Shown: positions 1 through 64,000 of the stretch, piece after piece | How the letters are laid out: every line of letters begins with the position of its first letter | How positions within the stretch are numbered: the first letter of the stretch is position 1 | DNA from: Escherichia phage DK-13 | Sequence record: MT611523.1 | Reading direction: 5' to 3' (one strand) | DNA: 64,000 nt | The notes under the pieces: model-generated | Databases searched by the model: none | What the model saw: only the letters and a program-made list of their open reading frames with translations | What the model was told of the DNA's origin: nothing | Position numbers and translations under genes: made by a program

Positions 1-218
1 TCGAAGAAATTATGTACGAAGCATCAATTGAAGGCTTTATGGCTAAGATTGGTTCCTGTCAGACCATGGACGGTCTGAAGGAGTTGGAAGGCTATTATAA
101 GAAACGCAGCAAAGAAGCTGAACTGAAAGATTCCGATGATATCAGTGTTCGCGATGCTCTTGCCGGTAAACGCGCCGAGCTTGAGGATATGGACGACGAA
201 GAAGACGAAGATTTCTAA
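1..218 (+). CDS. hypothetical small acidic protein; 5' end may lie beyond the window (UvsW.1 position in the T4 map)
   Basis: Frame open from window start, first ATG at 12; acidic C-terminus DMDDEEDEDF; convergent with the uvsY-side genes. Confidence 0.4.
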   Translation, partial: EEIMYEASIEGFMAKIGSCQTMDGLKELEGYYKKRSKEAELKDSDDISVRDALAGKRAELEDMDDEEDEDF

Positions 219-252
219 ATAAAAAGGCCCCAACCAAAAGGAAGGGGCAAAA
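218..252 (-). terminator. rho-independent terminator for leftward transcripts
   Basis: On - strand: hairpin GCCCC-(12 nt loop)-GGGGC followed by CTTTTTATTT; lies just downstream of the 276..443 ORF. Confidence 0.6.
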
Positions 253-275
253 CCAAAAATGGTTAACAACACTAG

Positions 276-443
276 CTAAATTAAAAGTTGGGTCTCGTTC
301 AGTTGCTCTTCTGTATTTTCCGTAACTGGCAAACTCTGAACATAATTATAACAGGCGCCCGGATGCACCGGACCTTGGTCTGTATCCACAACCAATGCAG
401 AATCGATTGGAGTTTTACAGACAACACAAATCTTATCTGACAT
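276..443 (-). CDS. 55-aa CxxC...C zinc-ribbon-like protein (uvsY.-2 position); not in ORF track (<60 aa)
   Basis: ATG preceded by GAGGAGACAATC; translation MSDKICVVCKTPIDSALVVDTDQGPVHPGACYNYVQ...; stop TAG then terminator. Confidence 0.45.
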   Translation of the reverse strand: MSDKICVVCKTPIDSALVVDTDQGPVHPGACYNYVQSLPVTENTEEQLNETQLLI

Positions 444-582
444 GATTGTCTCCTCAGTTAAACTTACATATCTATTTAGTGCTCTTCATAATAGCAGCAC
501 GAGCTTTCATCTCATTAACAATTTCGGTTATTCGGTTTGCAGAGATAACCATCTCGTCGAGAATCTTACTAATATTTTTCAT

Positions 583-816
583 TTAATTTTCCTTAAAGTA
601 TCTCATACCAGTATCTATTCCCATATTGTGAGAATAGAACGCATCATCGATGTATCCTGCAAATTTACCTTTAACATAGATAACATCTTCACCACAAGGG
701 TGGTCAGCGCAGATACGAATATCTGCACGATTCAATTTCCATTCCTTCATCATATACTTAATTTCTTCTTCGAACTCTTCGTCTTGGTTAAACGCATCGT
801 CGATAGAATATCGCAT
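583..816 (-). CDS. hypothetical protein (uvsY.-1 position)
   Basis: 77-aa ORF; ATG overlaps uvsY stop (TAATG); GAGG 12 nt upstream. Confidence 0.55.
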   Translation of the reverse strand: MRYSIDDAFNQDEEFEEEIKYMMKEWKLNRADIRICADHPCGEDVIYVKGKFAGYIDDAFYSHNMGIDTGMRYFKEN

Positions 817-1250
817 TACTTGCCCGCCTCAAATTGTCTTATTTCTAACATATGTTTAAGTGCGAAACTTCGTGACTTAACACCATCTAATGCAGCGCTA
901 CAGAAGTCCTGGAGCAGTGTCCAATACTGAATTGACGTATCAATCTTCAGTACGCTTGAATCTGCGGCCATGACTGTTTTCAATTCTGACTTCTCGTACA
1001 CATCCATGCATACTTCTTCCCCTGGGTCACCCCTTCCTGTATAATGGTCTAGTCGTTTTTTCAGTGCAGTTTTCTTCTGAATCTCAAGACGCATTATTTC
1101 TTTCTTGCAGTTGGTATACAATCTCAACCATTTGCTATGCAACAAAACGTTGTTTTGTGTTTCATATTGAAGTTGTGTACCATCAATTTTTAAATCTGCA
1201 TCTAACTCATCCTGAAAGACTTCTAACTTATATTCAATCTCTGTTTTCAT
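816..1250 (-). CDS. uvsY: UvsY recombination mediator
   Basis: Matches remembered T4 UvsY (…KLQYE..NNV.L.SKWL…, …SLQYW..L.DFCS.ALD..KSR.FA.KH….FEAGK); start moved to internal ATG at 1250 because the tracker ATG (1280) overlaps the promoter -10. Confidence 0.85.
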   Translation of the reverse strand: MKTEIEYKLEVFQDELDADLKIDGTQLQYETQNNVLLHSKWLRLYTNCKKEIMRLEIQKKTALKKRLDHYTGRGDPGEEVCMDVYEKSELKTVMAADSSVLKIDTSIQYWTLLQDFCSAALDGVKSRSFALKHMLEIRQFEAGK

Positions 1251-1278
1251 AATGTATCCAATGTAAGGGTCTAGAACC

Positions 1279-1305
1279 ATTATACAGCCATAAAATTAAA
1301 GCATT
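1279..1305 (-). promoter_or_regulatory. MotA-dependent middle promoter upstream of uvsY
   Basis: On - strand: TTAATGCTTTA (MotA-box-like TGCTTTA), 12-nt spacer, TATAAT; overlaps gene 25 3' end. Confidence 0.5.
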
Positions 1306-1693
1306 AACCGTTTTGACTTAGCTGAATCCTGATTTGTTCGAGGGTATCAGGGTCATCAACAATGCTGAACTGAACTGTTACGATAATGGAGTTATCATCA
1401 TACATAGGGACAACTGCCACCTGTAGATTGCTTATCCTTGGTTCGAAGTTCCGCACCGCGGAGACGATGTTGCGTTTAATGGTATCTGTGATTAATGGAG
1501 TGATATTCTCGAAAAGCTGATTACTTATATCACATCCAAATTCAGGCATAAAAGGCCTTGACCCTTTTCTTGTGGTGATTATTCCCAAAAGACTGTTCTT
1601 AACAGACCTTGCACCAGTTACTTTAGCAACGTCTTTATCCCAACTTGTAGATAAGTCGGGAGACACATCGCTATACATTTTGTTTATATTCAT
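1304..1693 (-). CDS. 25: baseplate wedge protein gp25 (GPW/gp25 lysozyme-like family)
   Basis: 129 aa; MNINKMYSD... and ...GIITTRKGSRPF.PEFGCD... match remembered T4 gp25; synteny. Confidence 0.9.
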   Translation of the reverse strand: MNINKMYSDVSPDLSTSWDKDVAKVTGARSVKNSLLGIITTRKGSRPFMPEFGCDISNQLFENITPLITDTIKRNIVSAVRNFEPRISNLQVAVVPMYDDNSIIVTVQFSIVDDPDTLEQIRIQLSQNG

Positions 1694-2317
1694 TTACATA
1701 AACTTAAAGAATTCTTTAAGCCCCTTAATTACATGGACAGAATGTGCTCCGCACTCGCAAGAGATAGGAATAGCCATTTGGACCTGTGGCTTGAGAAGTT
1801 CTTCTGTTAGTGCATTTATATCATCGAGGGTAATTGCATTGTACAGGTCCTCGATTTCAGCTTCATTTAAGTCATCAACAACGATGCGCTCACCGCCTTC
1901 CGTGATAATATATTCGATACAACAAGCAATCATTTTTCCTTTATCACCATCTTCAAACAGTCCAGGATAACGGAATTTAATTTTAAACGCCCCGAAATCA
2001 CGAATAACTTCAGACTCATCCACGATGCTTGCGCGACTTATAGTCACAGGAATATCTTGTTCCTTTCCGCACTCACATACCCATGTATGCTCGACGTTAA
2101 CAGCTCCGAGACTATTTGCCCAGAGATTAATAAGAAGCAGCTCGGCTTCCTGTTTGTTTAACCCTTTAGCATCAGTGCATTTATTAAGCAGTTCAATTAT
2201 TGCAGGTTCCATACGCTTTTCTAATTTTGCCTGAAGCAAATCTTTGTATTCGCGCAAGGTAAAAGCCCTACAATTTATAGTTTTATTTTTAATTTGGACA
2301 ATAAATTCATAAGTCAT
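1694..2317 (-). CDS. 26: baseplate hub protein gp26
   Basis: Synteny (between 25 and divergent 51), size 207 aa from ATG with AAGGAG SD; tracker start at 2350 is TTG. Confidence 0.7.
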   Translation of the reverse strand: MTYEFIVQIKNKTINCRAFTLREYKDLLQAKLEKRMEPAIIELLNKCTDAKGLNKQEAELLLINLWANSLGAVNVEHTWVCECGKEQDIPVTISRASIVDESEVIRDFGAFKIKFRYPGLFEDGDKGKMIACCIEYIITEGGERIVVDDLNEAEIEDLYNAITLDDINALTEELLKPQVQMAIPISCECGAHSVHVIKGLKEFFKFM

Positions 2318-2334
2318 AATTTGCTCCTTTACTG

Positions 2335-2346
2335 TATTTATAAATA
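2335..2346. promoter_or_regulatory. overlapping divergent late promoters (TATAAATA on both strands) between genes 26 and 51
   Basis: + strand TATAAATA at 2339-2346; - strand TATAAATA at 2335-2342 (near-palindrome TATTTATAAATA). Confidence 0.6.
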
Positions 2347-2370
2347 TCAATAAAGATAAAAGGGGATTCT

Positions 2371-3123
2371 ATGGCCAATATCGTAAGATGTGAAATGCCA
2401 GACGGAGTTCATCGTTTCAAACCGTTTACAGTCGCTGATTACCGTGATTTACTGCTTGTGCGAAACGACATGAACAACAAACCCGTCGAAGAACAAAAAC
2501 AATTATTAGACGAACTGTTGGAAGATTATTTTGGAGAGTATCCAAAAGCATGGAGGCCTTACATATTTCTGAAGGTATTCACTTCCTCTATCGGTAAGAC
2601 AAAAGTCCCGGTAGCGTTTGAATGTCAAAAATGTAAAAAGACAAAGCAGACTTTGTTTAACCTGAATCAGGGTCCATTAGTAAATCCAACGATGGAAACC
2701 GCCGGGATAAAAATACAATTTAAGTTCCCTGAAGTGGAATATAAAGATAAGTCAGAGCTTGTCTTGAATACCATCCAGACTGTCGAAGACTCGGAACAAA
2801 AATACAATTGGGAAGACCTTCCTGAAGAAACAAAGATGCAGGTTATCGATGCAATTGATATAGAGAGTCTCGAAGCACTCCTTAAGAAAATGCATTCGGT
2901 TTATATTCCATTTACATATGGCTGTTGTGAAAAGCACAAAACCGAATACACTGACCTGCTTGACGTCTTTAAGCTTATCCTTAACCCGGATGAAGTCTTT
3001 GTATTTTATCAAATTAACCACTTGCTGGTAAAGAATCAATATTCGCTGGATAGCATCATGCATATGATTCCTATTGAACGAGGTATTGCTTTATCACTAG
3101 TTGAGAAGGACTTGAAAAAATGA
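2371..3123 (+). CDS. 51: baseplate hub assembly protein gp51
   Basis: 250 aa, late promoter upstream, position before gp27; synteny/size only. Confidence 0.65.
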
Positions 3124-4289
3124 CAGTTAAATCTATGCAGCGCGAAGGCTTTCCTAATATCAGCATCCGCCTTTACGAAGATTATGATGCATGGCTTGAG
3201 CACCGTTTTGTGGAACTAGCTGCTACCTTTACAACGTTAACCATGCGCGATTCCCTTTACGGAAGAAACGAGGGGCTCTTGCAATTCTATGATACGAAAA
3301 ACCTACATACAAAAATGAATGGTGAACAGGTTATTCAGATTTCTGTTAAGAATGCCAACTCTGACCGAACCCAATCTAGAATATATGGAAGTAAACACTT
3401 TGCCGTTTCCGTGGATTCAAAGGGTGATAACATAATTACAATTCAGCTGGCTCCTATTCACGAAATTGAAGACTTGAAATTTAGTCGTATGTTTTACCCG
3501 AGCGTACAGGAAACATTAGTCGAAATGACCGGGGTAATTTATCAAGATAGACCATTACTTTCCCCACCAATAAACGGCATAAACGTTTATGCTCCTAACG
3601 TTCCATGGTGTGATTCGATGAACCAATATATGGAATTCATAAGGGAAGTTGGCCTGTCGGTAGAAACTGATAAATTTGTTTTTGTATGGGAAGATATTGA
3701 TGGGATAAGTATCCAGGATTATGAATGGCTAACATCACAAGAGCCAATTAATTTTGTGGTGGGGGAACCTCGATTGGTTGGGCAATTTGTACAAAACCTG
3801 ACTACTCCTTTAGCCTTCGATTTTGAATGGTTAACAAAGGCAAACCAACACACAAGAAAACCATACGAAAACGCAACCGTGTATGCACATTCATTCCTTG
3901 ATAAGAACGCAACCAGAATAACTTTTGGGGAAGGACAAAACAGTATTCTGGTATCTCGTTCCGGTGGCTATGCAGATTACACATACCGAAATGGTTTCGA
4001 GGAAGCACAACGATTGATAACCATGTCACAATATGACGGTTACGCGCATTGCAAAACGTACGGGAACTTTGAATTAACTCCGGGCGATAAGATAAATTTC
4101 TTTGACCCTAAGAACCAATTCAAATATGATTTTTACGTAGACGAAGTTATTCATGAAGTGAGTAACAATACATCAATTACAAACCTCTATATGTTTACCA
4201 ATGGTAAGCCTATCGAAGTTGAAGAACCACCGAAGGTTAAAAATGAACTTAAAACTGATTCTGCCGACGAAGAAAATACAGCTGGGTGA
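3120..4289 (+). CDS. 27: baseplate hub protein gp27
   Basis: 389 aa; ATGA overlap with gene 51 stop; synteny and size (T4 gp27 about 391 aa). Confidence 0.8.
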
Positions 4290-4761
4290 TAAAGAGATTC
4301 ATGTTCCTAAGCTTGGTCTCAAGCATCACAATCTGATTAAAAACGAACCTAACCCATACGCTGCATTAAGAAAGATTATGCAATCGATATTCCCTAATCT
4401 TACAGCAGCCGAATCCGACTTTGTATCTTTACATCTCCTGGAATTCAATGGTAAGCTAAAAGACAAACGCGAGATTAATGGATTTACATATAAGCTGGAT
4501 GATGTTTATATCTGTCAGCGCCTTGAATTTTCTTATCAAGGAAAGACATTTAAATTCCGCTCCAATAAACCGTATGAAGAATTCGGACCAGTTGACAATC
4601 TCCTGGAGACCCTTTATCTTGGGGAAGATGTTCCAGACTTTCTGGATATGCCTGCTTTTGTTGCTAAGTGGGCAGACGATATCACAAGCACATTAGCAAT
4701 CCCGGGTCCGAATGGTCCTGTTAAGGGGTTACTGAAAATAATGGAACTCCTAAATGAATAA
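4243..4761 (+). CDS. 28: baseplate hub distal subunit gp28
   Basis: Start moved to ATG at 4243 (GAAGG SD); 172 aa; overlaps gp27 3' end; synteny. Confidence 0.65.
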
Positions 4762-6499
4762 AAACTCCGAACAAACGAGCTTCAGACGCGGTGGACCTAA
4801 TAAAAAGCTTATCGAAGAATTAGCACCACAAAGGAGGGCGGAAGCCCTCTCTGCTGAACAGAATGATGAATTATCGAATCTGAATACAACTCTTACAAAT
4901 ACTCAGGCGGCAACCGAACTTGTATCGGAAGCTATTGAGGATAAGGGTAATCAGATTATTGAGAATATCCAGACCAACAATGGAGTCCTCCAGGATATCA
5001 GTGCTGGGGTTGAACTGACGGCCGAAGCCACCGAGAAGACTCAACAAGGGATTAAAAACCTCACGGATATTCTCTCGGATAAGCTCGACAAACTCAGTGC
5101 AATGATAAGCGGTAAAATAGGCGTCACGTCTCCTGTGGCTGGTTCTGAAAGCCTTAAACCTGTGGAGGATGCACTACCAGAGCCTGAAGAGAATAAGCCC
5201 ACAGCGAGCGTTCCAGCGCTCATACCGCCAGAAGAAAAAAAGCCCGACGCTGACTTCATTCCGGAACCAGAACAGCCAAAAAACGATGCAGAAGGTAAAG
5301 AGACTAATACCTGGTCACTTGGTGATAAGCTTGATACCCTTTCGAAGATAACCGAAAAAGGATTTAAGGCATCGATTTCTGTAGCTGACCGAATCTCCGG
5401 GATGCTGTTCAAATATACAATTACGGCAGCAGCCGAAGCAGCCAAGCTTATTGGTGGATTATTGTTGTTGGTATTCGGTATCGATGCAATACGAGTTTAC
5501 TTCCAATATTTCATGAAGCAATTCGAAAAAGGCTGGGCCGAATTTAATGATAAGTTCAAAGAATGGGGTCCGTTGCTTGAAGGACTAATGACCTGGGCTA
5601 AGAACGCCGAAGCGATGTTTAGTGAAAGGAACTGGTTAGGATTAGCCGAAGCTATTATCCGTGGGATGGTCAACTTAACGAAGAACATGGCTCAACTTCT
5701 TATGCTTGGTATTTCAAAATTAATCTCGGCTATTTTAAGTAAAATCCCTGGGATGGGTGATTTAGCAGATAATGTGGAAGCCTCAGCTTTGATGTCTTAT
5801 CAGCAAAATACAGGGGCAACTCTGGATGATGAAGACCAAACCAAGATAGCAAAATATCATGACAAACGTTCGGCCGAAGCAATGGAAGCTGCAGAGAAGA
5901 TGAATAAGAAGTATAAGGATAAACCTGAACTAATTAATCAAGCCGAAAAATATGGTAACCTTACCAAGGAACAAGCTGACCAGCTTCGCGCGGGTGGGAT
6001 TGACACAAGCTTCAGAGACCTTCCGGAAGAAGAACGTCTGGACTATTTCAAGAAGCGTGACAAAGCACAGGCTGATATTATTCGTTTGACCCAAACTGCT
6101 GACAACCTAATGAAGCCAGACGCAACCGATAAAAAGAATGCGATGGAAATGAGAGCTAACATTGAAAAACAATTAGCTGACCCAGCTATGGCAAAAGGTG
6201 GAGCTCCGAAAGACCTGAATATGCGCACCCTGTTGGAAAAACTTGATAAGTCTCTCGAGAAGTTCAAAGACGAACCGAAAGTTAAACCGCCGGATGTTAA
6301 GACTTCTCCGGATGCACAACAAGCTGCGAAGGTTGACGAAGGTATGAAGGCCAAAGAAAATAAATACAAGGATGCACCAGCTCAGGCACAAATTAACACG
6401 GTCAATAATATTCAGAAGACTTCCAGGACGCAATACAATATGCCTCCTCAAAGTTCAACCCCTGCCCCTGGCATGAGACAGGCCACGAGAATTAACTAA
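4754..6499 (+). CDS. 29: baseplate hub / tail-length protein gp29
   Basis: 581 aa, coiled-coil/low-complexity centre, overlap with gene 28 stop; synteny/size. Confidence 0.75.
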   Translation: MNKNSEQTSFRRGGPNKKLIEELAPQRRAEALSAEQNDELSNLNTTLTNTQAATELVSEAIEDKGNQIIENIQTNNGVLQDISAGVELTAEATEKTQQGIKNLTDILSDKLDKLSAMISGKIGVTSPVAGSESLKPVEDALPEPEENKPTASVPALIPPEEKKPDADFIPEPEQPKNDAEGKETNTWSLGDKLDTLSKITEKGFKASISVADRISGMLFKYTITAAAEAAKLIGGLLLLVFGIDAIRVYFQYFMKQFEKGWAEFNDKFKEWGPLLEGLMTWAKNAEAMFSERNWLGLAEAIIRGMVNLTKNMAQLLMLGISKLISAILSKIPGMGDLADNVEASALMSYQQNTGATLDDEDQTKIAKYHDKRSAEAMEAAEKMNKKYKDKPELINQAEKYGNLTKEQADQLRAGGIDTSFRDLPEEERLDYFKKRDKAQADIIRLTQTADNLMKPDATDKKNAMEMRANIEKQLADPAMAKGGAPKDLNMRTLLEKLDKSLEKFKDEPKVKPPDVKTSPDAQQAAKVDEGMKAKENKYKDAPAQAQINTVNNIQKTSRTQYNMPPQSSTPAPGMRQATRIN

Positions 6500-6507
6500 G
6501 GAATAAC

Positions 6508-7602
6508 ATGAAAGTAAAAGAACTCGATATTGATATTGCGGGTTTATTTAACGGAGGTTCTAAGACCTCCGCTGGGCAGTCAAAAGCTGCCCAGACTCAA
6601 GCTACTATTGTGGCGCAATATCCAGCAGAACGAGCTTCCGGTAATGATTCTTCAGATGATATGCGAGTTAATGACCTTTATAAAAATGGTCTGTTATTCA
6701 CGGCATACAATTTCAGTTCAAGAACATCTCCGGAATTACGCTCAGACAGGTCAAGCCAATTGACTTCATTAAAGAAAGTTTCCAATGGTGCTTCATTTAA
6801 CCCGGTTAAAAGTTTAACATCTTTTGCTAAATCGAAATTAACCGGCGCTGGCTCAACCGGTAAAAGTTTTGATTCAAACGCTGTTGCAAATATCCTGTTG
6901 CCTCGTTCGAAGTCCGATGTAGAATCCGTATCGCATCGATTCAACGATGTTGGTGAGTCTCTTATTACGAAAGGTGGTGGCTCAGCTACAGGTATTCTTA
7001 GTAACATCGCATCGACTGCAGTTTTCGGCGCACTCGAATCAGTTACAAACGGTGTAATGGCCGACCATGGCGAACAGATTTACACAACGGCACGAAGCAT
7101 GTATGCTGGTCCAGACAACAGGACAAAAGTTTATACATGGGAAATGACTCCACGTTCGGCCCAGGACTTAATCCAGATAGTGAAGATATACGAGATTTTT
7201 AACTATTACTCCTATGGAGAAACCGGTAAAAGTTCGTTTGCTTCCGAGCTGAAAGATAAAATCGATACATGGTATAAATCCACCTTCAAAAAGGAAGCAA
7301 TCGATAACTTTGACGGCAAGTTGCTCGGTGAAGAGATAACAAGCTTCCTAACGAACGTTCTGGTGGTCTCTAACCCTACTATCTGGTATATCCGCAACTT
7401 CGGTGATACAAGCTCGTACGATGGCCGTGGGGAGCTATTTGGGCCGTGCCAGATTCAGAGCATAAGATTCGATAAATCCCCGGATGGTCATTTCGGTGGA
7501 TTAGCTATTGCTCCTAACCTGCCATCGACTTTTGTACTTGAAATCACTTTCCGTGAAATCATTACGCTTAACCGTGGCTCACTATATGCGGAAGGTTTCT
7601 AA
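6508..7602 (+). CDS. 48: baseplate tail-tube junction protein gp48
   Basis: 364 aa (same as T4 gp48), synteny. Confidence 0.75.
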   Translation: MKVKELDIDIAGLFNGGSKTSAGQSKAAQTQATIVAQYPAERASGNDSSDDMRVNDLYKNGLLFTAYNFSSRTSPELRSDRSSQLTSLKKVSNGASFNPVKSLTSFAKSKLTGAGSTGKSFDSNAVANILLPRSKSDVESVSHRFNDVGESLITKGGGSATGILSNIASTAVFGALESVTNGVMADHGEQIYTTARSMYAGPDNRTKVYTWEMTPRSAQDLIQIVKIYEIFNYYSYGETGKSSFASELKDKIDTWYKSTFKKEAIDNFDGKLLGEEITSFLTNVLVVSNPTIWYIRNFGDTSSYDGRGELFGPCQIQSIRFDKSPDGHFGGLAIAPNLPSTFVLEITFREIITLNRGSLYAEGF

Positions 7603-8561
7603 TGTTTACTTTACAAGAATTTCAAACACAAGCGATTAATATCGACTTGCAGAGGAATAACCTTTTTAGTGTGGTCTTCGCGACCACGCCTTCCTCTAAA
7701 TCTCAGAATCTTCTGGACCAGTTCGGGGGTGCATTATTCAGTAACCTTCCTGTTAACTCAGATTGGTTTGGATTAACACAAGGTGACTTAACTCAGGGGA
7801 TAACAACTCTTGTTACTGCCGGGACACAAAAGCTTATTCGCAAATCAGGGATAAGCAAATATCTTATCGGGGCAATGAGTAACCGTGTTGTGCAATCATT
7901 ATTGGGGGAATTTGAGGTTGGTACTTACCTGCTTGATTTCTTTAATATGGCATATCCAACGGCTGGTCTATTAGTTCACTCTGTTAAGCTTCCGGATAAC
8001 ACATTGAACTACGAAATGGACCTTAACCATAATGCACCAAATATCAAGATAACAGGGAGAGAATATTCTCCATTGGTATTGAGCTTCAGAATGGATTCAG
8101 AGGCAGGGAACTTTAGAGCATTTAACGATTGGGTCAACTCTGTACAGGACCCAGTTACCCAGCTAAGGGCCTTGCCTGAAGACGTTGAAGCTGATATTCA
8201 GGTTAACCTTCATTCGCGTAACGGATTGCCGCATACGGTTGTTATGTTAACTGGTTGTGTTCCTGTAAGTGTATCAGCGCCTGAATTGAGTTATGAAGGG
8301 GATAATCAGATAGCTACATTTGATGTAACTTTTGCTTATCGCGTTATGTCAACTGGTGCGGTGGGAAGAGCTGCGGCATTGGAATGGTTGGAAGATAAGG
8401 TTATTAAGGGTGTATCTGGTATTAGTTCAGATAACAACTTGAACTCAGAAGTTGCCAAATTGAGCCGCTTGTCTGGTGCTCAATCTGGATTAACAAGTCT
8501 ATACAATACGTTTACTGGTTCTGGGAGAACAGTCTCTGGTGGAAGTCAACGTATATTATAA
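7602..8561 (+). CDS. 54: baseplate tail-tube initiator gp54
   Basis: 319 aa, ATG overlaps gp48 stop, synteny; followed by terminator. Confidence 0.75.
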   Translation: MFTLQEFQTQAINIDLQRNNLFSVVFATTPSSKSQNLLDQFGGALFSNLPVNSDWFGLTQGDLTQGITTLVTAGTQKLIRKSGISKYLIGAMSNRVVQSLLGEFEVGTYLLDFFNMAYPTAGLLVHSVKLPDNTLNYEMDLNHNAPNIKITGREYSPLVLSFRMDSEAGNFRAFNDWVNSVQDPVTQLRALPEDVEADIQVNLHSRNGLPHTVVMLTGCVPVSVSAPELSYEGDNQIATFDVTFAYRVMSTGAVGRAAALEWLEDKVIKGVSGISSDNNLNSEVAKLSRLSGAQSGLTSLYNTFTGSGRTVSGGSQRIL

Positions 8562-8594
8562 AAAGAAAGGGACCCGAAGGTCCCTTTTTTATTT
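8560..8594. terminator. bidirectional rho-independent terminator between convergent gene 54 and the 8589..8879 ORF
   Basis: GGGACCCGAAGGTCCC hairpin flanked by A-run upstream and T-run downstream. Confidence 0.7.
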
Positions 8595-8879
8595 GCGGAA
8601 TGAAATGAAACCTGCTGCAGTCATTACAACTTCTTTCTTAGCAAAGACTGTAATTGCAATTGGTGCTTCAGATTCAAGTTGCCCAGTTACTACACCATTA
8701 AAAATATTTTCTGTTTGTTCAGAATTTACAAAGTTTTCAACAGGGCGAAGGTCAAACTTCTTATCTTCGCCAAACACGCGCCGCAGTTCATTACCCACCG
8801 CGCTGTCAAACTCTTCTGAAGCCGGGATAACATTCTCAACTACTAGTTCCTGACCATTAAAGCGAAAAGATGATTTCAT
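8589..8879 (-). CDS. hypothetical protein (alt-proximal small ORF)
   Basis: Start moved to ATG with GAGGAAAACAAA SD (MKSSFRFNGQ...); about 96 aa. Confidence 0.5.
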   Translation of the reverse strand: MKSSFRFNGQELVVENVIPASEEFDSAVGNELRRVFGEDKKFDLRPVENFVNSEQTENIFNGVVTGQLESEAPIAITVFAKKEVVMTAAGFISFRK

Positions 8880-8942
8880 TTTGTTTTCCTCATGTGCAAT
8901 TGATATGAACATTGTATCGCACTTCCTTGTGCTTGTAAACCC

Positions 8943-11003
8943 CTACGAAAGGAATTTAGGAGGAATAGCTTCCAAATTAATACAACTAGCAAGAATACCA
9001 AGACCTTGATTGACTTTCTTCGTTACCCCAGAGGATGCAAACGATGCAAAGTCAACAGATTCTACTGGCTCTTCTGTTTCCTCGCCCTGATAAACGACAA
9101 GCTCACCAGTTTCCATCAACACATCACCATCATAGATAACTGCATTTTCATCCAGTTGGTCCGTAGTCTGGATATCAGCTTCCAGCATTTTGACGTTCGC
9201 GTTTCCTTGATACGAAGCATCAGTAATTTTGGTAATCTTAACTACAGTCCCACGAGGAAGAATAACTTCCTGCTCGGATGGGTTGCCTGACAATTCCCCA
9301 GGAACAATTACGTTAATTAAGTCCGCTCCAGAAATTTTCCAACCAACATGCATCATTACGTGTTCGCGGCGTGCTTCCGGCATATCTGGTAAAACAATTT
9401 CGTCATCAGCCTGGAAAGATGTCCCATCACGATAGTCCTGATGAACTGCAGCCATAGCAACGTTCGCCACCCAGCCACCAAAGATAATCGGTTTAAACGA
9501 CGTTGATACATAGTTCCTGAAATAAAATAATTTAGATTTCTTAATTTTATCAAATGTAGGAACGTTTAAATATTGACCACGCCAAAGAGTTGTATTAGGT
9601 GGCAACTTATGTCCAATTTCAAAGGCCGAATCCAATTCCTTAATTGTTTCGACAACTCTGTCTAGATTTAGGAATTCAGCTTCTTCTTCATAATATTTGC
9701 CCATCAAATAATTATTAATATCGGCATAGTTTGCTCCACAATAATCTGCAATTGCTTCTCGCTGACCATAATGGAAACGGTTGTCAGTATACCCTGCTGT
9801 GAAATTAAGAGTATTTTCTGATGCTTCTTCAGCAAAGTCTTTAACTGCAACACGAATGGCGCTTGTGTATTCTTTTTCCCAGAGCGAGGCTGCATAAGTG
9901 GCTGCATCCACGTTAGGAGGAGCATCATTCATTTTTCTTTCGATAAATGCGGCTTTGCGAAGGTTAAGAATCTCTGCACATGATTCGGCAAAAATCTGCA
10001 TCTGCTTCATACTACCAACTGGAGCACGTTTAAGTTCGCGATGCATACGGTTAAAAATTGGGTCAGAGTCTTCAACACGAATTTCTTCTTTCCAAACACC
10101 ATTTGCTCGCATAGCCGTATCTGCTGCGCGCATACGAGCCATAGTATTCGTTTCGGAAGGTCGAACAAAAATTTCCAGTTCTTCATAATCATCGATAAGT
10201 TCTGCCGTAGCCGGTCGGCTAAACTTAGCAGCTTCTGCATCGATTTCGTCCCAACCTTCTGGCACGGAATCACTTGGAGCGTACTGGGCTTGTGCAATAG
10301 CTCGGCGACTGATTTTAGTTTTCTGGGCAACAGCAGCATCGGTCTTTTTGTTTGCTGCGTCAATCAGAATCTCGGCTGCAATTTCTTGTTTGGATACTTG
10401 TGCACCATTATCTTTATTGGTGAATACATCACCAACTTTAGTTTCGACTTTTTTATATTTCTCAGGGACTGGTGGCATACCATCGACTGAAAGCAGGTCA
10501 ACACCCCTTTTGTACATAATTACATAAGCGTTCTTTTTACCAATGCCAGAAGCATTCGGAAGAACATGATAACGTCCGCTGGTTTTCATTTGAATCAGTC
10601 GATTCATAATACGAATAATAGCTTGGTCTTGTCCTTTCATCTTTTTGGATGGGAAACGGAACAAGACTACATCAGGTTTGCCTAGTTTAATGCTTTCCCA
10701 GACTGTAGTAAAAATCAAGTTAATTGCATCAAGAGGTTTTTCACCTAAACCACCCTTCAGAGGAACAGCATGACCGTGTGAAGTTCCGGATAACAGGAAT
10801 ACCTCGGCAATTGCATCGCCGCGTTTATATTGTTTAACTGTTTCTTTGCCCGTGAATTGCATCAAACGGGCCATAAGAGAATTGGTCCCAGGAACACCGA
10901 ATTGCCAAACCTGTGGGACCTTGTATTTTGGATTCATATTAATGACAGGATAACCGAAGGTTTCGATATATTTGTCAAAGAGTTCATTTAATTGTTCAGA
11001 CAT
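8943..11003 (-). CDS. alt: Alt-like ADP-ribosyltransferase (packaged, modifies host RNA polymerase)
   Basis: 686 aa (T4 Alt about 682), directly downstream of DNA ligase, own late promoter; identity by synteny/size. Confidence 0.75.
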   Translation of the reverse strand: MSEQLNELFDKYIETFGYPVINMNPKYKVPQVWQFGVPGTNSLMARLMQFTGKETVKQYKRGDAIAEVFLLSGTSHGHAVPLKGGLGEKPLDAINLIFTTVWESIKLGKPDVVLFRFPSKKMKGQDQAIIRIMNRLIQMKTSGRYHVLPNASGIGKKNAYVIMYKRGVDLLSVDGMPPVPEKYKKVETKVGDVFTNKDNGAQVSKQEIAAEILIDAANKKTDAAVAQKTKISRRAIAQAQYAPSDSVPEGWDEIDAEAAKFSRPATAELIDDYEELEIFVRPSETNTMARMRAADTAMRANGVWKEEIRVEDSDPIFNRMHRELKRAPVGSMKQMQIFAESCAEILNLRKAAFIERKMNDAPPNVDAATYAASLWEKEYTSAIRVAVKDFAEEASENTLNFTAGYTDNRFHYGQREAIADYCGANYADINNYLMGKYYEEEAEFLNLDRVVETIKELDSAFEIGHKLPPNTTLWRGQYLNVPTFDKIKKSKLFYFRNYVSTSFKPIIFGGWVANVAMAAVHQDYRDGTSFQADDEIVLPDMPEARREHVMMHVGWKISGADLINVIVPGELSGNPSEQEVILPRGTVVKITKITDASYQGNANVKMLEADIQTTDQLDENAVIYDGDVLMETGELVVYQGEETEEPVESVDFASFASSGVTKKVNQGLGILASCINLEAIPPKFLS

Positions 11004-11028
11004 AATAGGTTCCTTATAAAATATGATG

Positions 11029-11036
11029 TATTTATA
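11029..11036 (-). promoter_or_regulatory. late promoter (TATAAATA) for alt
   Basis: - strand AGTATAAATACATC about 25 nt upstream of alt ATG, immediately after ligase terminator. Confidence 0.55.
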
Positions 11037-11040
11037 CTAA

Positions 11041-11060
11041 AAAAGGGCCGAAGCCCTTTT
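11041..11060 (-). terminator. rho-independent terminator after gene 30
   Basis: - strand AAAAGGGCTTCGGCCCTTTTTT right after ligase stop. Confidence 0.65.
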
Positions 11061-11061
11061 G

Positions 11062-12594
11062 TTATTTTAATCCAGTCTTTGACCAGTCGCCAAATACATC
11101 TTCGAATGTGTCTGCATGGTCTTTATCAAAACGGAACCCTTTAATAATCGGCAGGAACAATGCAACCGTATTATCTTTACGAGTCTCGGAAGTCAACCAA
11201 CCATTACATTCACAGTCGGCAATCATTCCAACCAATTCACCTTTACGTGCTTTAACCATCAAGGCTTCACGGTCCATTTCATGACGCTCCTCAATCGGAA
11301 TAGTAACCCATTTTTTGGTTTTCTTATCTTTGACTTGAGTTGTGTCTTTAAAACCAGAACCACAGTTATTCGTAATCTTACCACAAGAAGAACGAAGCAC
11401 CACACCGCCAATCTTATTCGGGTCTTTATCGTGCTCGTAATATCCAATGATTTCCATTGCAATGTCAATTACTTCTTTGAACTTATACAGGTTCTTTGAG
11501 CGCTTGTTTTCCCAAATCGATGCCATGTTTTTAAGGATAATACCTTCAAGGCCTTCATCTACATATTTCTTATAGATAACCTTCGCTTCATCGAGATTGT
11601 TAACAACATGGTTTTCAATCAGAATCATGCGGTCGAAACCATGTAGCACCACGTTATCTGCAATCATCTTTTCCAGAACAGCAAAACGCACATCATATTT
11701 CAGCGGATTGAGAATCTTAACATCAGAATAGACTTCAATCAGTGGAACATAATCCCAAACCTGGAATTTCATACAAGAAGCTTCTGCTGCAGAAATAGTT
11801 CCTTTCAATGATTTGTTTGCCAGACCATTTGAAAAGGTTCTTGATTCAGCAGTTTCTTTTGCAGGAGCAATCTCATCTGAATCGTCAAAAAGGAAGCCCA
11901 AACCGTCATTCTGGGGAGCTATTTTCTGTTCGTGATATACTAACTCGCCATCAATTAAAACGCCCTCAGGATGTCTCTCACGCGCTTCACGGGTGGCTTC
12001 AATCAATTCCTTCTTAAGGAGGTCAAGCTTGAGGTATTCGTTACCAGCTCGGGATAACAATCGAACATCATCCAACTCATCGCCACGAACTTCTGCAAAA
12101 CATCGGGCGCCGTCGGCTTTCAATTGTGCAAAGGCCGGGAACTTAATGTTCTTAGCAATGCCAGCTTCATCATAAGAAGAAGCGAGCATCTGCTGTTGTT
12201 CAGGAATTAAACCTTTCCAAACCTTATTCGCAATTGATACAGACGCACCACATTCCAGGTCACGCATCATCACGCGGCGCAAGACTTCAACATCTGCTTT
12301 TTTACCATCTGCAATATAGCCAGATAATTCCTCGATTGCAGCATTACCTGTTAATTTGCGCGCGGCTAATGTGAATTCTATAAAGTCAAGCATATCATCA
12401 ATATTCAACATGCCAAAGCTTTGAGACGTTGTACCAGGTTTAGGCCATTTCTTTATATAGAACTGGATGCCTTTGGAATATGTCAAACGATACACACGTT
12501 TGAGGGTTTCATTGTCAGAATACGATTCCAGAATAGCTTGTTTCTCTTTAGTGGAATCGGTTGCAGCAATTTCATTTAAAATATCTAAAATCAT
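11062..12594 (-). CDS. 30: ATP-dependent DNA ligase
   Basis: Near-identical to remembered T4 ligase over long stretches (ILNEIA..STK.KQAILE, KRVYRLTYS, IKKWPKPG, AFAQLKADGARCFAEVRGDELDDVRLLSRAGNEY, EGVLIDGELVYHEQ); start at third ATG of MIMILDIL. Confidence 0.95.
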   Translation of the reverse strand: MILDILNEIAATDSTKEKQAILESYSDNETLKRVYRLTYSKGIQFYIKKWPKPGTTSQSFGMLNIDDMLDFIEFTLAARKLTGNAAIEELSGYIADGKKADVEVLRRVMMRDLECGASVSIANKVWKGLIPEQQQMLASSYDEAGIAKNIKFPAFAQLKADGARCFAEVRGDELDDVRLLSRAGNEYLKLDLLKKELIEATREARERHPEGVLIDGELVYHEQKIAPQNDGLGFLFDDSDEIAPAKETAESRTFSNGLANKSLKGTISAAEASCMKFQVWDYVPLIEVYSDVKILNPLKYDVRFAVLEKMIADNVVLHGFDRMILIENHVVNNLDEAKVIYKKYVDEGLEGIILKNMASIWENKRSKNLYKFKEVIDIAMEIIGYYEHDKDPNKIGGVVLRSSCGKITNNCGSGFKDTTQVKDKKTKKWVTIPIEERHEMDREALMVKARKGELVGMIADCECNGWLTSETRKDNTVALFLPIIKGFRFDKDHADTFEDVFGDWSKTGLK

Positions 12595-12603
12595 AATCAC
12601 CTC

Positions 12604-12885
12604 TTAGTCGTTGGCTCTATTATATGCCACATCTTCCAAAAGCAAATCCAGACGCTTATGATAAGTGAACACAAATTTAGTCGCCCCATCCGGTTTCATT
12701 TTAGTCAGGAAGTGAACATAGATAAATCCTTGCTCAACACATTCCCGCCAGATTGGGTTATCCTTGGCCGGATTAATATCAAACGAGTAATTATGATTCA
12801 CATGACGAATAAACTGGTTAACATGACCGTAATCCATCGTGGTGGTTGGGCCACGGTCTGAAATAGTATGAACGACAAACATCAA
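12604..12885 (-). CDS. hypothetical protein
   Basis: 93-aa ORF, ATGA overlap with upstream gene stop. Confidence 0.5.
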   Translation of the reverse strand: MMFVVHTISDRGPTTTMDYGHVNQFIRHVNHNYSFDINPAKDNPIWRECVEQGFIYVHFLTKMKPDGATKFVFTYHKRLDLLLEDVAYNRAND

Positions 12886-13706
12886 TTACCCCCTTGTCCG
12901 CCGGTCGGTTGATTGTACCAATATTCAATGCCAGTACCTACACGCTGGCCATATTGATATGGATATGCTGGATTATATCCAGGAGTCCACGGTTGACCAG
13001 GCTGCCAGCCTTGTTGCATTTGTTGTTGAAGACGGCGAGTTTCACGAAACAGCTCATCCAGTTTACGGAGTTCATCTGGGGTGAATTCTGGTTTGACCGG
13101 TTCATCTTTGTGTTTCAGTTTAAGCTGTCCAGCAACATCGTCCCAGTTAAAAACTTTGGAAGCCGTCTTAGGAATAGCATCACGTTCGCCACGGGCCATC
13201 CAATAAACCGGGACTTCAAGGATTTCACTCGCATGGTCGCAATGGTGTGCAAGGTCATCAATATAACAAATGACATTATATTTGGTCTTCGCTTTCTGGA
13301 ATAACTCTTCTTTAGAGGCTGTATGGCCACACATCATCACTTCTTTAAATGCGCCAGGGAACAAAGCATTCAGGTTGAATTGACGATTCAGACGGGCATC
13401 AATGGAATCACCCAGAGCTGTAACGGCCACAAAATCATATTGCTCTTTGAGGTTATTAATAACCCTTAGCGCATCTGTGTAAGGAGACAAATAGCGAATA
13501 AAATCTGAACAGTTATATTTCTCAATCAACTGTGCTCCCAACTCTTCATCACAATTGAACAGTTTACCAGGGGTCACAAATTTTTCATCCTGAATCATCT
13601 TAAGGATATGTTCCAGGGGTAAATTATATTTTTGGGCGAAATAAGGCAAGCCAGACTGCCATGACAAACATACGCCATCAATATCTGTTAAAATAACGGG
13701 TTTCAT
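12882..13706 (-). CDS. HAD-superfamily phosphatase/nucleotidase-like protein with Q/G/P/Y-rich C-terminal tail
   Basis: N-terminal HAD motif I ILTDIDGV; C-terminal QQQMQQGWQPGQPWTPGYNPAYPYQYGQ...GGQGGN low-complexity tail. Confidence 0.55.
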   Translation of the reverse strand: MKPVILTDIDGVCLSWQSGLPYFAQKYNLPLEHILKMIQDEKFVTPGKLFNCDEELGAQLIEKYNCSDFIRYLSPYTDALRVINNLKEQYDFVAVTALGDSIDARLNRQFNLNALFPGAFKEVMMCGHTASKEELFQKAKTKYNVICYIDDLAHHCDHASEILEVPVYWMARGERDAIPKTASKVFNWDDVAGQLKLKHKDEPVKPEFTPDELRKLDELFRETRRLQQQMQQGWQPGQPWTPGYNPAYPYQYGQRVGTGIEYWYNQPTGGQGGN

Positions 13707-14170
13707 AATGCATCTCTCAATTGGTTAAGTATGTCAATAAATTCTTGTTCAGTCAATATTGTATCATGAACAGTAAGGTGGCTCGCCATCGAATGCTTTA
13801 AAACTTTGCCCTTTGTAGCTTGTAATGCGTCGCGGAACCCTTTGTTTTGGAGCGCTGCTTCAAAATAAACATTTGTATACAACTCTTTCCATGATGCAGA
13901 GTATCTTGAAAAGGGAATTCCAAGCCAGAAAAGCGTCCCACGGTCCGCAGCTCTTGCATAAGCTCTTCCACTTTGCTGGGCGGCCAATCCGGACATCCCA
14001 AATATACGTTTTTGTTGTTCATGATTTCTCACCTTACACCCTTGTAGGAAGCCTTCAAGACCTCCAAACTGGATGCCATCCATAACAAAAGGCCATTTAG
14101 CAAAGTTACTTAATGCACATGATGGCCATGGGAAATTGCTTCTGATTTCTAACTCAGACATCTTTGACAC
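13703..14170 (-). CDS. NADAR-like (YbiA/DUF1768-type) domain protein
   Basis: 155 aa; LSNFAKWPFVMDGIQFGGLEGFLQGCKV resembles the NADAR signature (SNF..PF..DG..F.S.E...Q..K); motif-level only. Confidence 0.5.
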   Translation of the reverse strand: MSKMSELEIRSNFPWPSCALSNFAKWPFVMDGIQFGGLEGFLQGCKVRNHEQQKRIFGMSGLAAQQSGRAYARAADRGTLFWLGIPFSRYSASWKELYTNVYFEAALQNKGFRDALQATKGKVLKHSMASHLTVHDTILTEQEFIDILNQLRDAL

Positions 14171-14366
14171 TTACTACATCAACGTTTGCCCAATGACCAT
14201 AACCAGGTAGACGGTCTTTAATAGATAATCCACCGTCAGATTTCAGCATTTTAATTGTTTTAGTATATGGTTCAATATTTCGGGCCCATGGACTCACGTC
14301 TGTTACGCGATAAGTAACTTCAACCATTTCTGTGCCCAAAATTTTCTGAATCAGTTTCTTAAACAT
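14154..14366 (-). CDS. hypothetical protein
   Basis: 70-aa ORF in operon-like tight packing. Confidence 0.45.
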   Translation of the reverse strand: MFKKLIQKILGTEMVEVTYRVTDVSPWARNIEPYTKTIKMLKSDGGLSIKDRLPGYGHWANVDVVSVKDV

Positions 14367-14367
14367 A

Positions 14368-14562
14368 TTATCCTCGCCTTAAACATTTGATTACAGACAG
14401 TTCACCGCTCATGCGAACGTCTTCAGTTCCGTCAACCCACAAGACTGCATATGCTTCTTTAATTTGGGTATTGTCTAATTTAAACGCAGGCAGGACCTTT
14501 GAAATCATTCCAGGAATACCCACACCTTTTAACTGAACTGTTTGTGATAAGAATAGTTGCAT
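14368..14562 (-). CDS. hypothetical protein
   Basis: 64-aa ORF. Confidence 0.45.
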   Translation of the reverse strand: MQLFLSQTVQLKGVGIPGMISKVLPAFKLDNTQIKEAYAVLWVDGTEDVRMSGELSVIKCLRRG

Positions 14563-14849
14563 TAGAACCTCATCTGAAAGCCGTGCGATTTAACATTGCC
14601 ACCATAGATGTCAGACGTATTAACTTCACGTGCAGCGCTCGGGTCGATATTGATATCATGGTTGAGCTTAGTGATTGCTAGGGTATCACGACCGTTAACA
14701 GTACGGAATTCTACCGGGCAAACTATATCCGCATAGTTTTTAATGGATTCTTTAGTTGGTTGCTTATCAGCAGGTACACCTGGACCAGCTTTAGAGAAAA
14801 CAACTTCACAGAAATTTTTACGTGTATCAAAGTAAGTAGTCATAAACAT
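14562..14849 (-). CDS. hypothetical protein
   Basis: Start moved to ATG after TTGAGGAAAATACT SD (MFMTTYFDTRK...); GNRA-loop hairpin GGGGCGAAAGCCCC just 5' of the SD. Confidence 0.5.
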   Translation of the reverse strand: MFMTTYFDTRKNFCEVVFSKAGPGVPADKQPTKESIKNYADIVCPVEFRTVNGRDTLAITKLNHDINIDPSAAREVNTSDIYGGNVKSHGFQMRF

Positions 14850-14947
14850 AGTATTTTCCTCAAGGGGCTTTCGCCCCATTTAAGATTAGATATCAAATTC
14901 ATTAAGAACTACATCAAAGATTGCTTCCAGGTGTTCAGTATGGAATC

Positions 14948-14977
14948 ATTATGCACTGGACAACCCCTGTTGTAAAC
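14948..14977 (-). promoter_or_regulatory. early promoter (GTTTACA, 17-nt spacer, CATAAT) directly downstream of terminator
   Basis: - strand GGGTTTACAACAGGGGTTGTCCAGTGCATAATGATTCCATACTGA; shares the 3' half CATAATGATTCCATACTGA with copies at 50092 and 53991. Confidence 0.5.
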
Positions 14978-14984
14978 CCTTTAT

Positions 14985-15016
14985 GGAAAATAAAAAAGGG
15001 ACTCCGAAGAGTCCCT
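14985..15016 (-). terminator. rho-independent terminator
   Basis: - strand GGGACTCTTCGGAGTCCC then TTTTTTATTTT, right after stop of the 15021..15182 ORF. Confidence 0.7.
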
Positions 15017-15020
15017 GAAC

Positions 15021-15182
15021 TTATGCTTTCGGCTTACCAAAGCAAGCTGCATCGGCACGCAATACCGCACGAGCACGAGCCTGAAGTTTATCAGTTACCT
15101 GATTGATTCGCTTGTTGGACGCACGCTTGTAACCAGCGCGTTTGGAGGAGCCATCAACAACTTTAACTTCTTTCTTAGCCAT
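15021..15182 (-). CDS. small basic protein (53 aa), not in ORF track
   Basis: ATG..TAA ORF MAKKEVKVVDGSSKRAGYKRASNKRINQVTDKLQARARAVLR...; weak SD; followed by terminator. Confidence 0.35.
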   Translation of the reverse strand: MAKKEVKVVDGSSKRAGYKRASNKRINQVTDKLQARARAVLRADAACFGKPKA

Positions 15183-15479
15183 ATTAAATTCTCTTTAAAA
15201 ATAGAATGCAGGACTTATTGACATTGCCTGCGCAAGCCCTCGAAGGGAACATTAGGTTTCGGATATTTAACGACAGGATAACCATAAACCTCGTCATCAT
15301 ACCAACCACGACTTAGACAGATAACCTTTTTCTGACGCGTGATAGTACAAAATACATTCAAGAGGTACACCATAAAACTGTCGGGGTCTTAAAACTATAA
15401 CGATTCGCAAATCATTAATCAGACAGTTCGATGGCTCCTCGATTTTCTAGCCGCACTAAGGTAGCGAATCACCTAAAAC

Positions 15480-15734
15480 TTACTTCAGGGTTACGACAAA
15501 ATGACGAACAGCTTTACGGGCAGCAGATGCCAGCGGCTTAGCAAATTTCAGTTCATCTTTTGCTTCGAGCACTGCGCGAAGGTCGGTTTGAATCGGGTTA
15601 AGATGTTTGAAATACTGCAGAATTTCCAGTGCTTCGGCTTCAACATCAATAGATGCGCCGTAGTTTTCGTGACCGTTATTCCATGCAGTGCGTTGCAGTT
15701 CAAGAGCGTGTTGTAATTGTTTGTTTAAAGACAT
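15480..15734 (-). CDS. probable rIII-position lysis-inhibition accessory protein (84 aa)
   Basis: Start moved to ATG with GAGG SD (MSLNKQLQ...); lies between gene 31 and the gene-30 cluster where T4 rIII maps; size close to T4 rIII; sequence not independently recognised. Confidence 0.45.
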   Translation of the reverse strand: MSLNKQLQHALELQRTAWNNGHENYGASIDVEAEALEILQYFKHLNPIQTDLRAVLEAKDELKFAKPLASAARKAVRHFVVTLK

Positions 15735-15905
15735 TTTAGAAGCCTCAATATGAGGTGAATATTTGGTGGACACGTTCTTCTGAATTTCACTTCCTTTCGG
15801 CAAGTCTCTCAGTTGTAGTCCACCGTTTAGGATTAGCTAACCCCATACACCAGCAAAGCTCTGTATGACATCAACCAATCCATATTATTATTTATAACGC
15901 TAATT

Positions 15906-16229
15906 TTACTTATAAAGACAAGGAACAGCTTTATAATGACAGGTCACAAATTTCTGCTTAACTTCTTTAGCCTGCTTAAGTCCCAGAGCAACCAGAGGAT
16001 GTGGAACGTTTGCAATCTTGCCAACCGGAAGAGGAGTCAAATCACCTACTTCACAGAAACCTTCAGGAACATCTGGACCAACCGAAAATACTTCACACAT
16101 CTCCGGGATTTCACCCTGATGAAGTTTTCCGATAACGATACCTGATGCCGTAGTTTCTTCATCACCAGCTTGCTTTGGCTCAGAAACCAAAATAATATAT
16201 TCACCTACTGCTTTAATTGGTAATTCCAT
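15906..16229 (-). CDS. 31: co-chaperonin gp31 (GroES functional analogue)
   Basis: Strong match to remembered T4 gp31 ([82 protein letters not shown]); start moved to second ATG (16229) because the first ATG abuts the promoter -10. Confidence 0.9.
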
Positions 16230-16259
16230 ATTTAATCCATGTTGTTTGGTCATGTATTA

Positions 16260-16286
16260 ATAATAACACGCACCGTTTGAAGCATT
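16260..16286 (-). promoter_or_regulatory. MotA-dependent middle promoter upstream of gene 31
   Basis: - strand TTAATGCTTCAA (MotA-box-like), 12-nt spacer, TATTAT. Confidence 0.5.
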
Positions 16287-16584
16287 AAAGGACAAGCAGT
16301 GTCTCGGTCTGCAGTCCATTCACGGAAATCAATTTATTGAAACAGAATGAACGCCATTCATTAAGCTTGGTATCAAATACCCGGATATAGCTAACTGGTT
16401 CTTTATGAGCTTCTGGTCCAGGGGCCTGGATTTCTTTATACGGTAGCAGGTCCAGGTCGCGAGTACAAGTCATACGACGAACGCTGCCATCTGCTTTTTC
16501 AAACAGAACTTCATGAAAGCCAACAGACAAGATAGTCTTGACTTTTTCACGAAGACGAATTGTTTCTTGTTCAGTTAAAATCAT
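16285..16584 (-). CDS. hypothetical protein
   Basis: 99-aa ORF. Confidence 0.5.
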   Translation of the reverse strand: MILTEQETIRLREKVKTILSVGFHEVLFEKADGSVRRMTCTRDLDLLPYKEIQAPGPEAHKEPVSYIRVFDTKLNEWRSFCFNKLISVNGLQTETLLVL

Positions 16585-16586
16585 AA

Positions 16587-16820
16587 TTATTCCAAAACAG
16601 TTTTAATAGTGGTTGCATTACGCTCTTTTAGAGCACGCAATAGATGGTGACAATTTTCAAGAATAGGCACCGTTTTATAGTTCGTTTCGGCGCGAACCCA
16701 CTCGGATTTATAGTACGATTTCCAGCGAGAGAAAAAGTACTTTTTGTATTCTACTGAATAGGCTACTAAGCTTTCGCCTTTTGAGTTTAGCCCTGAAAAT
16801 TTAACTAGACGAAATTTCAT
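16587..16820 (-). CDS. hypothetical protein
   Basis: 77-aa ORF. Confidence 0.5.
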   Translation of the reverse strand: MKFRLVKFSGLNSKGESLVAYSVEYKKYFFSRWKSYYKSEWVRAETNYKTVPILENCHHLLRALKERNATTIKTVLE

Positions 16821-17401
16821 TATTCACCACAAAATTCGTTAATGTTTTCCCAGTTCAATTTGTCTAGACTACGCTTAGGCACATTGAACACCTCAATTCC
16901 TGCATTCTTCAGGATATCATCCCAACCAGGAATATTCTTATCATACGTTTCACAGTAAACCAATTTCTTGATTCCTGATTGAGAAATTGCCTTTGCACAA
17001 TCAGGGCAAGGAGAAAGCGTCACATACATAGTAGCGCCTTCAATTGACGAACCCATTCTGGCTGCGAACAGAATTGCATTAAGCTCGGCATGAATTTCGT
17101 TGTTCTTTGACCAGGCCGAATGAGCTTCGCGATGAGCTTTCGCCAATACAAAACGGTCAACCTTACTGAATCTCACACATTCTGGCTTGTGACCAGGGAC
17201 GAGAACAGGTTTAGGTTTATTCAGTAACCAACCTTGCTCTTCCGCATGCTCGCAACAGTTGACCCCACCTGCAGGGGAACCATTATACCCTGTAGAAATA
17301 ATGCGGCCATTCTTTTCAATAACAGCTCCCACTTTCCAGGAGCAACATTTGGATTCTTGAGATACAAGGTATGCGATTTGCAGAACAGTAGTTGGTTTCA
17401 T
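16820..17401 (-). CDS. cd: dCMP deaminase
   Basis: 193 aa; cytidine/deoxycytidylate deaminase zinc motifs H(A)E...PCPDCAKAI; size equals T4 Cd. Confidence 0.9.
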   Translation of the reverse strand: MKPTTVLQIAYLVSQESKCCSWKVGAVIEKNGRIISTGYNGSPAGGVNCCEHAEEQGWLLNKPKPVLVPGHKPECVRFSKVDRFVLAKAHREAHSAWSKNNEIHAELNAILFAARMGSSIEGATMYVTLSPCPDCAKAISQSGIKKLVYCETYDKNIPGWDDILKNAGIEVFNVPKRSLDKLNWENINEFCGE

Positions 17402-17737
17402 TTACATCACCACGAGATAATTGGTTTTAATAGTTTCAACACGATATAATTCATGTCGCAATTTAGTAATGCTCTTAACATGTGTTGTAATTATACTATC
17501 ACCATCGCTGAAGCGTTTTTTCTTATCGTCAAAAATCACCCCAAACATTCGCTCACCAATTTCTACAGGAGCTTCTGTGATAACAACCGCATCATAATTA
17601 CTTGGGTGAATACTTTTAAACAGAGCATCATTCGCAAGCGTTACTTTGATAAATGCAGTTGTTTCTGGGTCCAACTTACGATGGTCACCTAAATCATTTT
17701 TAAGTGATTCTTTGAAAATATCCATTAAATTCATCAT
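17402..17737 (-). CDS. hypothetical protein
   Basis: 111-aa ORF (cd.1 position). Confidence 0.5.
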   Translation of the reverse strand: MMNLMDIFKESLKNDLGDHRKLDPETTAFIKVTLANDALFKSIHPSNYDAVVITEAPVEIGERMFGVIFDDKKKRFSDGDSIITTHVKSITKLRHELYRVETIKTNYLVVM

Positions 17738-17979
17738 TGAATATACACTCGCTGCGCTTCAACCAGACCATCAGAACCCAATTTCAGTTGGGTCAACTGG
17801 TCACCACCTTTTAGAGTAATTTTCGGATTAATGACAATCATAAAACTGCGTGCAGATTCCTGAATAACTTGCAAAGTCGCAGCAGGGAATCGCTGTGATA
17901 CGCGGTTAATCATCTCTTGAGCAAATGCCTTCACTTTTTCGTGGAACTCTTCAACAGTAATTGGGGTTTCGCTAAGCAT
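17734..17979 (-). CDS. hypothetical protein
   Basis: 81-aa ORF, ATGA overlap. Confidence 0.5.
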   Translation of the reverse strand: MLSETPITVEEFHEKVKAFAQEMINRVSQRFPAATLQVIQESARSFMIVINPKITLKGGDQLTQLKLGSDGLVEAQRVYIQ

Positions 17980-18521
17980 CAGATTGTCTCCTGTTTTACT
18001 TGTTTAACGATAGAAGCTTTTGTGATATCGCCTTTGATAATATAGCAATCTTCAACAGTACCACGGTTTAACAGACGCTCTGCTTCGCCTTCCGCATATT
18101 CTTTTGACACATGACGAGAGTTAATCTCAATCTTGCCATTTTTAACCACAAGCAATTTCCAAACTGATGCAAGTTTTACTGGCACAGGTTCAACTTCTGG
18201 CTTAACACCAACTTCTGCCTGGATGAAATAATCAAATTCATCAGACAATGGACCAGCAGAAACAAACATTGCCCCATGATGCCTGTTCTGTGTGCCAGAT
18301 ATTTTTGGCAAATCCACAAAATCATTTTCATCAATCAAACGAATCTCACAAACTTTTTTACCGCCGCTGATGTCATCGGATAAAATCTTAACTTCAAACG
18401 GAGTCATACCGATGTATCCAGCAATTTGGTAATTGGCTGCCCAGCCTCCGGCAATAAACTGTTTTTTGGCATTTTCAGATACAAATTTGTAAAACTTACC
18501 TTCTTCAAAGAAATCGCTCAT
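17979..18521 (-). CDS. hypothetical protein, member of an in-window paralog family (GKFY...AKKQFIAG N-terminus)
   Basis: 180 aa; N-terminus EEGKFYKFVSENAKKQFIAGG similar to the ORF at 31834..32202; own early promoter upstream. Confidence 0.55.
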   Translation of the reverse strand: MSDFFEEGKFYKFVSENAKKQFIAGGWAANYQIAGYIGMTPFEVKILSDDISGGKKVCEIRLIDENDFVDLPKISGTQNRHHGAMFVSAGPLSDEFDYFIQAEVGVKPEVEPVPVKLASVWKLLVVKNGKIEINSRHVSKEYAEGEAERLLNRGTVEDCYIIKGDITKASIVKQVKQETI

Positions 18522-18550
18522 TTTGTTTTCCTCATGTGTTGATGAAATTC

Positions 18551-18579
18551 ATTATACACCATCCATGGTGAAAGTAAAC
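18551..18579 (-). promoter_or_regulatory. early promoter (GTTTAC, 17 nt, TATAAT) with palindrome CACCATGGATGGTG in spacer
   Basis: - strand GTGTTTACTTTCACCATGGATGGTGTATAATG then SD GAGGAAAACAAA. Confidence 0.5.
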
Positions 18580-18581
18580 AC

Positions 18582-18860
18582 TTAAATTGCTTCGACAACT
18601 ACCGTTTGTTTCTGGAAGTCCATTTTGCATGAAATAGCCAAAATATGGTTATCAATTTTAAATGGAACAATTGCAAATGCTGCACCAGGCGTGAGTTGAA
18701 CAGTGATTGCATCAACTGCATCCGGGAACATGATTTCCAGAATAGCAGACAAACGACCGTGCACTTTTAGTTCAGTCGACACGTCGACGCTTTCGTATAG
18801 ATAATCAGATACAATCTGACTAAAAAGTACTTTAACAATTTCAGAATATGTAGGAAACAT
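18582..18860 (-). CDS. hypothetical protein
   Basis: 92-aa ORF. Confidence 0.5.
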   Translation of the reverse strand: MFPTYSEIVKVLFSQIVSDYLYESVDVSTELKVHGRLSAILEIMFPDAVDAITVQLTPGAAFAIVPFKIDNHILAISCKMDFQKQTVVVEAI

Positions 18861-18931
18861 TTCTTTTCTCGCTTAGTTATTGGGGTATCCAAAGGACCTA
18901 GACCCCATTATACCATAAAATTTTTAAAGCG

Positions 18932-19147
18932 TTAATGGACGGTATGCACCTTGACATTAACGATAAATCGGTCAATGACTTCAGTCAGCGGAACGAATTC
19001 AACATAATATTCGCCCTTGTACCGTTCGTTGATGTCATTACGCAGTGCAGCCAGGTTATTGATAAGAGCAGGAGACATATTCTGACCTACCAGTTTCTGA
19101 AGCTCTTTATAAGCTTCTTCTTCAACTTCATGGTGTTTGTTATACAT
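18932..19147 (-). CDS. hypothetical protein
   Basis: Start moved to internal ATG (MYNKHHEVEEE...) overlapping upstream stop by 8 nt; about 71 aa. Confidence 0.4.
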   Translation of the reverse strand: MYNKHHEVEEEAYKELQKLVGQNMSPALINNLAALRNDINERYKGEYYVEFVPLTEVIDRFIVNVKVHTVH

Positions 19148-19337
19148 AATGTTCTTCCAAGAAGGCCAAGAGTTCTGGAGCGGATTTAAAGATACCGCCA
19201 TCGACCTTGTCTTCATCTTTATAGTCCATTACATCCAGGCCAATACGTCCATCAGTTAAAGGCCATACGCTGAAAAAGTATTCGTAACGTTTTTCAATCT
19301 CTTCGATTGTGCGAAAAATCTTTTCAATGTTATTCAT
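19140..19337 (-). CDS. hypothetical protein
   Basis: 65-aa ORF. Confidence 0.45.
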   Translation of the reverse strand: MNNIEKIFRTIEEIEKRYEYFFSVWPLTDGRIGLDVMDYKDEDKVDGGIFKSAPELLAFLEEHYV

Positions 19338-19529
19338 AAGTTTTCCATGGTAATTGGATTCGAGTTTGTTTTACAGTAAGCTCGACCTCGGGATTCAATT
19401 TTTTCAATCGGAGACATTCTTCCCAGGCGTCTGATTCGTTACTGAACGTATAGAAACGGCCGTCAATAACTACAATCTTTTTCTGATTGGTAATATTAAC
19501 AATGGCCCAGGTATCGCAATAATAGCCCA

Positions 19530-19530
<1 letters not shown>
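19330..19530 (-). CDS. hypothetical protein
   Basis: 66-aa ORF abutting pseT stop. Confidence 0.45.
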
Positions 19531-20748
<1,218 letters not shown>

Positions 20749-20752
<4 letters not shown>

Positions 20753-21231
20753 ACACCAAGCTCCTTATAAAGTTCTTCGCGACAAGTTTTAAGGATTTTA
20801 CCAGTTTCATAAGCTGCGCTTTCAGAAACATCACCAAGTGTGGCGGCAGCTTGCATTTGACCATGGCGTTTAGCCGCATATTCAAAACTTTTTACCAGTT
20901 CACGAATACGTTCTTTTTCATTGTATTCTTCAATAAATTCTGGGTATTCCCAAACAGGTCGCATCATACGATACCAATGCTGAATAGTAATATAATTACT
21001 TCCATCCAGATTAATAATTTGCGAAGGCTTAATAGCGCCCGGGGCATAAAAAGTTACCTGTCTCACTACATCAATACCGTCCACAATAGCCCAAGCAAAA
21101 TTGAAAGTGGCCTTCTTTTCAATTGGTGTGCTTGCACAGGACCCTAATTTTAAGAGCTTTTGTAATACAGGAGATTTAACACCTGAAATGTATTCAGGCT
21201 TAGCCACAAAACTGTTATCACGTAATGTCAT
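20749..21231 (-). CDS. hypothetical protein with its own promoter cassette
   Basis: Start moved to ATG after GAGGAAATGATT (tracker start lies inside the promoter); about 160 aa. Confidence 0.5.
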
Positions 21232-21258
21232 AATCATTTCCTCAAATTTTATTATCCG

Positions 21259-21294
21259 TGGGAGCATTATACTCTGCTCCCATGAGTTTGTACA
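21259..21294 (-). promoter_or_regulatory. early promoter with inverted repeat spanning -10
   Basis: - strand TGTACA-aactcatGGGAGCAgag-TATAAT-gCTCCC; arms GGGAGCA/TGCTCCC. Confidence 0.5.
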
Positions 21295-21398
21295 CTATTT
21301 TCCAAAAAGACCTTGAATATGCAAAGTGGTCGCAATTCCAAAACAAAAACAGAATGCACCAAATCTAACAATATCCCAACCAAGGCTACAGGTCTCTA

Positions 21399-21689
21399 TC
21401 ATTTGCAACGTTCCTCTTTTAGTTCAGAACGATAATAACATAACATACCTTTTTGGTCATGTACATATCTTTTTACATCATTCATCCAAATCCTGAATTC
21501 TTGCGATGCCTCAAAAGGCATACCAACCCACGGCTGACCTTCAATTACCTTCACTTCCCATTGCTGCTTATAATCAGCCAATGCAGCAGGCCAATTAGGA
21601 TGAACTTGGATTGTGGGCTCCACAACGGGCTTCTGGGCGCACGAAACGAGCCCAATAGCCAAACATACTGCCATGATAGATTTCATCAT
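21399..21689 (-). CDS. o-spanin (outer-membrane lipoprotein spanin subunit)
   Basis: 96 aa, signal peptide with lipobox LVSC; ATGA overlap with upstream i-spanin. Confidence 0.65.
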   Translation of the reverse strand: MMKSIMAVCLAIGLVSCAQKPVVEPTIQVHPNWPAALADYKQQWEVKVIEGQPWVGMPFEASQEFRIWMNDVKRYVHDQKGMLCYYRSELKEERCK

Positions 21690-22039
21690 TTGGTGAGCTC
21701 CTGGAAGTCCTGGGCGAACTTATCAAAAGACTGATTAATCTGTTTTTCAACTAATTTAGGCTTCGCGGCCACAACCTTAGTACGTTTTGCATCTGCACGG
21801 AGTTTATCATTTTCCTTCTGCAGGTGTTCAACATATTCCTGACGTTGCTGGTCAAGGAGATTAATTTGATTAATCTGGTCTTTTACTGATTGTAGATTTT
21901 TCGCGTTATCTTCTGCGACTTTGGTGACTTCCGCCACCGCTGTCTTGAGATTATCCACTTTTGCTTTTAGATAGAAACCACTACCAGCAGTTACTACCAG
22001 GGCGAGCATAAGCCCTGCAGTGAGATTACTTATTTGCAT
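21686..22039 (-). CDS. i-spanin (inner-membrane spanin subunit)
   Basis: 117 aa, N-terminal TM helix then coiled-coil; immediately upstream of o-spanin. Confidence 0.65.
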   Translation of the reverse strand: MQISNLTAGLMLALVVTAGSGFYLKAKVDNLKTAVAEVTKVAEDNAKNLQSVKDQINQINLLDQQRQEYVEHLQKENDKLRADAKRTKVVAAKPKLVEKQINQSFDKFAQDFQELTK

Positions 22040-22533
22040 AACTTGATGATTACCTCAACAATATCATCCTGGGATAAACCATTCAGGAGGATGTGATTTG
22101 TGCTGTCAGATGCTGAAATGCGGAACTGATTACCAACTTCATCCGCCATATCATCCTGGGTTAACACTGGATGTTTAATTCCCAGGCGGTGTTGAAGTGT
22201 CAGGGGTTCAACCACAACATAACAAACACATCCATTGATATGTACATTAGGTTGGGTCTGGTTAATGAACACTTCTGCATCATATTTAACCAAATGGTTC
22301 TTTAAGAATTCAACCATTTCAGGAACAGATTCATGCAGTGCTTCTTTCCGCTCTTCTGATTTTTTATCGCGATATTCTTTTTGTTTCGCCTTCAACTTTT
22401 TGTTAGAGGCGAGTTTTTTCCGCAGGTCAGTCATAAGACCAATTTTCTTGGTCCCTTTATAGACATAAATTCCGTCATGACGGTCACCATATTCATTGAC
22501 AATCATTTCATTTGAAATCAGTTGCATATCCAT
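22030..22533 (-). CDS. hypothetical protein, candidate Alc (transcription-termination factor) by position and size
   Basis: Start moved to ATG after GAGGAAAATATT; 167 aa (same as T4 Alc); between spanin genes and rnlA; sequence not recognised. Confidence 0.4.
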   Translation of the reverse strand: MDMQLISNEMIVNEYGDRHDGIYVYKGTKKIGLMTDLRKKLASNKKLKAKQKEYRDKKSEERKEALHESVPEMVEFLKNHLVKYDAEVFINQTQPNVHINGCVCYVVVEPLTLQHRLGIKHPVLTQDDMADEVGNQFRISASDSTNHILLNGLSQDDIVEVIIKLCK

Positions 22534-22546
22534 AATATTTTCCTCA

Positions 22547-22780
22547 TTAGTAGCGGTTATAACCCCGGGGACCAAAAGAGTTGGCACCCAGGCGCTCATC
22601 TTTCTTTTTGGCTCTTGCTCTAAACCCAGAATCACCTGTTTGAGCTTTCAGTTCTTTTAACAATTTGGCCTTCAGGTCAGTAATGAAACCAATCCGGCGG
22701 TCTCCCTTATAGACATAGATTCCATCATTTCTGTCACCATATGCCTTTGTAACTCTGTCATTTGTAATTAAGTTTAACAT
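22547..22780 (-). CDS. hypothetical 77-aa protein, paralog of the N-terminus of the 22030..22533 protein
   Basis: YGDRNDGIYVYKGDRRIGFITDLKAKL vs YGDRHDGIYVYKGTKKIGLMTDLRKKL; own promoter. Confidence 0.5.
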   Translation of the reverse strand: MLNLITNDRVTKAYGDRNDGIYVYKGDRRIGFITDLKAKLLKELKAQTGDSGFRARAKKKDERLGANSFGPRGYNRY

Positions 22781-22811
22781 GTTTTGGTCCTCATCAGTAG
22801 TTGATGGAACC

Positions 22812-22850
22812 ATTATGTATAGAAAGAAGGGGCTTGTACACCCCTTTTTA
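22812..22850 (-). promoter_or_regulatory. compact terminator-promoter: -35 TGTACA sits in the loop of the rnlA terminator hairpin, -10 CATAAT
   Basis: - strand AAAAAGGGGTGTACAAGCCCCTTCTTTCTATACATAATGG. Confidence 0.5.
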
Positions 22851-23987
22851 TTATTCAGGAAGGATTACTTCCGCTTGGTAGTCTAACGGAATGTAAAGTT
22901 TATGATTTTTAAGGAAAACTTTATTGATTTGAGCAATCGTTTGTTCAGTTTCCTGTGGGCGTTGATAGGTGTTCATTAATACGGAGAACAATCCCGGGTA
23001 AGGTTTGCACAACTCTTGACCTTTAATCGCAAACTCGCGACGGTCTTTTCCTGCCAATTGTTTCTGAGCATCAAGCAACAATCCAAGAGTGTTGGACAGA
23101 TAATCCAGATGCGTTACAGTAAAGGCATTAACTTTTTCGCGAGCATAAGTATCGCCAGTAAACATGGCAATAACATCATCCGCCCCGCCAGCAACAACAA
23201 CTTCAAACAGTCGCTCATTATTATTAATGGAGTCTTTAGTATGATGCAGAGCACAATACCATTCTGTTTTCATCTTGAACTTCTGACCACTTGCCAACTC
23301 GTAGACGAAGCCTTCAATCTCTTTCATACCACGGACATTCTCAATGCTCGCCGGGTCATATGCTTCAACCAGGAAAGGACGGAGCGCAGCATCTTTGAAC
23401 AGTTCCTGATAAGGAATATATTCACCAGTTTCATTATGGCGAACGTTCAGTAAAATCAGGTCACGTTCCTGGTAAGGCAAAACAATGCGGTTGGTTGGTG
23501 CAACATATTCCATATTGCATGTATAACCAGCTTCAGTGATTTCAGTTACGCGAGTCCTGAATGCACTGCGATGCTCTTGTTTAAACACCTGCAAGGATTC
23601 AGCAGCTTGGGAGCTTTTGATTGACCCTTTGGATTTAAAGGCGATATTAGTCTGGTCCATATAAGTAGAAACCAAGCTACCATCAGCTTTTGCAGTAACC
23701 AGGACAACCTCATCAAGGTTAAGGTCCATGGTCATTGGATTCTCACCCAGATTAAAGAATTTTTCCATAGGACGGGCGGCAATGCGAACTGGACCATTGT
23801 CATCCATTTCAAACATAATGCCACGACACTCCAGCGCATCATCAAGGAGCCAATCACTATAGGAAGCATAGTTATAGCTAAAGATGCGGAACTTAGTTTC
23901 AAATGGAGAAACAAAATCCGTATAGAAAAACTTACCTTTATCGGATTCGGCGCAAAGCTTCATTAAGTTATCATATAATTCAATCAT
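22851..23987 (-). CDS. rnlA: RNA ligase 1
   Basis: 378 aa; FRIFSYNYASYSDWLL.DALECRGIMFEMD...RPMEKFFNL.ENP matches remembered T4 Rnl1 (gene 63). Confidence 0.9.
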   Translation of the reverse strand: MIELYDNLMKLCAESDKGKFFYTDFVSPFETKFRIFSYNYASYSDWLLDDALECRGIMFEMDDNGPVRIAARPMEKFFNLGENPMTMDLNLDEVVLVTAKADGSLVSTYMDQTNIAFKSKGSIKSSQAAESLQVFKQEHRSAFRTRVTEITEAGYTCNMEYVAPTNRIVLPYQERDLILLNVRHNETGEYIPYQELFKDAALRPFLVEAYDPASIENVRGMKEIEGFVYELASGQKFKMKTEWYCALHHTKDSINNNERLFEVVVAGGADDVIAMFTGDTYAREKVNAFTVTHLDYLSNTLGLLLDAQKQLAGKDRREFAIKGQELCKPYPGLFSVLMNTYQRPQETEQTIAQINKVFLKNHKLYIPLDYQAEVILPE

Positions 23988-24400
23988 TTCTTCACCTTAT
24001 GTTGGTAATTCCACGGGGGATTAAAAAGCTTGATGAACATCGGCTCTTCCAGAGACATCGTTTCGACTGACATTGTGCCAAGTTCATTGGTCATTGACAG
24101 ATTGAAACATTGACGTGCATAGAATACCACCTTTTTACCTTCTTGTAAAGCTTCATGTATCATCCGGGATTTGTTTGAATCACTCGTCTGTTCGATTCGG
24201 TTAATTGCAGTCCGGTAATAGTTGATACGCTTCTTAAGGTTGTTCGTCTTACCAATATACACTAGTTCATCATCAACTGAAATAGCATAGATAACATTTT
24301 TCTTGTTTGCGAGAGTAAGGATAGGGATTTTACCATCGACTAACTCTAACTCCGCGTATTTTATAAAACTGTATTCATCAGCGATTTGTTTCATGGGCAA
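23984..24400 (-). CDS. denA: endonuclease II (GIY-YIG family)
   Basis: 138 aa; GIY-YIG-like VIYAIS...LVYIGKTNNLKKR; position between nrdB and rnlA. Confidence 0.75.
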   Translation of the reverse strand: MPMKQIADEYSFIKYAELELVDGKIPILTLANKKNVIYAISVDDELVYIGKTNNLKKRINYYRTAINRIEQTSDSNKSRMIHEALQEGKKVVFYARQCFNLSMTNELGTMSVETMSLEEPMFIKLFNPPWNYQHKVKK

Positions 24401-24420
24401 AAAGGGCCGAAGCCCTTTCC

Positions 24421-25599
24421 TTATAGATATTTACGGAAACTAGCAAGAACATTCTCATCGACGTCATTGTCAATCTGGGCTACCAGGTAAGCAGACAACT
24501 CAACTTCTTGTGGTGCAGATTGCACATTATCAGAGTTAAGATATTCACGAATCCATGGAATCGGGTGCTTAGTAGATTCTAACACGATTTCACAAGGGAG
24601 ACCGCATTGCTTCATACGAGAAACCGTCAGGTAATCGATGAACCGGTTAAGAATCTCGACGCTCAGCCCAGGGAGTCCACCATCTTTAAACAGATGCACG
24701 GCCCATTCTTTTTCCTGGCGATTAACTTCCATGAAAATGGCTGCGGCTTCTGCTTCACATTCGTGAGCGATTTTAACCCATTCGTCACCGTCAACACCAG
24801 TTTGCAGCTGACGAAGAATATATTGGGTCCCCTTAAGGTGGAGCTGCTCATCACGGGCGATGAACTTCATTATCTTCGCATTACCTTCCATGATTTCCAT
24901 GTTCTTATGGAAGTTAAAGGTGCATGCGAAAGATACATAAAAACGAATAGCTTCCAGGGCGTTAATAACATGCAGGCAGAGATAAAGAGACTTCATCAAT
25001 GCTCGTTTGGCGATAGCTTCTTGTTTGATAGCTCGTTCCAAACGTTCGTCCGCTTCGGGAGTTTCTTTGGCCAGTTCAACAAAAGCAATCTGGTTTTGCC
25101 ATTGACGAGTTTTATTCAGAACATCATCATAGTAATGACCAATGGATTCTGCGCGCTTCATGATTGCATCATCTAACAGGATTTCGTCGAATACCTTCGC
25201 CGGGTCCGTATAGAGATTTCGCATGATGTGCGTATAAGAACGAGAGTGAATTGTCTCGCTGAATGTCCAGGTCTGAATCCATGTATCAAGACTCGGGTCG
25301 GAAACTAATGCGGCTAATGCTGCAGCTGGAGCACGTCCCTGGATACTATCCAGAAGTGATTGGTATTTCAGGTTATTGGTAAAAATATTTTGTTGATGTT
25401 CAGGAAGCTTATTAAATTGGGCTCCATCCATCATCAGGTTTACTTCCTCAGGTCGCCAGAAGTACGAGAGTTGACGCTCTGTCAACTCTTCAAACTGTTT
25501 GTGTCGCTGGATATCATAACGGGCGATGCCCAATCCAGAACCGAAGAACATCGGCTCGGCTAAAACATCCACCGGAGTGGTATTAAAAACTGTACTCAT
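24421..25599 (-). CDS. nrdB: ribonucleotide reductase small (beta) subunit, uninterrupted
   Basis: Diiron RNR beta features; start moved to MSTVFNTTPVDVL (ATG at 25597-25599); no intron. Confidence 0.9.
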   Translation of the reverse strand: MSTVFNTTPVDVLAEPMFFGSGLGIARYDIQRHKQFEELTERQLSYFWRPEEVNLMMDGAQFNKLPEHQQNIFTNNLKYQSLLDSIQGRAPAAALAALVSDPSLDTWIQTWTFSETIHSRSYTHIMRNLYTDPAKVFDEILLDDAIMKRAESIGHYYDDVLNKTRQWQNQIAFVELAKETPEADERLERAIKQEAIAKRALMKSLYLCLHVINALEAIRFYVSFACTFNFHKNMEIMEGNAKIMKFIARDEQLHLKGTQYILRQLQTGVDGDEWVKIAHECEAEAAAIFMEVNRQEKEWAVHLFKDGGLPGLSVEILNRFIDYLTVSRMKQCGLPCEIVLESTKHPIPWIREYLNSDNVQSAPQEVELSAYLVAQIDNDVDENVLASFRKYL

Positions 25600-26324
25600 T
25601 AATTTTTCCTCTTTAAAATTCTTCCACGTTTCCAACCTGAAGGTATAATACCACCCTTTTCTATAAGCGTACAAGATGAGCCATCATTAATCCAAATTTT
25701 ACCGCGTATTCCTTTATATGCTCGGTCCTTGACTTCTGCAAAGGTTGCATCCGGTTTATATGACCATCTGAATCCATATGCATATTGGAATTTCCCTTCT
25801 GCACAATATTTTAGATTTGATGCATTACCGTTAACATGCCGAGCAGCTTCGGCAATTGACTGGAAGCTTTCAATAAATTTTCCGGCTAAATCAAATTTGA
25901 AAATTTTAATTGATGGAACCGAAGTTCTATTTGCAATTGAAACTTGTTCTTTAGATTTATCGGAATGATGCTTACCTAACATTCCCTTTGGATGTGGATT
26001 ATTTTTAAAATATTCTTTCATATGTTTGGAAGAGGACTCTGCAAATCTAAGTCTATGCCATTCATATAATCGATTATTCAATCTATTACCAAATTTATCC
26101 GTACACATTAATGTAATAGCACAAAGTAATCCATGAGTTCTATATATTTTGTACAGTAATTGATGCGCAACGAAATGTTCTCGAGCTGATAATTTAACTA
26201 AATTGGATTTGTCATCTGTGCCGCCCATGCATTTGGGAATAATATGATGGGATTCGGTATAGCCTTCTAAAGGAGAGGCTTTCCGCCTCTCAATTAGAGA
26301 ATCATATATTTTCTTATAATTCAT
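25599..26324 (-). CDS. mobE: HNH homing endonuclease (MobE-like) inserted between nrdA and nrdB
   Basis: HNH motif ESHHIIPKCMGGTDDKSNLVKLSAREHFVAH; NUMOD-like GKHHSDKSKEQVS; ATG overlaps nrdA stop, stop overlaps nrdB ATG. Confidence 0.8.
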   Translation of the reverse strand: MNYKKIYDSLIERRKASPLEGYTESHHIIPKCMGGTDDKSNLVKLSAREHFVAHQLLYKIYRTHGLLCAITLMCTDKFGNRLNNRLYEWHRLRFAESSSKHMKEYFKNNPHPKGMLGKHHSDKSKEQVSIANRTSVPSIKIFKFDLAGKFIESFQSIAEAARHVNGNASNLKYCAEGKFQYAYGFRWSYKPDATFAEVKDRAYKGIRGKIWINDGSSCTLIEKGGIIPSGWKRGRILKRKN

Positions 26325-28579
26325 TACAGTTTACATGCCGAGCAATCATCTGCTTTTGGAACTTCAATTTCGTAATCATCTTGACCAGAACCATCACGAG
26401 AATTATGATAATATAAATTCTTGAGACCAAAATACCAACTGTACATCAAGTCGTCAAGCATAACTGACATCGGAACTTTTCCTTTCGGATAATTCTGTGG
26501 GTCATAATATGTATTGGCTGATGCTGACTGACAAATCCATTTCAACATAATCGCGACTTGTGTCAGATAAGGTTTGTTACCTTGCTTAGCTAGCACCCAT
26601 GCGTAATCGTACAATCCTTTATTGTGCTCAATATTGGGCACGACTTGATTAAAGGAACCCTCTTTTGACTCTTTAATAGAGACTGGTCCACGCGGAGGTT
26701 CGATACCGTTTGTACTGTTAGAAACTTGGGAAGATGACTCACAAGGCATAAGCGCTGATAATGTGCTATTACGGATGCCATGTTCAACCAGGTCTTCCCG
26801 CAACTGCGCCCAGTCACAAACGTAGTTTGGAGCTGCGATTTGGTCAATCTTTTTATTGTACCAGTCGATAGGTAATTCGCCTCGAGCCCAACGAGTGTCT
26901 GAATAATATTCGCAAGGTCCTTTTTCTTTGGCGAGCTTGATTGATGCTCGGATAAGGCCATATTGTAATCTCTCGAACAGTTCATGCGTTAAATCGTTTG
27001 CATCAGCATAGGAAGCGAAATTGCTTGCCAGCCATGCAGCATAGTTAGTAACCCCAACACCCAGGTTGCGCCGTTTTTTGGCTTTCAGAGCTTCTTTAAC
27101 CGGATAACCCTGGTAGTCCAACAGGTTATCAAGAGCACGAACTTGTACTTCGGCCAACTCGTTAATCTTATCTTGGTCCTGCCAGTCAAAACTATCCAGA
27201 ACAAATGCAGACAATGTGCACAATCCGATTTCAGCGTCTTCGCTGTTCACATCAGTAGTCGGGATTGCAATTTCGCAGCAAAGGTTTGATTGACGAATCG
27301 GAGCCTTATCACGGATGAACGGAGTGTAGTCATTCACGTTATCGACGAACTGCGGATAAACCCTGGCCGTACCGGAACGTTCGGTCATGAATAATTCAAA
27401 TACATCTTTTGCTTTGATGCGCTTCTTACGAACCGTCGGGTCTTTTTCTAAGGCTTCATATAACTCGCGGAATTTATCCGGGTTATCAAAATATGAATAA
27501 TACAATTCACCGCCAGCTTCGTGCGGACTAAACAGAGTGATGTAATCATTCTTAGCCAGTCGTTCCATCATCAGGTTATTCAGCTGGACACCATAGTCCA
27601 TATGTCTGATGCGGTTTTCTTCAACGCCCTTGTTGTTCTTCAGAACGAGTAAATTTTCAACTTCCAAATGCCAAATAGGATAATAAGCAGTAGCAGCGCC
27701 GCCACGGATTCCACCTTGTGAACATGATTTAACAGCCGTTTGGAAATGTTTCCAGAACGGAATAACACCAGTATGCTTGACTTCGCCCATACCGATTTTC
27801 GAACCTTCAGCACGAATCATGCCAACGTTGATACCGATACCTGCACGCTTACTGATATATTCGATGATTGAATTAGCAGTCTTATTAATTGACTTCAGGG
27901 AGTCAGCCGCTTCGATAACCACACAGGAACTGAACTGCCTGGTAGGTGTTCTGGCGCCCGCCATGATAGGTGTGGGCAACGAAACCTGTTGCGTGGATAC
28001 TGCATCATAAAAACGGCAAACGTGTTTCAGGCGGTCCGCTGGTTCATCCTGGTGCAGTGCCATGCCAATGGCCATGATAGCGAACTGTGGAGTCTCATAG
28101 ATTTTCCCAGTGGTTTTATCTTTAACCAGGTATTTCTCTTTAAGTTGCATCGCGCCTGCATAAGTCAGGTCAAAATCGCGTTCGTGCTTAATACGAGATT
28201 CCAGGTAAGTAATCTCTTCAGCTGAGTAGCTTGACAACAGCTCTGGGTCATATTTACCTTCATTAACACAATAAGAAATCTGGTCAATAAAAGAACGTGG
28301 CTCAAATTGTCCATAAACATCTTTACGCAGAGCAAACATTGTAGCTTTGGCTGCAACATATTGGTAATCTGGTTCTTCAACCGAAATAAGCCCAGCGGAT
28401 ACTTTGATGATAACCGTCTGAATATCGCGAGTAGTCATGCCATCGCGCAGATGCGGTTTGATTGTTTCGTATAATTCATACGGGTCGATATTAGTTCCTT
28501 CACATGACCAGGAAAGAACTTTAATAATTTTTTGGCCATCAAAATCTTGAGATACACCACTACTTTTTTGTACTTGCAT
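26324..28579 (-). CDS. nrdA: ribonucleotide reductase large (alpha) subunit
   Basis: 751 aa class Ia RNR alpha; active-site region NLCCEIAIPT. Confidence 0.95.
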   Translation of the reverse strand: MQVQKSSGVSQDFDGQKIIKVLSWSCEGTNIDPYELYETIKPHLRDGMTTRDIQTVIIKVSAGLISVEEPDYQYVAAKATMFALRKDVYGQFEPRSFIDQISYCVNEGKYDPELLSSYSAEEITYLESRIKHERDFDLTYAGAMQLKEKYLVKDKTTGKIYETPQFAIMAIGMALHQDEPADRLKHVCRFYDAVSTQQVSLPTPIMAGARTPTRQFSSCVVIEAADSLKSINKTANSIIEYISKRAGIGINVGMIRAEGSKIGMGEVKHTGVIPFWKHFQTAVKSCSQGGIRGGAATAYYPIWHLEVENLLVLKNNKGVEENRIRHMDYGVQLNNLMMERLAKNDYITLFSPHEAGGELYYSYFDNPDKFRELYEALEKDPTVRKKRIKAKDVFELFMTERSGTARVYPQFVDNVNDYTPFIRDKAPIRQSNLCCEIAIPTTDVNSEDAEIGLCTLSAFVLDSFDWQDQDKINELAEVQVRALDNLLDYQGYPVKEALKAKKRRNLGVGVTNYAAWLASNFASYADANDLTHELFERLQYGLIRASIKLAKEKGPCEYYSDTRWARGELPIDWYNKKIDQIAAPNYVCDWAQLREDLVEHGIRNSTLSALMPCESSSQVSNSTNGIEPPRGPVSIKESKEGSFNQVVPNIEHNKGLYDYAWVLAKQGNKPYLTQVAIMLKWICQSASANTYYDPQNYPKGKVPMSVMLDDLMYSWYFGLKNLYYHNSRDGSGQDDYEIEVPKADDCSACKL

Positions 28580-28612
28580 GTTTTCCTCTATAGTTCAAAA
28601 GGGTTGGGAACC

Positions 28613-28858
28613 TTAAATTGTCTCTGGTAGTTCCGAAGTCATTTCATCATTATATTCTTCTTCTGACTGGACAGTGATGTCAAAATATGACTGGACGTCA
28701 CCGGCTGAATCATGACAGTAGACACGTTCATGTCGTTTGGCCAGAAATTTGATTCCGTCAATAGTGATATAAGAATTTGGTGCAGGTAAATCCTGTTCGG
28801 TAAATTGTGGCATTTCAAAAATGACTTCGCCTGACTGGCGTTTAAATCGTAAATTCAT
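28613..28858 (-). CDS. hypothetical protein
   Basis: 81-aa ORF (nrdA.1 position). Confidence 0.5.
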   Translation of the reverse strand: MNLRFKRQSGEVIFEMPQFTEQDLPAPNSYITIDGIKFLAKRHERVYCHDSAGDVQSYFDITVQSEEEYNDEMTSELPETI

Positions 28859-28917
28859 AATTTCCTCTCATTAAATTTTAAATAATTATATCACGGTGCC
28901 CTGAAGCGGAATCGTAT

Positions 28918-29217
28918 TTATGTACCCAAATCCTCGAGCGAAAAGGTGTCTTTGAAAAGTTTGTTAACGACCAGAGCGATAACATCGCCATGACATGCTT
29001 TCGGTTTACATGTACAGGCTAATCGCATTCCGCGAAGGGTTTCAAGGTGTTCTCTTTTGATTTCACCCGATTTAATCTTTGATATGAAATATTCTTTAAA
29101 GTTCTTTATGTTTTCTTCTCGGGTACCATCTTTATATGGATTTCCCCACATGGTACCCCGTTGAATATTCACATCAAAGTCGGATTGATATTTGTTAACA
29201 ACCCGACAGGCTTTCAT
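28918..29217 (-). CDS. hypothetical protein with CxC...CHGD cysteine motif
   Basis: 99-aa ORF; LACTCKPKACHGDVI. Confidence 0.5.
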   Translation of the reverse strand: MKACRVVNKYQSDFDVNIQRGTMWGNPYKDGTREENIKNFKEYFISKIKSGEIKREHLETLRGMRLACTCKPKACHGDVIALVVNKLFKDTFSLEDLGT

Positions 29218-29278
29218 AGTAGGAAGTTAAGCCCGACCATTATGGCCAGAAATAAAAGGCCAGCAATTTGAATTTTCA

Positions 29279-29475
29279 TTAGACCTCAACAATAAACCAG
29301 ATAGACCGATTGAAATCATCATATTCATACGATTTAATCACACGCATAACATAAAGTTCTTTGTTCTGGACAAAAATCGTTGTTTTCTCTTTAGGCAGTT
29401 CATCGAGACTTATATTCATTTTTTCAAACAGCACCTCATTGGTGCCGTATCTATTGTTTACTATACGAATATTCA

Positions 29476-29476
<1 letters not shown>
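29279..29476 (-). CDS. hypothetical protein
   Basis: 65-aa ORF. Confidence 0.45.
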
Positions 29477-31252
<1,776 letters not shown>

Positions 31253-31262
31253 TATATTTTCC

Positions 31263-31502
31263 TCACGCTTTCTTAGCGACTTTCCAGTCAGCTTTAAATT
31301 GGTCAACGTCAGAGTGATGAATCCAGAAACCAGATGAGCTACCATCTTCATAAAGAGGACAACCATCACACTCATCTTTCCAACCCATTGCACACAAAGT
31401 TTCTTCAGCTTTTTCCAGAGCTTCTGGATTGTTACCCTGGATTGTGAAATACCATTTGCCTTTAACTTCTGAATCTTTGATGCTCTCACGTTGTAATTTC
31501 AT
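31263..31502 (-). CDS. hypothetical protein
   Basis: Tracker start is TTG inside the promoter; ATG start after CTGGAGAATAAA gives 79 aa (MKLQRESIKD...). Confidence 0.5.
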   Translation of the reverse strand: MKLQRESIKDSEVKGKWYFTIQGNNPEALEKAEETLCAMGWKDECDGCPLYEDGSSSGFWIHHSDVDQFKADWKVAKKA

Positions 31503-31541
31503 TTTATTCTCCAGTTTTGTTGTGTAACTCAATATGGGACC

Positions 31542-31570
31542 ATTATGTCATAGCCCCATTTGGTTGTACA
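31542..31570 (-). promoter_or_regulatory. early promoter (TGTACA, 17 nt, CATAAT)
   Basis: - strand AAAAAGTAGTGTACAACCAAATGGGGCTATGACATAATGGTCCCATATTGAG. Confidence 0.45.
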
Positions 31571-31577
31571 CTACTTT

Positions 31578-31832
31578 TTAAATTTTATCAAGCCATTTTC
31601 CAAGTTTAGTCATTTCCTTGGTGGCTTTTTCCATACTTCTGAATTTAATTAATAAAGGATAGGTATCTACACCCATCACCAGATTGGTTGCAAGACTATG
31701 TTCACCAACAAGCCATAATGAGTATGTTTGAACATCCAGACCATAATTTCTGTCTTTATGTAAACGTACACCCATCACTTCAAATTGTTCACTGGCTTTT
31801 TCCACTGCATTCAGGAAATCATCTTTAGTCAT
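31578..31832 (-). CDS. hypothetical protein
   Basis: 84 aa from first ATG (tracker start is TTG). Confidence 0.45.
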   Translation of the reverse strand: MTKDDFLNAVEKASEQFEVMGVRLHKDRNYGLDVQTYSLWLVGEHSLATNLVMGVDTYPLLIKFRSMEKATKEMTKLGKWLDKI

Positions 31833-31833
31833 A

Positions 31834-32202
31834 TTAGACCCCAAAAGTTGCTTTAATCAGTGCAATGACTTCTGCGGCATTTTTGTGATTGACTTGCACA
31901 TGAATGGTTTGGGTATCAACATCAGGAGCATCGCCATCAACTTCCAGGAAGTGACAGAATTCCCATTCAGCGAGTTCAAAGTACTCATCAACATCACCCA
32001 TACTATTCAGGATGGTACCATCTTTCATTTCAACTTTTTCAACAAAATAATCACCTTCAATATAACACATATCCAGGACTTTGAAGGAACTACCATGTTG
32101 TTCCATCAACTTGACCATGCACGAATTATCATCAGGACTACCAGCGATGAATTGTTTTTTAGCAGCAGGGTCTAATACGTAAAATTTACCAGTTTCCATC
32201 AT
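31834..32202 (-). CDS. hypothetical protein, paralog family member
   Basis: Start moved to ATG after GAGGAAATTAAA; 122 aa; similar to 32550..32912 over full length and to 17979..18521 at N-terminus. Confidence 0.5.
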   Translation of the reverse strand: MMETGKFYVLDPAAKKQFIAGSPDDNSCMVKLMEQHGSSFKVLDMCYIEGDYFVEKVEMKDGTILNSMGDVDEYFELAEWEFCHFLEVDGDAPDVDTQTIHVQVNHKNAAEVIALIKATFGV

Positions 32203-32225
32203 TTTAATTTCCTCATTTTTGTTGA

Positions 32226-32260
32226 GGGAACATATTATCATGTTCCCGTTGGTTTGTATA
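32226..32260 (-). promoter_or_regulatory. early promoter with perfect palindrome GGGAACAT/ATGTTCCC around -10
   Basis: - strand TATACAAACCAACGGGAACATGATAATATGTTCCC. Confidence 0.45.
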
Positions 32261-32488
32261 CTAAGCTTGAATCAAGCCCATATAAAATTCAGCGTCTTCC
32301 GGGTGCATCCCTTCGCAATATTCATTTTGCATAAAGCGGGTAAGGTCTTCAAGAGGACCTTGAACTTCAATTTGAATACTAAAGAATTGGGTATCTTTAA
32401 TGTAAGTCATACACAAAGAAGGATACCGATTACGAATAACTTCGTAAGTGTATTCAAAATCAACGATATCAATATTAACCTTAGCCAT
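32261..32488 (-). CDS. hypothetical protein
   Basis: 75-aa ORF, SD GAGGAAAATAAA. Confidence 0.5.
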
Positions 32489-32517
32489 TTTATTTTCCTC
32501 ATGTAGTTGATAGGTCT

Positions 32518-32547
32518 ATAGTATCTCAACCATAGACCGTTGTAAAC
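32518..32547 (-). promoter_or_regulatory. early promoter (GTTTACA, 17 nt, TACTAT) with inverted repeat GGTCTAT/ATAGACC
   Basis: - strand AGTTTACAACGGTCTATGGTTGAGATACTATAGACC. Confidence 0.45.
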
Positions 32548-32549
32548 TG

Positions 32550-32912
32550 CTATTTGAAAGCTTTTTGTAGAAGTTCAATGATTTGGTCGACGTTATTAGC
32601 ATCTACAACACAATTAATAGAAACCGCCCCCGAAGGTGTTTTTGTATAATTGGAGTATTCACGGAAGCAATAAAACTCTTCTTCACTAAGTTCAAAATAA
32701 TCATCACCCATGCCATCATCATTATAGATTGCACCATTAGCACAAATGATTTCGGTTACATAATCATAGCCGTCTAAACTTGATATTGATTTAACTTCAA
32801 ACCAACCGCCATTTTCTTGGATGATGTCGACCATACTAGCATTCGATGAACTAATATCAATGAAAGATTTAATACGATGTGGATTGAACTCATATTTTTT
32901 GCCGATTTCCAT
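32550..32912 (-). CDS. hypothetical protein, paralog family member
   Basis: 120 aa; shares DxYFEL.E.EF motif and overall pattern with 31834..32202. Confidence 0.5.
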   Translation of the reverse strand: MEIGKKYEFNPHRIKSFIDISSSNASMVDIIQENGGWFEVKSISSLDGYDYVTEIICANGAIYNDDGMGDDYFELSEEEFYCFREYSNYTKTPSGAVSINCVVDANNVDQIIELLQKAFK

Positions 32913-32950
32913 TTTTATTTCCTCAGTTGTTATCAGTAGTTGATGGAATC

Positions 32951-32979
32951 ATTATGCCTTAGCTCAAGGGGATTGTACA
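32951..32979 (-). promoter_or_regulatory. early promoter (TGTACA, 17 nt, CATAAT) fused to gene 32 terminator
   Basis: - strand ...TTTTTATTTTAAAAAAGTAGTGTACAATCCCCTTGAGCTAAGGCATAATGATTCCATC. Confidence 0.5.
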
Positions 32980-32984
32980 CTACT

Positions 32985-33016
32985 TTTTTAAAATAAAAAA
33001 GGGACCCGAAGGTCCC
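32985..33016 (-). terminator. rho-independent terminator after gene 32
   Basis: - strand GGGGACCTTCGGGTCCC then TTTTTATTTT. Confidence 0.7.
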
Positions 33017-33022
33017 CTTATA

Positions 33023-33934
33023 TTAAAGGCCAGCCAGAAGGTCGTCAAGACCATCATCAGAAGGCTCTGGAGTGCTTGGAGCAGTCGCAGTGCGTTCAGA
33101 CTTAGCAGGTTTGCTGGAAGTGAAGTCTTCCATATCTTTATCAAAATCGTCCAGGTCAGCACCCAGTTTATCGGCTTGTGCAGCGGCTTTAGAAGCAGCA
33201 CCACCGAGAGCAGCCGTACCCATTACTTTAGAGAATTTCTTCTGATTCTCTTCAAGGGATTTAAACACCAGCAATTCATTCAGGTCAGACATTTCGTCCC
33301 AAAGTTTTTTCTGGAATGCTTCATCATTGATACCAGCGATTTCAGACTGGTTCATGAATTTGGAATCATCGTAGTTTTTATAACCGGAAACCATTTTAGA
33401 TTTCAGTACGAAGTTCGCACCTTCAAACGGACAAGTTACATCGATAGCAGTTTCACCCATGTCAACATCGACTTCAACCATCTGGTTGATTTTGTCCATG
33501 ATTTTCTTACCAAAGCGATATTTGAATACTTGGCCTTCGTTAGACGGAACTGCAGGGTCTTTAATGACCAGGATGTTAGCCCAGTAAGAAGTATTACGCT
33601 TCAGTTTACGATATTCGGATTCGTTTGTATTGTACAGGTCATTCTTATTCATGTACGCACACACAGGGCAGTTTTCATAATCGCCGTGAGTAGAAGTACA
33701 GTTTTCAATATACCATTGACCAGCATTTTTAAAGCCGTGGTTAACGAGCTTGATGAATGGAGATGGATTTTCTTCATTCTTAGAAGGCAGGAAACGAATA
33801 ACCGCAGAGCCGACACCATCAGTATCTTTCAGTTTCCATTCTTTTTTATCGTCAGAAGAGAAACCAGCACCACCTTTCAGTGCATTAAGGGAAGCAGCCA
33901 GGTCAGCAGGGTTTTTACGTTTAAACATAGACAT
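33023..33934 (-). CDS. 32: single-stranded DNA-binding protein gp32
   Basis: 303 aa; [58 protein letters not shown], acidic C-terminal tail ending DDLDDLL. Confidence 0.95.
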
Positions 33935-33983
33935 ATGATTTTCCTTAGATTATTTGATTTTTAGCAGTTGTTTTGATTACGTA

Positions 33984-34622
33984 TTAATTATACTTCAAAG
34001 TGATTGAAGCGATAAACTTTTGAAATTCAGAATCAAGATGGGGATTCCATCCTAATTTGAATTTATTTATAATGGAAATACCGGTCGTGTGTGTACACGG
34101 TAAACCAGTTTCTCTTGCCATAATAACTGGACCAAGTCTGGAAGTTCTATGCGGTCCTATATACCAGTCATAATATATTCCAGCATTTAACCAAACTAAA
34201 TGAGCACCTTTAGCTATTGTATTAGGATGTTCCCAAGGCAATAAACCTTTAAGGTGAGAATTTAATTTCATATTTATTTTATGTGATTCTGATTTTGGTT
34301 TACCTTTTAATGAAGACTTAAAGGTTCCACGAGCACTCGCCTTATTGAAAAACAATGGCGATTTAACCACATTATAGTGTTGATGGTAAAACTCTTCTTC
34401 TGACAACACATCGTCACACACATGCAGAATTTTAACGGTTGGTTTTTCAGACAATGCCTCAATAAAACGAGATTGTTTGCATGAAGACCAGTATTCTTTA
34501 TTATGTGAATCAATTATAACACCATTTTCAAAAGCACAATTATGCTTTGACCCAATGTAAAAATAAGGAGGCGTTTTATTTTTCAGACGAGTTTCAAATG
34601 TAAACCAATATACAACATTCAA
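33984..34622 (-). CDS. homing-endonuclease-like ORF (GIY-YIG/NUMOD-like, SegG position between 32 and 59); no ATG start, possibly degenerate
   Basis: Tracker start codon is TTG; first in-frame ATG only at codon about 118; N-terminus VVYW...YFYIGSK resembles a GIY..YIG motif pair; GKPKSESHKINMKLNSHLKG resembles NUMOD3. Confidence 0.4.
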   Translation of the reverse strand: MNVVYWFTFETRLKNKTPPYFYIGSKHNCAFENGVIIDSHNKEYWSSCKQSRFIEALSEKPTVKILHVCDDVLSEEEFYHQHYNVVKSPLFFNKASARGTFKSSLKGKPKSESHKINMKLNSHLKGLLPWEHPNTIAKGAHLVWLNAGIYYDWYIGPHRTSRLGPVIMARETGLPCTHTTGISIINKFKLGWNPHLDSEFQKFIASITLKYN

Positions 34623-35272
34623 AACTTACACCCTTTAACAGTCTCGATGAACAATTTACGGGCTTCAAGAGAATCGATATTTAAGATTTTCTTATAAGCA
34701 TTTAGTTTAGTTGAATACTTTTCCCAAACCAAGTCGTTAGTCTGTTCATCATGTTGGTCTATTATACCTAAAAATGAATCAAGCAAACAAAACGTTTCAA
34801 ATGAAATAACATTCGATTGGAGAAGTTTGAAAATATAACTTGTATTCACTTTAGTATTATACTCGAAAATCTCTTGGAGCGATTTGACTTCGACTTTCTT
34901 ACTGAAGTAATAGATGTTCTTTATATCATCTTCGTATACTTGTCTAATTCTTTTAAGTCGGCCAATGTATTCTCTATAAAATATCAGAGCATCGGCATCA
35001 CTTATATCGCCTATCCATGCATCCTGGTTCGCAACCAGGTTTGACATGAATATTAACGTTAATTCTTTAAGAGTGTACTTATCGCTAAGCTTTTCGAAAA
35101 AATACTTATCGCGACGTTTTTGATAAGCACTATCGGAGATTCGCATGGTCCAGTTATATTTGATAATATCATAACGACCCGAAAAATGCTGTTTGATGGA
35201 TAAGTACAGTTGGTATACTGATTTACCATTTATATATCGGTTGTTATTTGGAGGCATGCGAATCGTAATCAT
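34619..35272 (-). CDS. 59: helicase loader gp59
   Basis: 217 aa (same as T4 gp59), position between 33 and 32; ATGA overlap with gene 33. Confidence 0.8.
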   Translation of the reverse strand: MITIRMPPNNNRYINGKSVYQLYLSIKQHFSGRYDIIKYNWTMRISDSAYQKRRDKYFFEKLSDKYTLKELTLIFMSNLVANQDAWIGDISDADALIFYREYIGRLKRIRQVYEDDIKNIYYFSKKVEVKSLQEIFEYNTKVNTSYIFKLLQSNVISFETFCLLDSFLGIIDQHDEQTNDLVWEKYSTKLNAYKKILNIDSLEARKLFIETVKGCKF

Positions 35273-35562
35273 AACAAAAAGTCCAGCGTATTAGTTTTCT
35301 GTGTACGAGACATACTTGGGCGAAGCAGGTTATCATCATATGCTTCATTCATAATCTTATCAATGATTCCCGCAGGAATGTATCGTGCAAAATTACCTTC
35401 AGGAATTCCACGTTCTTCCAACCAGGCGGTCGCAGCTTCCAGATAAGACATTTCAGTTGACTCAACCATGGCTTCAATATCAAGCCCATTTTGCTGCTTA
35501 CTAATCGCCCCGGAAGGCGATTCAGTTTTCTGTGTATCGAAATTAACTAAAGAGGACATCAT
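35269..35562 (-). CDS. 33: late transcription co-activator gp33
   Basis: Start moved to ATGATG after GTGGAG SD, overlapping dsbA 3' end; C-terminal ...LLRPS...KTNTLDFLL resembles T4 gp33. Confidence 0.7.
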   Translation of the reverse strand: MMSSLVNFDTQKTESPSGAISKQQNGLDIEAMVESTEMSYLEAATAWLEERGIPEGNFARYIPAGIIDKIMNEAYDDNLLRPSMSRTQKTNTLDFLL

Positions 35563-35812
35563 AGAGCTCCACAGCTTCGGTTTTTTCATCTTCAAAACGT
35601 TCACGAGTGCCTTTATGATACAGGCCGAGCTGTGTATTGAACATCTTACCGTCAACGCCTAATTCAGTTTTTGCCTTATCTTTAAGGTCTTTAATTTCGT
35701 CTGCATATGCTTCCATTTTTAATTTGGTATCGGAAGCAGCTTTAATCAGCTTGGCTAGTTCAGCACCATGAGTATCAGGACAAAATTCAACTTTCACTTT
35801 TTTCTCTTTCAT
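35543..35812 (-). CDS. dsbA: double-stranded DNA-binding protein DsbA
   Basis: 89 aa (same as T4 DsbA), position between rnh and 33. Confidence 0.75.
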   Translation of the reverse strand: MKEKKVKVEFCPDTHGAELAKLIKAASDTKLKMEAYADEIKDLKDKAKTELGVDGKMFNTQLGLYHKGTRERFEDEKTEAVELYDVLFS

Positions 35813-35820
35813 AATATACC

Positions 35821-36765
35821 TTAATAAAATTCAGCAATATTTGCAGTTAGTTTAGACAGACCAGACTTAACAAAGTAAGGATAAACTTTACTTTTGGCTG
35901 GGATAACGTAGTTATTATATCGTTCTAATATTGAAGCGGATATTTCCGTTGGGATAAAGTCCATATCAATCAACAATTGGTTTTCACAGAATCTATTATA
36001 TTGCTCTTCTGTTAAAAGCGTTTTCAAAACGTCATGGTCGTAATAGTTGAGTGCAATTTGTTCAAGCTCAGCTGCACGGGTTGGCGGAGTACGTTCACCT
36101 TCTTCATGAGTGTAATAAAAATCACCACGAACCTTGATGCTCGACACGTTATCTTTTTTGTCGCCTTTAACAACCTTTGTCACGCAATCCATAAGGGCAT
36201 CGCCTGATTTAGTTTTGACATATTTTTTCTGCATCGGGGACCATTGTTTCACCCCAGGGAATTTATGCAACTGGGTAAAGTCACCATCCGAAGAAACAAC
36301 CATAACCGGATGTCCGAGACTGGTGAGCAACTTCGTTAATACTGCAATATGGTCGTCTGCCTCGACTTTATCAATATTCATCACGATGTAAGGCATGTAT
36401 TTTTCCATTTCATCGATGATGATGTGCATGGCAGCATGTAGACCTTCCCAATCGAATTGAGACTCTTCACGAGCCTTTGCACGGTTTTTCTTATAATAAT
36501 AAGATTTAGTCCGGCGCCAATAGCCATTCTTCGAGTTATCAACACAAATAATTGGAATTGTATAACCAAGCTTTTTGAACTGTACGATATTTTTTCGGAT
36601 AGAGTTCAGAACCAAGTGTCTGGTCATTGCAGTTGTTACTTTCGGAAAGCCTGCGTCTTTGCCGAATTCCTGAAAGGCTGCAGCCATGATAAGCTGACTA
36701 AAATCGAGTAACTGAAAACCTTCTTTTTGACGGTCTTCTTCAGGGAGTAAAAAATCTAAATTCAT
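35821..36765 (-). CDS. rnh: RNase H (5'-3' exonuclease, FEN-like)
   Basis: 314 aa; LGY....C.DN...GYWRR....YYKKNR.KAREES.WDWEG and SSDGDFTQLHK..VKQWSPM.KK match remembered T4 RNase H. Confidence 0.9.
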   Translation of the reverse strand: MNLDFLLPEEDRQKEGFQLLDFSQLIMAAAFQEFGKDAGFPKVTTAMTRHLVLNSIRKNIVQFKKLGYTIPIICVDNSKNGYWRRTKSYYYKKNRAKAREESQFDWEGLHAAMHIIIDEMEKYMPYIVMNIDKVEADDHIAVLTKLLTSLGHPVMVVSSDGDFTQLHKFPGVKQWSPMQKKYVKTKSGDALMDCVTKVVKGDKKDNVSSIKVRGDFYYTHEEGERTPPTRAAELEQIALNYYDHDVLKTLLTEEQYNRFCENQLLIDMDFIPTEISASILERYNNYVIPAKSKVYPYFVKSGLSKLTANIAEFY

Positions 36766-36822
36766 ATGAACCTCTGTTCAATTAGTTGACTCGATTATAT
36801 TAGCATAAAAATTTTAAAGCAA

Positions 36823-36830
36823 TATAAATA
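36823..36830 (+). promoter_or_regulatory. late promoter (TATAAATA) for gene 34
   Basis: TATAAATA about 30 nt upstream of gene 34 ATG. Confidence 0.6.
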
Positions 36831-36861
36831 CACATATACCAAATCAATAAGGATAAAGCAC

Positions 36862-39800
36862 ATGGCCGATATTTTAAAACCAGCATTCAGAGCAACATCC
36901 GGTCTCGATGCTGCTGGTGAGAAAGTCATTAATGTCGCAAAAGCTGATTACTCAGTTTTATCAGACGGCGTTAACGTAGGTTTCTTTATAGAAGAAAACA
37001 CAATTCAACAATATGATGCGACGCGCGGATACAAAAAGAACTTTGCGGTTATTAATGATAACCGTATTTGGGTTGCTCAACGTGATATTCCGGCACCAGC
37101 TGGAGCATTTACCCCTCAGTATTGGTTAGCAACTCGTACTGACCCTAAATGGGAAACTGTTGCATCTCCAACTCGTCAGCTTAGCTCCGGGGAATTTATC
37201 GCAGTCGACTCAGCTGCAAGCTTTACCACATTTACATTGCCTCCGAACCCGACTGATGGTGATACCATCGTTATTAAAGATATCGGCGGTAATACCGGTT
37301 ATAATGAAATTAAAGTTCAATCGAGCAATGTGCCTGGTCAAGGTAACCAAAAGATTGTTCGCTTTGGTAATCAGTATTCAGAAGTTTTAATTACCAAACC
37401 ATTCTCTTATAACATGCTTATCTTTTCAAACCGCTTATGGCAATTTTGGGAAGCAGGTAACGAAGAACGTGGTATCAGAGTAGAACCGTCGACCGGACGT
37501 TTCCATGCACAAGCTGGCGACTTTATTATGCGTCGTTATACAACTGGTGCACCGATTACTTTCATTCTTCCTAAGTATGCAAACCAGGGTGATATTGTCA
37601 AATCTGTTGATATCGATGGTATGGGACCAACGTTCCACCTGATGGTTGAAACCTTTGACACTAGTTCCAGTCTTGATAAAGCTGGTCAGCATCAAATGGA
37701 ATTCCGCACCACAGGTGATGGTTTCTTCGTTTATGATGCTGCCGAAAAACTCTGGCATGTTTGGGACGGTGATTTTAAAACTCGTCTTCGCGTTATTCGC
37801 GACAGCGTTAAACTTTTACCAAACGAAAGTGTCATTGTATTTGGCGAAGATAACTCAACTCCGGCAACGATTAATATCGATTTGCCAACTAATGTTTTGC
37901 AAGGCGATATTGTTAAGATTGCGCTGAACTATCTCCGTAAATCGCAGACTGTTAATATAAGAGCTGCTGTTGGCGATAAGATTGCAACTGACATTAAATT
38001 GCTGCAATTCCCTAAACGTTCCGAGTATCCACCAGATACAACTTGGGTGATGGTTGATTCATTGACCTTTAATGGCAACATCAGTTATACTCCGGTTATT
38101 GAATTATCATATGCAGAAGATGCAGTGTCTGGAACAAGTTATTGGGTTGTCGCTCAGAACGTCCCGACTGTCGAACGAGTTGACTCATTAAATGATTCCA
38201 CGCGTACACGTCTTGGTGTTATTGCTCTGGCAAACCAGACTCAGGCAAACGTTGACCATGAAAATAACCCAGAAAAAGAACTCGCAATTACCCCTCAGAC
38301 TTTAGCCAACCGTGTTGCTAAAGAGAACCAACGAGGCATTGCCAGAATCGCAACGACTGCCCAAGTAAATCAGAACAGTGATTTTGCATTTGTTGATGAT
38401 GTAATTATTTCTCCGAAAAAACTCAATGAACGTACGGCAACAGAAACGAGACGCGGGCTCGCAGAACTCGCCACACAGCAAGAAACCAATGCGGGTGTAG
38501 ATGATACCACAATTATAACTCCAAAGAAACTGCAAGCTCGCCAGGGCTCAGAATCGCTATCCGGTATTGTAACTTACGTTTCAACAACCGGTGCAACTCC
38601 TGCTGCTTCGCGTGAATTAAATGGTACAAACGTTTATAATAAAAATACGGTTAATCTGGTTGTTTCTCCGAAAGCTCTTGACCAGTACAAAGCTACTTAC
38701 ACCCAACAAGGTGCGGTTATTCTTGCGGTTGAAAGTGAAGTAATTGCTGGTACTTCTCAATCTGGCTGGGCAAACGCAGTCGTTACTCCAGAAATGTTGC
38801 AGCGCAAAACTGCTCTTGATTCCCGTATCGGTTTAATCGAGATTGCAACTCAAGTAGAAACAGATGCAGGAACCGATTATACCAGAGCTGTGACTCCTAA
38901 AACGTTAAATGACCGTAAAGCATCAGAAACGTTAACCGGCATAGCCGAGATTGCTACGCAATCAGAATTTGATACTGGAACTGATGATACTCGTATCTCA
39001 ACTCCATTAAAAATTAAAACTAGATTTAATAATACTGCTCGCACTTCTGTTAATGCATTAAGTGGTTTAGTAGAAACAGGGACGCTCTGGGACCATTATA
39101 GCCTGAATATTCTTGAAGCAAATGAGACTCAACGCGGTACGGCAAGATTAGCAACTCAGGGTGAAGTCAATACCGGCACTGACGATAAAACAATCGTTAC
39201 TCCGCTTAAATTGATGTCGAAAAAAGCCACTGAAAATGCCGAAGGTATTGTTCGCATCGCGACAAACGCAGAAGCAACAGCAGGCACATCAAAAGTCTTG
39301 GCCATCAGTCCGTCGGCGCTGAAATATATTGCACAAACGGAAACAACCTGGGAATCATCTGAAACACTGCGTGGATTTGTTCGTTTATCTTCTGGTACAG
39401 CTACTTCGGCCGCAACTACAACGACTGGTGCAGGATTTACATATGCAAATGGTGTGTATACTCCGGACCCAAGTAAACTGGTTAGCTATTCAAAATCTGG
39501 TTATGCAGTTTCACCTTACGAATTAAACCGCGTATTGCAAAACTTCTTACCGATAAATGCGATGGCTGTTAATGCTGAAAAACTGGATAACCTTGATTCG
39601 ACCCAGTTTATTCGTCGTGATATTGCTCAGACTGTTGAAGGTGTGTTAACTCTTACTAAACAGACAAATATATCTGCTCCGGTTGTATCGACGAGCACTG
39701 CAGTGTTTACTGATGTAACGGCTGGCACTTCGACGTTCGGAACTGTGAATGTTGTTAACGGAACTAACAAGTGGAAAATCACCGCTCCTTCCGCCGGAAC

Positions 39801-40818
39801 GACAATGACTATTGGCGATACGACTAACGTATTGACATTAAACACCGCCTCGGGTAATGCTGCTGTATTGAACAACCTTAGTGCCGGAAATGATGTTCAA
39901 GCCAAAAATAATTACGTTCTAAATGGTCGTACTATCGCAACCACAACGGGTGAAGCTTCTGGCGCAACTCTGGCTCTGGGTGATAACTCGCAGAATTTAG
40001 TGCTTAAAACTCTTGATGCTGGCAATATCATAGCAAATGGTGGCGGCGCATTTAAAGTCCTGACCGAGAAAAACGCTGTTGAGATTGTAGATAGAAACTT
40101 TGTTAACCAAGCCGGTGATACAATGTCTGGTGTGCTCCGTGTGAATGCTCCGGTCCGTGTATTCGGTACGAAACCAAGTCTTATCGCACAAGCTCCGACT
40201 GCAGATACTGTTGGCTTCTGGTCTGTCGATATCAATGATGAACCGACTTATAGCCAGTTCCCTGGTTATTGGACAATGAAGTTAAAACGTCAGGTAAACA
40301 TTGATACAGTTCAAACTAAACCTGCTGGGGTAACTGATGAAGTTTGGAATGCTTCTGGTTGGTTAACTGAAAATGGAACTTTCGCCTCGCCTGTTATTCG
40401 TTATCGTAATGACGATGGTACACTCGGTGATGAAGTATTAGGTAGCTCTGGCCAAAAACTGCGCGGAACCTGGTTTGACTATTCGGTTCGTGATAAGGAA
40501 GTTAAATACCCTGGTACGTTAACTCAGTTTGGTAATACATTGGATTCATGTTATCAGGATTGGGTGTGTTATCCAACTGGATTGAACGGTGGTACTATTC
40601 GTTATACTCGTACATGGCAGAAAAATAAATCTGCATGGACGACTTTTGCAATGGTTTACACCGCGGATAACCCTCCGTCTGCAGAGGATGTTGGTGCATT
40701 ACCGGCCGACAACACAACAATGGGGAACTTAACCATTCTCGATTGGTTGCGTATCGGTAACGTGCGCATCATCCCAGACCCGACCACTAAATCCGTTAAG
40801 TTTGAATGGGTTGAATAA
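36862..40818 (+). CDS. 34: long tail fibre proximal subunit gp34
   Basis: 1318 aa; first of the 34-35-36-37-38 block; internal repeat units ...E(T/S)xRGxAxxATxxExxxGTDDxxxxTPxKL. Confidence 0.9.
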   Translation: MADILKPAFRATSGLDAAGEKVINVAKADYSVLSDGVNVGFFIEENTIQQYDATRGYKKNFAVINDNRIWVAQRDIPAPAGAFTPQYWLATRTDPKWETVASPTRQLSSGEFIAVDSAASFTTFTLPPNPTDGDTIVIKDIGGNTGYNEIKVQSSNVPGQGNQKIVRFGNQYSEVLITKPFSYNMLIFSNRLWQFWEAGNEERGIRVEPSTGRFHAQAGDFIMRRYTTGAPITFILPKYANQGDIVKSVDIDGMGPTFHLMVETFDTSSSLDKAGQHQMEFRTTGDGFFVYDAAEKLWHVWDGDFKTRLRVIRDSVKLLPNESVIVFGEDNSTPATINIDLPTNVLQGDIVKIALNYLRKSQTVNIRAAVGDKIATDIKLLQFPKRSEYPPDTTWVMVDSLTFNGNISYTPVIELSYAEDAVSGTSYWVVAQNVPTVERVDSLNDSTRTRLGVIALANQTQANVDHENNPEKELAITPQTLANRVAKENQRGIARIATTAQVNQNSDFAFVDDVIISPKKLNERTATETRRGLAELATQQETNAGVDDTTIITPKKLQARQGSESLSGIVTYVSTTGATPAASRELNGTNVYNKNTVNLVVSPKALDQYKATYTQQGAVILAVESEVIAGTSQSGWANAVVTPEMLQRKTALDSRIGLIEIATQVETDAGTDYTRAVTPKTLNDRKASETLTGIAEIATQSEFDTGTDDTRISTPLKIKTRFNNTARTSVNALSGLVETGTLWDHYSLNILEANETQRGTARLATQGEVNTGTDDKTIVTPLKLMSKKATENAEGIVRIATNAEATAGTSKVLAISPSALKYIAQTETTWESSETLRGFVRLSSGTATSAATTTTGAGFTYANGVYTPDPSKLVSYSKSGYAVSPYELNRVLQNFLPINAMAVNAEKLDNLDSTQFIRRDIAQTVEGVLTLTKQTNISAPVVSTSTAVFTDVTAGTSTFGTVNVVNGTNKWKITAPSAGTTMTIGDTTNVLTLNTASGNAAVLNNLSAGNDVQAKNNYVLNGRTIATTTGEASGATLALGDNSQNLVLKTLDAGNIIANGGGAFKVLTEKNAVEIVDRNFVNQAGDTMSGVLRVNAPVRVFGTKPSLIAQAPTADTVGFWSVDINDEPTYSQFPGYWTMKLKRQVNIDTVQTKPAGVTDEVWNASGWLTENGTFASPVIRYRNDDGTLGDEVLGSSGQKLRGTWFDYSVRDKEVKYPGTLTQFGNTLDSCYQDWVCYPTGLNGGTIRYTRTWQKNKSAWTTFAMVYTADNPPSAEDVGALPADNTTMGNLTILDWLRIGNVRIIPDPTTKSVKFEWVE

Positions 40819-40826
40819 GAGGTAAT

Positions 40827-41957
40827 ATGGAAAAATTTATGGCAGAGTTTGGACAAGGATACGTCCAAACGCCAGTTATATCAGAAAATAATGCCGTTAA
40901 ATTTAAAATGAGTATAGCAGGGAGCTGTACTCTTTCCACGGTGAAATCGTATATCAAATTTCAGGATGAACAAATCGGACCAACTACTTTTGGCAATGGT
41001 TTGACTCTATTAGAAATTGATACAACTACGAATAAAATTGTTAACACGAAAAACTATTCATTGACCAGCACACATGATGTAATCAGTCAGGCATTAATCA
41101 CCTTTGTGGAATCTGTTCCAGCTGGAAGATTGATTGCTTTTATTTCTTCTGGGAAACTAAATGCCTCGCAAACATTAATTGACTGGCTTCGTAAATGTGG
41201 CTCAAGAGCATTCCCCGAGAAATGGTTGATTGATAAAGTTGATACATCGTACTCGGCTTTTTACATAACCGGCCGGAACGTAATTGTTTCGGAGCATGTT
41301 AAGTATAATGACGGAATGTTAGTTGAGGATGTTTCAACTCCGCTTGAAGTCATTTATGATACCTTTAGTGATATAGGAGCAACAGGCTATCCTGTGCGCA
41401 TAACGGAAGACGAGAGCACGTATTCATCAACAGGTGATGGAACATCAACCGCGATTAGAAGGTTCCCCACAGAGGACCTGGTGACTCCTATGAGCACCTA
41501 TAACCTTTTACCTTTGGATGTGCTTTACTTGAAGTTTCAGATGTCATTTGACGCTGCACTGAAAGCCGCCGGGACTGTAAGGACTTCGGTTCGATTCTTT
41601 AAAAGCCCCAGCACTTCTCCAATATCAAATACAAACATCGATATTGCAGCGAACGTTCCAGCTGGTGCATGGGCAAGTTTCGAAAGATATGTCGAGATTC
41701 CAGCGGAAGCCGATGGCTTTACGGTAGTAACATCAAGGACTGTAGCTGTGGGAACTGGGTCAATACGTAATATTGTTATTGGTGAGATAACCAGAGGTGA
41801 CTCGGCATTCAAACCAGCTGAATTTGGTGTCAACGGCATAAGGATGTCATATGCAAACGATACAACAAATACAGGCAATACAATTGTAACATTACCAGAT
41901 GCGCAAGCTCCGAGAGCCGGCAAGATATATGCGGCCGAACTACGAGAAAAACAATAG
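40827..41957 (+). CDS. 35: long tail fibre hinge (knee) protein gp35
   Basis: 376 aa, synteny. Confidence 0.8.
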   Translation: MEKFMAEFGQGYVQTPVISENNAVKFKMSIAGSCTLSTVKSYIKFQDEQIGPTTFGNGLTLLEIDTTTNKIVNTKNYSLTSTHDVISQALITFVESVPAGRLIAFISSGKLNASQTLIDWLRKCGSRAFPEKWLIDKVDTSYSAFYITGRNVIVSEHVKYNDGMLVEDVSTPLEVIYDTFSDIGATGYPVRITEDESTYSSTGDGTSTAIRRFPTEDLVTPMSTYNLLPLDVLYLKFQMSFDAALKAAGTVRTSVRFFKSPSTSPISNTNIDIAANVPAGAWASFERYVEIPAEADGFTVVTSRTVAVGTGSIRNIVIGEITRGDSAFKPAEFGVNGIRMSYANDTTNTGNTIVTLPDAQAPRAGKIYAAELREKQ

Positions 41958-41978
41958 GACTCTTCGGAGTCCTTTTTT
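41957..41978 (+). terminator. rho-independent terminator after gene 35
   Basis: GGACTCTTCGGAGTCC then TTTTTT, followed by late promoter. Confidence 0.6.
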
Positions 41979-41981
41979 CGT

Positions 41982-41989
41982 TATAAATA
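41982..41989 (+). promoter_or_regulatory. late promoter (TATAAATA) for genes 36-38
   Basis: TATAAATA about 35 nt upstream of gene 36 ATG. Confidence 0.6.
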
Positions 41990-42024
41990 CAAAATATCAT
42001 ATGCCGGTTGAAGAGGACTTATAA

Positions 42025-42672
42025 ATGGCAGATTTAAAACTAGGCTCAACAGCCGGAGGTTCGGTCCTCTGGCACCAAGGTAATTTCCCATTAACACCAG
42101 TCAGTAATGACTTATATTTCAAAACTTATAAAATTTATTCCGAATATAACAAGCCACAAGCAGTCGATAACGATTTCGTTTCTAAAGCTCTTGGCGGTAA
42201 TTATAAAGCAAATGTATATTTCGAACAAGGCTTGACATTTAACGATTCAAATGGTTATGGAATTAAGTTGGGAGCGAGAACGGGCGGTGCACCATTTACA
42301 GCATCTTTCCGTATTAAAGGACCGTTTGGATTTGAGACTGAAACGGGAACACCATTCGTTATTTTTGACCCTGACACTACAACAGGAGCAAAACGTCTTA
42401 CTGTTATGGGTGATACGTTAGCTCGACAAATTTATGATGAAACAGGTCGTGTATTTTCTCCAGGAAATACTCCGTCAAAAGCTCAAGTTGGTCTTGGTAA
42501 TGTAACTAACCAGCGACAGGTGGAACTAAATAATAGTACATTGCAAACAATGACAGGTAACTTGTCAGCACCTAATTTCTTCTCTAGGAACCCAGCATCA
42601 GACCCGGCCCACGTGCCCCGTTTTGACCAAATCGTTCTTAAAGACTCCGTACAAGATTTTGGATATTATTAA
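42025..42672 (+). CDS. 36: long tail fibre distal connector gp36
   Basis: 215 aa, synteny. Confidence 0.8.
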   Translation: MADLKLGSTAGGSVLWHQGNFPLTPVSNDLYFKTYKIYSEYNKPQAVDNDFVSKALGGNYKANVYFEQGLTFNDSNGYGIKLGARTGGAPFTASFRIKGPFGFETETGTPFVIFDPDTTTGAKRLTVMGDTLARQIYDETGRVFSPGNTPSKAQVGLGNVTNQRQVELNNSTLQTMTGNLSAPNFFSRNPASDPAHVPRFDQIVLKDSVQDFGYY

Positions 42673-42680
42673 GAGGCATT

Positions 42681-45600
42681 ATGGCTACTTTAAAACAAAT
42701 ACAATTTAAAAGAAGTAAGGTTGCCGGCGTTCGTCCGGCGCCAACAGTTCTTGCTGAAGGTGAACTGGCTATCAACCTGAAAGACCGCTTACTTTTTACT
42801 AAAGATGACACCGGCGCCATCATCGACCTTGGCTTTGCTAAAGGTGGTAATATTGACGGTAACGTTATTCATAAAGGAAATTACAATCAAACCGGCGCCT
42901 ATACTATAGCCGGAGATATTTCACAAACGTCTGGACATTTTACTACTACTGGTAATATAACAGCAAATGGTGATATTACTGCAAAAGCCCGTTTAATGAC
43001 AGATAACGGTGAAGTTCTTGTACGAGGTACAGGAACCACTCATGTTCGATTCCAGGATTTGGCTGATGCTCGCGAAAGAGGTATAATTTATTCTCAAAAC
43101 CGTACTGGGGATACCAAGCAAATCTTGAACGTTCGTGTCCAGGATTACACTAATTCAACATCTAATATTTTTGCATTCAACGGCGACGGTTTATTTTATG
43201 CTCCATCTATTTCCGGTGGAACATCGGTAAAATCTCCGGTAATTTATACTAATACCGTTGATACCGGTAATAAATCAGCTCTTGATTATGATATATCTTC
43301 ATTAGCAAATAATAATCCTGCAAGTTCAAGCGCAACAGCTATTAACTATCTTAGAATAAGTAGACACGCTGTCGATGGAATTAGGTATCGTGAACTTAAT
43401 AATGTAAATGGTATTTCATGGCATTCTATTTCTACAGCCGGAACAGCTAAGTATCTTTGGTCATTTAATGCAGATGGAGATGTCAAAACATCAAATTCTC
43501 TTTCCGTTGGCCTACCTGGGGATAGCTCAGGATACTCAACATTAGGTCCGTCTGCTATCGCACTTGGCGACAATAACACAGGTTTGAAATGGAGACAAGA
43601 CGGCCAGTTCCATATAGTTAATAATGGAGCTTATACTTTACTTACAACTCCGACTGAAGTTACAAGCCTTAAACAGTTAGTTGCGGGTTATTCAACCAAC
43701 GGTTCTGATTTAATTCTCCCTACAACCCAAAACTATCCATTAGTTATTGTTAATACTACTAATGATAAAAACGGCTTCGGTGACGGTCAAACTCTTTTAG
43801 GATATCACCAAAGCGGCAAATATCACCATTATTTTCGTGGCAAAGGTGTAACAAACGTTAACACCGATGGTGGGTTGTTGGTTACTCCTGGTAACGTTGA
43901 AGTCCGTGGTGGTTCGGTTAATATTGATGGTCTCAGTAATGCTTCGACAGTGCTTTTTAAAGGAAATACTACAGGTTCTAGTTCAGTTGATAATATAGAG
44001 CTCAAAGTTTGGGGTGACACTTTTAATACGGTAGATGGTTCTCGTAAAAACGTAATGGAAACATCTGATGCTACCGGCTGGATGCATTATATTCAACGAA
44101 CTACAGCAGGTAAAGTCGAATCCTATTTAAATGGTACCATGAATGTAATTGAAGGATTGACTGTCAATCAAGATACATCCTTAAAACGCAATCTGTATGT
44201 TTCTAATGAAATTAAAGTTCGCGCTGCTAGTGGTCTTCGTATTTGGAACGATAAGTACGGTGTTATTTTTCGAAATTCGGAAGACCAGCTGCATATTATC
44301 CCGACCAATGTTAATGCCGGCGAAAGTGGCGGATTAGGCCCATTACGCCCATTAAGTATTACGTTAGACACTGGTCAAGTTAAAATCCCTAATTTAGCGG
44401 CTGACCAAGTTTCTTTTATTGCTAACAGCGTATTAGAATTCCCTGCTGGTAATGGTGCATCTTATGCCAACCAGAATACGACTAAAGCTCCGTTGTATCA
44501 AACACTTGGTGCAGCAACCCAAGCATTCTATCCAATTACCAAGCAGAAAAATACAGTTTCTAATGTAACTATTACTCAAGGTATGGACCGCGCTACGAGC
44601 GAATACCGAATTGTTGCTCAAGGTGATTTGCTTGGTAATGGTGATGTTACAGGATTAAAATACTGGCGCTTTACCAAAGAAGGTAACTTCATAGCTCAGA
44701 ACCGCTTATATGCCGGTACAGCTTATATGAATACCGATGGTAATATTGCAGGTTCTATTTGGAAAAAGTATAGCGGTGCTACTAACCTTGATTCTGCGGT
44801 GAATACTCGTGTAGGTAAAGGCGGCGATACAATGACAGGCCGTTTAACTCTTAATGCAAACTCGGATGCTATTGTTATTAACAGTGCTGCAACCGAATCT
44901 GGTTATATGAAAGGACAAAAAGCTGGTATTGATAACTGGTATGTAGGTAACGGCGGTGCCGATAATGCTGTATCAATTTATAGTTTTCAAACTAATTCAG
45001 GTGTTAATATTAATGCAGGTGGTGATATTGCTTTAAACCCACAAGGTTCAGCCACTTTTAATTTTAATAGGGACAGACTTTTTATTAATGGCTCTGTCTG
45101 GGCGGCTCACCAAGCTGGCGATTGGGGAACCCAATGGAAGCAAGAAGCTCCGGTATTTGTAGATTTTGGTAATGTTGGTAATGATAGTTATTATCCGATT
45201 ATCAAAGGAAAATCTGGTATTACTAATGAAGGATATGTATCGGGTGTTGATTTCGGTATGCGTCGTATTACTAATACATGGGCCCAAGGTATTATTCGTG
45301 TAGGTAACCAGGAAAACGGTTCCGACCCACAAGCTATATATGAATTCCACCACAATGGAGTTATGTATGTTCCTAACATGGTTAAAACTGGAGCAAGATT
45401 ATCAGCTGGTGGTGGTGACCCTGTATGGACCGGCCCGTGTCTTGTTATTGGTGATAATGATACAGGATTAGTTCATGGTGGTGACGGCCGAATCAATATG
45501 GTTGCCAATGGTATGCATATTGCATCTTGGTCTAGCGCTTATCATATCCATGAAGGTCTTTGGGATACCAATGGTGCTTTGTGGACTGAGCAAGGAAGAG

Positions 45601-46010
45601 CTATTATGTCTTATGGTCATCTTGTTCAGGCAAACGACAGCTATTCTACATATGTTCGAGATGTTTATGTCCGTTCTGATATTCGTGTTAAAAAAGACCT
45701 TGTTAAATTTGAAAATGCTTCTCAGAAGCTTTCTAAAATCAACGGTTACACTTATATGCAGAAACGTGGCCTGGATGAAGAAGGTAATCAGAAATGGGAA
45801 CCTAACGCTGGTTTAATTGCTCAAGAAGTTCAATCTATTTTACCTGAATTGGTTGAAGGCGACCCTGATGGTGAAGCTTTACTTCGTTTAAACTATAACG
45901 GTGTAATTGGTTTAAATACAGCTGCAATCAATGAGCATACTGCAGAAATTGCAGAACTTAAGTCAGAGATTGAAGAACTTAAAGCATTAATTAAATCATT
46001 GTTAAAATAA
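42681..46010 (+). CDS. 37: long tail fibre distal subunit gp37 with C-terminal intramolecular chaperone (S74-like) domain
   Basis: 1109 aa; C-terminal about 110 aa begins at the S-D-x-R-x-K-type motif [10 protein letters not shown] and ends in a coiled coil. Confidence 0.9.
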
Positions 46011-46016
46011 TAAGAG

Positions 46017-46030
46017 GGGCTTCGGCCCCT
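46017..46030 (+). promoter_or_regulatory. UUCG-loop hairpin immediately 5' of the gene 38 Shine-Dalgarno
   Basis: GGGGCTTCGGCCCC followed by TTGGAGGTTTATATG. Confidence 0.45.
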
Positions 46031-46839
46031 TGGAGGTTTATATGGCAGTAGTAGGACCATGGGTTGGAGGGTCTGCAGTAGCTAATACAGGACAAAACTG
46101 GATGGGTGGCGCGGCCCAACGATTAAGAATGGGTGCTCCGTTTTGGATGAGCAATATGATAGGTCGGTCTGTTGAAGTAATTCATACTTTAGGTGGAGAC
46201 CATAACTTTAATGGGCAATGGTTTAGAGACCGTTGTTTTGAAGCCGGCGCTGCGCCTATTGTGTTTAATCTTACAGATACATTAGTATCTTATACCCCTG
46301 ATGTTCCATTGTTCTTTATGTATGCGGATACTCCAAACGAATACGTTGTTTTGAATATTCATGGTGGGGTTCATATGTGGGGACGTGGTGGTCACGGCGG
46401 TTGGACCCACTCAGGTGGAGACGGTAACGGCCAACGGGGTGGTGATTGTATAGTCAACCATATAGGTCATAGACTACGTATTTGGAACTATGGGGTTATC
46501 TGCGGCGGTGGCGGAGGCGGAGGCGGTATTGCTTATCGACCTCACTCAGGTGCTAACTGGCAAGATATCGGCGGTGGCGGCGGACGTCCATTTGGTCCAG
46601 GTGGTGGTGGCGGGTATTCCGGCGGCGGCGCTTCTTATGAAAGCCCTGGCGGTGGATACGATTATGGTAACGCCCACTCAGGTCGTGGCGGGGATGCCGG
46701 CGGTGCAGGCCAGAACGCATGGTCTGATGGTGGTAAAGTTCTAAAAGTCGGAGCCGGTGGCGGTTCTGGAGCTGCTGTTGCCGGTTATGCTCCTGCATGG
46801 GGCGCGACAGGTACGATTTACGGTCCTTGGCTTAGTTAA
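46030..46839 (+). CDS. 38: T2-type tail fibre adhesin gp38 with glycine-rich motifs
   Basis: 269 aa; poly-Gly tracts [48 protein letters not shown]. Confidence 0.85.
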
Positions 46840-46844
46840 GAACT

Positions 46845-46852
46845 TATAAATA
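46845..46852 (+). promoter_or_regulatory. late promoter (TATAAATA) for holin gene t
   Basis: TATAAATA about 22 nt upstream of t ATG. Confidence 0.6.
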
Positions 46853-46874
46853 TCTTTAAAGTTAAGGAGAAAGT

Positions 46875-47528
46875 ATGGAACCAAAAGTAGGAATATCAAT
46901 ACCCGACCTACTTTTTGGACTTCTTGATAGAATTTTTAAAGATAATGCGACCGGGAAAGTTGTTTTTTCCCGGGTACTAGTTATTGTTCTATTATTTTTA
47001 ATGGCGGTAATCTGGTATAAAGGTGATGCAATTTTAGATGCGTACAGGGATGCTTCATATGCCTCGTACACAGAAATGATAAGGCAAGACCAGGATAACA
47101 GATTTAAAATTGCAGCTATCGAGCAAATCCAGATAGTCCACTCGTCAAGTGGAGCAGACTTTACAGCAATATATTCTTTTAGACCAACTAACCTTAACTA
47201 CTTTGTGGATATGGTGGGATATGAGGGGATATTGCCTGATACTGTCGACGAAAAAAATTTGGGTGGGTTTCCAATAGATAAAACTTCAGCAGAATATTTG
47301 GCGGGGGTTAATGGTAATTATTTTGAATCCAGTACGGAATCTGTATTCTTACCAACAAAGAAAAAAAGCAGCTTCTCATATATGTTCAGCTGCCCATTCT
47401 TTAATTTGGAAAACGTTTATGCAGGTACAGTCTCGCTGTACTGGTATAAGCAAAAACCTATCCTTGGTTTTGATAGGCTTTCTGCTATGTGTGGACAAGC
47501 AGGTCGTACGCTTGGGCGTACACGTTAG
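46875..47528 (+). CDS. t: holin T
   Basis: 217 aa; N-terminal FG.LDR.FKDNATGKV..SRV.V..LLF.MA..WY plus single TM; conserved C-terminal periplasmic domain resembling T4 T. Confidence 0.9.
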   Translation: MEPKVGISIPDLLFGLLDRIFKDNATGKVVFSRVLVIVLLFLMAVIWYKGDAILDAYRDASYASYTEMIRQDQDNRFKIAAIEQIQIVHSSSGADFTAIYSFRPTNLNYFVDMVGYEGILPDTVDEKNLGGFPIDKTSAEYLAGVNGNYFESSTESVFLPTKKKSSFSYMFSCPFFNLENVYAGTVSLYWYKQKPILGFDRLSAMCGQAGRTLGRTR

Positions 47529-47800
47529 AATCCGGAGGTATACATCATAAGATAACGGTGTATATCTTCGAATCCTTCGTTAAATTGTTCAATGATTTGT
47601 TCAATTTCATCTTCAGATAAACTTTTAAACAACTTGTTAAACGATACATTGTTTAACTCATTCCCATTCTCATTCCGTAATCCTAACTCATTCAAAAACG
47701 CGATAAACACATCACGCTTCATCGTAATATCTTCCCGGTCGGTTTTAATCAAAATTGAAGTTACAGTAACAATTTCAGAAACGATTTCAAATTTAGTCAT
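47525..47800 (-). CDS. asiA: anti-sigma70 factor AsiA
   Basis: 91 aa; EIVTVTSILIK..REDI...R..FIAFLNE.G......L....F.K....L...........F.EGFE...RYL.MYT matches remembered T4 AsiA. Confidence 0.85.
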   Translation of the reverse strand: MTKFEIVSEIVTVTSILIKTDREDITMKRDVFIAFLNELGLRNENGNELNNVSFNKLFKSLSEDEIEQIIEQFNEGFEDIHRYLMMYTSGF

Positions 47801-47858
47801 TTTAATTTACTCAAGTATTCAATAAGACATTCAATTATTCAGTAAGGATATTGTACTA

Positions 47859-48023
47859 TTATTCCTCTGGGTTGTACACATGATTTTTCATCTGTACAAC
47901 ATATTCCTGATACATCTGTTCAACTGGTTCCTGGAACTTAAAATCAGCTCCAAGGAATTCCTCAAAGCAAGACTGTTCGTGTGTACGCTGGCCAGTAATG
48001 GTGTTCTCTAAGTTATGACTCAT
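47859..48023 (-). CDS. small hypothetical protein (54 aa), not in ORF track
   Basis: ATG after AAGGGGAATCGTT SD; MSHNLENTITGQRTHEQSCFEEF... Confidence 0.3.
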   Translation of the reverse strand: MSHNLENTITGQRTHEQSCFEEFLGADFKFQEPVEQMYQEYVVQMKNHVYNPEE

Positions 48024-48132
48024 AACGATTCCCCTTGTGCTTCTGCTTACGTTTGGACTGCATTTCAGTTTTCTTCTTATCCTTATGGACAGACGCCTTA
48101 TTGAAATCGTGCTTAGCTACCAGATTGTTCAT
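48013..48132 (-). CDS. small basic hypothetical peptide (39 aa), not in ORF track
   Basis: ATG after AAGGAAATTGC SD; lysine-rich; overlaps 3' end of 48113..48391 and 5' end of the next ORF. Confidence 0.25.
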   Translation of the reverse strand: MNNLVAKHDFNKASVHKDKKKTEMQSKRKQKHKGNRYES

Positions 48133-48391
48133 GCAATTTCCTTAATTGATATTCAAGAGAACTGATAATTTCTTTATTAGTTGCAATATACATATCACGT
48201 AGGAAGGGTTTCAGACCTTCTCTAACTCTATACGTGTTATCACTAATATCCTTTATATATTCATGGTCTAAAGCATCCCAAGCCGGCTGGTTAACATAAG
48301 TTCCCCAGTTGTCTTCCATCATAGTGTTCAGACGTTTGATATGATTGATATGAGTTTCGATTGCATCAATCTGGAGTTGTTTAAGGTTCAT
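48113..48391 (-). CDS. hypothetical 92-aa protein, candidate Arn (anti-restriction) by position and size
   Basis: 92 aa equals T4 Arn length; between asiA and motA; sequence not independently recognised. Confidence 0.4.
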   Translation of the reverse strand: MNLKQLQIDAIETHINHIKRLNTMMEDNWGTYVNQPAWDALDHEYIKDISDNTYRVREGLKPFLRDMYIATNKEIISSLEYQLRKLHEQSGS

Positions 48392-48888
48392 TAATAAAGG
48401 TCCTCTGAATAAAGTTCTTTTTCACTACCGCCACGACGTTCAATACGCACTTGATTTGCATAAGTCGCAATAATCATTGCTTCTTCGCGGGTCCAGTAAT
48501 TGCTGTACTGGTCAATGAATCCTTGATTATCACCACAAACATGGTCTGACACAAGTTTATCACTTACTTGGTCAAGCACTTCTGCCATATCCTTGGAATA
48601 ATGTCTGGCACCAGGAATAACCAGAGTCCCACCATCTTTTAACTTAAATCGGTTGGCTGCACATACAATCCGTCGCTGATATTTTTCATTATTGTTCCAA
48701 TGAGCAATCTGCCAACAGATTTCAGGAACTTCTTCTAAAACATCCTCTTCCGTATATTCGGTGTATCCATAAGCCTGTAATTTAGCTGCTAGACTTTCTA
48801 GAGTTTCACGAGAAAGAGCTTTATCTAATAAAGCCATACGGTCTTTAAAGGATAATTCTTTACCTTTTAATGGATTCATTTGAACCAA
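48391..48888 (-). CDS. hypothetical protein
   Basis: 165-aa ORF; motif RIVCAANRF...[11 protein letters not shown]. Confidence 0.5.
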
Positions 48889-49208
48889 CCTTTAACACGT
48901 TGCCACAGACTTTTCTGTTGAGCTTTATTAACACCAATTGAGCGAATAACTGGTTGTGATTCCTGGTATTCTTTGTAGTCAGCTTTATATACTTCATATG
49001 CTGCTGGAACAAAGGCACCAATCGCTGCCATGAAGTTCTTGCGTGCACCAAACGGAGCTACTGCATCATCCTGACGATGGATAAGATACTGACCAGCTTT
49101 GACCTTGACAATAGTTCCAAGGTAAGCGCCATGATACCAAACATCCCAACCCTCTTGAGTAGGTTCTACACAAGCGCGCAATTCATTAACAATATTCAGC
49201 TTATTCAT
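48876..49208 (-). CDS. hypothetical protein
   Basis: 110-aa ORF. Confidence 0.5.
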
Positions 49209-49215
49209 AATTTCC

Positions 49216-49824
49216 TCACTTTAAGATGTTAATAACATGTTGAATGTTTTCAGTTGACATAACATTGTCAATGTAGGTATTCAATCCACCCACTTTAACG
49301 CTAAATCCCACATCTGTAAACTGTTTTACTATCTTTTGTTCAGTATTATACGCATGTACGCGAATCTGACCATCACGCCGCACATCAATCTGTTTTAATG
49401 TCTTGATACGCTTGAACTTCACAATCAGATTGCTGCGGTCTTCTGAAATGCTCTTAAAGTCAATACCAATAGACAATAATTGCTCTTTGATATATTCTGC
49501 AGTCGCTTCCATTTCATCAGTAACACCGCGTTTTGTTCTTGTCTTCTTCACTTCCAGAAGGTCGGGATTATTTTCATTCGCCCAAAGTTCAGCTGCATCC
49601 AGAATAAGGTCAACACCCTTTTCTGTAATCATCAAACCATCACCAGAAGCTTCAACATAGTTGTTATTCAACAATGTCTGCACGCTATCAATTGACGTGT
49701 TCTGCTGGCCTAAAACAACCTCAGGACGCACGAAGTTGTTTTTGTATACAAACACCAGAGCATTAACATCAGTCTCATGTAGAGCGTTCTGGGAGCATTT
49801 AACGATATAATTTAACTTGTTCAC
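49216..49824 (-). CDS. motA: middle-transcription activator MotA
   Basis: 202 aa; GDGL.IT..G.D.I and KQFTDVGFS resemble remembered T4 MotA; position next to 52. Confidence 0.75.
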   Translation of the reverse strand: MNKLNYIVKCSQNALHETDVNALVFVYKNNFVRPEVVLGQQNTSIDSVQTLLNNNYVEASGDGLMITEKGVDLILDAAELWANENNPDLLEVKKTRTKRGVTDEMEATAEYIKEQLLSIGIDFKSISEDRSNLIVKFKRIKTLKQIDVRRDGQIRVHAYNTEQKIVKQFTDVGFSVKVGGLNTYIDNVMSTENIQHVINILK

Positions 49825-49826
49825 AA

Positions 49827-50042
49827 TTATCCCTTAATAGATTTCATATAATTTGATGCATATGATTGTACCACAGTACGTTTCATATGGGAAGTAGAAA
49901 CAATCACATCAATCGCTTGTTTACGTTCTTCTTTAGAGTTTGCCAGTTTGAACATGTCAAAGTAGTAATAACAAGCTTCTTTATTAGATTTGAATTTAGC
50001 GTTAATGTATTCTTGACCTTCATTCTGTTGTGCAGTAAACAT
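49827..50042 (-). CDS. hypothetical protein
   Basis: Start moved to ATG after GGAGAATAAA (MFTAQQNEGQ...); about 71 aa. Confidence 0.45.
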   Translation of the reverse strand: MFTAQQNEGQEYINAKFKSNKEACYYYFDMFKLANSKEERKQAIDVIVSTSHMKRTVVQSYASNYMKSIKG

Positions 50043-50091
50043 TTTATTCTCCAAAGTTTTTGTGATTCATTGTGTAACTCAGTATGGAATC

Positions 50092-50120
50092 ATTATGCAG
50101 CGGGTCAAGGGGATTGTACA
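50092..50120 (-). promoter_or_regulatory. early promoter (TGTACA, 17 nt, CATAAT) fused to terminator
   Basis: - strand AAAAAAAGTAGTGTACAATCCCCTTGACCCGCTGCATAATGATTCCATACTGAGTTAC. Confidence 0.5.
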
Positions 50121-50130
50121 CTACTTTTTT

Positions 50131-50158
50131 TAAAATAAAAAAGGACCCCGAAGGGTCC
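50131..50158 (-). terminator. rho-independent terminator downstream of gene 52 and the 32-aa ORF
   Basis: - strand GGACCCTTCGGGGTCC then TTTTTTATTTT. Confidence 0.7.
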
Positions 50159-50256
50159 TAGTCTTTATCTATCTTATTACCAATAAACATACCAACAATC
50201 ACACCTGCGATTGCCGCGAAAATACAAAGCAATGCAAACTCAACTCCAAAACTCAT
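50158..50256 (-). CDS. 32-aa hydrophobic membrane peptide, translationally coupled to gene 52 (ATGA)
   Basis: MSFGVEFALLCIFAAIAGVIVGMFIGNKIDKD; SD TGGAGG inside gene 52 3' end; not in ORF track. Confidence 0.35.
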   Translation of the reverse strand: MSFGVEFALLCIFAAIAGVIVGMFIGNKIDKD

Positions 50257-51632
50257 AGAGCCTCCAGGTCATTAAGGTATTCAGTTTTAACATCAGTTGT
50301 CTTCCAGTACTCATGCTCAGCTTTCTTAGCCTTTGCTTCGTCTGCAAGCTTCTTGGCTTCATCAGAGGTCATATGGTAGATGTTCATCGCCACTAACTTC
50401 TCTGCATAATCGCCATATATTTCACTCGCCTGGAGTTCCTCAATCAACTTCTTACGAGGTTTCCCCTGGATAACAACCTTGCCATCAATCACTTCTTTAA
50501 TAAAGAAGACTTTTGCTCGGGCCAGTTTAAATGCTGCTTCAGTTTCTTTAATCTTACTGTCAATTCGCACTTGAACATAAGTCTTACGGACATCAACGAA
50601 ATCGCGAATCAGGTCAAGCGTGTTTGTGTATTCAGCCAGCTTGCCTTTGTGATTAAGCACTGTTAAGTTCTGGGAGAGCTTCTCAATCAGACCAAAGTCT
50701 TTCATGATTTTCTCATGATTTTCTTCTTCAGTACCATCCAACTTGTATTCTTTGCGGAATTTAATCTTAAACCCAAAACCATGCTCGCCACAGTTATCTT
50801 TCCAGGTGATAAAACCTTTCTCTTCCAGCGGGTCCAGGATTTTACTTGTATACTTTTCCAGGTTCCATTGGACCGGGATTTCAGTAATTTCCATTTGGGT
50901 CCTGGAAGTCATTTTGTATGTGCCATGAAGCTCATACTTACCAGGCTCTTCCAGCTCAACCACTTTACCGCGGAATTCTGGATATTTTACTTTCGGAGCA
51001 ACCGGCTCCCGACCTTCCACGATAGCTTTAACAGCTTCCTTGACGTCCTGGAACGAATGAGGAAGAATATCAGTAGCGAAGCCAACAGCAATCCCAGAAG
51101 TGGCGTTAAGTAATACAGTAGGAATAACAGGAAGATAAAAAGCAGGAGGCTTATGTTCTTCATCAGGATGGACCGGAGCATATTCTGTATCCTTAAACAA
51201 GTTATAAAAGTTCTTTGAAACCCTTGCGAATACATAACGAGCTGATGATGCTTCTGGAACCATTCTGGAACCAAAGTTACCTTGCCCATCAAACATGGGG
51301 TATTCATTTTTATATGTTGCGACCAAACCAGAAGTTGCTTCTTCCGCTGATGCTTCGCCATGGTGATAACCATAATCAGCTACGCCACCTGCAATGGAGG
51401 CAACCTTATGGAATTTATTCTTATCGCCACGAGCCAGGTCTAATGCTCTCGCCATAACAAATCTGTGAACTGGTTTAAAACCATCAATCATGTTTGGGAT
51501 GGCACGACCTTCCACAGTGTAGATAGCATATGACAATGCTTCCACATCAATAATGTCTTTTAGACTGCGTGGGTTAAGGGACCCCATGGAATCACTGAAC
51601 TGTTTGGACATCATACTTAAAACGTCAGACAT
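50253..51632 (-). CDS. 52: DNA topoisomerase II medium subunit gp52 (GyrA-like)
   Basis: 459 aa; GyrA/ParC-type N-terminal region DGFKPVHRFVMARALDL; synteny. Confidence 0.9.
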   Translation of the reverse strand: MSDVLSMMSKQFSDSMGSLNPRSLKDIIDVEALSYAIYTVEGRAIPNMIDGFKPVHRFVMARALDLARGDKNKFHKVASIAGGVADYGYHHGEASAEEATSGLVATYKNEYPMFDGQGNFGSRMVPEASSARYVFARVSKNFYNLFKDTEYAPVHPDEEHKPPAFYLPVIPTVLLNATSGIAVGFATDILPHSFQDVKEAVKAIVEGREPVAPKVKYPEFRGKVVELEEPGKYELHGTYKMTSRTQMEITEIPVQWNLEKYTSKILDPLEEKGFITWKDNCGEHGFGFKIKFRKEYKLDGTEEENHEKIMKDFGLIEKLSQNLTVLNHKGKLAEYTNTLDLIRDFVDVRKTYVQVRIDSKIKETEAAFKLARAKVFFIKEVIDGKVVIQGKPRKKLIEELQASEIYGDYAEKLVAMNIYHMTSDEAKKLADEAKAKKAEHEYWKTTDVKTEYLNDLEAL

Positions 51633-51640
51633 ATATCACC

Positions 51641-51781
51641 TTACCAGATTAACGAATGTACTGCCATTATAGCATCAGAAATAAAAAGCACAACCTGTAC
51701 TAATGCAAACATAACTCCATAATACAACGCTACCAATAAGGTAGCAAGGGCTAACGAGTAGCCCAAGATTTTCTTAATCAT
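51641..51781 (-). CDS. 46-aa hydrophobic membrane peptide
   Basis: MIKKILGYSLALATLLVALYYGVMFALVQVVLFISDAIMAVHSLIW; ATG overlaps upstream stop (ATGA); not in ORF track. Confidence 0.4.
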   Translation of the reverse strand: MIKKILGYSLALATLLVALYYGVMFALVQVVLFISDAIMAVHSLIW

Positions 51782-51942
51782 TTATTAATAGCCGATTCAA
51801 GAAATTTAACTAAGGCATCCAGTACAAACCATGTGCAAATAAATCCTGCAAAAAGAGTACTTGGGACCCATACACCTGTAGCAAAAAGAGTCACAGCAAC
51901 GATAACAGCTACGAGCCAGATAAAAGTAAAAACTGATTGCAT
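51778..51942 (-). CDS. 54-aa membrane protein (possible Ac-like)
   Basis: Start moved to ATG after GAGGAAAAC; MQSVFTFIWLVAVIVAVTLFATGVWVPSTLFAGFICTWFVLDAL... Confidence 0.45.
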   Translation of the reverse strand: MQSVFTFIWLVAVIVAVTLFATGVWVPSTLFAGFICTWFVLDALVKFLESAINK

Positions 51943-52031
51943 GTTTTCCTCACAGGCGTCCAAAGACGCCAGTTAATTTCAGATTATGACGATGCCATTG
52001 CATCACATGTTCGTTATGGAAATTACTCATA

Positions 52032-52481
52032 TTAATAGCTCTGTAAAATGAATTTAAAGTTATCAGCAAGCATGCGATTCATTTCTGAAAGGGTCTGGCA
52101 ATCAGAACTATGTGAGCGAGTGAACGCCATCGCAATTTGACCTTTACCATAACCAGTTGTCAGAGGTTTCATTTTAGAAACTGGGACAAACAGGACTTCA
52201 TAGATAACCCCATTGTTCGCCATTGTGCGAGACAGTTGCGAACGCTGTTTGCGGATGTGACTTAATACAGTGTCAAACCCTTGTTGTGAACGTTGGTTAC
52301 CAACATAAAAACGTGCGGCAACAATACGTGATTCGCCTTCACCTTTGACCACGAAATAAAAACCTGGTTGGGTGACAGCTTCTTTAGTTGGACGCCCTGC
52401 AACATAATTGCCATTATGGATGTGAGCAACAGTGGTAGCGCCAGCATTCAGTACGTCACGACGGGTCATGTAAGTAGTCAT
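52032..52481 (-). CDS. hypothetical 149-aa protein, candidate Ndd (nucleoid disruption) by position and size
   Basis: Between gene 52 and rIIB, size close to T4 Ndd; sequence only vaguely familiar. Confidence 0.4.
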
Positions 52482-52520
52482 ATTAATTTCCTCAGTAAGT
52501 TAAAGTTTTGTGCTCCAGTG

Positions 52521-52555
52521 GGGGTCATTATACTCTGACCCCAAGAGTTTGTACA
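52521..52555 (-). promoter_or_regulatory. early promoter with inverted repeat spanning -10
   Basis: - strand TGTACA-aactcttGGGGTCAgag-TATAAT-gACCCC; arms GGGGTCA/TGACCCC. Confidence 0.5.
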
Positions 52556-52900
52556 CTATTTTTGAAGTTGTTCTAAAATAAATCCGCTGGTGTAAAGGCT
52601 TGCATTATACAGGCGGTCAAGAGACAACGAATCCAATCCATAAGCTTCGCGAATTGCATTGATAACACTCTCATAACTTGTATAATAAACATCACGATAA
52701 TCGCGGTCCATAGTCATGCGGAACTTAATAAATTTGTAGAAACCAGTTTCAGGGTCCTGATAGAATGCAAATTCTGCAGACATCAAATTTTTAAGGTTAA
52801 CAGCTTTTGTACCACCTGAATAACTTAAATCAAATGCTTCTGATATGCTAATCTGTTTAAAGAACATAATGTTGCGATTACCAAAAAATACTTTAGACAT
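52556..52900 (-). CDS. hypothetical protein
   Basis: 114-aa ORF with own promoter. Confidence 0.5.
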   Translation of the reverse strand: MSKVFFGNRNIMFFKQISISEAFDLSYSGGTKAVNLKNLMSAEFAFYQDPETGFYKFIKFRMTMDRDYRDVYYTSYESVINAIREAYGLDSLSLDRLYNASLYTSGFILEQLQK

Positions 52901-52932
52901 AATATTTTCCTCAATTAAATTTTATTATCCAC

Positions 52933-52967
52933 GGGAACATTATACTCTGCTCCCAAGAGTTTGTACA
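52933..52967 (-). promoter_or_regulatory. early promoter with inverted repeat spanning -10
   Basis: - strand TGTACA-aactcttGGGAGCAgag-TATAAT-gTTCCC; arms GGGAGCA/TGTTCCC (one G-T wobble position). Confidence 0.5.
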
Positions 52968-53213
52968 CTATTCTACATCTACTGCGCCATCCCACAAGTC
53001 AACTTCTTCTGATGATTCCATCAGTTCATCAACTGTGAAGCACTCAGTATTATTTTCAATTGCAAAACGCTTCTGATAAAAAGGATAATCCAAACAGTTT
53101 TCAGTGCGCACGGGGCGTTCACTGTTATCCATTAAAGGCGAAATGCGAATCAGTTGTTGACCATTACCCAGGACAAATTTTTCACCAACTGCAATGTCTT
53201 TAAAAAGTTTCAT
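52968..53213 (-). CDS. hypothetical protein
   Basis: 81-aa ORF. Confidence 0.5.
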   Translation of the reverse strand: MKLFKDIAVGEKFVLGNGQQLIRISPLMDNSERPVRTENCLDYPFYQKRFAIENNTECFTVDELMESSEEVDLWDGAVDVE

Positions 53214-53416
53214 TGCTTAGCTCCATTCCAAATTACATCAACAACAGACTTCAAACCATTATCCTGGATTTGTGTGAATACTTCAGCAGCAATCCAGAGC
53301 TGGAAACCAATCATTGCAATGGCACCAATGAAAATCAGGATAATCATTGCCACAATAAACTTGAACATAAAGTCAAAGCGACGATTGGATTTCTGAAAGT
53401 GTGAATTGTAATTCAT
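53210..53416 (-). CDS. small membrane protein (68 aa)
   Basis: Start moved to ATG after TTGAGGATAATATT; hydrophobic segment FMFKFIVAMIILIFIGAIAMIGFQLWIAA. Confidence 0.45.
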   Translation of the reverse strand: MNYNSHFQKSNRRFDFMFKFIVAMIILIFIGAIAMIGFQLWIAAEVFTQIQDNGLKSVVDVIWNGAKQ

Positions 53417-53426
53417 AATATTATCC

Positions 53427-53543
53427 TCAAAAGAAATAGTTAAAGTAAACACGCACATGGTCAATCATAAAAACAATTGGGAAAATGCTCAGGACAACAA
53501 ACAGTACAAACATGTTCCAAATGGCTTTAAGTAACTTTTTCAT
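53427..53543 (-). CDS. 38-aa hydrophobic peptide, not in ORF track
   Basis: MKKLLKAIWNMFVLFVVLSIFPIVFMIDHVRVYFNYFF after SD CTGGAGATGATT. Confidence 0.3.
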   Translation of the reverse strand: MKKLLKAIWNMFVLFVVLSIFPIVFMIDHVRVYFNYFF

Positions 53544-53688
53544 AATCATCTCCAGTAGTTGATAGGTTCATTATACTACAACCACTGGAGATGTATACTC
53601 TTTTATGCAAGTTTCATTAATAATAAACTAAAACAAACGCAAATTACTGGGATACACAATATCCAGATAAGACACCAGGTTTTGCTGC

Positions 53689-53955
53689 TCAAAATATCAC
53701 CTCTTTGATTTCAATCAGACCACGGTGCAATGCAGTGCGAAGGTCATAAAGAATATCTATGCCATCAACATTATCCAGTTTTCCATCAATAAGCTTTTTT
53801 AAATCACGCTTTGATGCAACTAGCGGGCGAAGAAATTTACATTCAGAAAGAGACAACTCTGTAGTAACATCATCACCATCACCTGACGCATCATACATGG
53901 CGGCAACAACCATACCTGTAACTTTGTGCTTGGCGTAATATAATTTGATATCCAT
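53689..53955 (-). CDS. hypothetical protein
   Basis: 88-aa ORF, SD GGAGAAACAAA. Confidence 0.5.
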   Translation of the reverse strand: MDIKLYYAKHKVTGMVVAAMYDASGDGDDVTTELSLSECKFLRPLVASKRDLKKLIDGKLDNVDGIDILYDLRTALHRGLIEIKEVIF

Positions 53956-53974
53956 TTTGTTTCTCCAGTTTGGT

Positions 53975-54019
53975 AACTCAGTATGGAATCATTATACATA
54001 GACTCCATACTGATGTACA
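53975..54019 (-). promoter_or_regulatory. early promoter with 10-bp inverted repeat flanking -10
   Basis: - strand TGTACA-TCAGTATGGA-gtctatg-TATAAT-gat-TCCATACTGA. Confidence 0.5.
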
Positions 54020-54030
54020 CTACTTTTTAA

Positions 54031-54306
54031 TTAATTTTGCATTTGTTCTTTAACTTCTTTATATGCGCCAACTGCATTCACGACCCCAGTAAAATCTGCA
54101 GTCCCACGATAGAGATAGAAAGCAATTTCAGTCAGGTGGTAGACTTCAAATTCTGAAAGATAAACGATAACGTCATAATATGCAACTTGACCCTGGACTT
54201 CGTTGAATACCACATCAAAAATTTCATGGGTTGGAAAATTGATGTTGTTGTTTTTGAGTGCTTGGATAAGAATTTGTTTGATGTTGTGAGTAGTAACGTG
54301 TTCCAT
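54031..54306 (-). CDS. hypothetical protein
   Basis: Start moved to ATG after hairpin-embedded SD (MEHVTTHNIKQ...); 91 aa. Confidence 0.5.
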   Translation of the reverse strand: MEHVTTHNIKQILIQALKNNNINFPTHEIFDVVFNEVQGQVAYYDVIVYLSEFEVYHLTEIAFYLYRGTADFTGVVNAVGAYKEVKEQMQN

Positions 54307-54312
54307 GATAAT

Positions 54313-54338
54313 GTCCTCATTTGTTGGTATGAGGACAT
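54313..54338 (-). promoter_or_regulatory. hairpin sequestering the Shine-Dalgarno of the 54031..54306 gene
   Basis: - strand TGTCCTCA-taccaacaaa-TGAGGACA then TTATCATG; SD GAGGA lies in the 3' arm. Confidence 0.45.
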
Positions 54339-54367
54339 TATTACACAGTTGGTTCAGCTTGTAAACC
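54338..54367 (-). promoter_or_regulatory. early promoter (GTTTACA) inside the 3' end of the upstream gene
   Basis: - strand GGTTTACAAGCTGAACCAACTGTGTAATAATG. Confidence 0.4.
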
Positions 54368-54947
54368 GGTGATAGGGAAATTTTTCTTCTGAACAAGAAC
54401 GGAGGTACCAGCCATCCCCTTGTGACTTCTGCACAAGACCAGACTCAGGAACGAAAGCACCAGGCCCAGCAAGGAATTTTGGTTTAAATCTATAACCTTT
54501 GAGAGTCTCTTTTACATCGAGCATAATCATAAGGTCAGCAAGTTTGTGTTGCATAAAGGGACCAAGATTAACCCCGTAACCATGTGGATAATCGCCCTGG
54601 TGACCAGTATGCACGGATATCCATTTGGAACCAGACTGGTGGGTCTTGACTTCGATTCTTACCCCTTCCTTCGAAACTACATCAAATGCAAAGGAATAAG
54701 GATTATCGTAATCTTCATCACCGCCACATAAAAAACCGGAGGTCCATTTGGCAATAGCTTGTTCAGCCATTGTGGCCACCATACATCTTTGCATGACTTG
54801 CTCACGGTCCTGACCTGGGTCTTTACGCAATGAATACCGGGCAGTGTCTACAATCTTTTGCAGGGATTCGGGGGTTAAGTCTTCCTTTGTATAAAGGAAG
54901 GAGGGCATCTTTTTCAGATGCTCCCATGTTTTACTCTTCTGAATCAT
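54354..54947 (-). CDS. PD-(D/E)xK-like nuclease candidate; possibly DenB (endonuclease IV) by position
   Basis: Start moved to ATG after AAAGGATGAGCTG; motif AFDVV...RIEVKT (D...E.K); about 197 aa near rIIB. Confidence 0.4.
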   Translation of the reverse strand: MIQKSKTWEHLKKMPSFLYTKEDLTPESLQKIVDTARYSLRKDPGQDREQVMQRCMVATMAEQAIAKWTSGFLCGGDEDYDNPYSFAFDVVSKEGVRIEVKTHQSGSKWISVHTGHQGDYPHGYGVNLGPFMQHKLADLMIMLDVKETLKGYRFKPKFLAGPGAFVPESGLVQKSQGDGWYLRSCSEEKFPYHRFTS

Positions 54948-54951
54948 CAGC

Positions 54952-55272
54952 TCATCCTTTAAAATACATATCGGATTTTTCGACAATATCCAAAGAATTT
55001 TGCTCAGCTTGCTCTTGATAATCACTGCCAATATAAACTTTGTCTACATGAACGACGCCATAATAAATTCTGGCACTTTCGGCTAGAGTAGAATGGTCCA
55101 GACTACGAAGTTCTTCTTTCGTTGCAAGAATGATGTCTCTCGCATATAACCGGCCAGTTGACTTTGTAGAAGCATAATGACAATCAACACAATAAACAAT
55201 ATCCGCAACATGATTACCATGCAACCGAATTTCATTAATAGATTCATCGCCAACGTTCATATAGTTAATCAT
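54952..55272 (-). CDS. hypothetical protein
   Basis: 106-aa ORF. Confidence 0.5.
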   Translation of the reverse strand: MINYMNVGDESINEIRLHGNHVADIVYCVDCHYASTKSTGRLYARDIILATKEELRSLDHSTLAESARIYYGVVHVDKVYIGSDYQEQAEQNSLDIVEKSDMYFKG

Positions 55273-55275
55273 AAT

Positions 55276-55473
55276 TTATTCACCAAAATAAGAGATACGA
55301 GTTGCCAGAATATGAGCATATGCGCCCATCGCATCTAACTGGGCAATCAAAAGACCTTGTTGACGAGCATCGAGAGTTTCAAAAACACCACCCTTAATAA
55401 ATTCTTCAAGAGCATTGATTTTCAAAACCAGCTGGTCATGTTCTTCAACTACACGTGCTTGGAAACCTAACAT
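55276..55473 (-). CDS. hypothetical protein
   Basis: 65-aa ORF; GGGGCTTCGGCCCC hairpin immediately 5' of its SD. Confidence 0.5.
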   Translation of the reverse strand: MLGFQARVVEEHDQLVLKINALEEFIKGGVFETLDARQQGLLIAQLDAMGAYAHILATRISYFGE

Positions 55474-55506
55474 AAAGCCTCATTAGGGGCCGAAGCCCCG
55501 ATTAAT

Positions 55507-56481
55507 TTAGAATTGTTCAGTTACATCGTCAAGGACTAAGTAACCACAGACCCGCATTTTGGAATCATTATAATCCACCGGGATACTTACAACATCACGC
55601 GGGTGAACTTTACAGGATACGATGCGTCCATCACCATGACCAAAACCACTTCCGATATAACCTTTAGAGCAAACATGCAGCCCGGTTGAACAGGTCTGTT
55701 CGTCATTATCGTTCACACGAGAGCGCGGCATTTTAACATATTGGCCAGGGCTGTTGTCGAATGTATTTGAGTGACAATCTTTGTAAGTTGCACGAACCAT
55801 TTTCCATGTGATGAAATGACCGTCTTCGGTGATTTCAATATCGTTCGCAACCAGGAAGTCAAACAAACGCTGTACAGCTTTTTCACTCGGGTTCTCAAGG
55901 AGATTCTCAAGGAACGGCAGATAGAATTCAAAGTCTTCGCCATTTTGCATTGAATCAATGATACGAGTAACCAGGCCGGAGCGCAGTTCAATTCCCTGAT
56001 AGAACAAACTACCACCTTCAATACGCACATCACCTTTCACATATTTTTGTACTGCAGCTTTGATTGAGATAAACTCGATAGCATCATCAAAACGAGATTC
56101 TTTGAGTGCCTGAATAATATCATCAAAGTGTTTATGGTCTTTTGTTGCGTTCCAGACTGTACGACCTTCAGTGATGGAAACGAATTTGCTTGATGCGTTC
56201 CATACGATTTCTGGACGGCTACCGCCGATTGTATCTTCAACAACCGGGACTTCAACCGTTACTGTCACCGGAGCATTAATCGCCACCCCGACAGCGGCTT
56301 TCAATGATGCAGAAATGGTTTTAGATAATTTTGATTCTTTATCATTTTTCAAAACACGGCGAATGGTGTCAACCGATACACCGAAATTATCTGCTAGTTC
56401 CTGTTGGGTATAATTACCAGTTTTATAAAGAGAAACTACCTGGTTTTGGTCAAATTTGGATAAAGCTTTAATATTAAACAT
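55507..56481 (-). CDS. rIIB: rIIB lysis-inhibition/membrane-integrity protein
   Basis: 324 aa directly downstream of rIIA; sizes and order as in T4. Confidence 0.8.
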   Translation of the reverse strand: MFNIKALSKFDQNQVVSLYKTGNYTQQELADNFGVSVDTIRRVLKNDKESKLSKTISASLKAAVGVAINAPVTVTVEVPVVEDTIGGSRPEIVWNASSKFVSITEGRTVWNATKDHKHFDDIIQALKESRFDDAIEFISIKAAVQKYVKGDVRIEGGSLFYQGIELRSGLVTRIIDSMQNGEDFEFYLPFLENLLENPSEKAVQRLFDFLVANDIEITEDGHFITWKMVRATYKDCHSNTFDNSPGQYVKMPRSRVNDNDEQTCSTGLHVCSKGYIGSGFGHGDGRIVSCKVHPRDVVSIPVDYNDSKMRVCGYLVLDDVTEQF

Positions 56482-56482
56482 A

Positions 56483-58717
56483 TTATTCCTTATTGGCCGC
56501 TTCCACGGCCTTCATGATTTGAGCAACGTTCTGTACTTGTTCAGTTGACATGGCGTTACGGTTATATAAAAAGTGTGAAACAATCGGGTGATTCTTTTCA
56601 AATTCAAAAACCATTTTATCGCTTGTTACCGAAGCGTTTTTGGTCAGGTCGTCATAAATCTTATTACAAAGGACCAGAGTTTCCTGCATGGTCTTATCAA
56701 CTGTTCCACTGTTATATGCATTATAAGCAAAGAACTTATTGAACTGCATTAGTTCAGCATAGTCAGTGTTCACATCTTTCTGAACATCTTTCGCATAAAA
56801 ATACTTGAACATAAAATTCAGTTCTGCATATTCAGACAGGATAGGAATATAATAACGCGAACGGCTTGAAGCGGCAATGTACTGGTCCGCATCAACTGAA
56901 TCAATCAATTCCACATAACCATTGACTGCAGCTTCAATCAGACAATCACACTGCGCCAGCTTGGTAACCTTTTTCTGAAGCTGTGGACGAATAACACAGA
57001 ATTCATTGATTTCCAACAGGTTTGCCAGTTTACACAATGTCTGGGTCCCGAAGGTCGTGGTGCCATATTCTTGATTCAACGGGGAAATGCTGCTGCGGTT
57101 AATGAATACAGCATAACCATCGATTTCCTCTGCATCAGCAGCACACGTAAATTCTTCAACAGCCTGCCATCGACCATTGGTTTTAGTCCAACGAATCACC
57201 GATGGAGTCTTTGACTTAACACGCTCTTTCGGGTCCGCAACCGGAATCCAGTCTTTTACAAGGGCGGTCAGTTCAGACGTACGATAGATATTAACTGTAT
57301 CGCCTTTAAATCGTTCTTGAAGTTGAACCATCAGACGTGTTTGAATTTCGCTGGTTGGGTCAACGAACAATAGACTACTACCCTGCACAGTCGGAACTTT
57401 ACCAGATGCTTTGAGCTTTTTGGCTTTCGCGCTGGTGTCATACAGCATTGAACTGATACCACGAATCATCGCAATTCGCCCTTTAGCATCGTCAATAACA
57501 ATATTCAAGGTATCATTATGAATACCAAACATGCTTGTCAGGCTTGCAGTATTCGTGTTCGAGCTTGAGTTACGCAGACGTTTCAGACGGGTGGTGCTAT
57601 AGATATCATAGACAACCCCGGCATTAATAAGGTCTTTGTCCAGCTCGAACATTTCGTACATCTGGTTAAAAGTCAATTGTGATTTTGTAAATTTCGTTTC
57701 AGCATTACGAGCTTTCAGAAAATTACGAGCTTCATAACTCAGACTCTGCAATTCGCGATACGTATGGCGGATACATTCTGATTCCTGCCATTTCTTACAA
57801 TCATCTTCCATGACCTTCTTATCAAGCGATTCAATACGTTCAACGATATTTGCGACCGTACGTTTGTCCAGTGATAATGCTTCGCGAGAAGGTGCAATAT
57901 CCAACGAACCCATCGGGAACTTAATAAAGACAACATCATTTTTGGCAGTCATCCAGGTTTTCTTTGTATAACCATCACCAATCGGATAAACAATACCGCC
58001 GTAAATTGCATAAAGTCCATAACGTTCTGGGCTGCTATAATCAATACGCGCTGGAGCATAATAATCATCAAATTCTGGGAAGTAATTAATTTCGCCTACG
58101 CCTTGCACTTCAGCCAGTCCAGCAAATGGACGCATGATATACGCAATCTCGTAGCGGAACTTACCAAAATCATTACTATCAACCGGGACAACAACTTCAA
58201 TCCCTGTGCGGTCACCAGGTTTCATTGGTTCGCTAAAGGTTGGCTTAATCTGTGGACCATCGCCGTCCATATAAGCGACATATCCATTAACTTGACCATC
58301 ATGATATGAAATCAGGCTAAACGTCTCGGTATAACTGAACGGAGATTTAGAACCCAGACCAAAGCCACCAATAAAATCATTGGATTCAGCCTTGGATGAT
58401 GCAAAGAAACTGTTATACAGACCTGGAGTGTTTTCATCACCACGAATCTGGAAATCACTCATACCTGGACCAAAGTCACGACACACAAAACGTGGGTCCA
58501 GTTCACCAGGAGCTTGAACAATGAATTTATCCTGACAGCCATTGAGCATATGAGCATCAATCATATTGGTAATCAACTCACGAACAACTGCACGCACCTT
58601 ATTTGTGTAAAGGTCGCTGGTCAGAATCTTAAACACCTTTGGAGATGCCTGGATTGTGAATGCTGATGCCTTGGCACCATTACCAAGGATTGTTTCCTTT
58701 TCAGTTTCTAAAATCAT
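56483..58717 (-). CDS. rIIA: rIIA protein (GHKL-type ATPase-like N-terminus)
   Basis: 744 aa; N-terminal histidine-kinase-like ATPase signature (ELITNMIDA..., GGFGLGSKS); position between 39-side genes and rIIB. Confidence 0.85.
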   Translation of the reverse strand: MILETEKETILGNGAKASAFTIQASPKVFKILTSDLYTNKVRAVVRELITNMIDAHMLNGCQDKFIVQAPGELDPRFVCRDFGPGMSDFQIRGDENTPGLYNSFFASSKAESNDFIGGFGLGSKSPFSYTETFSLISYHDGQVNGYVAYMDGDGPQIKPTFSEPMKPGDRTGIEVVVPVDSNDFGKFRYEIAYIMRPFAGLAEVQGVGEINYFPEFDDYYAPARIDYSSPERYGLYAIYGGIVYPIGDGYTKKTWMTAKNDVVFIKFPMGSLDIAPSREALSLDKRTVANIVERIESLDKKVMEDDCKKWQESECIRHTYRELQSLSYEARNFLKARNAETKFTKSQLTFNQMYEMFELDKDLINAGVVYDIYSTTRLKRLRNSSSNTNTASLTSMFGIHNDTLNIVIDDAKGRIAMIRGISSMLYDTSAKAKKLKASGKVPTVQGSSLLFVDPTSEIQTRLMVQLQERFKGDTVNIYRTSELTALVKDWIPVADPKERVKSKTPSVIRWTKTNGRWQAVEEFTCAADAEEIDGYAVFINRSSISPLNQEYGTTTFGTQTLCKLANLLEINEFCVIRPQLQKKVTKLAQCDCLIEAAVNGYVELIDSVDADQYIAASSRSRYYIPILSEYAELNFMFKYFYAKDVQKDVNTDYAELMQFNKFFAYNAYNSGTVDKTMQETLVLCNKIYDDLTKNASVTSDKMVFEFEKNHPIVSHFLYNRNAMSTEQVQNVAQIMKAVEAANKE

Positions 58718-58724
58718 GTTTTTC

Positions 58725-58928
58725 TCACTTTATGTTACGTTTGATTAATTCTGCAACTTCAAGAAGTTCATCCTTTGTTGCGGTGTCTGAAGCTATTTTA
58801 ATACGGATTTCTTTGAAGCGTTCTTTAAACTCTTCAGCTTCTCTTATATCAAAAAATCGTTGGATAACACGGTATTCTTTATGGACGGCTTTATCAAACA
58901 GTTCCATATTCACTTTGAAGTTCGTCAT
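58725..58928 (-). CDS. hypothetical protein (rIIA.1 position)
   Basis: Start moved to ATG after CAGGAGATTGGAA (tracker start is TTG); 67 aa; overlaps upstream gene by about 35 nt. Confidence 0.5.
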   Translation of the reverse strand: MTNFKVNMELFDKAVHKEYRVIQRFFDIREAEEFKERFKEIRIKIASDTATKDELLEVAELIKRNIK

Positions 58929-59193
58929 TTCCAATCTCCTGCAATATTTTTCTCATACTACGCATGGTAGCTTTATGTTCTTGGTCATGGTATATCAATG
59001 CAAGGAGTGCTTCAATTCGCTCCTCAGGGACCTTCTGGCCAGCCTTAATGCTCATGGCTGTTGCTCTTACAGCCAACAAGTAACTTCGCTTCCTGTCGCT
59101 ATCTGGGAGCTCCTGTACCTTCCTCAGGCCTGCTTCCATAATACAACGAGCAACATTCTGCAGATTAACTAAACTTCCATCAGACATAATCAT
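58894..59193 (-). CDS. hypothetical protein
   Basis: 99-aa ORF after SD GAGGTGAAAAT; own promoter and terminator upstream. Confidence 0.5.
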   Translation of the reverse strand: MIMSDGSLVNLQNVARCIMEAGLRKVQELPDSDRKRSYLLAVRATAMSIKAGQKVPEERIEALLALIYHDQEHKATMRSMRKILQEIGNDELQSEYGTV

Positions 59194-59210
59194 ATTTTCA
59201 CCTCAAAGAC

Positions 59211-59239
59211 ATCTTAACGCAATTTTTATGGCTTGTACA
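59211..59239 (-). promoter_or_regulatory. early promoter (TGTACA, 17 nt, TAAGAT)
   Basis: - strand TTATGTACAAGCCATAAAAATTGCGTTAAGATG. Confidence 0.4.
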
Positions 59240-59242
59240 TAA

Positions 59243-59264
59243 TAAAAAAGGACCCGAAGGTCCT
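59243..59264 (-). terminator. rho-independent terminator
   Basis: - strand AGGACCTTCGGGTCCT then TTTTTTATTAT. Confidence 0.65.
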
Positions 59265-59269
59265 TTTGG

Positions 59270-59422
59270 CTACTCAACTTTATAGACTTGCCCATACGCG
59301 GTATAGTATTCACCATCCCAGGTCTCGCACATAATGGTGACAAAGGATGCAAACAGGGGTTTAGTATCGGCCCACAGATAACCGTATTCGCCATTTGACA
59401 ACGTAACCCACCACTTTTTCAT
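59270..59422 (-). CDS. small hypothetical protein (50 aa), not in ORF track
   Basis: ATG after TAGGAGAAGTCC; MKKWWVTLSNGEYGYLWADTKPLFASF...; preceded by palindrome GGGAGAATATTCTCCC just after gene 39 stop. Confidence 0.35.
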   Translation of the reverse strand: MKKWWVTLSNGEYGYLWADTKPLFASFVTIMCETWDGEYYTAYGQVYKVE

Positions 59423-59464
59423 GGACTTCTCCTATAAGACGGGAGAATATTCTCCCACATCTAT

Positions 59465-61297
59465 TTATAGCGTCGCATTCATCCAGTCTTTACGCTGCTG
59501 GGAATCTTTACCGAATAGCATTTCGAACAGTTCTTTCCAGTTGTCGGGCAATTGAACAACTTCGAATACCGGTTCGAGCAATACACGTTTATACTCGGCA
59601 TCTTCCAGAGAACCAAGCCCCTTGATATATCGGATGGTGTGCTTCGGAAGTTTATCCTTAGCTTCTTCATAGTCAGGGAGAGAATAGAACCATTCTTGTT
59701 TATCTTTGAGCTGTGCAATAATAACAGGAGTTTTCACAAAGCGAATTCGTCCTTCATGGAACAACTCTGGCCAGTTACTGAAAAACGCCAATAATGATGG
59801 ATAGATACTACCGACACCATCCACATCCGCATCTGTCATGATAGCAATGTTTCGGTAATTCATATTCTCGGCCGGTTGTCCAATCGTTAATCCAGTAATT
59901 GCACACACATCAAAGGCTTCAGCGTTCTTCATAACTTCAACAGCTTTCAGACCCCATGTGTTTTTAAACTTACCACGTAATGGATAAGCACCTTGCAATT
60001 CACGGTCACGAACCTTGATAAATGGACCGGTTGCAGAATCACCTTCAGTCAGGAACAGAGTTGTTTCCAACTTATCATTGCCCCATTCGTTGGCTTTGAT
60101 ATGCTTTTGTACCTTGGCCTTTGAAGCTTTCTTATTTGCTTTAGTCTCTGCTGCTTTCTCTGCAGCCAATTTACGGGCTAATGCAGCTTCAACAATCGGC
60201 ATAATCAGCGGTTCATTTTTCAGAATAGCTTGCGCGATTTTCTTGGCATCAATCTTAATGTGATTTCGAATTTCGCCAGCCGGAGAAGTCAATCGCTCCT
60301 TGGTCTGGGAATCAAATCGCATGTTGCTCATATCGCGGATGAACATAAGCATGGTGAGACATTCTTTAACTCGTGCCTTGGTCACCTCGATGCCTTTATA
60401 TTTGCGCTTAATCGCAGGCTGAAGGTATTCACAGATATCATCCATAACACATTCAACGTGGTGTCCGCCATTCTTTGTATGAATATTGTTGACATAAGTC
60501 AGCTGACGGAAACCGTCCGGGCTGGTCGTAAAGGCCATCGATACTGTATCAGTTTCCTGGATAACAACTTCAGTTCCGAATTGCTTGGAGAACTTCTTGA
60601 AATTACCATCAACCTTTTTACCATTAAAGGTGAACTGAATATCCGGATAAACAACCGCGAGAGTCTGTAAACGGTCTAATGTAATATCCAGATAAATCTG
60701 GGACAGACTATTTTCTTCAAAGTGACTAAAATCTGGAACAAATATAACAGTTGTACCTTTGCCCTTAGATTTCTTGGTGGACCAACCTTTGTTTTCCATA
60801 CCGTTGGAGCAGTTAACAGTAATTTCATTTGTCCCATCAGCGGTAATCCCGGTGAACAATACAGAGAAAATATTGGTCAGAGAAGACCCGACACCATTCA
60901 TCCCGCCAGTTTTACGTTCAGCATCATCACCGAAGTTGCCACCGGCTTTTGGAATAGTCCATGCTGCAACAGGGCCAGGGATTTGTTCACCGTTTTGGTC
61001 TGTAACCATTGCTTGTGGAATACCACGGCCATTATCAGAAACCGAAATCTGATTATCTTTAATTTGGACATCAATTTTATTGGCAAATTTAAAACTGGTG
61101 CGAATTGCTTCATCAACAGAGTTATCGATAATTTCATCAATCAGTTTTACAATACCAGGAACATAGCTTACGGACTTATATTCACCAAACAAGAATCGCT
61201 CATGCGCTTCATTTGAACTGGAACCAATATACATCCCGGAACGTTTTTTGATATGCTCGACGTCCGAGAGTACTTTAATTTCATTATTAATCATCAT
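59465..61297 (-). CDS. 39: DNA topoisomerase II large subunit gp39 (GyrB-like ATPase), unsplit
   Basis: 610 aa; GHKL ATPase motifs (...DNGRGIP..., GGMNGVGSS) plus TOPRIM-type C-terminal region; single continuous ORF, no gene-60 split. Confidence 0.9.
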   Translation of the reverse strand: MMINNEIKVLSDVEHIKKRSGMYIGSSSNEAHERFLFGEYKSVSYVPGIVKLIDEIIDNSVDEAIRTSFKFANKIDVQIKDNQISVSDNGRGIPQAMVTDQNGEQIPGPVAAWTIPKAGGNFGDDAERKTGGMNGVGSSLTNIFSVLFTGITADGTNEITVNCSNGMENKGWSTKKSKGKGTTVIFVPDFSHFEENSLSQIYLDITLDRLQTLAVVYPDIQFTFNGKKVDGNFKKFSKQFGTEVVIQETDTVSMAFTTSPDGFRQLTYVNNIHTKNGGHHVECVMDDICEYLQPAIKRKYKGIEVTKARVKECLTMLMFIRDMSNMRFDSQTKERLTSPAGEIRNHIKIDAKKIAQAILKNEPLIMPIVEAALARKLAAEKAAETKANKKASKAKVQKHIKANEWGNDKLETTLFLTEGDSATGPFIKVRDRELQGAYPLRGKFKNTWGLKAVEVMKNAEAFDVCAITGLTIGQPAENMNYRNIAIMTDADVDGVGSIYPSLLAFFSNWPELFHEGRIRFVKTPVIIAQLKDKQEWFYSLPDYEEAKDKLPKHTIRYIKGLGSLEDAEYKRVLLEPVFEVVQLPDNWKELFEMLFGKDSQQRKDWMNATL

Positions 61298-61319
61298 CTT
61301 TCCTCTTGTGTATGGAGGT

Positions 61320-61346
61320 ATTATAAGTCACATATTTTAAAGCAAA
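61320..61346 (-). promoter_or_regulatory. MotA-dependent middle promoter upstream of gene 39
   Basis: - strand TTTGCTTTA (MotA-box-like), 12-nt spacer, TATAAT; overlaps T-run of upstream terminator. Confidence 0.5.
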
Positions 61347-61362
61347 AAGGCCCGAAGGCCTT
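61343..61362 (-). terminator. rho-independent terminator
   Basis: - strand AAAGGCCTTCGGGCCTTTTT right after stop of the 61363..61761 gene. Confidence 0.65.
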
Positions 61363-61761
61363 TTATTTGAATCGAAGCTGCTCTAACATTTTAATAGCTT
61401 GTAGACGTCCGGCTTCAGTTTTAACCGTAATAATAACATCACCGCCGGTAACAACGATATCCTCTTTTGATTCCTGTTCGGTTATTTCAGAATCACATTC
61501 CGGGACTTCTTCAAAATATTTAAATTCATCACCAAAAATAAGACCGGTTCCATTACGACTATGGAAAGAAAACCCAGTTCCATCGATAGTACTAAATTCC
61601 GTAACAACATTTGCTTCCATCTTAGTGACTGAAAACTCTTTGGTAGTAACCAAATCAATGATAGAGGTTCCTTGTTGGTTCAAAATGCTACCAGGCATAC
61701 CGACATGTTTAAGGAAGCCATCTAAATCTTTAATGCAATAACTCTTTCCAATTTTAAACAT
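61363..61761 (-). CDS. hypothetical protein
   Basis: Start moved to ATG after GAATGAGGATATT; about 132 aa. Confidence 0.5.
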   Translation of the reverse strand: MFKIGKSYCIKDLDGFLKHVGMPGSILNQQGTSIIDLVTTKEFSVTKMEANVVTEFSTIDGTGFSFHSRNGTGLIFGDEFKYFEEVPECDSEITEQESKEDIVVTGGDVIITVKTEAGRLQAIKMLEQLRFK

Positions 61762-61768
61762 AATATCC

Positions 61769-62029
61769 TCATTCGAATCGGATGGTTGAATTCTTAAACA
61801 GCAATCCAGAACAAACGGTTCCTTCAACTTTCTTACCAGTTGGGCCCACGGCTGTAAAACCTGTGTGTTGAAAATCATCTTTACCACAAGAGAACCAGTT
61901 ATAACCGGTGATTTGGATTTGCTCATAGCCGTTTGCATCTAATACACGAATGGCATTATCTGCATCAGTACAACCAGCCAATGAAACCGCCAGTACCAGT
62001 GCTGCAATAGAACGATTAATGTATTTCAT
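61769..62029 (-). CDS. predicted lipoprotein
   Basis: 86 aa; signal peptide with lipobox LAGC (MKYINRSIAALVLAVSLAGCTDA...). Confidence 0.55.
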   Translation of the reverse strand: MKYINRSIAALVLAVSLAGCTDADNAIRVLDANGYEQIQITGYNWFSCGKDDFQHTGFTAVGPTGKKVEGTVCSGLLFKNSTIRFE

Positions 62030-62035
62030 AATTCC

Positions 62036-62212
62036 TCACTTAGTCAGCAGGTCGTAAAAACCGCCATTAACATGTTTAGGAGCCGAGACTAACCGAACAG
62101 CCAGCCGATGGCAATCAGGACAAACATCATTATCTCTTTCAGAGATTTTCTTGATTTTTTCGTATTCTTTTGCGCAGTCATTGGATTGGCATTTGTAATC
62201 ATAAAGTGGCAT
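62036..62212 (-). CDS. FmdB-type zinc-ribbon protein (58 aa), not in ORF track
   Basis: MPLYDYKCQSNDCAKEYE...DNDVCPDCH; SD AAGGAATAAC. Confidence 0.5.
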   Translation of the reverse strand: MPLYDYKCQSNDCAKEYEKIKKISERDNDVCPDCHRLAVRLVSAPKHVNGGFYDLLTK

Positions 62213-62213
62213 G

Positions 62214-62588
62214 TTATTCCTTAAAATGTGCTTTCAACATCTGGTACACGGTCCAGGCTTCAGAGTTATTAGAAATTGTGATTTTAGTCAAAGGGAATTC
62301 GCTTGGTTCAAATGCTTCATCAGCGTCTTCGCATTCATCTTCAGTATCGTCATCTTTTTCTTCTTCAAAGAAACGACGCTCATCTTCCTTTATGAATATT
62401 CTCTCTATTCCACCGGTCGAAAATTCTATCCGATATACATCACCACCTTCAATTCCGACTGGTCTAAATCCTTCACCATTGATTATAGCATCAGCTATAT
62501 TATCATTATCAGAGCATAACAAACGAAATCTGCTTTCAGCAACATTATCTTTAAAATAATACCATTTATCAGTTTCAAATTTCAACAT
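62214..62588 (-). CDS. hypothetical protein with strongly acidic segment
   Basis: Start moved to ATG after GGAAGGAGACTTATC; about 124 aa; EEEKDDDTEDECEDADEAFE. Confidence 0.5.
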   Translation of the reverse strand: MLKFETDKWYYFKDNVAESRFRLLCSDNDNIADAIINGEGFRPVGIEGGDVYRIEFSTGGIERIFIKEDERRFFEEEKDDDTEDECEDADEAFEPSEFPLTKITISNNSEAWTVYQMLKAHFKE

Positions 62589-62805
62589 GATAAGTCTCCT
62601 TCCAAAAATCTGTACCATCTTCTGATTCTTCGCGGAACAGCGCATAGCTAGGTAATTCCGCACCTTCATACGCATACACATAAATGATATCAGTGGTGCA
62701 AAGAAATTCATTGATGTTTTTCTTAACAATCACTTTATCACTTTCAGCGGTTTCCCAGAACTCTTCAGCGGTCAGGGAAGTGGTCACACAATCTTCATTA
62801 AACAT
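62575..62805 (-). CDS. hypothetical protein
   Basis: Start moved to ATG after CAATGAGGAGAATATT; about 76 aa. Confidence 0.45.
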   Translation of the reverse strand: MFNEDCVTTSLTAEEFWETAESDKVIVKKNINEFLCTTDIIYVYAYEGAELPSYALFREESEDGTDFWKETYHVEI

Positions 62806-62850
62806 AATATTCTCCTCATTGATAGGGCAAAACCCTATCATTTTTATAAT

Positions 62851-63342
62851 TTAGGCACGATGAATATCAGCATACTCAACGATAAAGCTTTCAGGAACCA
62901 CCTTAAAGGTTCCAAGGAACACGATGTTATAGAGCTTAACGCCTTTTTCAACCCACTGGTCTGTGATGTAACCAGACATGCTAGTGGTTTCATAAGTACC
63001 AAAAGGTTCGTCAACATATTCAAACGGTTTAGGTGAAACAAAAAAGACACCTTTGCCCAATTTCCATTTAAAATCAACCCCAACATGAGACTGGTCAATG
63101 GTTTCAACTTCTTCGGTCACAGGAGCGATGTACCCAGTAAATTCGGTTGATTCCAGGAATTTAGGATGTACATAAGCCAATTGAGTTTCAGTCTGGCCAT
63201 TTTTAGGAATAATACGCACTTTAACTTCTTTAATTCCACCTACTAAATTAGTGCGAAGACCCACAACCTCAACAAAACGACCAGCAGCTTTAGAACGAGA
63301 TTCTTTAGAAACACGTGCAATATCACCAACTTCAACTTTCAT
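62851..63342 (-). CDS. hypothetical protein; candidate MotB-like by position/size; paralog of the next gene
   Basis: 163 aa; basic beta-rich N-terminus MKVEVGDIARVSK...; C-terminus ...GYITDQWVEKGVKLYNIVFLGTFKVVPESF similar to 63419..63889. Confidence 0.4.
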   Translation of the reverse strand: MKVEVGDIARVSKESRSKAAGRFVEVVGLRTNLVGGIKEVKVRIIPKNGQTETQLAYVHPKFLESTEFTGYIAPVTEEVETIDQSHVGVDFKWKLGKGVFFVSPKPFEYVDEPFGTYETTSMSGYITDQWVEKGVKLYNIVFLGTFKVVPESFIVEYADIHRA

Positions 63343-63378
63343 AATTTTCTCTCTTGGTTAATAAGTTTATTCTCCAGT

Positions 63379-63413
63379 GGGGCCATTATACTCCGGCCCC
63401 AAGAGTTTGTACA
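63379..63413 (-). promoter_or_regulatory. early promoter with inverted repeat spanning -10
   Basis: - strand TGTACA-aactcttGGGGCCGgag-TATAAT-gGCCCC. Confidence 0.5.
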
Positions 63414-63418
63414 CAAAT

Positions 63419-63889
63419 TTAATTAAAAATTTCAACAGCCATGGAACGTGGTACAACAGTAAATTCACCAGCATGGACAACGTTCAGGAGTTCAACACCA
63501 TCTTCAATCCACTGGTCTGTTACCCAACCACAAATGGAACTATTAAATGGACGTTTGATTTGAACTGGTTTACACAACAAGTCAATAGGGTCACCCAGCT
63601 CGCTAACTTCTTCCAGCAGTACAGATTCACGCGGATAAAGGATAGCTTCAAGATTGTCACCTGATTCATTGACTGCAGTAAATTCAAAAATGCTTTGGTG
63701 ATTGTGGTACTTAACTGTTTTAACGGTAAATGGAGCAAATCCAAAAATACCTTTCAGTACCCGCCAACCGGCATTCAATGCATTAGTATTATCAAAATCA
63801 CCATATCCAACAAGTTGATAGGTTTTGTCAACTTTGATAGGAGTTTCTTCAACTTCTTTGAAGAGTTCAATCTCAGCTTCATAAACCAT
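63419..63889 (-). CDS. hypothetical protein, tandem paralog of 62851..63342; reading frame stays open upstream to the window end
   Basis: C-terminus ...CGWVTDQWIEDGVELLNVVHAGEFTVVPRSM; no in-frame stop between 63890 and 64000, so the true start may lie outside the window. Confidence 0.45.
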   Translation of the reverse strand: MVYEAEIELFKEVEETPIKVDKTYQLVGYGDFDNTNALNAGWRVLKGIFGFAPFTVKTVKYHNHQSIFEFTAVNESGDNLEAILYPRESVLLEEVSELGDPIDLLCKPVQIKRPFNSSICGWVTDQWIEDGVELLNVVHAGEFTVVPRSMAVEIFN

Positions 63890-64000
63890 AATTTTTTCTA
63901 CTTCATTTGTATCAAGGCGACGTGCATGTAGAATATATGCTTTATCAAACCAGTTACTTTTTACAAAAGTTTCAACAATAAATTCACCTTCACCTAAAGC

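Follow-up and report, generated by a model that had tools for sequence, protein, structure and literature searches.

The 70-base gap between rnlA and a 77-aa Alc-like gene on the minus strand of the window (the whole 64,000-nucleotide stretch of Escherichia phage DK-13 DNA that was analysed) is, in our judgement, reasonably likely to hold a compact cassette of the PeSL (promoter-early stem-loop) type, which would extend over 22850..22781 and separate the expression of an early Alc-type gene from transcription of rnlA.

In 33 phage records there is a match to the region, with 90-98% identity; where a genus is assigned it is Gaprivervirus (VR7, SP18, VR20 and others), and by sequence comparison the window phage is a VR7/SP18-like Gaprivervirus, a T4-type member of the Straboviridae. 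Annotated relatives, from which the gene identities were taken (rnlA itself, and the 77-aa gene as VR7ORF243c or SP18 'alcb'), give the minus-strand gene order nrdB, denA, rnlA, 77-aa gene, alc, pseT.3. From the tandem stop codons TAATAA of rnlA, this strand continues as AAAAA-GGGG-TGTACAA-GCCCC-TTCTTTCTATA-CATAAT, and the sequence that an earlier note had given for the locus, 22850..22812, was confirmed letter for letter. The features of the locus are:

22853..22848, minus strand: tandem stops TAATAA of rnlA (RNA ligase 1), read in the sequence, with the identity of the gene from annotated relatives
22846..22827, minus strand: hairpin 1, AAGGGGU / GCCCCUU with loop GUACAA, seven pairs (four G-C, two A-U and one G.U)
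22840..22835, minus strand: -35 box TGTACA, a genus-specific variant of the T4-type GTTTACA, placed by its family and by alignment with T4
22828..22821, minus strand: U-rich tract TTCTTTCT, 3' of hairpin 1 and inside the 17-nt promoter spacer
22817..22812, minus strand: -10 box CATAAT, 17 nt from the -35; the form CATAAT is found in four of the nine family members
22811..22786, minus strand: hairpin 2, GGUUCCAUCA / UGAUGAGGACC with loop ACUAC, directly 3' of the -10 and absent from the earlier note
22805, minus strand: predicted transcription start (A), placed by spacing, 7 nt past the -10
22792..22788, minus strand: Shine-Dalgarno sequence GAGGA of the 77-aa gene, aligning with ATGAGGAC upstream of T4 alc
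22780, minus strand: start codon ATG of the 77-aa gene
22547..22780, minus strand: 77-aa gene, paralogous to the N-terminal region of Alc (Pfam ALC, E = 3.4e-10)
22030..22533, minus strand: alc

The 77-aa protein is 48% identical to the N-terminus of Alc over 64 aa, and its gene is, by this alignment, a partial tandem duplicate of alc. All ten Gaprivervirus relatives that were aligned possess it, and the seven with annotated records have it marked as a gene; it is absent from T4, Dhakavirus, Winklervirus, Gelderlandvirus, Mosigvirus, Tegunavirus and Karamvirus. The gene is under purifying selection, with variable sites distributed 5/2/16 over codon positions 1/2/3. Just 3 of the 70 intergenic sites vary among 11 genomes, and third codon positions are variable at 44% in rnlA and at 21-25% in denA, the 77-aa gene and alc; the whole spacer between rnlA and the 77-aa gene is under strong purifying selection, although its conservation could alternatively reflect features of promoter strength or homogenisation between cassette copies. 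An Rfam scan of 22500..23000 in E-value mode matched no family. Upstream on the same strand, the 20-nt gap between nrdB and denA contains a small hairpin, GGGCUUCGGCCC with TTTTT (24415..24404, minus strand), a possible transcriptional attenuator ahead of denA and rnlA. Between nrdA and nrdB lies a 241-aa ORF (25599..26324, minus strand) with NUMOD1 and weak HNH matches, which is probably a homing endonuclease; VR7 and SP18 have just a 38-nt gap between these two genes, and T4 has mobE at the equivalent position.

Comparison lends good support to an early sigma-70 promoter with a predicted start at A22805, and the proposal in the earlier note of a promoter for the 77-aa gene is upheld by a strand-specific family of nine copies, by alignment with T4 alc and by the A at +7. 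The pattern TGTACA-N17-YATAAT has nine exact matches in the window, all on the minus strand, where 0.03 would be expected:

63413, 54019, 52967, 52555, 50120, 32979, 31570, 22840 and 21294, minus strand: family copies matching the pattern exactly, given by the first base of the -35

Every one of these copies precedes a minus-strand gene with a Shine-Dalgarno sequence, and the genus-specific early-promoter family has the consensus (a)aaaGTAG-TGTACA-N17-YATAAT. It is membership of this family that places the promoter above chance, and not generic scanning, since a consensus scan over 6 kb returned 16 promoter-like sites against 15.1 expected, which is background. Each hexamer of the site agrees with the T-even early consensus TTTACW-N17-TAYWAT at five of six positions, and the further hallmarks of T4-type early promoters are found as GTGTACA, a 17-nt spacer, CATAAT (with C for T at the first position of the -10) and A22805 at +7; an A seven nt past the -10 is likewise found in all eight other genera compared, making nine genera in total. 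In T4 itself, GTTGTTTACAAGTCCCTCGTGTTGTGTTATAGT (TTTACA-N17-TATAGT) comes immediately after the rnlA stop, upstream of alc, and the two phages align through TxTACAAGyCCCT (TTTACAAGTCCCT...TATAGT) and, further on, through ATGAGGAC before the start codon. The alc gene of T4 is early both as RNA and as protein, and rnlA is early as RNA and late as protein (PMC9697503 supplement). Because T4 alc is early, no T4 middle promoter has been mapped there, and neither a MotA box nor TATAAATA lies nearby, we regard the reading as an early promoter as well supported. A middle promoter was rejected, the MotA box TGCTT being missing from the region, including at 11-13 nt upstream of the -10, as was a late promoter, for which the nearest minus-strand TATAAATA is at 34071..34064 and TATACATA at 22821..22814 carries a mismatch.

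The -35 box lies within hairpin 1, in which A22846-T22827, A22845-T22828, G22844..G22841 with C22829..C22832, and T22840.G22833 are paired around the 6-nt loop GTACAA. Folded alone, the hairpin has an energy of -11.1 kcal/mol and a z of -2.9 (4 of 200 shuffles fold as well), and a 61-nt stretch containing it gives a z of only -1.3. It is invariant in 10 relatives except for a T>C change at 22827 in CJ20 and TH57, which breaks the outer A-U pair and removes a proximal U. The earlier note had described a hairpin enclosing the -35, and as a structure this is supported by the seven pairs and the z of -2.9; hairpin 1 is probably a selected structure. Its designation in the same note as a terminator fared less well. 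It is plausible in that the stem is of the kind expected of intrinsic terminators (rich in G/C, some 5 bp or longer, closed by a short loop) and is followed by a U-rich tract, but it is weakened by the presence of only four G-C pairs, by the interruption of the U tract UUCUUUCU (six U in eight, with a free tail of CUUUCU if the A-U pairs form) and by a hairpin-plus-tail score of about -11, against about +43 for the terminators at 33016..33001 and 15015..14998. The classical formula for this score was applied with modern energy parameters, and it is used as a relative measure only, since an obvious RB49 terminator also scores below zero. The tail alone scores about 3.2, against 5.2 for the canonical terminators of this phage:

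33016..33001, minus strand: canonical terminator GGGACC-UUCG-GGUCCC followed by U6AU4
15015..14998, minus strand: canonical terminator GGGACUC-UUCG-GAGUCCC followed by U6AU4
about 50158..50143, minus strand: near-identical canonical terminator

At best, then, hairpin 1 would be a partial terminator or attenuator, or a 3'-end element. A generic terminator scan over 6 kb found four terminator-like sites against 4.6 expected, again background, and from the scan densities we estimate about 0.2 chance overlaps of a promoter and a terminator of similar type per 64-kb window. The 5' arm of hairpin 1 starts 5 nt past the rnlA stop, and a ribosome terminating on rnlA would, given the known footprint of ribosomes, cover this arm.

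The canonical terminators of this phage and the terminator that follows rnlA in RB49 resemble the site in having a G/C stem and a U tract directly past a gene and in lying upstream of an early promoter; the canonical terminators of the phage differ from it in their 6-7 bp G/C-rich stems, their UUCG loop, their uninterrupted U6 and their separation from the promoter. Each of the three near-identical canonical terminators is followed by an early promoter about 20-22 nt past its end, a 'separate' form of the cassette. In RB49, which is without alc, rnlA is followed directly by a plain terminator, GCGGGG-CTAGTT-CCCCGC with CTTTTGT (locus L026, 1641..1680, plus strand), and there is no promoter cassette.

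The paralogous promoters offer a closer comparison. Each Gaprivervirus genome has two to four places that match a 161-nt query, and in the window the copies at 32979 and 50120 agree with the site at 20 of 23 nt around the -35, the former also matching it at 24 of 25 nt over the -10 and the initial transcribed region. Both of these paralogues have a separate strong terminator, GG(G)ACC-UUCG-GG(G)UCC(C) with U6AU4, that ends 21-22 nt upstream of the -35; no such separate terminator is found at the 22840 locus. Only three differences distinguish the site from its two closest paralogues (GTAG>GGGG, and T>G in AAAAAGTAGTGTACAATCCCCTT), and all three fall in the stem of hairpin 1 and add pairs to it. 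Beyond CCCCTT, moreover, the spacer is T-rich at this site only, the paralogues reading GAGCTAAGG and GACCCGCTG.

These comparisons weigh against the alternative that the site is an early promoter and nothing more, in which the G4/C4 complementarity would be incidental and cause no termination, and any separation from rnlA would come from the hairpin that masks the Shine-Dalgarno sequence. We consider this rather unlikely. The CCCC tract 3' of the -35 is indeed a family feature, present without an upstream partner in the paralogues and echoed by the CCC run at the equivalent position in T4 (TTTACAAGTCCCT), and runs of G also precede the -35 at the promoters 8939 and 14976. The weak terminator score, the tolerance of T>C in the U tract of two genomes, and the other genera, which have no terminator here and rely on masking of the Shine-Dalgarno sequence, all fit a promoter alone as well. 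Such a reading does not account for the fact that every difference from the paralogues creates a stem pair, for the uniquely T-rich spacer, for conservation of that spacer far beyond what a plain sigma-70 spacer needs, or for the z of hairpin 1. Searches for variants of the hairpin 1 stem returned a single form: a distant blastn search of phages gave 33 records, all at least 94% identical, of the same genus and with an identical stem; a pattern scan of IMG/VR gave three contigs of the same genus with an identical stem; and a pattern scan of metagenomes yielded an identical contig from Gaprivervirus, besides a single chance match. The near-invariance of the locus means that no stem covariation is available for hairpin 1 or for the Gaprivervirus hairpin 2.

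It is much less probable that hairpin 1 serves mainly as a stability element or processing barrier at the 3' end of the rnlA mRNA, or as an antisense terminator on the plus strand. Hairpins at 3' ends commonly protect mRNAs from exonucleases, and the plus-strand reading (22812..22850) places a better T tract, CCCCTTTTTATTATT, after hairpin 1, with a tail score of 4.59 versus 3.21 and a folding energy of -11.8 kcal/mol. No plus-strand gene or family promoter, however, points into the site, and the A tract that yields the plus-strand T run belongs to the consensus of the promoter family, so that this run needs no separate explanation. Least probable of all, and in our view close to negligible, is direct control of promoter use by the hairpin, as RNA or as a DNA cruciform, the earlier note having suggested that hairpin formation and promoter use may be coupled: the -35 and hairpin 1 do overlap physically, and a polymerase that paused or terminated in the U tract would be positioned over the promoter, possibly occluding it for a short time, but transcripts from the site's own promoter start downstream of hairpin 1 and do not contain it, no family member needs such a structure, and 7-bp arms (with two A-T pairs and one G.T) around a 6-nt loop are too short for stable extrusion of a cruciform. 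The only reasonable link would be an indirect one, in which polymerases released in the spacer skip the -10 and promoter occlusion is reduced.

A second structure lies immediately downstream. Hairpin 2 folds at -12.7 kcal/mol (z of -4.6), an energy that no shuffle out of 200 reaches; the sole polymorphism within it, C>T at 22786, converts a G-C into a G.U and keeps the pair. As the predicted start at A22805 falls inside the 5' arm of hairpin 2, RNA from the site's own promoter keeps just a 4-bp remnant of it. To open the Shine-Dalgarno sequence of the 77-aa gene is calculated to require 8.4 kcal/mol when the RNA is a read-through product and 0.9 kcal/mol when it comes from the promoter itself, and in this folding model hairpin 2 would mask the Shine-Dalgarno sequence, and hence presumably translation, in read-through RNA only.

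The PeSL-type cassette that we favour could thus operate as follows. Host sigma-70 RNA polymerase would start at about A22805 from TGTACA-N17-CATAAT, giving a 25-nt leader with an open Shine-Dalgarno sequence. RNA coming through rnlA would form hairpin 1 first, which together with UUCUUUCU probably causes some of the polymerases to come off within the spacer; in this scheme hairpin 1 would attenuate transcription without being a strong terminator, and protection of the rnlA mRNA at its 3' end may be a further role. Read-through RNA would hold the 5' arm GGUUCC and, because this arm lies upstream of the promoter's own start, would form hairpin 2 and bury the Shine-Dalgarno sequence. The outcome would be that most translation of the 77-aa gene takes place on the early transcript from its own promoter. 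For this site we infer initiation, the efficiency of termination and translational masking from the sequence.

To place this arrangement among T4-type phages, we compared the rnlA-alc region of T4 and seven further genera, sampled by tblastn with RnlA. In Dhakavirus, Winklervirus, Gelderlandvirus, Mosigvirus, Tegunavirus, Karamvirus and Klebsiella phage Roth80, GTTTACA lies directly past the rnlA stop, followed by a 16-17-nt spacer, a -10 of the TAnnnT type and an A seven nt later; none of the other genera with an alc promoter has a terminator at the equivalent position. In T4, Dhakavirus, Winklervirus, Gelderlandvirus, Karamvirus and Roth80, opening of the alc Shine-Dalgarno sequence costs 5-14 kcal/mol in read-through RNA versus 0.1-1.9 kcal/mol in the promoter's own RNA, the anti-Shine-Dalgarno arm being the 5' part of the alc early-promoter spacer. 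This contrast, repeated in six genera, points to a conserved theme in which alc-type genes would be translatable only from their own early transcript. RNAalifold on nine phages (alignment A1; loci L011 1277..1343, minus strand, L015-L017, L019-L021, L024 and L027) predicts a helix of eight pairs between spacer and Shine-Dalgarno sequence, five of them with compensatory double changes; this helix, whose covariation spans at least six genera, is undescribed in the PeSL papers and in the review of post-transcriptional control in T4. In Mosigvirus and Tegunavirus there are promoter-embedded inverted repeats and the Shine-Dalgarno sequence is uncovered. We found no mapped alc promoter or terminator in the T4 literature that was searched, and the reviews of Hinton 2010 and Uzan & Miller 2010 are silent on alc leader structure.

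The six phages with a masked alc Shine-Dalgarno sequence resemble the site in the position of the promoter past the rnlA stop, in the 17-nt spacing, in TxTACAAGyCCCT and ATGAGGAC, and in masking that affects read-through RNA only. They carry the masking arm in the promoter spacer and have no terminator-like hairpin, whereas in Gaprivervirus a G4 upstream is the pairing partner of the spacer's C tract, and the anti-Shine-Dalgarno arm lies just past the -10. Gaprivervirus would accordingly appear to have kept the masking theme with a relocated arm, the old spacer C tract having become the 3' arm of hairpin 1. More broadly, and only as a tentative proposal, T-even-type phages may possess, in their rnlA-alc region, a translational gate that is conserved and built into a promoter, such that Alc is made only from its own early transcript; Gaprivervirus would have rewired this gate, recruiting the C tract into a hairpin through three substitutions relative to the paralogous promoters and acquiring a new arm between the -10 and +1.

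The architecture of the site has precedents. PeSL cassettes were found in RB49/phi1 and later in PST/T4 and nt-1/KVP40 (Arbiol 2010, PMC2839356; Comeau 2014, PMC4122927). They contain a sigma-70-like early promoter, a stem-loop of a G run and a C run, and a Shine-Dalgarno sequence, and are repeated in the genome; five subclasses are distinguished by the position of the stem-loop, one of which overlaps the -35 box, and reporter assays showed promoter and terminator activity for RB49/phi1 examples (PMC2839356, PMC4122927). In nt-1 the stem consensus is A3-4 G3 - loop - C3 T3-4 (PMC2839356, PMC4122927), which the A5G4 - loop - C4T2 of the site matches. Like PeSLs, the site combines a -35/N17/-10 promoter (here TGTACA-N17-CATAAT), a G-run/C-run stem-loop (AAGGGGU/GCCCCUU, enclosing the -35) and a Shine-Dalgarno sequence (GAGGA, 22792..22788), lies in an intergenic region (22850..22781, flanked by the TAATAA of rnlA and the start codon at 22780) and has several similar copies in the genome. 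In most copies of the promoter family, hairpin arms flank the -10, as in GGGGCC..TATAAT..GGCCCC at 63413, and this is one of the two commonest PeSL forms (Arbiol 2010, PMC2839356; Comeau 2014, PMC4122927).

The site departs from described PeSLs in several respects. It sits beside the conserved genes rnlA and alc whereas PeSLs lie among ORFans, its -35 is the variant TGTACA, and its stem is short and its U tract interrupted. It also has a second hairpin that would mask the Shine-Dalgarno sequence, a matter on which the PeSL papers are silent (the 2010 text never uses the word 'translation', PMC2839356). Of the A/T-rich stretch of PeSLs, the site holds TAATAAAAA (9 nt), interrupted by GGGG directly before the -35. 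PeSLs are associated with insertions, deletions and gene shuffling, and the site abuts a lineage-specific partial duplicate of alc. On structural grounds we assign the site to the PeSLs, and more precisely to the rarer subclass in which the stem-loop overlaps the -35, an architecture already known in T4-type phages. The predicted masking likewise recalls the T4 genes e, soc, 49 and I-TevI, whose ribosome-binding sites are sequestered in long transcripts and free in those from an internal promoter (PMC3014915); alc has no occurrence among the known cases there. In these genes, as predicted for the site, the promoter lies inside or beside the hairpin and only its own transcripts are translatable, but they use late promoters to delay translation, whereas an early sigma-70 promoter at the site would restrict translation to early transcripts.

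T4 biology already includes both composite cassettes and ribosome-binding sites whose use depends on an internal promoter, and no general concept is changed by these findings. If confirmed, the site would be a minimal example in which a terminator or attenuator, an early promoter and a translational mask share about 65 nt, helpful in annotating T4-type genomes and available to phage engineers as a small regulatory part. Seen across genera, the comparison suggests a deliberate separation of Alc-type host-shutoff genes from the rnlA message that precedes them, and that phage lineages achieve this through differing combinations of termination and Shine-Dalgarno masking. If the rewired gate proposed for Gaprivervirus is real, it would represent a natural interchange of transcription termination and translational masking in separating an early gene from its upstream neighbour.

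Follow-up and report, generated by a model that had tools for sequence, protein, structure and literature searches.

Three small-protein genes of a Gaprivervirus-type T4-like phage are members of the GoF/Frd.2/MotB.1 family

The window analysed here, a stretch of 64,000 nucleotides from Escherichia phage DK-13, belongs to a T4-like phage of the SP18/VR7 type (Gaprivervirus). Three of its open reading frames were examined, all located on the minus strand and each preceded by a GAGGAAA-type ribosome-binding site. Gene A (17979..18521) codes for a protein of 180 aa and lies in the cd-pseT island, flanked by cd (PF00383) and pseT (PNK). Gene B (31834..32202; 122 aa) and gene C (32550..32912; 120 aa) lie in the frd-32 island, flanked by frd (DHFR) and gp32. 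An earlier note had assigned the three genes to these two islands and had described them as a dispersed family of three paralogues. Both the assignment and the location of family members in hyperplastic islands were borne out.

A, B, and C are genuine paralogues, and the family to which they belong has already been described. It is the GoF/Frd.2/MotB.1 family of early, dispensable, small acidic proteins of T4-like phages (Tevenvirinae), which Kim et al. 2025 (PMC12152347) presented as a GoF/MotB.1/Frd.2 family with an 'LSm-like fold', early, non-essential, and confined to T4-like phages, treating three T4 genes. What appeared to be a new paralogous family is therefore the published one. The homology of A, B, and C was recognized correctly in the earlier note, but the family is larger than three genes: the window contains at least six members, of which the GoF gene (D), an additional paralogue (E), and the MotB.1 gene (F) had been missed.

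Gene C is the orthologue of T4 Frd.2 (PF03197; PHROG 622), since it occupies the same locus between gene 32 and frd and its product is 79.5% (BLASTP) to 84% (global alignment) identical to the T4 protein, with 81% identity at the nucleotide level. It represents the 'a' (T4) type of Frd.2 (PF03197, E=1.9e-35). B codes for a full-length paralogue that represents the 'b' type of Frd.2 and is no more than 34-36% identical to the T4 protein; its counterparts are frd.2b of SP18 and, in JS98, the first frd.2 gene after gene 32. T4 Frd.2, B, and C all combine the barrel with an acidic linker and a strand-helix C-terminus. B and C are 32% identical over their full length (BLASTP E=1e-15), and their Smith-Waterman score of 137 compares with 28.8 +/- 5.3 for 2000 shuffles (z=20). 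Both pass the 29-bit cut-off of the Pfam family PF03197 FRD2, with 114.9 bits for B and 121.9 bits for C. A, D, and E stay below this threshold and are thus relatives outside the Pfam family boundary: E reaches 15.1 bits, D gives no FRD2 match in the Pfam search, and A gives no Pfam match at all at E up to 1.

The three remaining members also lie on the minus strand. Gene D (62214..62588; 124 aa) is the GoF orthologue: it aligns with T4 GoF from end to end at 33% identity (E=2e-12), matches phrog_622 at E=3e-29, and has a cef-like gene upstream and the 39.2 zinc ribbon downstream; its relatives carry the name 'goF mRNA metabolism modulator'. Gene E (61363..61761; 132 aa), directly upstream of gene 39, codes for an extra Frd.2/GoF-like paralogue (phrog_622, E=2e-17), homologues of which, 35-39% identical, are found near gene 39 in many Tequatroviruses, e.g., RB32ORF005c. 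Gene F (63419..63889; 156 aa) is the MotB.1 orthologue (37% identity to T4 MotB.1, E=1e-18) and has a MotB-like C-terminal segment, matched by PF17613 at residues 116-150.

The proteins B, C, D, and E align with one another over their full length, the FRD2 and GoF profiles match in hhalign (E=1.8e-5), and cross-matches through phrog_622, phrog_3710, and the goF PHROGs join A, B, C, D, and E. When the family HMMs were run against all 516 open reading frames of the window, they recovered A-E only. F scored just E=0.35-2, so its sequence link to A-E is not significant; it is placed in the family on the basis of Kim et al. 2025 (PMC12152347), where MotB.1 is the third published branch.

The product of A consists of a GoF/Frd.2-type N-terminal barrel (residues ~1-102), a disordered linker, and a beta-beta-alpha-beta C-terminal domain of its own (121-163). 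A family HMM built from 74 sequences, with A-type proteins left out, ranked A as the top non-member among the 516 open reading frames (E=7.3e-5), and this leave-one-out alignment covers A residues 5-85. Besides phrog_5804, A matches the 'goF' family phrog_2980 (E=1.6e-8) and phrog_3710 (E=2.3e-7), and it aligns with T4 GoF at a BLASTP E of 5e-4, a score reached in 1 of 2000 shuffles. Pairwise, its links are weak: with B, only the N-terminal 20 residues are alike (65% identity, E=3e-4; score reached by 8 of 2000 shuffles). In hhalign, A matches GoF at E=1.4e-4, with a probability of only 53%. The same comparison of the A family with the a-type FRD2 profile is not significant (E=0.13) because the A alignment is shallow (Neff 1.4). 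Judged by these sequence comparisons, A joins the family through its N-terminal domain alone, and this likeness is beyond chance.

A is apparently a new architectural variant, a family barrel with its own C-terminal domain, and has no counterpart in T4. The beta-beta-alpha-beta domain distinguishes it from the three T4 genes of Kim et al. 2025 (PMC12152347). Proteins of the A type were found in 84 phage records, exclusively of the Gaprivervirus/Dhakavirus type. When the family was clustered at 50% identity, 67 of the 113 clusters had the barrel with an FRD2/GoF C-terminus, 30 the barrel with another tail, 9 tandem barrels, and 3 the A-type C-terminal domain. The window shares with the published family (PMC12152347) the five-strand N-terminal barrel that makes up the first half of the protein, the flexible linker, and the variable C-terminal domain, and it adds to the three T4 genes of that study a second Frd.2 type (B), the paralogue adjacent to gene 39 (E), and A. 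In a single Gaprivervirus genome, the family is represented by six or more genes, the products of which end in three different C-terminal domains.

A residues 95-145 can be aligned with T4 Frd.3 (BLASTP E=7e-6; score reached in 0 of 2000 shuffles). A relationship of Frd.3 to A or to the C-terminal part of the family was nevertheless rejected: A is not matched by the Pfam Phage_FRD3 model, an HMM of the family C-terminal half recovers neither Frd.3 nor the tail of A, and A has a predicted beta hairpin in that stretch, unlike the strand-helix. It is left as an unexplained weak similarity.

Structure prediction gave a model of B with a pLDDT of 90.6 and an AF2 model of A with a pLDDT of 74.9, the latter of moderate confidence only. 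In the predicted fold, an SH3/LSm-like beta-barrel at the N-terminus, in which two helices are inserted behind strand 1, is joined by a flexible acidic linker to a short domain at the C-terminus. The N-terminal half is modelled as a bent five-stranded antiparallel barrel, and the predicted order of elements, b-a-a-b-b-(b)-a-b, is alike in B and in the N-terminal domain of A. Linkers of low pLDDT span residues 108-118 in A and ~90-99 in B, and the C-terminal helix of B spans 109-120. The Foldseek search of BFVD with the A model matched VR7 GoF and 39 viral proteins; the named ones come from T4-like phages and include two-domain proteins. When the A and B alignments were used as profiles against PDB sequences, no match was obtained. 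The nearest solved folds are FeoA-type SH3 domains, in agreement with Kim et al. (PMC12152347), where FeoA/IdeR-type SH3 domains were likewise the nearest.

The central motif that the earlier note had seen in all three proteins is strong between B and C (DxYFELxExEF). In A it is reduced to E-F-x-x-F, and the register differs from the one implied: A E95..F99 corresponds to B E81..F85 and C E79..F83. The GoF suppressor sites D25 and G84 (PMC12152347) align within the two conserved motifs; the residue in the place of D25 is G25 in A and G21 in B, and that in the place of G84 is D97 in A and C83 in B. No other GoF positions than these two are known to change phenotype, and their coincidence with the motifs visible by eye suggests a shared functional face, which could be mutated in any paralogue. 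The barrel would serve for binding, and its conserved face would include FIxG/D, located behind helix 1, and E-x-x-x-F, located ahead of the last strand. Through this face it would contact a factor, of host or phage origin, that takes part in mRNA metabolism or transcription, and the C-terminal strand-helix would mediate self-association. GoF and MotB.1 run as a monomer plus a dimer, and none of the AlphaFold3 homodimer models was confident (Kim et al. 2025, PMC12152347).

Taken as a whole, the best explanation, to which we assign a probability of about 0.85, is that A, B, and C belong to the GoF/Frd.2/MotB.1 family, are served by early cassettes, carry a binding barrel, and descend from an old duplication combined with exchange and shuffling. 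As to function, our best guess is that they are acidic early adaptor proteins acting on mRNA or on transcription factors. Since the proteins are strongly acidic, a protein partner seems to us more likely than direct RNA binding.

A possible, if rather unlikely, alternative is that the family members are counter-defence or host-range factors, in which a variable barrel neutralizes or decoys a host immunity or stress protein. Such a role would explain why they are dispensable in laboratory strains. It agrees with the location in hyperplastic islands, with the acidic character of the proteins, and with the divergent alleles found at one locus in similar phages (the T4 type, the T2/RB3 type at ~50%, and the RB51 type at ~35% identity). 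Within each type, variation is greater in the N-terminal domain than in the C-terminal one (73 vs 92% and 62 vs 79% identity), and mosaic alleles occur, e.g., P0081, which has the T4 C-terminus but a divergent barrel. A T4 frd.2 amber mutant has an EOP of ~1, i.e., the gene is dispensable, but frd.2 scored as a fitness gene in a CRISPRi-ART screen (PMC11879866), and this difference between strains also fits a counter-defence role. Against it, no family member is known to trigger or block any defence system, and a literature search found no paper tying frd.2 to defence. The conflicting T4 frd.2 fitness data could be explained by redundancy, as the presence of at least six members may mask single knock-outs.

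Kim et al. 2025 (PMC12152347) work with the hypothesis that these proteins are Hfq-like RNA chaperones with a true LSm barrel that binds RNA directly and stabilizes or remodels phage mRNAs; this seems to us unlikely. The predicted barrel does resemble Hfq and Sm/LSm proteins in being a small bent antiparallel beta-sheet barrel, and GoF(D25Y) provides a possible link to mRNA stability. However, the reporter assay of that study showed no effect of wild-type GoF or MotB.1, and the study obtained no confident model of a multimer. The six members in the window are all acidic, their barrels included, with net charges of -3 to -12. Moreover, Sm/Hfq chains are not the closest structural neighbours, and the Pfam LSM/Hfq profiles do not match A, B, or C at E up to 1.

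More doubtful still is the idea that the barrel, instead of binding RNA as an LSm domain, is Tudor-like and binds RNA polymerase, as do domains of the CarD/CdnL, Mfd-RID, or UvrD/PcrA C-terminal type. GoF, Frd.2, and the paralogues including A would then dock on the beta lobe of the host RNA polymerase as early proteins modulating elongation or Rho-dependent termination. Such docking would directly explain why goF mutations suppress rho alleles.

In the adaptor reading, transcription would be early, from sigma-70-type promoter/stem-loop cassettes. On the minus strand upstream of A, an early-promoter-like cassette (18537..18584) comprises TTTACT-N16-TATAAT followed by the leader CATCAACACATGAGGAAAACAAAATG, which resembles the leaders of the frd-32 island; its 5-bp palindrome is no more stable than those of shuffles. 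In the frd-32 island, a 49-nt repeat family with nearly identical RBS-ATG leaders occurs upstream of C, frd.3, B, and frd.1, also on the minus strand. The copy upstream of frd.3 (32510..32558) contains TTTACA-N17-TACTAT and a 10-bp hairpin (z=-4.0), the copy upstream of B (32224..32272; repeat family D1) has weak -35/-10 elements and a 9-bp hairpin around GATAAT (z=-3.4), and the fourth copy, upstream of frd.1 (31534..31582), has a hairpin with z=-2.7. Upstream of C (32943..33019), the gene 32 terminator hairpin (32998-33019) is followed by an AT-rich tract and TGTACA-N17-CATAAT. The promoter-like cassettes before A, frd.3, and C lie at 18551-18578, 32518-32546, and 32951-32979, respectively.

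The T4-type early consensus TTTACW-N17-TAYWAT has 3 matches in the window against 0.55 expected. It is exact upstream of frd.3, occurs with N16 upstream of A, agrees at 9 of 12 positions upstream of C and frd.1, and is weak upstream of B. The generic promoter scan showed no enrichment over shuffles (9 vs 9.8 and 8 vs 8.2) and is by itself no evidence for promoters. As to the claim that each gene has its own promoter cassette, the regions upstream of A and C are promoter-like, and that of B has only a weak -35/-10 match. In D and E the start codons directly adjoin the upstream genes, which leaves no room for a separate cassette.

These cassettes appear to be generic early-gene elements of the PeSL type (Arbiol et al. 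2010, PMC2839356; Comeau et al. 2014, PMC4122927). Like PeSLs, they are intergenic elements of hyperplastic regions, with indel breakpoints between the -10 element and the ATG, and their AT-rich tracts, putative sigma-70-like -35/-10 elements, and predicted adjacent stem-loops would fit the same type. Unlike in PeSLs, the hairpins here mostly enclose the -10 element instead of being G/C-tract terminators, the promoter of B is weak, and the hairpin of A is not significant. Similar cassettes precede about 10 other minus-strand genes of the window besides frd.3 and frd.1; as the copy of the 49-nt repeat upstream of frd.1 shows, the cassette also occurs with genes outside the family.

In the frd-32 island, cassettes have been shuffled at breakpoints that lie in the promoter/leader repeats, which makes the island a clean natural example of this process. 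T4 has one frd.2, placed after frd.3; the phage studied here has two, and between them lies frd.3 (32261..32488, minus strand; PF05798), which does not belong to the family. T4, JS98, SP18, and the window differ in gene order, and the rearrangement breakpoints coincide with the intergenic cassettes. Frd.3 behaves as a mobile cassette: its position differs in T4 and JS98, and it is missing from SP18, where the unit 32217-32485, bounded here by 17-19 nt repeats (32200-32218 and 32486-32504), is absent. C resembles its T4 counterpart (81% nt, 84% aa) more than the JS98 copy (68.6% nt, 60% aa), but every gene neighbouring C is closer to JS98, which indicates allele exchange.

A survey of T-even genomes, as the earlier note had proposed, found A missing from T4 and both Frd.2 types present in three genera, namely Dhakavirus (JS98), Gaprivervirus (SP18 and this window), and Gelderlandvirus (S16); the split between B and C therefore predates these genera. 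As far as the sequences tell, B and C are ancient paralogues shifted by small regulatory cassettes and not products of a recent duplication. Old duplication, the exchange of alleles during co-infection, and domain shuffling would account for the diversity of the family.

The earlier note had explained the family by cassette duplication. The paralogy and the repeated flanking cassettes at the breakpoints stand, whereas recent or local copying does not. A recent in-situ duplication of promoter and gene together, within the frd-32 island and to cd-pseT, is largely refuted and very improbable. It could draw on the four copies of the 49-nt cassette with near-identical leaders, on the similar leader before A, and on the PeSL-mediated shuffling and mini-circles documented in T4-type phages (PMC2839356). 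However, the B and C proteins are only 32% identical and the sole match between their coding DNAs is 20 nt at 80% identity, A has only the N-terminal domain in common, both types occur in the three genera with the a/b order inverted in JS98, frd.3, frd.1, and about 10 other unrelated genes have the same cassette in front of them, and D and E lack a cassette of their own.

The proteins have pI values of 4.2-5.5 and D+E contents of 15-26%. That their similarity is mere chance between short acidic proteins, as the non-significance of A against C, D, and E in pairwise shuffle tests and against a-type FRD2 in hhalign might suggest, is hardly credible, since B and C stand at z=20 and score about four-fold above the Pfam FRD2 threshold, A is recovered by a profile that excludes it, by three PHROG families, and by T4 GoF, and the predicted order of secondary-structure elements is identical in A and B. 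The earlier note had asked whether the resemblance lies within chance for low-complexity acidic proteins. Composition-preserving shuffles rule out such an artefact, and the similarity survives both the shuffling of B and C and the leave-one-out HMM for A.

The window belongs to a T4-like phage. Its DNA at 31500-33100 shared 98% identity with Escherichia phage P479 and 96% with vB_EcoM_VR20, and also matched Shigella phage SP18 (genus Gaprivervirus). The three similar small genes A (17979-18521, 180 aa), B (31834-32202, 122 aa) and C (32550-32912, 120 aa) were present as the earlier note described them and, as with all genes discussed here, lie on the minus strand. Their placement in two islands was borne out by the flanking genes, namely dCMP deaminase cd (16820-17401) and polynucleotide kinase pseT (19530-20435) around A, and DHFR frd (30333-30914) and gp32 (33023-33934) around B and C. 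A 212-aa ORF between genes 32 and 59 (33984-34622) gave no Pfam match at E up to 0.001; its counterpart in SP18 and T4 carries the annotation SegG, a homing endonuclease, and JS98 has no gene at this position.

The BLASTP alignment of B and C ran end to end (32% identity, E=1e-15), with a Smith-Waterman score 20 standard deviations over composition-preserving shuffles. The match between A and B was confined to the first ~20 residues of A (65% identity, E=3e-4; score reached by 8 of 2000 shuffles), and A against C alone gave no significant match in pairwise comparison and shuffles. A profile of 74 family sequences, from which every A-type protein had been left out, recovered A as the top non-member among the 516 window ORFs (E=7.3e-5, A residues 5-85). 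The N-terminus of A also matched the goF-annotated phrog_2980 (E=1.6e-8) and phrog_3710 (E=2.3e-7), and T4 GoF matched the first 50 residues of A (E=5e-4; score reached by 1 of 2000 shuffles). Judged by these sequence matches, A is a true relative of B and C in spite of the weak pairwise similarity. Given the B/C shuffle score and the profile, PHROG and GoF matches of A, the proposed paralogy does not come down to a chance likeness of acidic proteins. The central motif proposed for all three, DxYFELxExEF, holds for B and C, but A has only E-F-x-x-F, in the register A E95..F99 = B E81..F85 = C E79..F83.

The earlier note's observation was real, and its interpretation was partly right. The family is a known one, GoF/Frd.2/MotB.1, described by Kim et al. 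2025 (PMC12152347). [quoted passage not shown] However, of the T4 genes with unknown function, frd.2 alone scored as a fitness gene in a CRISPRi-ART screen (PMC11879866), a score that stands against the normally plating mutants.

Both B (115 bits) and C (122 bits) matched Pfam FRD2 (PF03197; cut-off 29). From its sequence, C is the orthologue of T4 Frd.2 (79.5-84% identity), the a-type; B is a second, b-type Frd.2, 98% identical to the SP18 counterpart annotated frd.2b. Between them sits frd.3 (32261-32488; PF05798). A belongs to phrog_5804 and to no Pfam family; its type was limited to 84 records of Gaprivervirus/Dhakavirus-like phages, and T4 has no counterpart.

The window holds three further members, in the 39-motB interval. 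D (62214-62588, 124 aa) is the GoF orthologue, 33% identical to T4 GoF over the full length (E=2e-12), and both are flanked by a cef-like gene on the upstream side and by the 39.2 zinc ribbon on the downstream side. E (61363-61761, 132 aa), an extra paralogue abutting gene 39, matched phrog_622 (E=2e-17) and has relatives of 35-39% identity at the same place in many Tequatroviruses. F (63419-63889, 156 aa) is the MotB.1 orthologue (37% identity to T4 MotB.1, E=1e-18). T4 MotB.1 (119 aa) stops soon after the GWVTDQWI motif, whereas F runs further, and the T4 protein looks C-terminally truncated in comparison. The MotB-like segment at the C-terminal end of F was complete (PF17613 positions 118-152). 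In the same region, the topoisomerase II large subunit (59465-61297) is one 610-aa ORF, TOPRIM_C end included, whereas in T4 it is divided between genes 39 and 60, which an insertion separates. The 39.1 homologue (61769-62029, 86 aa) has an N-terminal lipoprotein-like signal (…LAGC); T4 39.1 as annotated (65 aa) begins downstream of the corresponding segment.

B, C, D and E aligned over their whole length. Features common to the four include GKxY at strand 1, ExxxF ahead of the final strand, a linker of acidic character and, at the C-terminal end, a strand with an amphipathic helix that finishes in F-K. The AlphaFold2 model of B was confident (pLDDT 90.6), with strands 7-10, 39-48, 51-59, 64-66 and 85-88; strand 1 is followed by an insertion of two helices, and the barrel by a linker and a helix at the C-terminus (109-120). 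In the model of A (pLDDT 74.9), residues 1-102 have the same element order as B and are followed by a disordered linker (108-118) and a separate beta-beta-alpha-beta domain (121-163); A is a new architectural member of the known family. Searches with the whole A structure gave weak, mixed matches; among predicted viral structures, Foldseek matched the model of A to 39 proteins (E up to 1e-3), of which those with names were VR7 GoF and uncharacterised T4-like phage proteins of ~120-275 aa. Profile searches of PDB sequences with A and B detected no solved relative. In 1.84 billion proteins, the family profile found no more than 113 clusters at 50% identity: barrel with FRD2/GoF C-terminus in 67, barrel with another tail in 30, tandem barrels in 9 and the A-type C-terminal domain in 3. 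It should be noted that T4 Frd.3 aligned with A residues 95-145 in BLASTP (25% identity, 51 aa, E=7e-6; 0 of 2000 shuffles reached the score), and the window's own Frd.3 with A at E=0.003; this similarity was backed up neither by the Pfam FRD3 model nor by the HMM for the C-terminal half of the family.

Expansion by cassette duplication, as the earlier note proposed, was examined against gene order and the cassettes. A 49-nt repeat occurs upstream of C (after the gene 32 terminator), frd.3, B and frd.1 with 61-78% identity, each copy followed by the near-identical leader TGAGGAAAxTAAAATG. On the coding strand it comprises an AT-rich tract, T(G/T/A)TACA, a ~17 nt spacer and a -10-like hexamer, around which three copies form 9-10 bp hairpins (z -2.7 to -4.0). 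The T4-type promoter/stem-loop (PeSL) consensus TTTACW-N17-TAYWAT (PMC4122927) matched exactly upstream of frd.3, and with N16 upstream of A. D and E have no cassette, since their start codons abut upstream genes. A cassette profile found ~10 more copies in the window, all of them minus-strand copies preceding other small genes; by sequence, the cassettes thus look like PeSL-type elements (PMC2839356) that serve early genes in general and are no mark of the GoF/Frd.2 family.

Downstream of gene 32, the order varies: frd.3, a-type, frd.1 in T4; b-type, a-type, orf232, frd.3, frd.1 in JS98; a-type, b-type, orf, frd.1 in SP18; and C, frd.3, B, orf, frd.1 in the window. B-like sequences of at least 60% identity (66 records) occur in Dhakavirus, Gaprivervirus and Gelderlandvirus (S16), which places the a/b split before these three genera. 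At the DNA level C has 81% identity with T4 and only 68.6% with the JS98 a-type, while the genes next to it reach 84-92% with JS98, which points to allele exchange involving a Tequatrovirus-like phage. The segment absent from SP18 is exactly the frd.3 unit (32217-32485, 269 bp), which is bounded by a 17-19 nt direct repeat of the RBS-ATG leader (32200-32218 and 32486-32504), the same kind of point as the crossovers that Arbiol et al. (PMC2839356) placed between the -10 element and ATG. Rearrangement through the cassettes can thus be seen in the window, but, as far as the sequences tell, it moved old diverged genes and made no fresh copies. A second indel of this style lies at 30896-30914, where frd and the ORF that follows it are separated in SP18 by an additional gene of 76 aa. 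T2/RB3-type and T4 Frd.2 (P0079, P0081; L003 1644-2030) were observed to be almost identical in the C-terminal half and strongly diverged in the barrel; the Frd.2 alleles suggest recombination within the gene at the domain boundary.

Mutation of GoF D25 or G84, which share one barrel face, permits T4 growth on rho mutants, and gene-41 leader RNA is stabilised by GoF(D25Y) only, not by the wild type (Kim et al. 2025, PMC12152347). In our alignment each residue falls within one of the two conserved family motifs, with FIK-D25 placed against QFIA-G in A and B, and E82-A-G84-F-F86 against E-F-x-x-F. This face may be the binding surface of the family. Since all six members are acidic (pI 4.2-5.5; barrel net charge -3 to -12) and wild-type GoF had no effect on RNA, a protein partner in mRNA turnover or transcription would be favoured over an Hfq-like mode of binding RNA directly. 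Among members of either Frd.2 type, identity is lower in the barrel than in the C-terminal part (73 vs 92% in one type, 62 vs 79% in the other), and mosaic alleles occur; both would fit a target-recognition module on a conserved scaffold and leave room for a host-range or counter-defence role.

Follow-up and report, generated by a model that had tools for sequence, protein, structure and literature searches.

The window, the whole stretch of 64,000 nucleotides of Escherichia phage DK-13 (MT611523.1) analysed here, carries a minus-strand reading frame of 212 codons followed by TAA, with gene 59 and gene 32 on either side (Table 1). The initial annotation had placed a homing-endonuclease-like ORF at the position occupied by segG in phage T4, and this was confirmed both by a PHROG match and by comparison of the loci. 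It had further described the frame as devoid of an ATG start, and the sequence reads so: codon 1 is TTG, which overlaps the gene 59 stop in the arrangement TTGA, and the first and second in-frame ATGs are codons 118 and 168. An in-frame TAA is situated 6 nt upstream of the TTG, therefore no earlier start is possible for segG.

Table 1. Features of the gene 59/segG/gene 32 region, in window positions
Feature	Position	Strand	Basis or remark
segG-like ORF, TTG start	33984..34622	-	Coordinates and start equal to SP18_gp255 / YP_003934878 (segG) and to the RZ CDS
Gene 59 (helicase loader), upstream cistron, stop overlapping the segG start	34619..35272	-	
Putative TTG initiation codon, homologous to the T4 segG ATG	34620..34622	-	Gene 59 TGA at 34619..34621; alignment
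Gene 32	33023..33934	-	
Mobile cassette, including the last four gene 59 codons	34012..34632	-	13 nt (AACTGTCAAATAA) in VR20 and MN01
Last 8 segG codons (ASITLKYN)	33987..34011	-	Sequence common to seg-less VR20 and MN01
T4 late-promoter consensus TATAAATA inside segG, 137 nt before the gene 32 ATG	34064..34071	-	
N-terminal GIY-YIG-like catalytic domain, codons 1-94	34341..34622	-	Family invariants; pLDDT about 90
Linker, codons 95-127; NUMOD3-like GKPKSESHKINMKLNSHLKG after disordered 95-107	34242..34340	-	Below Pfam threshold
Shine-Dalgarno-like AAGGGTG in gene 59 codons Lys-Gly-Cys, 5-7 nt before the TTG	34629..34635	-	Duplex energy
Out-of-frame ATG abutting the gene 59 stop (TGAATG), 11-codon ORF MLYIGLHLKLV*	34583..34618	-	Sequence
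Predicted hairpin pairing the SD-like element and the TTG	34585..34633	-	-9.2 kcal/mol

The segG cassette and its surroundings

Shigella phage SP18 and E. coli phage vB_EcoM_RZ, two members of Gaprivervirus, match the window across this region at 100% identity. The records of SP18, RZ and UPEC07 annotate the identical ORF, with the identical TTG start, as a homing endonuclease, which is named segG in SP18. As a publicly annotated gene from a family that has been characterised, it does not amount to a novel type of system.

The start-codon calls around the gene 59 cluster disagree between these three records. The dsbA and gene 33 starts (window 35269-35655, minus strand) are annotated differently in SP18, RZ and UPEC07, with dsbA given as 255 or 270 nt and with a GTG start in SP18, and gp33 as 294 or 291 nt. 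Gene 32 (minus strand, 33023-33934) opens with two in-frame ATGs (ATG TCT ATG TTT, MSMF), of which the second is used in the SP18 and VR7 records (906 nt) and the first in those of RZ, UPEC07, VR20 and MN01 (912 nt); a Shine-Dalgarno (SD) sequence, AAGGA, precedes the first ATG by 8 nt. It should be added that the window contains a second annotated homing endonuclease gene, SP18_gp235 (about 20876-21601, plus strand), which is encoded on the strand opposite to its neighbours and overlaps the 3' end of pseT with its own 3' end by about 87 nt.

The cassette was present in SP18, RZ, UPEC07, TH22, TH55, VR7 and TH15 and absent from VR20, VR25, VR26, MN01 and further close relatives whose flanks are nearly identical. 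A presence/absence polymorphism is thereby evident, SP18 having 621 nt where VR20 and MN01 have 13 nt and the flanks being 98-100% identical. The C-terminus of the gene 59 product differs correspondingly, ending in ...NCQITLQSL* in VR20 and MN01 and in ...GCKF* in SP18. Homology between the seg-less genomes and SP18 picks up again at CGCTTCAATCACTTTGAAGTATAAT, hence the last eight SegG codons represent flank sequence.

Just upstream of gene 32 a MotA-box-like element, GCTTCA-N12-TATAAT (33987-34010, minus strand), abuts the segG stop and also occurs in VR20; it is a candidate middle-promoter motif for gene 32. The late-promoter motif TATAAATA, embedded in the 3' part of segG in the window and in T4 alike, recurs between -137 and -167 in 8 of 12 type-A copies, that of T4 included. 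Published analyses describe T4 segG as a cassette without a dedicated upstream region and with a chimeric 3' end reading into the gene 32 control sequence (PMC2988022, PMC535899), and gene 32 promoters are embedded in it (PMC2988022). The flank-derived 3' end of the window gene, which likewise reads into gene 32 control sequence, and its embedded late-promoter motif agree with this description. Differences in gene 32 between SP18 and seg-less VR20 and MN01, inspected for a hint at target or immunity, did not track seg status. On the metagenomic contig carrying relative P0004, an extra 204-aa ORF (245-859, plus strand) with a Pfam I-TevI_DNA-bd match is located between genes 33 and 59, and gene 59 is flanked there by two endonuclease-like genes.

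Protein family and predicted domain architecture

The window protein matched PHROG 7504 'homing endonuclease', the T4 SegG family, with an E-value of 2.9e-91 over residues 1-205 of 212 (T4 SegG itself, 1.3e-133), and was 40% identical to T4 SegG over residues 1-200 (tblastn). These matches place the ORF far beyond chance. A further match, to PHROG 314 (E 6.3e-10, residues 13-152), is the one through which the profiles link this protein to the GIY-YIG superfamily, PHROG 314 being the best match of I-TevI (5.9e-51). Searches of Pfam and NCBIfam with the window protein gave no match, and Pfam GIY-YIG (PF01541 / PF19835) was absent both from it and from all 29 close family members; among the 58 wider relatives, five showed weak matches to SegE_GIY-YIG (best E 3e-4).

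Profile search of 1.84 billion representatives retrieved 451 relatives at E <= 1e-3. In nearly all of the best 150 of these 451, the N-domain starts at residue 1-3, which fits the TTG start and not one further downstream. Scanning of IMG/VR with a protein pattern found no relatives, and with a degenerate DNA pattern for the N-terminus it returned only two T4-type copies and ten chance matches. Neither hmmsearch of PDB sequences with the family profile nor Foldseek against PDB produced a significant match, and hhalign of the family to I-TevI did not align the catalytic domains.

An AlphaFold2 model built from 25 sequences had a mean pLDDT of 83.6, and of about 90 in the N-domain. The predicted topology of this domain is strand-strand-helix-strand-helix, and we count a match to the GIY-YIG fold among the results; residues 95-107 are modelled as a disordered linker, after which a helical C-domain follows. 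The three strings that had been picked out initially were all found in the translation: VVYW at residues 3-6, YFYIGSK at 20-26 and GKPKSESHKINMKLNSHLKG at 106-125. The first two contain the GIY-type (V3-V4-Y5) and YIG-type (Y22-I23-G24) motifs.

Alignment with the SegG family, which had been proposed as a way to score the catalytic residues, found all 17 invariants of the 29-sequence alignment kept in the window protein (Y5, R12, P19, Y22, I23, G24, S25, K26, Y44, W45, S46, S47, P61, E76, N93, A97 and G99). In the wider set of 58 sequences Y22, G24, Y44, S47, E76 and N93 were still invariant, and Y5 was conserved in at least 90%. E76 resides in the helix after the third strand, with N93 following, and both are invariant in the 29 and in the 58 sequences; judged by their position in the predicted secondary structure, we infer that they are equivalent to E75 and N90 of I-TevI. 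The canonical Arg was not placed. The family has no invariant Arg after YIG as a counterpart of I-TevI R27, R52 of the first helix is variable, and R12 and K26 are conserved, their active-site placement requiring model coordinates.

The suggestion of a NUMOD3-like segment held in one respect and failed in another. It fits the architecture of the family, 38 of the 58 relatives having Pfam NUMOD3; however, PF07460 (NUMOD3) did not match the window protein even at E up to 10, and hhalign to the NUMOD3 region of I-TevI was weak (E 0.008, probability 5%).

Among the characterised enzymes, the closest in arrangement is free-standing T4 SegG (gp32.1; NP_049855), which shares the locus and orientation of the window copy, has 210 versus 212 aa and aligns with it from codon 1, whereas residues 70-92 and the C-terminal domain have strongly diverged. 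In relation to I-TevI, the T4 td intron endonuclease and GIY-YIG reference, no significant direct match of the catalytic domain was obtained; the motif tyrosines are 17 residues apart in the window protein versus 11 in I-TevI, and the zinc finger of I-TevI is missing.

The 32.1 proteins of VR7, TH15 and Boboto, encoded at the same locus as in SP18, are 57-73% identical to the SP18 N-domain over the first ~100 residues, but their C-terminal half has NUMOD3-type repeats and a CxxC...H..C zinc finger instead. Two unrelated C-terminal halves, those of SP18/T4 (...GWNP...) and of VR7/TH15/Boboto (NUMOD3-like repeats and zinc finger), are thus joined to one conserved N-terminal nuclease domain at the 59/32 locus, with a module exchange at about residue 100 in the alignment (window 33984-34340 versus relatives). 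The VR7 gene (1500-2265, minus strand) is frameshifted: it has one extra G after ...DSAK in comparison with the intact 223-aa copies of TH15 and P0012, which shortens the protein to 182 aa, the zinc-finger tail still being legible in a different frame; either the copy is decaying or its sequence contains an error. On one IMG/VR contig (627-820, plus strand) a T4-type segG is identical to T4 for 53 residues, then out of frame, and ends after 64 codons.

The gene 59/segG junction in relatives

In T4, the junction reads TGA-T-ATG AAT ATA GTA TAT TGG (MNIVYW), and in the window TTG AAT GTT GTA TAT TGG ((M)NVVYW); by this alignment, the TTG of the window is the codon homologous to the T4 segG ATG. 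Phage genomes and metagenomic contigs yielded 18 copies of the gene at the 59/32 locus. Of these, nine open with a TTG that overlaps the gp59 TGA, namely those of SP18, VR7 and TH15 (Gaprivervirus), ZX14 (Kanagawavirus), MX01 (Dhakavirus) and the contigs with P0002, P0003, P0010 and P0014, i.e. from three genera and from metagenomes; the other nine have ATG (T4, a51, Boboto, MHG19 and the contigs with P0004, P0006, P0008, P0009 and P0023). The junction is identical in SP18, RZ, UPEC07, VR7 and TH15, and TH22 and TH55 are 99.5% identical to the window across the whole 801-nt stretch compared.

The SegG proteins with TTG starts are only 36-70% identical, with as little as 36% identity to SP18, and represent both types of C-terminal module. 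In a neighbour-joining tree of the N-domain, calculated without bootstrap and with recombination possible, the TTG and ATG states were interleaved. TTG is a weak and rare start, the sole one of its kind among the 76 annotated CDS in 50 kb of SP18. Its recurrence in distant relatives argues for a conserved mode of starting translation and gives no sign of decay: a weak start codon that lasts over such divergence is, on this comparison, not a fresh lesion. For ORF236 of MX01 (801-1436, plus strand), the annotation begins only with the ATG at codon 7 and so drops the conserved IVY motif; this start is probably mis-annotated, since the family homology begins at the TTG overlapping the gp59 TGA.

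Pairing with the 3' end of 16S rRNA was computed for the 19 nt upstream of each start. The SD-like element of SP18 gave -6.4 kcal/mol, and gene 32 in the window -6.0. At all nine TTG junctions, an SD-like AAGG is contained in the final codons of gene 59 (-5.0 to -6.4 kcal/mol), whereas the nine ATG junctions ranged from +1.4 to -4.1 kcal/mol and were mostly about 0. In gp59, these codons specify Lys-Gly (AAAGGG, AAAGGT or AAGGGT) and, in P0010, Lys-Asp (AAGGAT), therefore the SD is kept where the gp59 residue differs. The association of SD and TTG across junctions is suggestive and, given possible common ancestry, is not a statistical test.

The UUGA overlap of stop and start with the upstream cistron has the structure required for translational coupling, and no terminator-like site was found between gene 59 and segG. 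Reinitiating ribosomes could be diverted from the TTG to the out-of-frame ATG (34618..34616) that abuts the gene 59 stop; the TGAATG is restricted to the SP18/VR7/TH15 lineage. A hairpin that would hide both the SD and the TTG was considered and rejected, with a z-score of -1.6, 15 of 200 shuffled sequences folding equally well and the structure being absent at other TTG-type loci.

Comparison of codons 2-100 between SP18 and its TTG-start relatives gave pN 0.13-0.19, pS 0.56-0.66 and dN/dS 0.13-0.19, which indicates purifying selection on the stretch of segG that precedes the first ATG. Copies within the SP18 clade are nearly identical (UPEC07), so that very recent selection is beyond measurement.

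How segG may be translated, and what this means

Taken together, we favour, at a probability of roughly three in four, an intact free-standing SegG-type nuclease cassette, from which the whole protein is made starting at a UUG that overlaps the gene 59 stop. Initiation from a non-ATG codon or by coupling had been one of the alternatives offered at the outset, and it fits the homology of the TTG, the nine TTGA loci, the SD-like element and the constraint before the first ATG. The other was a decaying remnant, in which the ATG has been lost, the nuclease half stays untranslated and the ORF persists as recent or as a carrier of gene 32 promoters. Such an origin would account for the lack of an ATG before codon 118 and for a start codon that is rare in the SP18 genome; decayed relatives do exist (the frameshifted VR7 gene and the IMG/VR T4-type copy broken after 64 codons), and gene 32 promoter-like motifs do lie within the ORF (see also PMC2988022). 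Against this, the ORF is uninterrupted and of full length compared with T4 SegG, every family-invariant residue is retained, the TTG is common to nine loci despite the divergence of their proteins, the SD-like element is maintained ahead of it, and the low dN/dS applies to precisely the part that would be untranslated. We therefore regard decay as improbable.

For such a remnant it had been suggested that the DNA-binding half may still be made, and synthesis from the ATG at codon 118 of a DNA-binding protein alone, without nuclease activity, has some precedent, as I-TevI is known to moonlight as a repressor via its DNA-binding domain (PMC2988022); no ATG of the frame comes earlier than this codon, and type-A relatives often carry Met at the corresponding column. 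This is nevertheless very unlikely, for the 20 nt upstream (CAGAATCACATAAAATAAAT) have no SD-like sequence, the strong constraint on codons 2-100 would be left unexplained, and the type-A relative P0007 has Leu at the same column. A base error masking a normal ATG has nothing but the odd start codon in its favour and is already refuted by independent sequences: the junction is identical in genomes sequenced independently in several countries (SP18, RZ, UPEC07, VR7 and TH15), and the TTG form recurs in other genera and in metagenomic contigs. Scarcely any weight can be given to a scheme in which ribosomes start at the ATG behind the gp59 stop and then shift into the segG frame. In its favour, TGAATG is a good context for reinitiation and the frame opened by this ATG ends 11 codons on; against it, a slippery site is not apparent, the ATG is missing from the other six TTG-type junctions and homology to T4 SegG begins at the TTG codon itself. 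As the true start, this out-of-frame ATG was rejected, being lineage-specific while homology extends from the TTG.

With the whole protein initiated at the UUG, segG would be read from the gene 59 message, and the product would consist of an N-terminal GIY-YIG-type nuclease, a flexible linker and a helical DNA-binding domain. Ribosomes could reach the UUG by pairing with the SD-like AAGGGUG among the terminal codons of gene 59 or by starting anew once gp59 synthesis has terminated; low-level UUG initiation by one or both of these routes is most likely, and the weak start codon combined with either would keep the nuclease level low. By analogy with T4 SegG, the enzyme would cut the DNA of co-infecting relatives lacking the cassette in or near gene 32, and repair from the SP18 copy would then spread the cassette together with flanking markers. 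UUG initiation, translational coupling, low expression, nuclease activity and the target of the window SegG are what we infer from sequence comparison and from the T4 precedent.

[quoted passage not shown] Several T4 homing endonuclease genes overlap the upstream gene (PMC2988022, PMC2330249); the nrdA/mobE overlap UAAUGA suggests translational coupling that limits nuclease synthesis (PMC2988022), and mobA, with GUG, is one case of a non-AUG start (PMC2988022, PMC2330249). The window segG resembles mobE and mobA in having an overlapping stop/start or a non-AUG start, features that have been discussed as keeping levels low (PMC2988022); it combines UUG, overlap and an SD-like element, while MobE and MobA are HNH enzymes and not GIY-YIG. 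T4 segG itself has its ATG one nucleotide after the gp59 stop and no SD-like element, in contrast to the overlapping TTG with AAGGGTG in SP18.

The significance of the locus is modest, as segG is annotated in SP18 and RZ and the T4 member has been characterised experimentally. The conserved TTG start of segG is nonetheless one that annotators should trust, with MX01 as a counterexample in which the first catalytic motif is lost, and the 59/32 locus is a place where DNA-binding modules are exchanged on a constant nuclease domain. More tentatively, the gene 59/segG junction may have switched repeatedly between two weak designs, a UUG overlap with a gp59-encoded SD and an AUG without an SD, which we consider possible but doubtful. 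If it did, nuclease output would be held by selection within a narrow low window, and the cassette would shape the C-terminal codons of an essential host gene, gene 59. The pairing of TTG with an SD and of ATG with none offers a small natural case of how toxic selfish nucleases may stay low.

Follow-up and report, generated by a model that had tools for sequence, protein, structure and literature searches.

The intergenic region between gene 52 and motA in Escherichia phage DK-13 carries a terminator hairpin followed by a promoter, and parts of this arrangement recur at other places in the 64,000-nucleotide stretch of DNA that was analyzed (the window). This raises the question of whether such modules resemble each other as functional signals or because sequence has moved between them. 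The initial annotation favored recombination between cassettes, based on the mosaic pattern of their shared halves. The window is coliphage DNA of the genus Gaprivervirus (the VR7/VR20/SP18 group of T4-like phages) and is 92-97% identical to genomes of this genus, among them VR20, VR7, SP18, and the TH series. No promoter analysis of VR7/SP18-type phages emerged from a literature search, the genome papers in Arch Virol being outside its reach. With a probability of about 0.8, the elements are PeSL-type composite regulatory cassettes of Gaprivervirus, in which patches are exchanged and parts are reassorted.

The module upstream of motA and its family

The module between gene 52 and motA, M8, lies on the minus strand and reads, in order, AGGACCC-TTCG-GGGTCCT, TTTTTATTTT, AAAAAAA, GTAG, TGTACA, 17 nt, CATAAT, and GATTCCATACTGAGTTACAC, up to TTTGGAGAATAAAATG. 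The predicted intrinsic terminator is the hairpin AGGACCC-UUCG-GGGUCCU (50142-50159, minus strand; 7 pairs, then TTTTTATTTT), which folds at -13.6 kcal/mol (z -2.4) and is kept in the 15 genomes of the M7/M8 alignment. The base of its stem overlaps the stop codon that ends a small ORF located after gene 52. The terminator T-run TTTTTTATTTT is followed by an A-run (50121-50141, minus strand), which forms an AT-rich, UP-like stretch upstream of the -35. The -35 hexamer TGTACA, within AGTAGTGTACA (50115-50120, minus strand), and the -10 hexamer CATAAT (50092-50097, minus strand) were found by both the module matrix and the generic scan. They are separated by the 17-nt spacer ATCCCCTTGACCCGCTG (50098-50114, minus strand), the 5' part of which is common to M7; this spacer is polymorphic among orthologues, and its variants also occur in M7. 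After the -10 comes the conserved type-A leader GATTCCATACTGAGTTACAC (50072-50091, minus strand), which covers the discriminator and the initially transcribed region and is common to M2, M12, M6, and the version of M7 in TH15, TH57, and ECML-359. The module ends with the SD GGAGA and the ATG of a 71-aa ORF (VR7 gp277-like; 50040-50052, minus strand) that precedes motA (49216-49824). In the annotation of VR20, M8 has the same setting, with gene 52 on one side and a small ORF and then motA on the other. The promoter and the terminator of M8 were each picked up independently by the generic scan. The 7-bp stem, the UUCG loop, UUUUUUAUUUU, and the stop codon at the stem base agree with a rho-independent terminator, and the same features were found in M7 (after gene 32) and M2. 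Between gene 52 and the M8 terminator there is also a 32-aa hydrophobic ORF, MSFGVEFALLCIFAAIAGVIVGMFIGNKIDKD (~50158-50256, minus strand), which is annotated in VR7 (gp278), P8, and RZ and unannotated in VR20.

All sequences quoted for the terminator-promoter modules in the initial annotation are present on the minus strand, which is the gene strand. The post -10 segment reported as shared by the copies at 14.9, 50.1, and 53.9 kb, CATAATGATTCCATACTGA, is exact at 14935-14953 and 50079-50097 and has one mismatch (TATAAT) at 53978-53996; such segments lie just outside the intervals quoted for the copies and not within them, as in the M8 leader (50072-50091). The CATAATG-type segment attributed to the 32951 and 22812 copies is CATAATGRTTCCATCAACTACTGA (22794-22817 and 32933-32956), and the 5' half attributed to the 50092 and 32951 copies is GTAGTGTACAATCCCCTTGA (32964-32983 and 50105-50124). 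These three segments occur 3, 2, and 2 times, respectively, against 0.00-0.01 expected from 100 shuffles. Two details need correction, in that the 53.9-kb copy has TATAAT and not CATAAT, and the 14.9-kb copy has GTTTACA and not the -35 quoted for it. The UUCG-loop terminator, described for several intergenic modules, was found only in the copies at 14.9, 32.9, and 50.1 kb, whereas the others have stem-loops overlapping the -10 or the -35.

A repeat search of the window returned 10 copies of one 46-nt unit. In total, the 13-17 copies of the window are 60-90% alike over 50-110 bp and are located at 8.9-34 kb and 50-63.4 kb, with none in the tail-fiber block. A generic sigma-70 scan gave 37 matches versus 28.6 in shuffles, including M8, M9, M10, M11, and M12. 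Being barely above shuffles, it cannot define the family, and a module-specific matrix was needed. This matrix, built from the -35 and -10 blocks, found 13 sites on the minus strand and 0 on the plus strand (shuffles ~0.25); it recovers only its 13 training sites, and the weaker modules were added by a looser pattern. All 13 strong copies are on the transcribed gene strand, upstream of a ribosome-binding site and an ATG. An SD and ATG follow the -35 at 55-80 nt in 14 of the 16 modules; M2 lost its ATG through a 781-bp deletion, and M13 has an SD/ATG, GAGAGAAAATTATG, ~72 nt after the -35 that this pattern did not catch. The modules are kept at orthologous sites in 8-14 relatives. BLAST detects the family only in Gaprivervirus, at 6-10 places per genome, with weak matches in Morganella and Providencia T4-like phages and none in T4. 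Rfam at gathering thresholds gave no match in the window. A scan of IMG/VR with the 14-mer CATAATGATTCCAT returned, among the matches listed, almost entirely unrelated contigs.

The other copies, all on the minus strand, differ in how a stem-loop is combined with the promoter. The UUCG hairpins upstream of M2, M7, and M8 fold at -13.6 to -14.7 kcal/mol. M2 (14935-15015) has a UUCG terminator (14998-15015), GTTTACA, 17 nt, CATAAT, and a truncated type-A leader that stops after ACTGA at the 781-bp deletion, which is specific to the window. M7 (32910-33017) joins the gene-32 UUCG terminator (33001-33017) to the promoter and type-B leader CATCAACTACTGA of an FRD2-family gene, the SD/ATG of which forms its 3' end. 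Stems surround the -10 in M4, M6, M9, M10, M12, and M13 and the -35 in M5. In M12 (53953-54028; promoter TGTACA, 17 nt, TATAAT; type-A leader), the spacer repeats the leader in inverted orientation, resulting in a 13-bp stem around the -10 (-19.3 kcal/mol, z -6.0). M5 (22778-22850) has a promoter and a type-B leader, and its stem AAGGGG/CCCCTT encloses the -35 (-11.1 kcal/mol). M6 (31500-31582) combines a promoter with the type-A-like leader GGTCCCATATTGAGTTACAC and has a stem that surrounds the -10; in relatives, indel junctions occur at both edges of this module. M4 (21229-21304) is a type-C module with GGGAGC-AGAGTATAAT-GCTCCC around the -10 (-15.2 kcal/mol), and the gene directly after its ATG varies among relatives. 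M10 (52898-52977) is a paralogue of M4 with 90% identity. M9 (52479-52565; GGGGTC...GACCCC), upstream of ndd, and M13 (63340-63423; GGGGCC...GGCCCC) are also of type C; at the M13 site, TH57 has GGGGTC...GACCCC. The type-C copies keep their stems via G-T or double changes.

M11 (53541-53605) has the promoter TATACA, 16 nt, TATAAT and a 9-bp stem, ATCTCCAGT/ACTGGAGAT, that pairs the promoter spacer with the downstream SD. Judged by its position, this stem would be formed by read-through RNA only, so that the SD would be masked in read-through RNA only, an arrangement likened to that known for T4 genes e, soc, and 49. A further module at 54306-54366 (minus strand) has a 10-bp stem, ATGTCCTCAT/ATGAGGACAT, downstream of the -10 that covers the SD. 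M3 (18519-18590; GTTTACT ... TATAAT, leader CATCAACACATGAGG) and M1 (8877-8950; GTTTACA ... TACAAT) also lie on the minus strand, together with two weaker modules. The first of these is M6b (32200-32270; GTATACA ... GGGAACAT-GATAAT-ATGTTCCC), which is a boundary of swapped cassettes, and the second is M6c (32486-32555; GTTTACA ... GGTCTAT..GATACTATAGACC), a relative of which takes the place of M6 in TH15 and TH57. Judged by their consensus, position, strand, and conservation, the modules appear to serve as promoters, terminators, and expression cassettes.

C(UUCG)G-type hairpin and T-run terminators without an adjacent early promoter occur at 8556-8587, 11040-11065, 24399-24424, 59236-59267, and 61344-61369 and form two repeat families in the window. 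The leader-like sequence TATAATGATTCCAA is found at 55555-55572 (minus strand) within the 3' end of the rIIB coding sequence; at this site, TH54 has unrelated sequence, with a 500-bp insert just downstream.

Exchange between module copies

M7 and M8 are 17 kb apart in the window (32.9 and 50.1 kb), and both were aligned from 15 genomes. Compared with 14 other M7 orthologues, the M7 of the window has C changed to A before the A-run and AAGTCC changed to AATCCC, and each change equals the M8 of the window. An M7 identical to that of the window was absent from 32 records (best 98.5%). In VR20, M7 contains the M8-type spacer GACCCGGTG instead of GAGCTAAGG, with five changes within six bases, and in four genomes it is M8 that carries the M7-type haplotype (AAGTCCC). 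These patches are flanked by blocks that are identical in both copies, AAAAAGTAGTGTACAA and CATAATGATTCCAT. The conversion calls are based on few sites, namely 3-4 in the window and 5 in VR20.

A mosaic could also arise by chance, with no exchange between copies, if the motif variants were selected or had converged on a functional consensus. In favor of this, the shared elements (-35, -10, A/T tract, UUCG hairpins, and SD) are without exception signals with a function; orthologues hardly differ in the type-A leader, which is what purifying selection would produce; and AGTAGTGTACA with <=2 mismatches gives 19 matches versus 13.6 expected, which means that this block alone is not over-represented. 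However, the identity between copies enters the spacer, for which no sequence requirement is known, and exact 20-mer and 24-mer repeats occur where 0 are expected. Spacer polymorphisms are common to the paralogous M7 and M8 and not to orthologues, the clustered substitutions in VR20 M7 recreate the M8 spacer within 6 nt, and the order of cassettes is permuted. The shared spacer variants mean that functional consensus alone fails as an explanation. It is largely refuted by these variants and by the cassette permutation, and is hardly credible. The invariance of the leader could nevertheless reflect selection and not homogenization.

Leaders and whole genes are involved in the exchange as well. 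The 5' half of M7 does not vary, whereas genomes differ in the combination of leader type and downstream gene at this site. ECML-359, TH15, and TH57 have the type-A leader with an X-like FRD2 gene, VR7 has the type-B leader with the X-like gene, the window and most other genomes have the type-B leader with gene Y, and VR25 has a further variant. The genes downstream of M6b (31834-32202, minus strand) and M7 (32550-32912, minus strand) are diverged FRD2-family paralogues, and each of them precedes a small ORF. In TH15 and TH57, two FRD2 cassettes of ~660 bp are present in the opposite order, and all three boundaries fall within M7, M6b, and M6. A simple insertion plus deletion was rejected for this rearrangement, as BLAST shows a swap of the paralogous FRD2 cassettes. 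In TH54 and TH57, a 370-bp ORF is inserted between two UUCG terminators with a 22-nt overlap. The 90% identity of M10 to M4 includes the leader; the window, TH41, and TH44 have M10, whereas VR20, TH54, TH15, TH57, and TH55 lack it, and the indel covers the promoter core alone. The recombination between cassettes that was first read from the mosaic is supported in the relatives by the M7/M8 patches, the reassortment of leaders and genes, the cassette swap, and the M10 core. It can be concluded that the modules are dispersed repeats, that pieces move between them, and that some cassette rearrangements end in them.

Recognition of the stem-loop by a dedicated site- or structure-specific enzyme, like attC in integrons, is a possibility raised for PeSL stem-loops by Arbiol 2010 (PMC2839356). 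The stem-loops are constant, and many are directly around the -10. In addition, TH41 (MT446412; record flagged UNVERIFIED) has, in the orthologue of 21266-21295, the 10-nt M4 loop AGAGTATAAT exactly inverted to ATTATACTCT between the 6-bp arms GGGAGC/GCTCCC; the inversion takes the -10 off the gene strand and shows this inverted repeat to be recombinogenic. The same inversion is also explained by template switching at a quasi-palindrome, and the stem sequences vary between module types. The junctions are spread across leader, SD, -35 edge, terminator, and spacer, with no single fixed crossover in a conserved site, which makes a site-specific system very unlikely. It is also improbable that the stem-loops enclosing the -10 are more than attenuators and are themselves the active recombinogenic part, through a structure-specific phage nuclease or template switching on a hairpin or cruciform. 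If they were, promoter cores could hop alone (M4 to M10) and loops could invert (M4 in TH41), patch copying would be far more frequent than 15-30 nt of homology allows, and the modules would be a targeted diversity-generating system rather than passive homology.

Breakpoints of gene-content differences

Eight relatives covering at least 50 kb of the window were compared with it by chaining BLAST blocks, with the tail-fiber block left out. The expectation that breakpoints in relatives coincide with modules held in part: 11 of 37 distinct indel or replacement events touch a module, but about two thirds occur outside the modules, where plain SD-ATG junctions or homing-endonuclease inserts are involved. 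Modules make up 4.7% of the sequence, and 12-13 of 48-58 junction sites are inside them versus 2.4-2.8 expected (P<1e-4), which is ~5-fold over the area expectation. The enrichment of modules over plain gene starts is weak and varies with the treatment. One treatment of the gene-start null gave 13 versus 10.5 expected (P=0.24) and a second gave 12/29 versus 20% (P=0.006); this null is only approximate, since automatic gene-start calls misplaced some starts (M4, M6).

It is possible, at clearly less than even odds, that the modules are passive landmarks, with microhomology-mediated illegitimate recombination or replication slippage acting anywhere and selection keeping ends at expression signals. 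The modules would then be at junctions only as occupants of gene starts. In agreement with this, 27 of the 58 junction points are <=25 nt from a called gene start versus 5.9 expected, nearly all junctions checked by eye are at an SD-ATG or a stop codon, and the first treatment of the gene-start null gave P=0.24. The junction overlaps are 3-22 nt with or without a module, which falls short of the ~50 bp commonly cited for homologous recombination in T4.

One junction of this kind is in the window itself, where a 781-bp deletion (14880-14938, minus strand), seen in none of the eight relatives, removes gene 30.8 and most of 30.7. Its junction (14935-14938) consists of 4 nt (CTGA) and fuses the M2 leader to an internal position of the 30.7 coding region, and the M2 promoter now reads into the 3' remnant of 30.7. 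M2 shares the leader only up to ACTGA because of this deletion, and the ACTGA end of the 14.9-kb copy, which had been counted as part of the cassette mosaic, is instead a 4-nt-microhomology deletion. A module-by-module deletion was also considered for the 781-bp difference at 14.9 kb and rejected, as the 4-nt junction runs into the coding region. The M2 junction is plainly an illegitimate, 4-nt-microhomology event with no cassette exchange.

Passive landmarks leave several observations unexplained. These are the indel-free exchange between copies 17 kb apart (the window M7 patch that equals M8, and the VR20 M7 spacer), the existence of M10 as a 90% copy of M4 together with its leader, and the swaps of leader type at a fixed site. 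Furthermore, the second treatment of the gene-start null indicates an excess at module-bearing starts (P=0.006). The microhomology route probably accounts for most of the non-module events and coexists with exchange between PeSL-type cassettes. For the latter, the evidence from exchange between copies is stronger than that from breakpoints.

Other differences among the genomes involve inserts. One insert at 25599-26324 (minus strand), between nrdB and nrdA, contains an extra ORF with HNH and NUMOD1, and another at 33984-34622 (minus strand), between genes 32 and 59, contains an extra ORF with no Pfam match; each is missing from seven relatives. In T4, the latter position holds segG. Both inserts are probably homing-endonuclease genes. 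No endonuclease insert with junctions flanking the gene was found among the module-associated events. At 15303-15354, after a promoter-like GTGTAC..17..TACTAT, the window has 43-50 nt and five relatives have a 143-152-nt GC-richer insert; a GC-richer insert is at 4092-4245 in one relative. This insert of the relatives gave no Rfam match and no tRNA (ARAGORN).

Relation to PeSLs and proposed role

A PeSL of RB49/phi1 combines a sigma-70-like promoter with an AT-rich tract, with a stem-loop that overlaps the -10 or -35 or lies upstream of it, and with an SD and ATG at its 3' end; crossovers fall between the -10 and the ATG (Arbiol 2010, PMC2839356). The PeSL consensus in T4/PST is TTTACW-N17-TAYWAT (Comeau 2014, PMC4122927). 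The modules of the window have all of these parts. By sequence, 13 sites carry an early promoter of the form T(G/T)TACA, 16-17 nt, (C/T)ATAAT; A-runs or T-runs lie directly upstream in most copies; and the stop codon of the upstream gene is in or beside the module in M8, M10, and M6. A stable stem-loop is found upstream of, between, or overlapping the promoter boxes, and an SD and start codon are at the 3' end in 14 of 16 modules. There are multiple copies in variable early regions with indels, with the weak excess over gene starts described above, and chimeric modules resulting from exchange between copies (M7/M8 patches, leader swap, cassette swap, M10).

As in RB49/phi1, the modules are composites of ~100 bp with a stop codon in the AT-rich tract, a promoter, a stem-loop, and an SD/ATG, are present in many copies in variable early regions, flank indels of close relatives, and have crossovers between the -10 and the ATG. 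They differ in belonging to Gaprivervirus and not to Krischvirus, with no BLAST-level similarity. Where RB49/phi1 have near-perfect TTGACA/TATAAT, the modules here have T(G/T)TACA as the -35 and in many cases CATAAT as the -10, and a separate C(UUCG)G terminator is present in three copies. For RB49/phi1, the formation of mini-circles and activity in reporters have been demonstrated. With the PeSLs of T4/PST they share the TTTACW-N17-TAYWAT-type consensus, a stem-loop just upstream of the promoter, and an SD/ATG at the end, and with those of both T4/PST and KVP40/nt-1 the clustering at indels in hyperplastic regions. The ndd region is variable in the T4/PST and KVP40/nt-1 study and here (52-54 kb). 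Unlike in T4/PST and KVP40/nt-1, the sequence family here is genus-specific; moreover, exchange was inferred from genome pairs by Comeau 2014 (PMC4122927), whereas 9-15 genomes were compared here.

T-even internal-protein loci, as described in the papers that cite Repoila et al. 1994 (PMC2839356, PMC4122927), contain, in close T4 relatives, variable small genes bounded by repeated early promoter/terminator sequences; these are different loci from those considered here, and no mechanism is given in those descriptions. Lambdoid morons and integron cassettes are similar to the modules in that an individual gene moves together with expression or recombination signals of its own. The signals of lambdoid morons, however, are not thought to mediate movement, and integrons have a dedicated integrase with a fixed crossover in attC, whereas the modules have no fixed crossover. 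T4 immediate-early genes such as motA have an A-rich tract, a GTTTAC-like -35, and a TATAAT-like -10, and T4 intercistronic regions contain very stable C(UUCG)G tetraloop hairpins. The A-rich tract, the -35, the -10, and the UUCG hairpins are thus common to T4 and the modules, whereas descriptions of T4 early promoters cover function and not mobility. To our knowledge, the long conserved leader families GATTCCATACTGAGTTAC and CATCAACTACTGA lie outside the T4 early-promoter consensus. T4 early promoters and UUCG hairpins are said to have been treated by Wilkens and Ruger in the 1990s, Miller et al. in 2003, and Tuerk et al. in 1988. PeSL-mediated modular shuffling has already been published, and the family described here is a lineage-specific case in another genus.

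The following role can be proposed for the modules. The promoter of each cassette would be of the T4 early type and read by host sigma-70 RNA polymerase. It comprises an A/T tract, the -35 T(G/T)TACA, a 17-nt spacer, and the -10 (C/T)ATAAT, and it is followed by a conserved leader of 20-40 nt, at the end of which lie the SD and ATG of the small early gene. The stem-loop is a putative C(UUCG)G terminator just upstream of the promoter in three copies and overlaps the -10 or -35 in the others. In this manner, the cassette may stop upstream transcription and then restart it, which would allow small gene cassettes to be expressed independently early in infection. Given their similarity over 50-110 bp, the copies act as dispersed homology, and gene conversion transfers patches of 10-40 nt from one distant copy to another, with the -35 block and CATAATGATTCCAT as anchors. 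The combinations of leader and downstream gene change, and whole cassettes are lost, gained, or rearranged in order through junctions located in the leader/SD, at the edge of the -35, or in the terminator. The general recombination and replication machinery of the phage probably carries this out on short homology, and selection would keep only products with working expression signals.

With these results, PeSLs are described for a fourth lineage of T4-like phages. Evidence beyond the reach of the original pairwise studies comes from the use of 9-15 genomes, which reveals conversion patches between two named distant copies, leader/gene reassortment at one site, gain or loss of a lone promoter core, and a cassette swap bounded by modules. 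The PeSL model is tempered at the same time, as the ends of most gene-cassette indels in Gaprivervirus are at ordinary SD-ATG junctions that overlap by 3-22 nt. Promoter modules thus represent one class among several short conserved signals that serve as junctions. The modules also provide a ready annotation map of the early transcription units in Gaprivervirus genomes.
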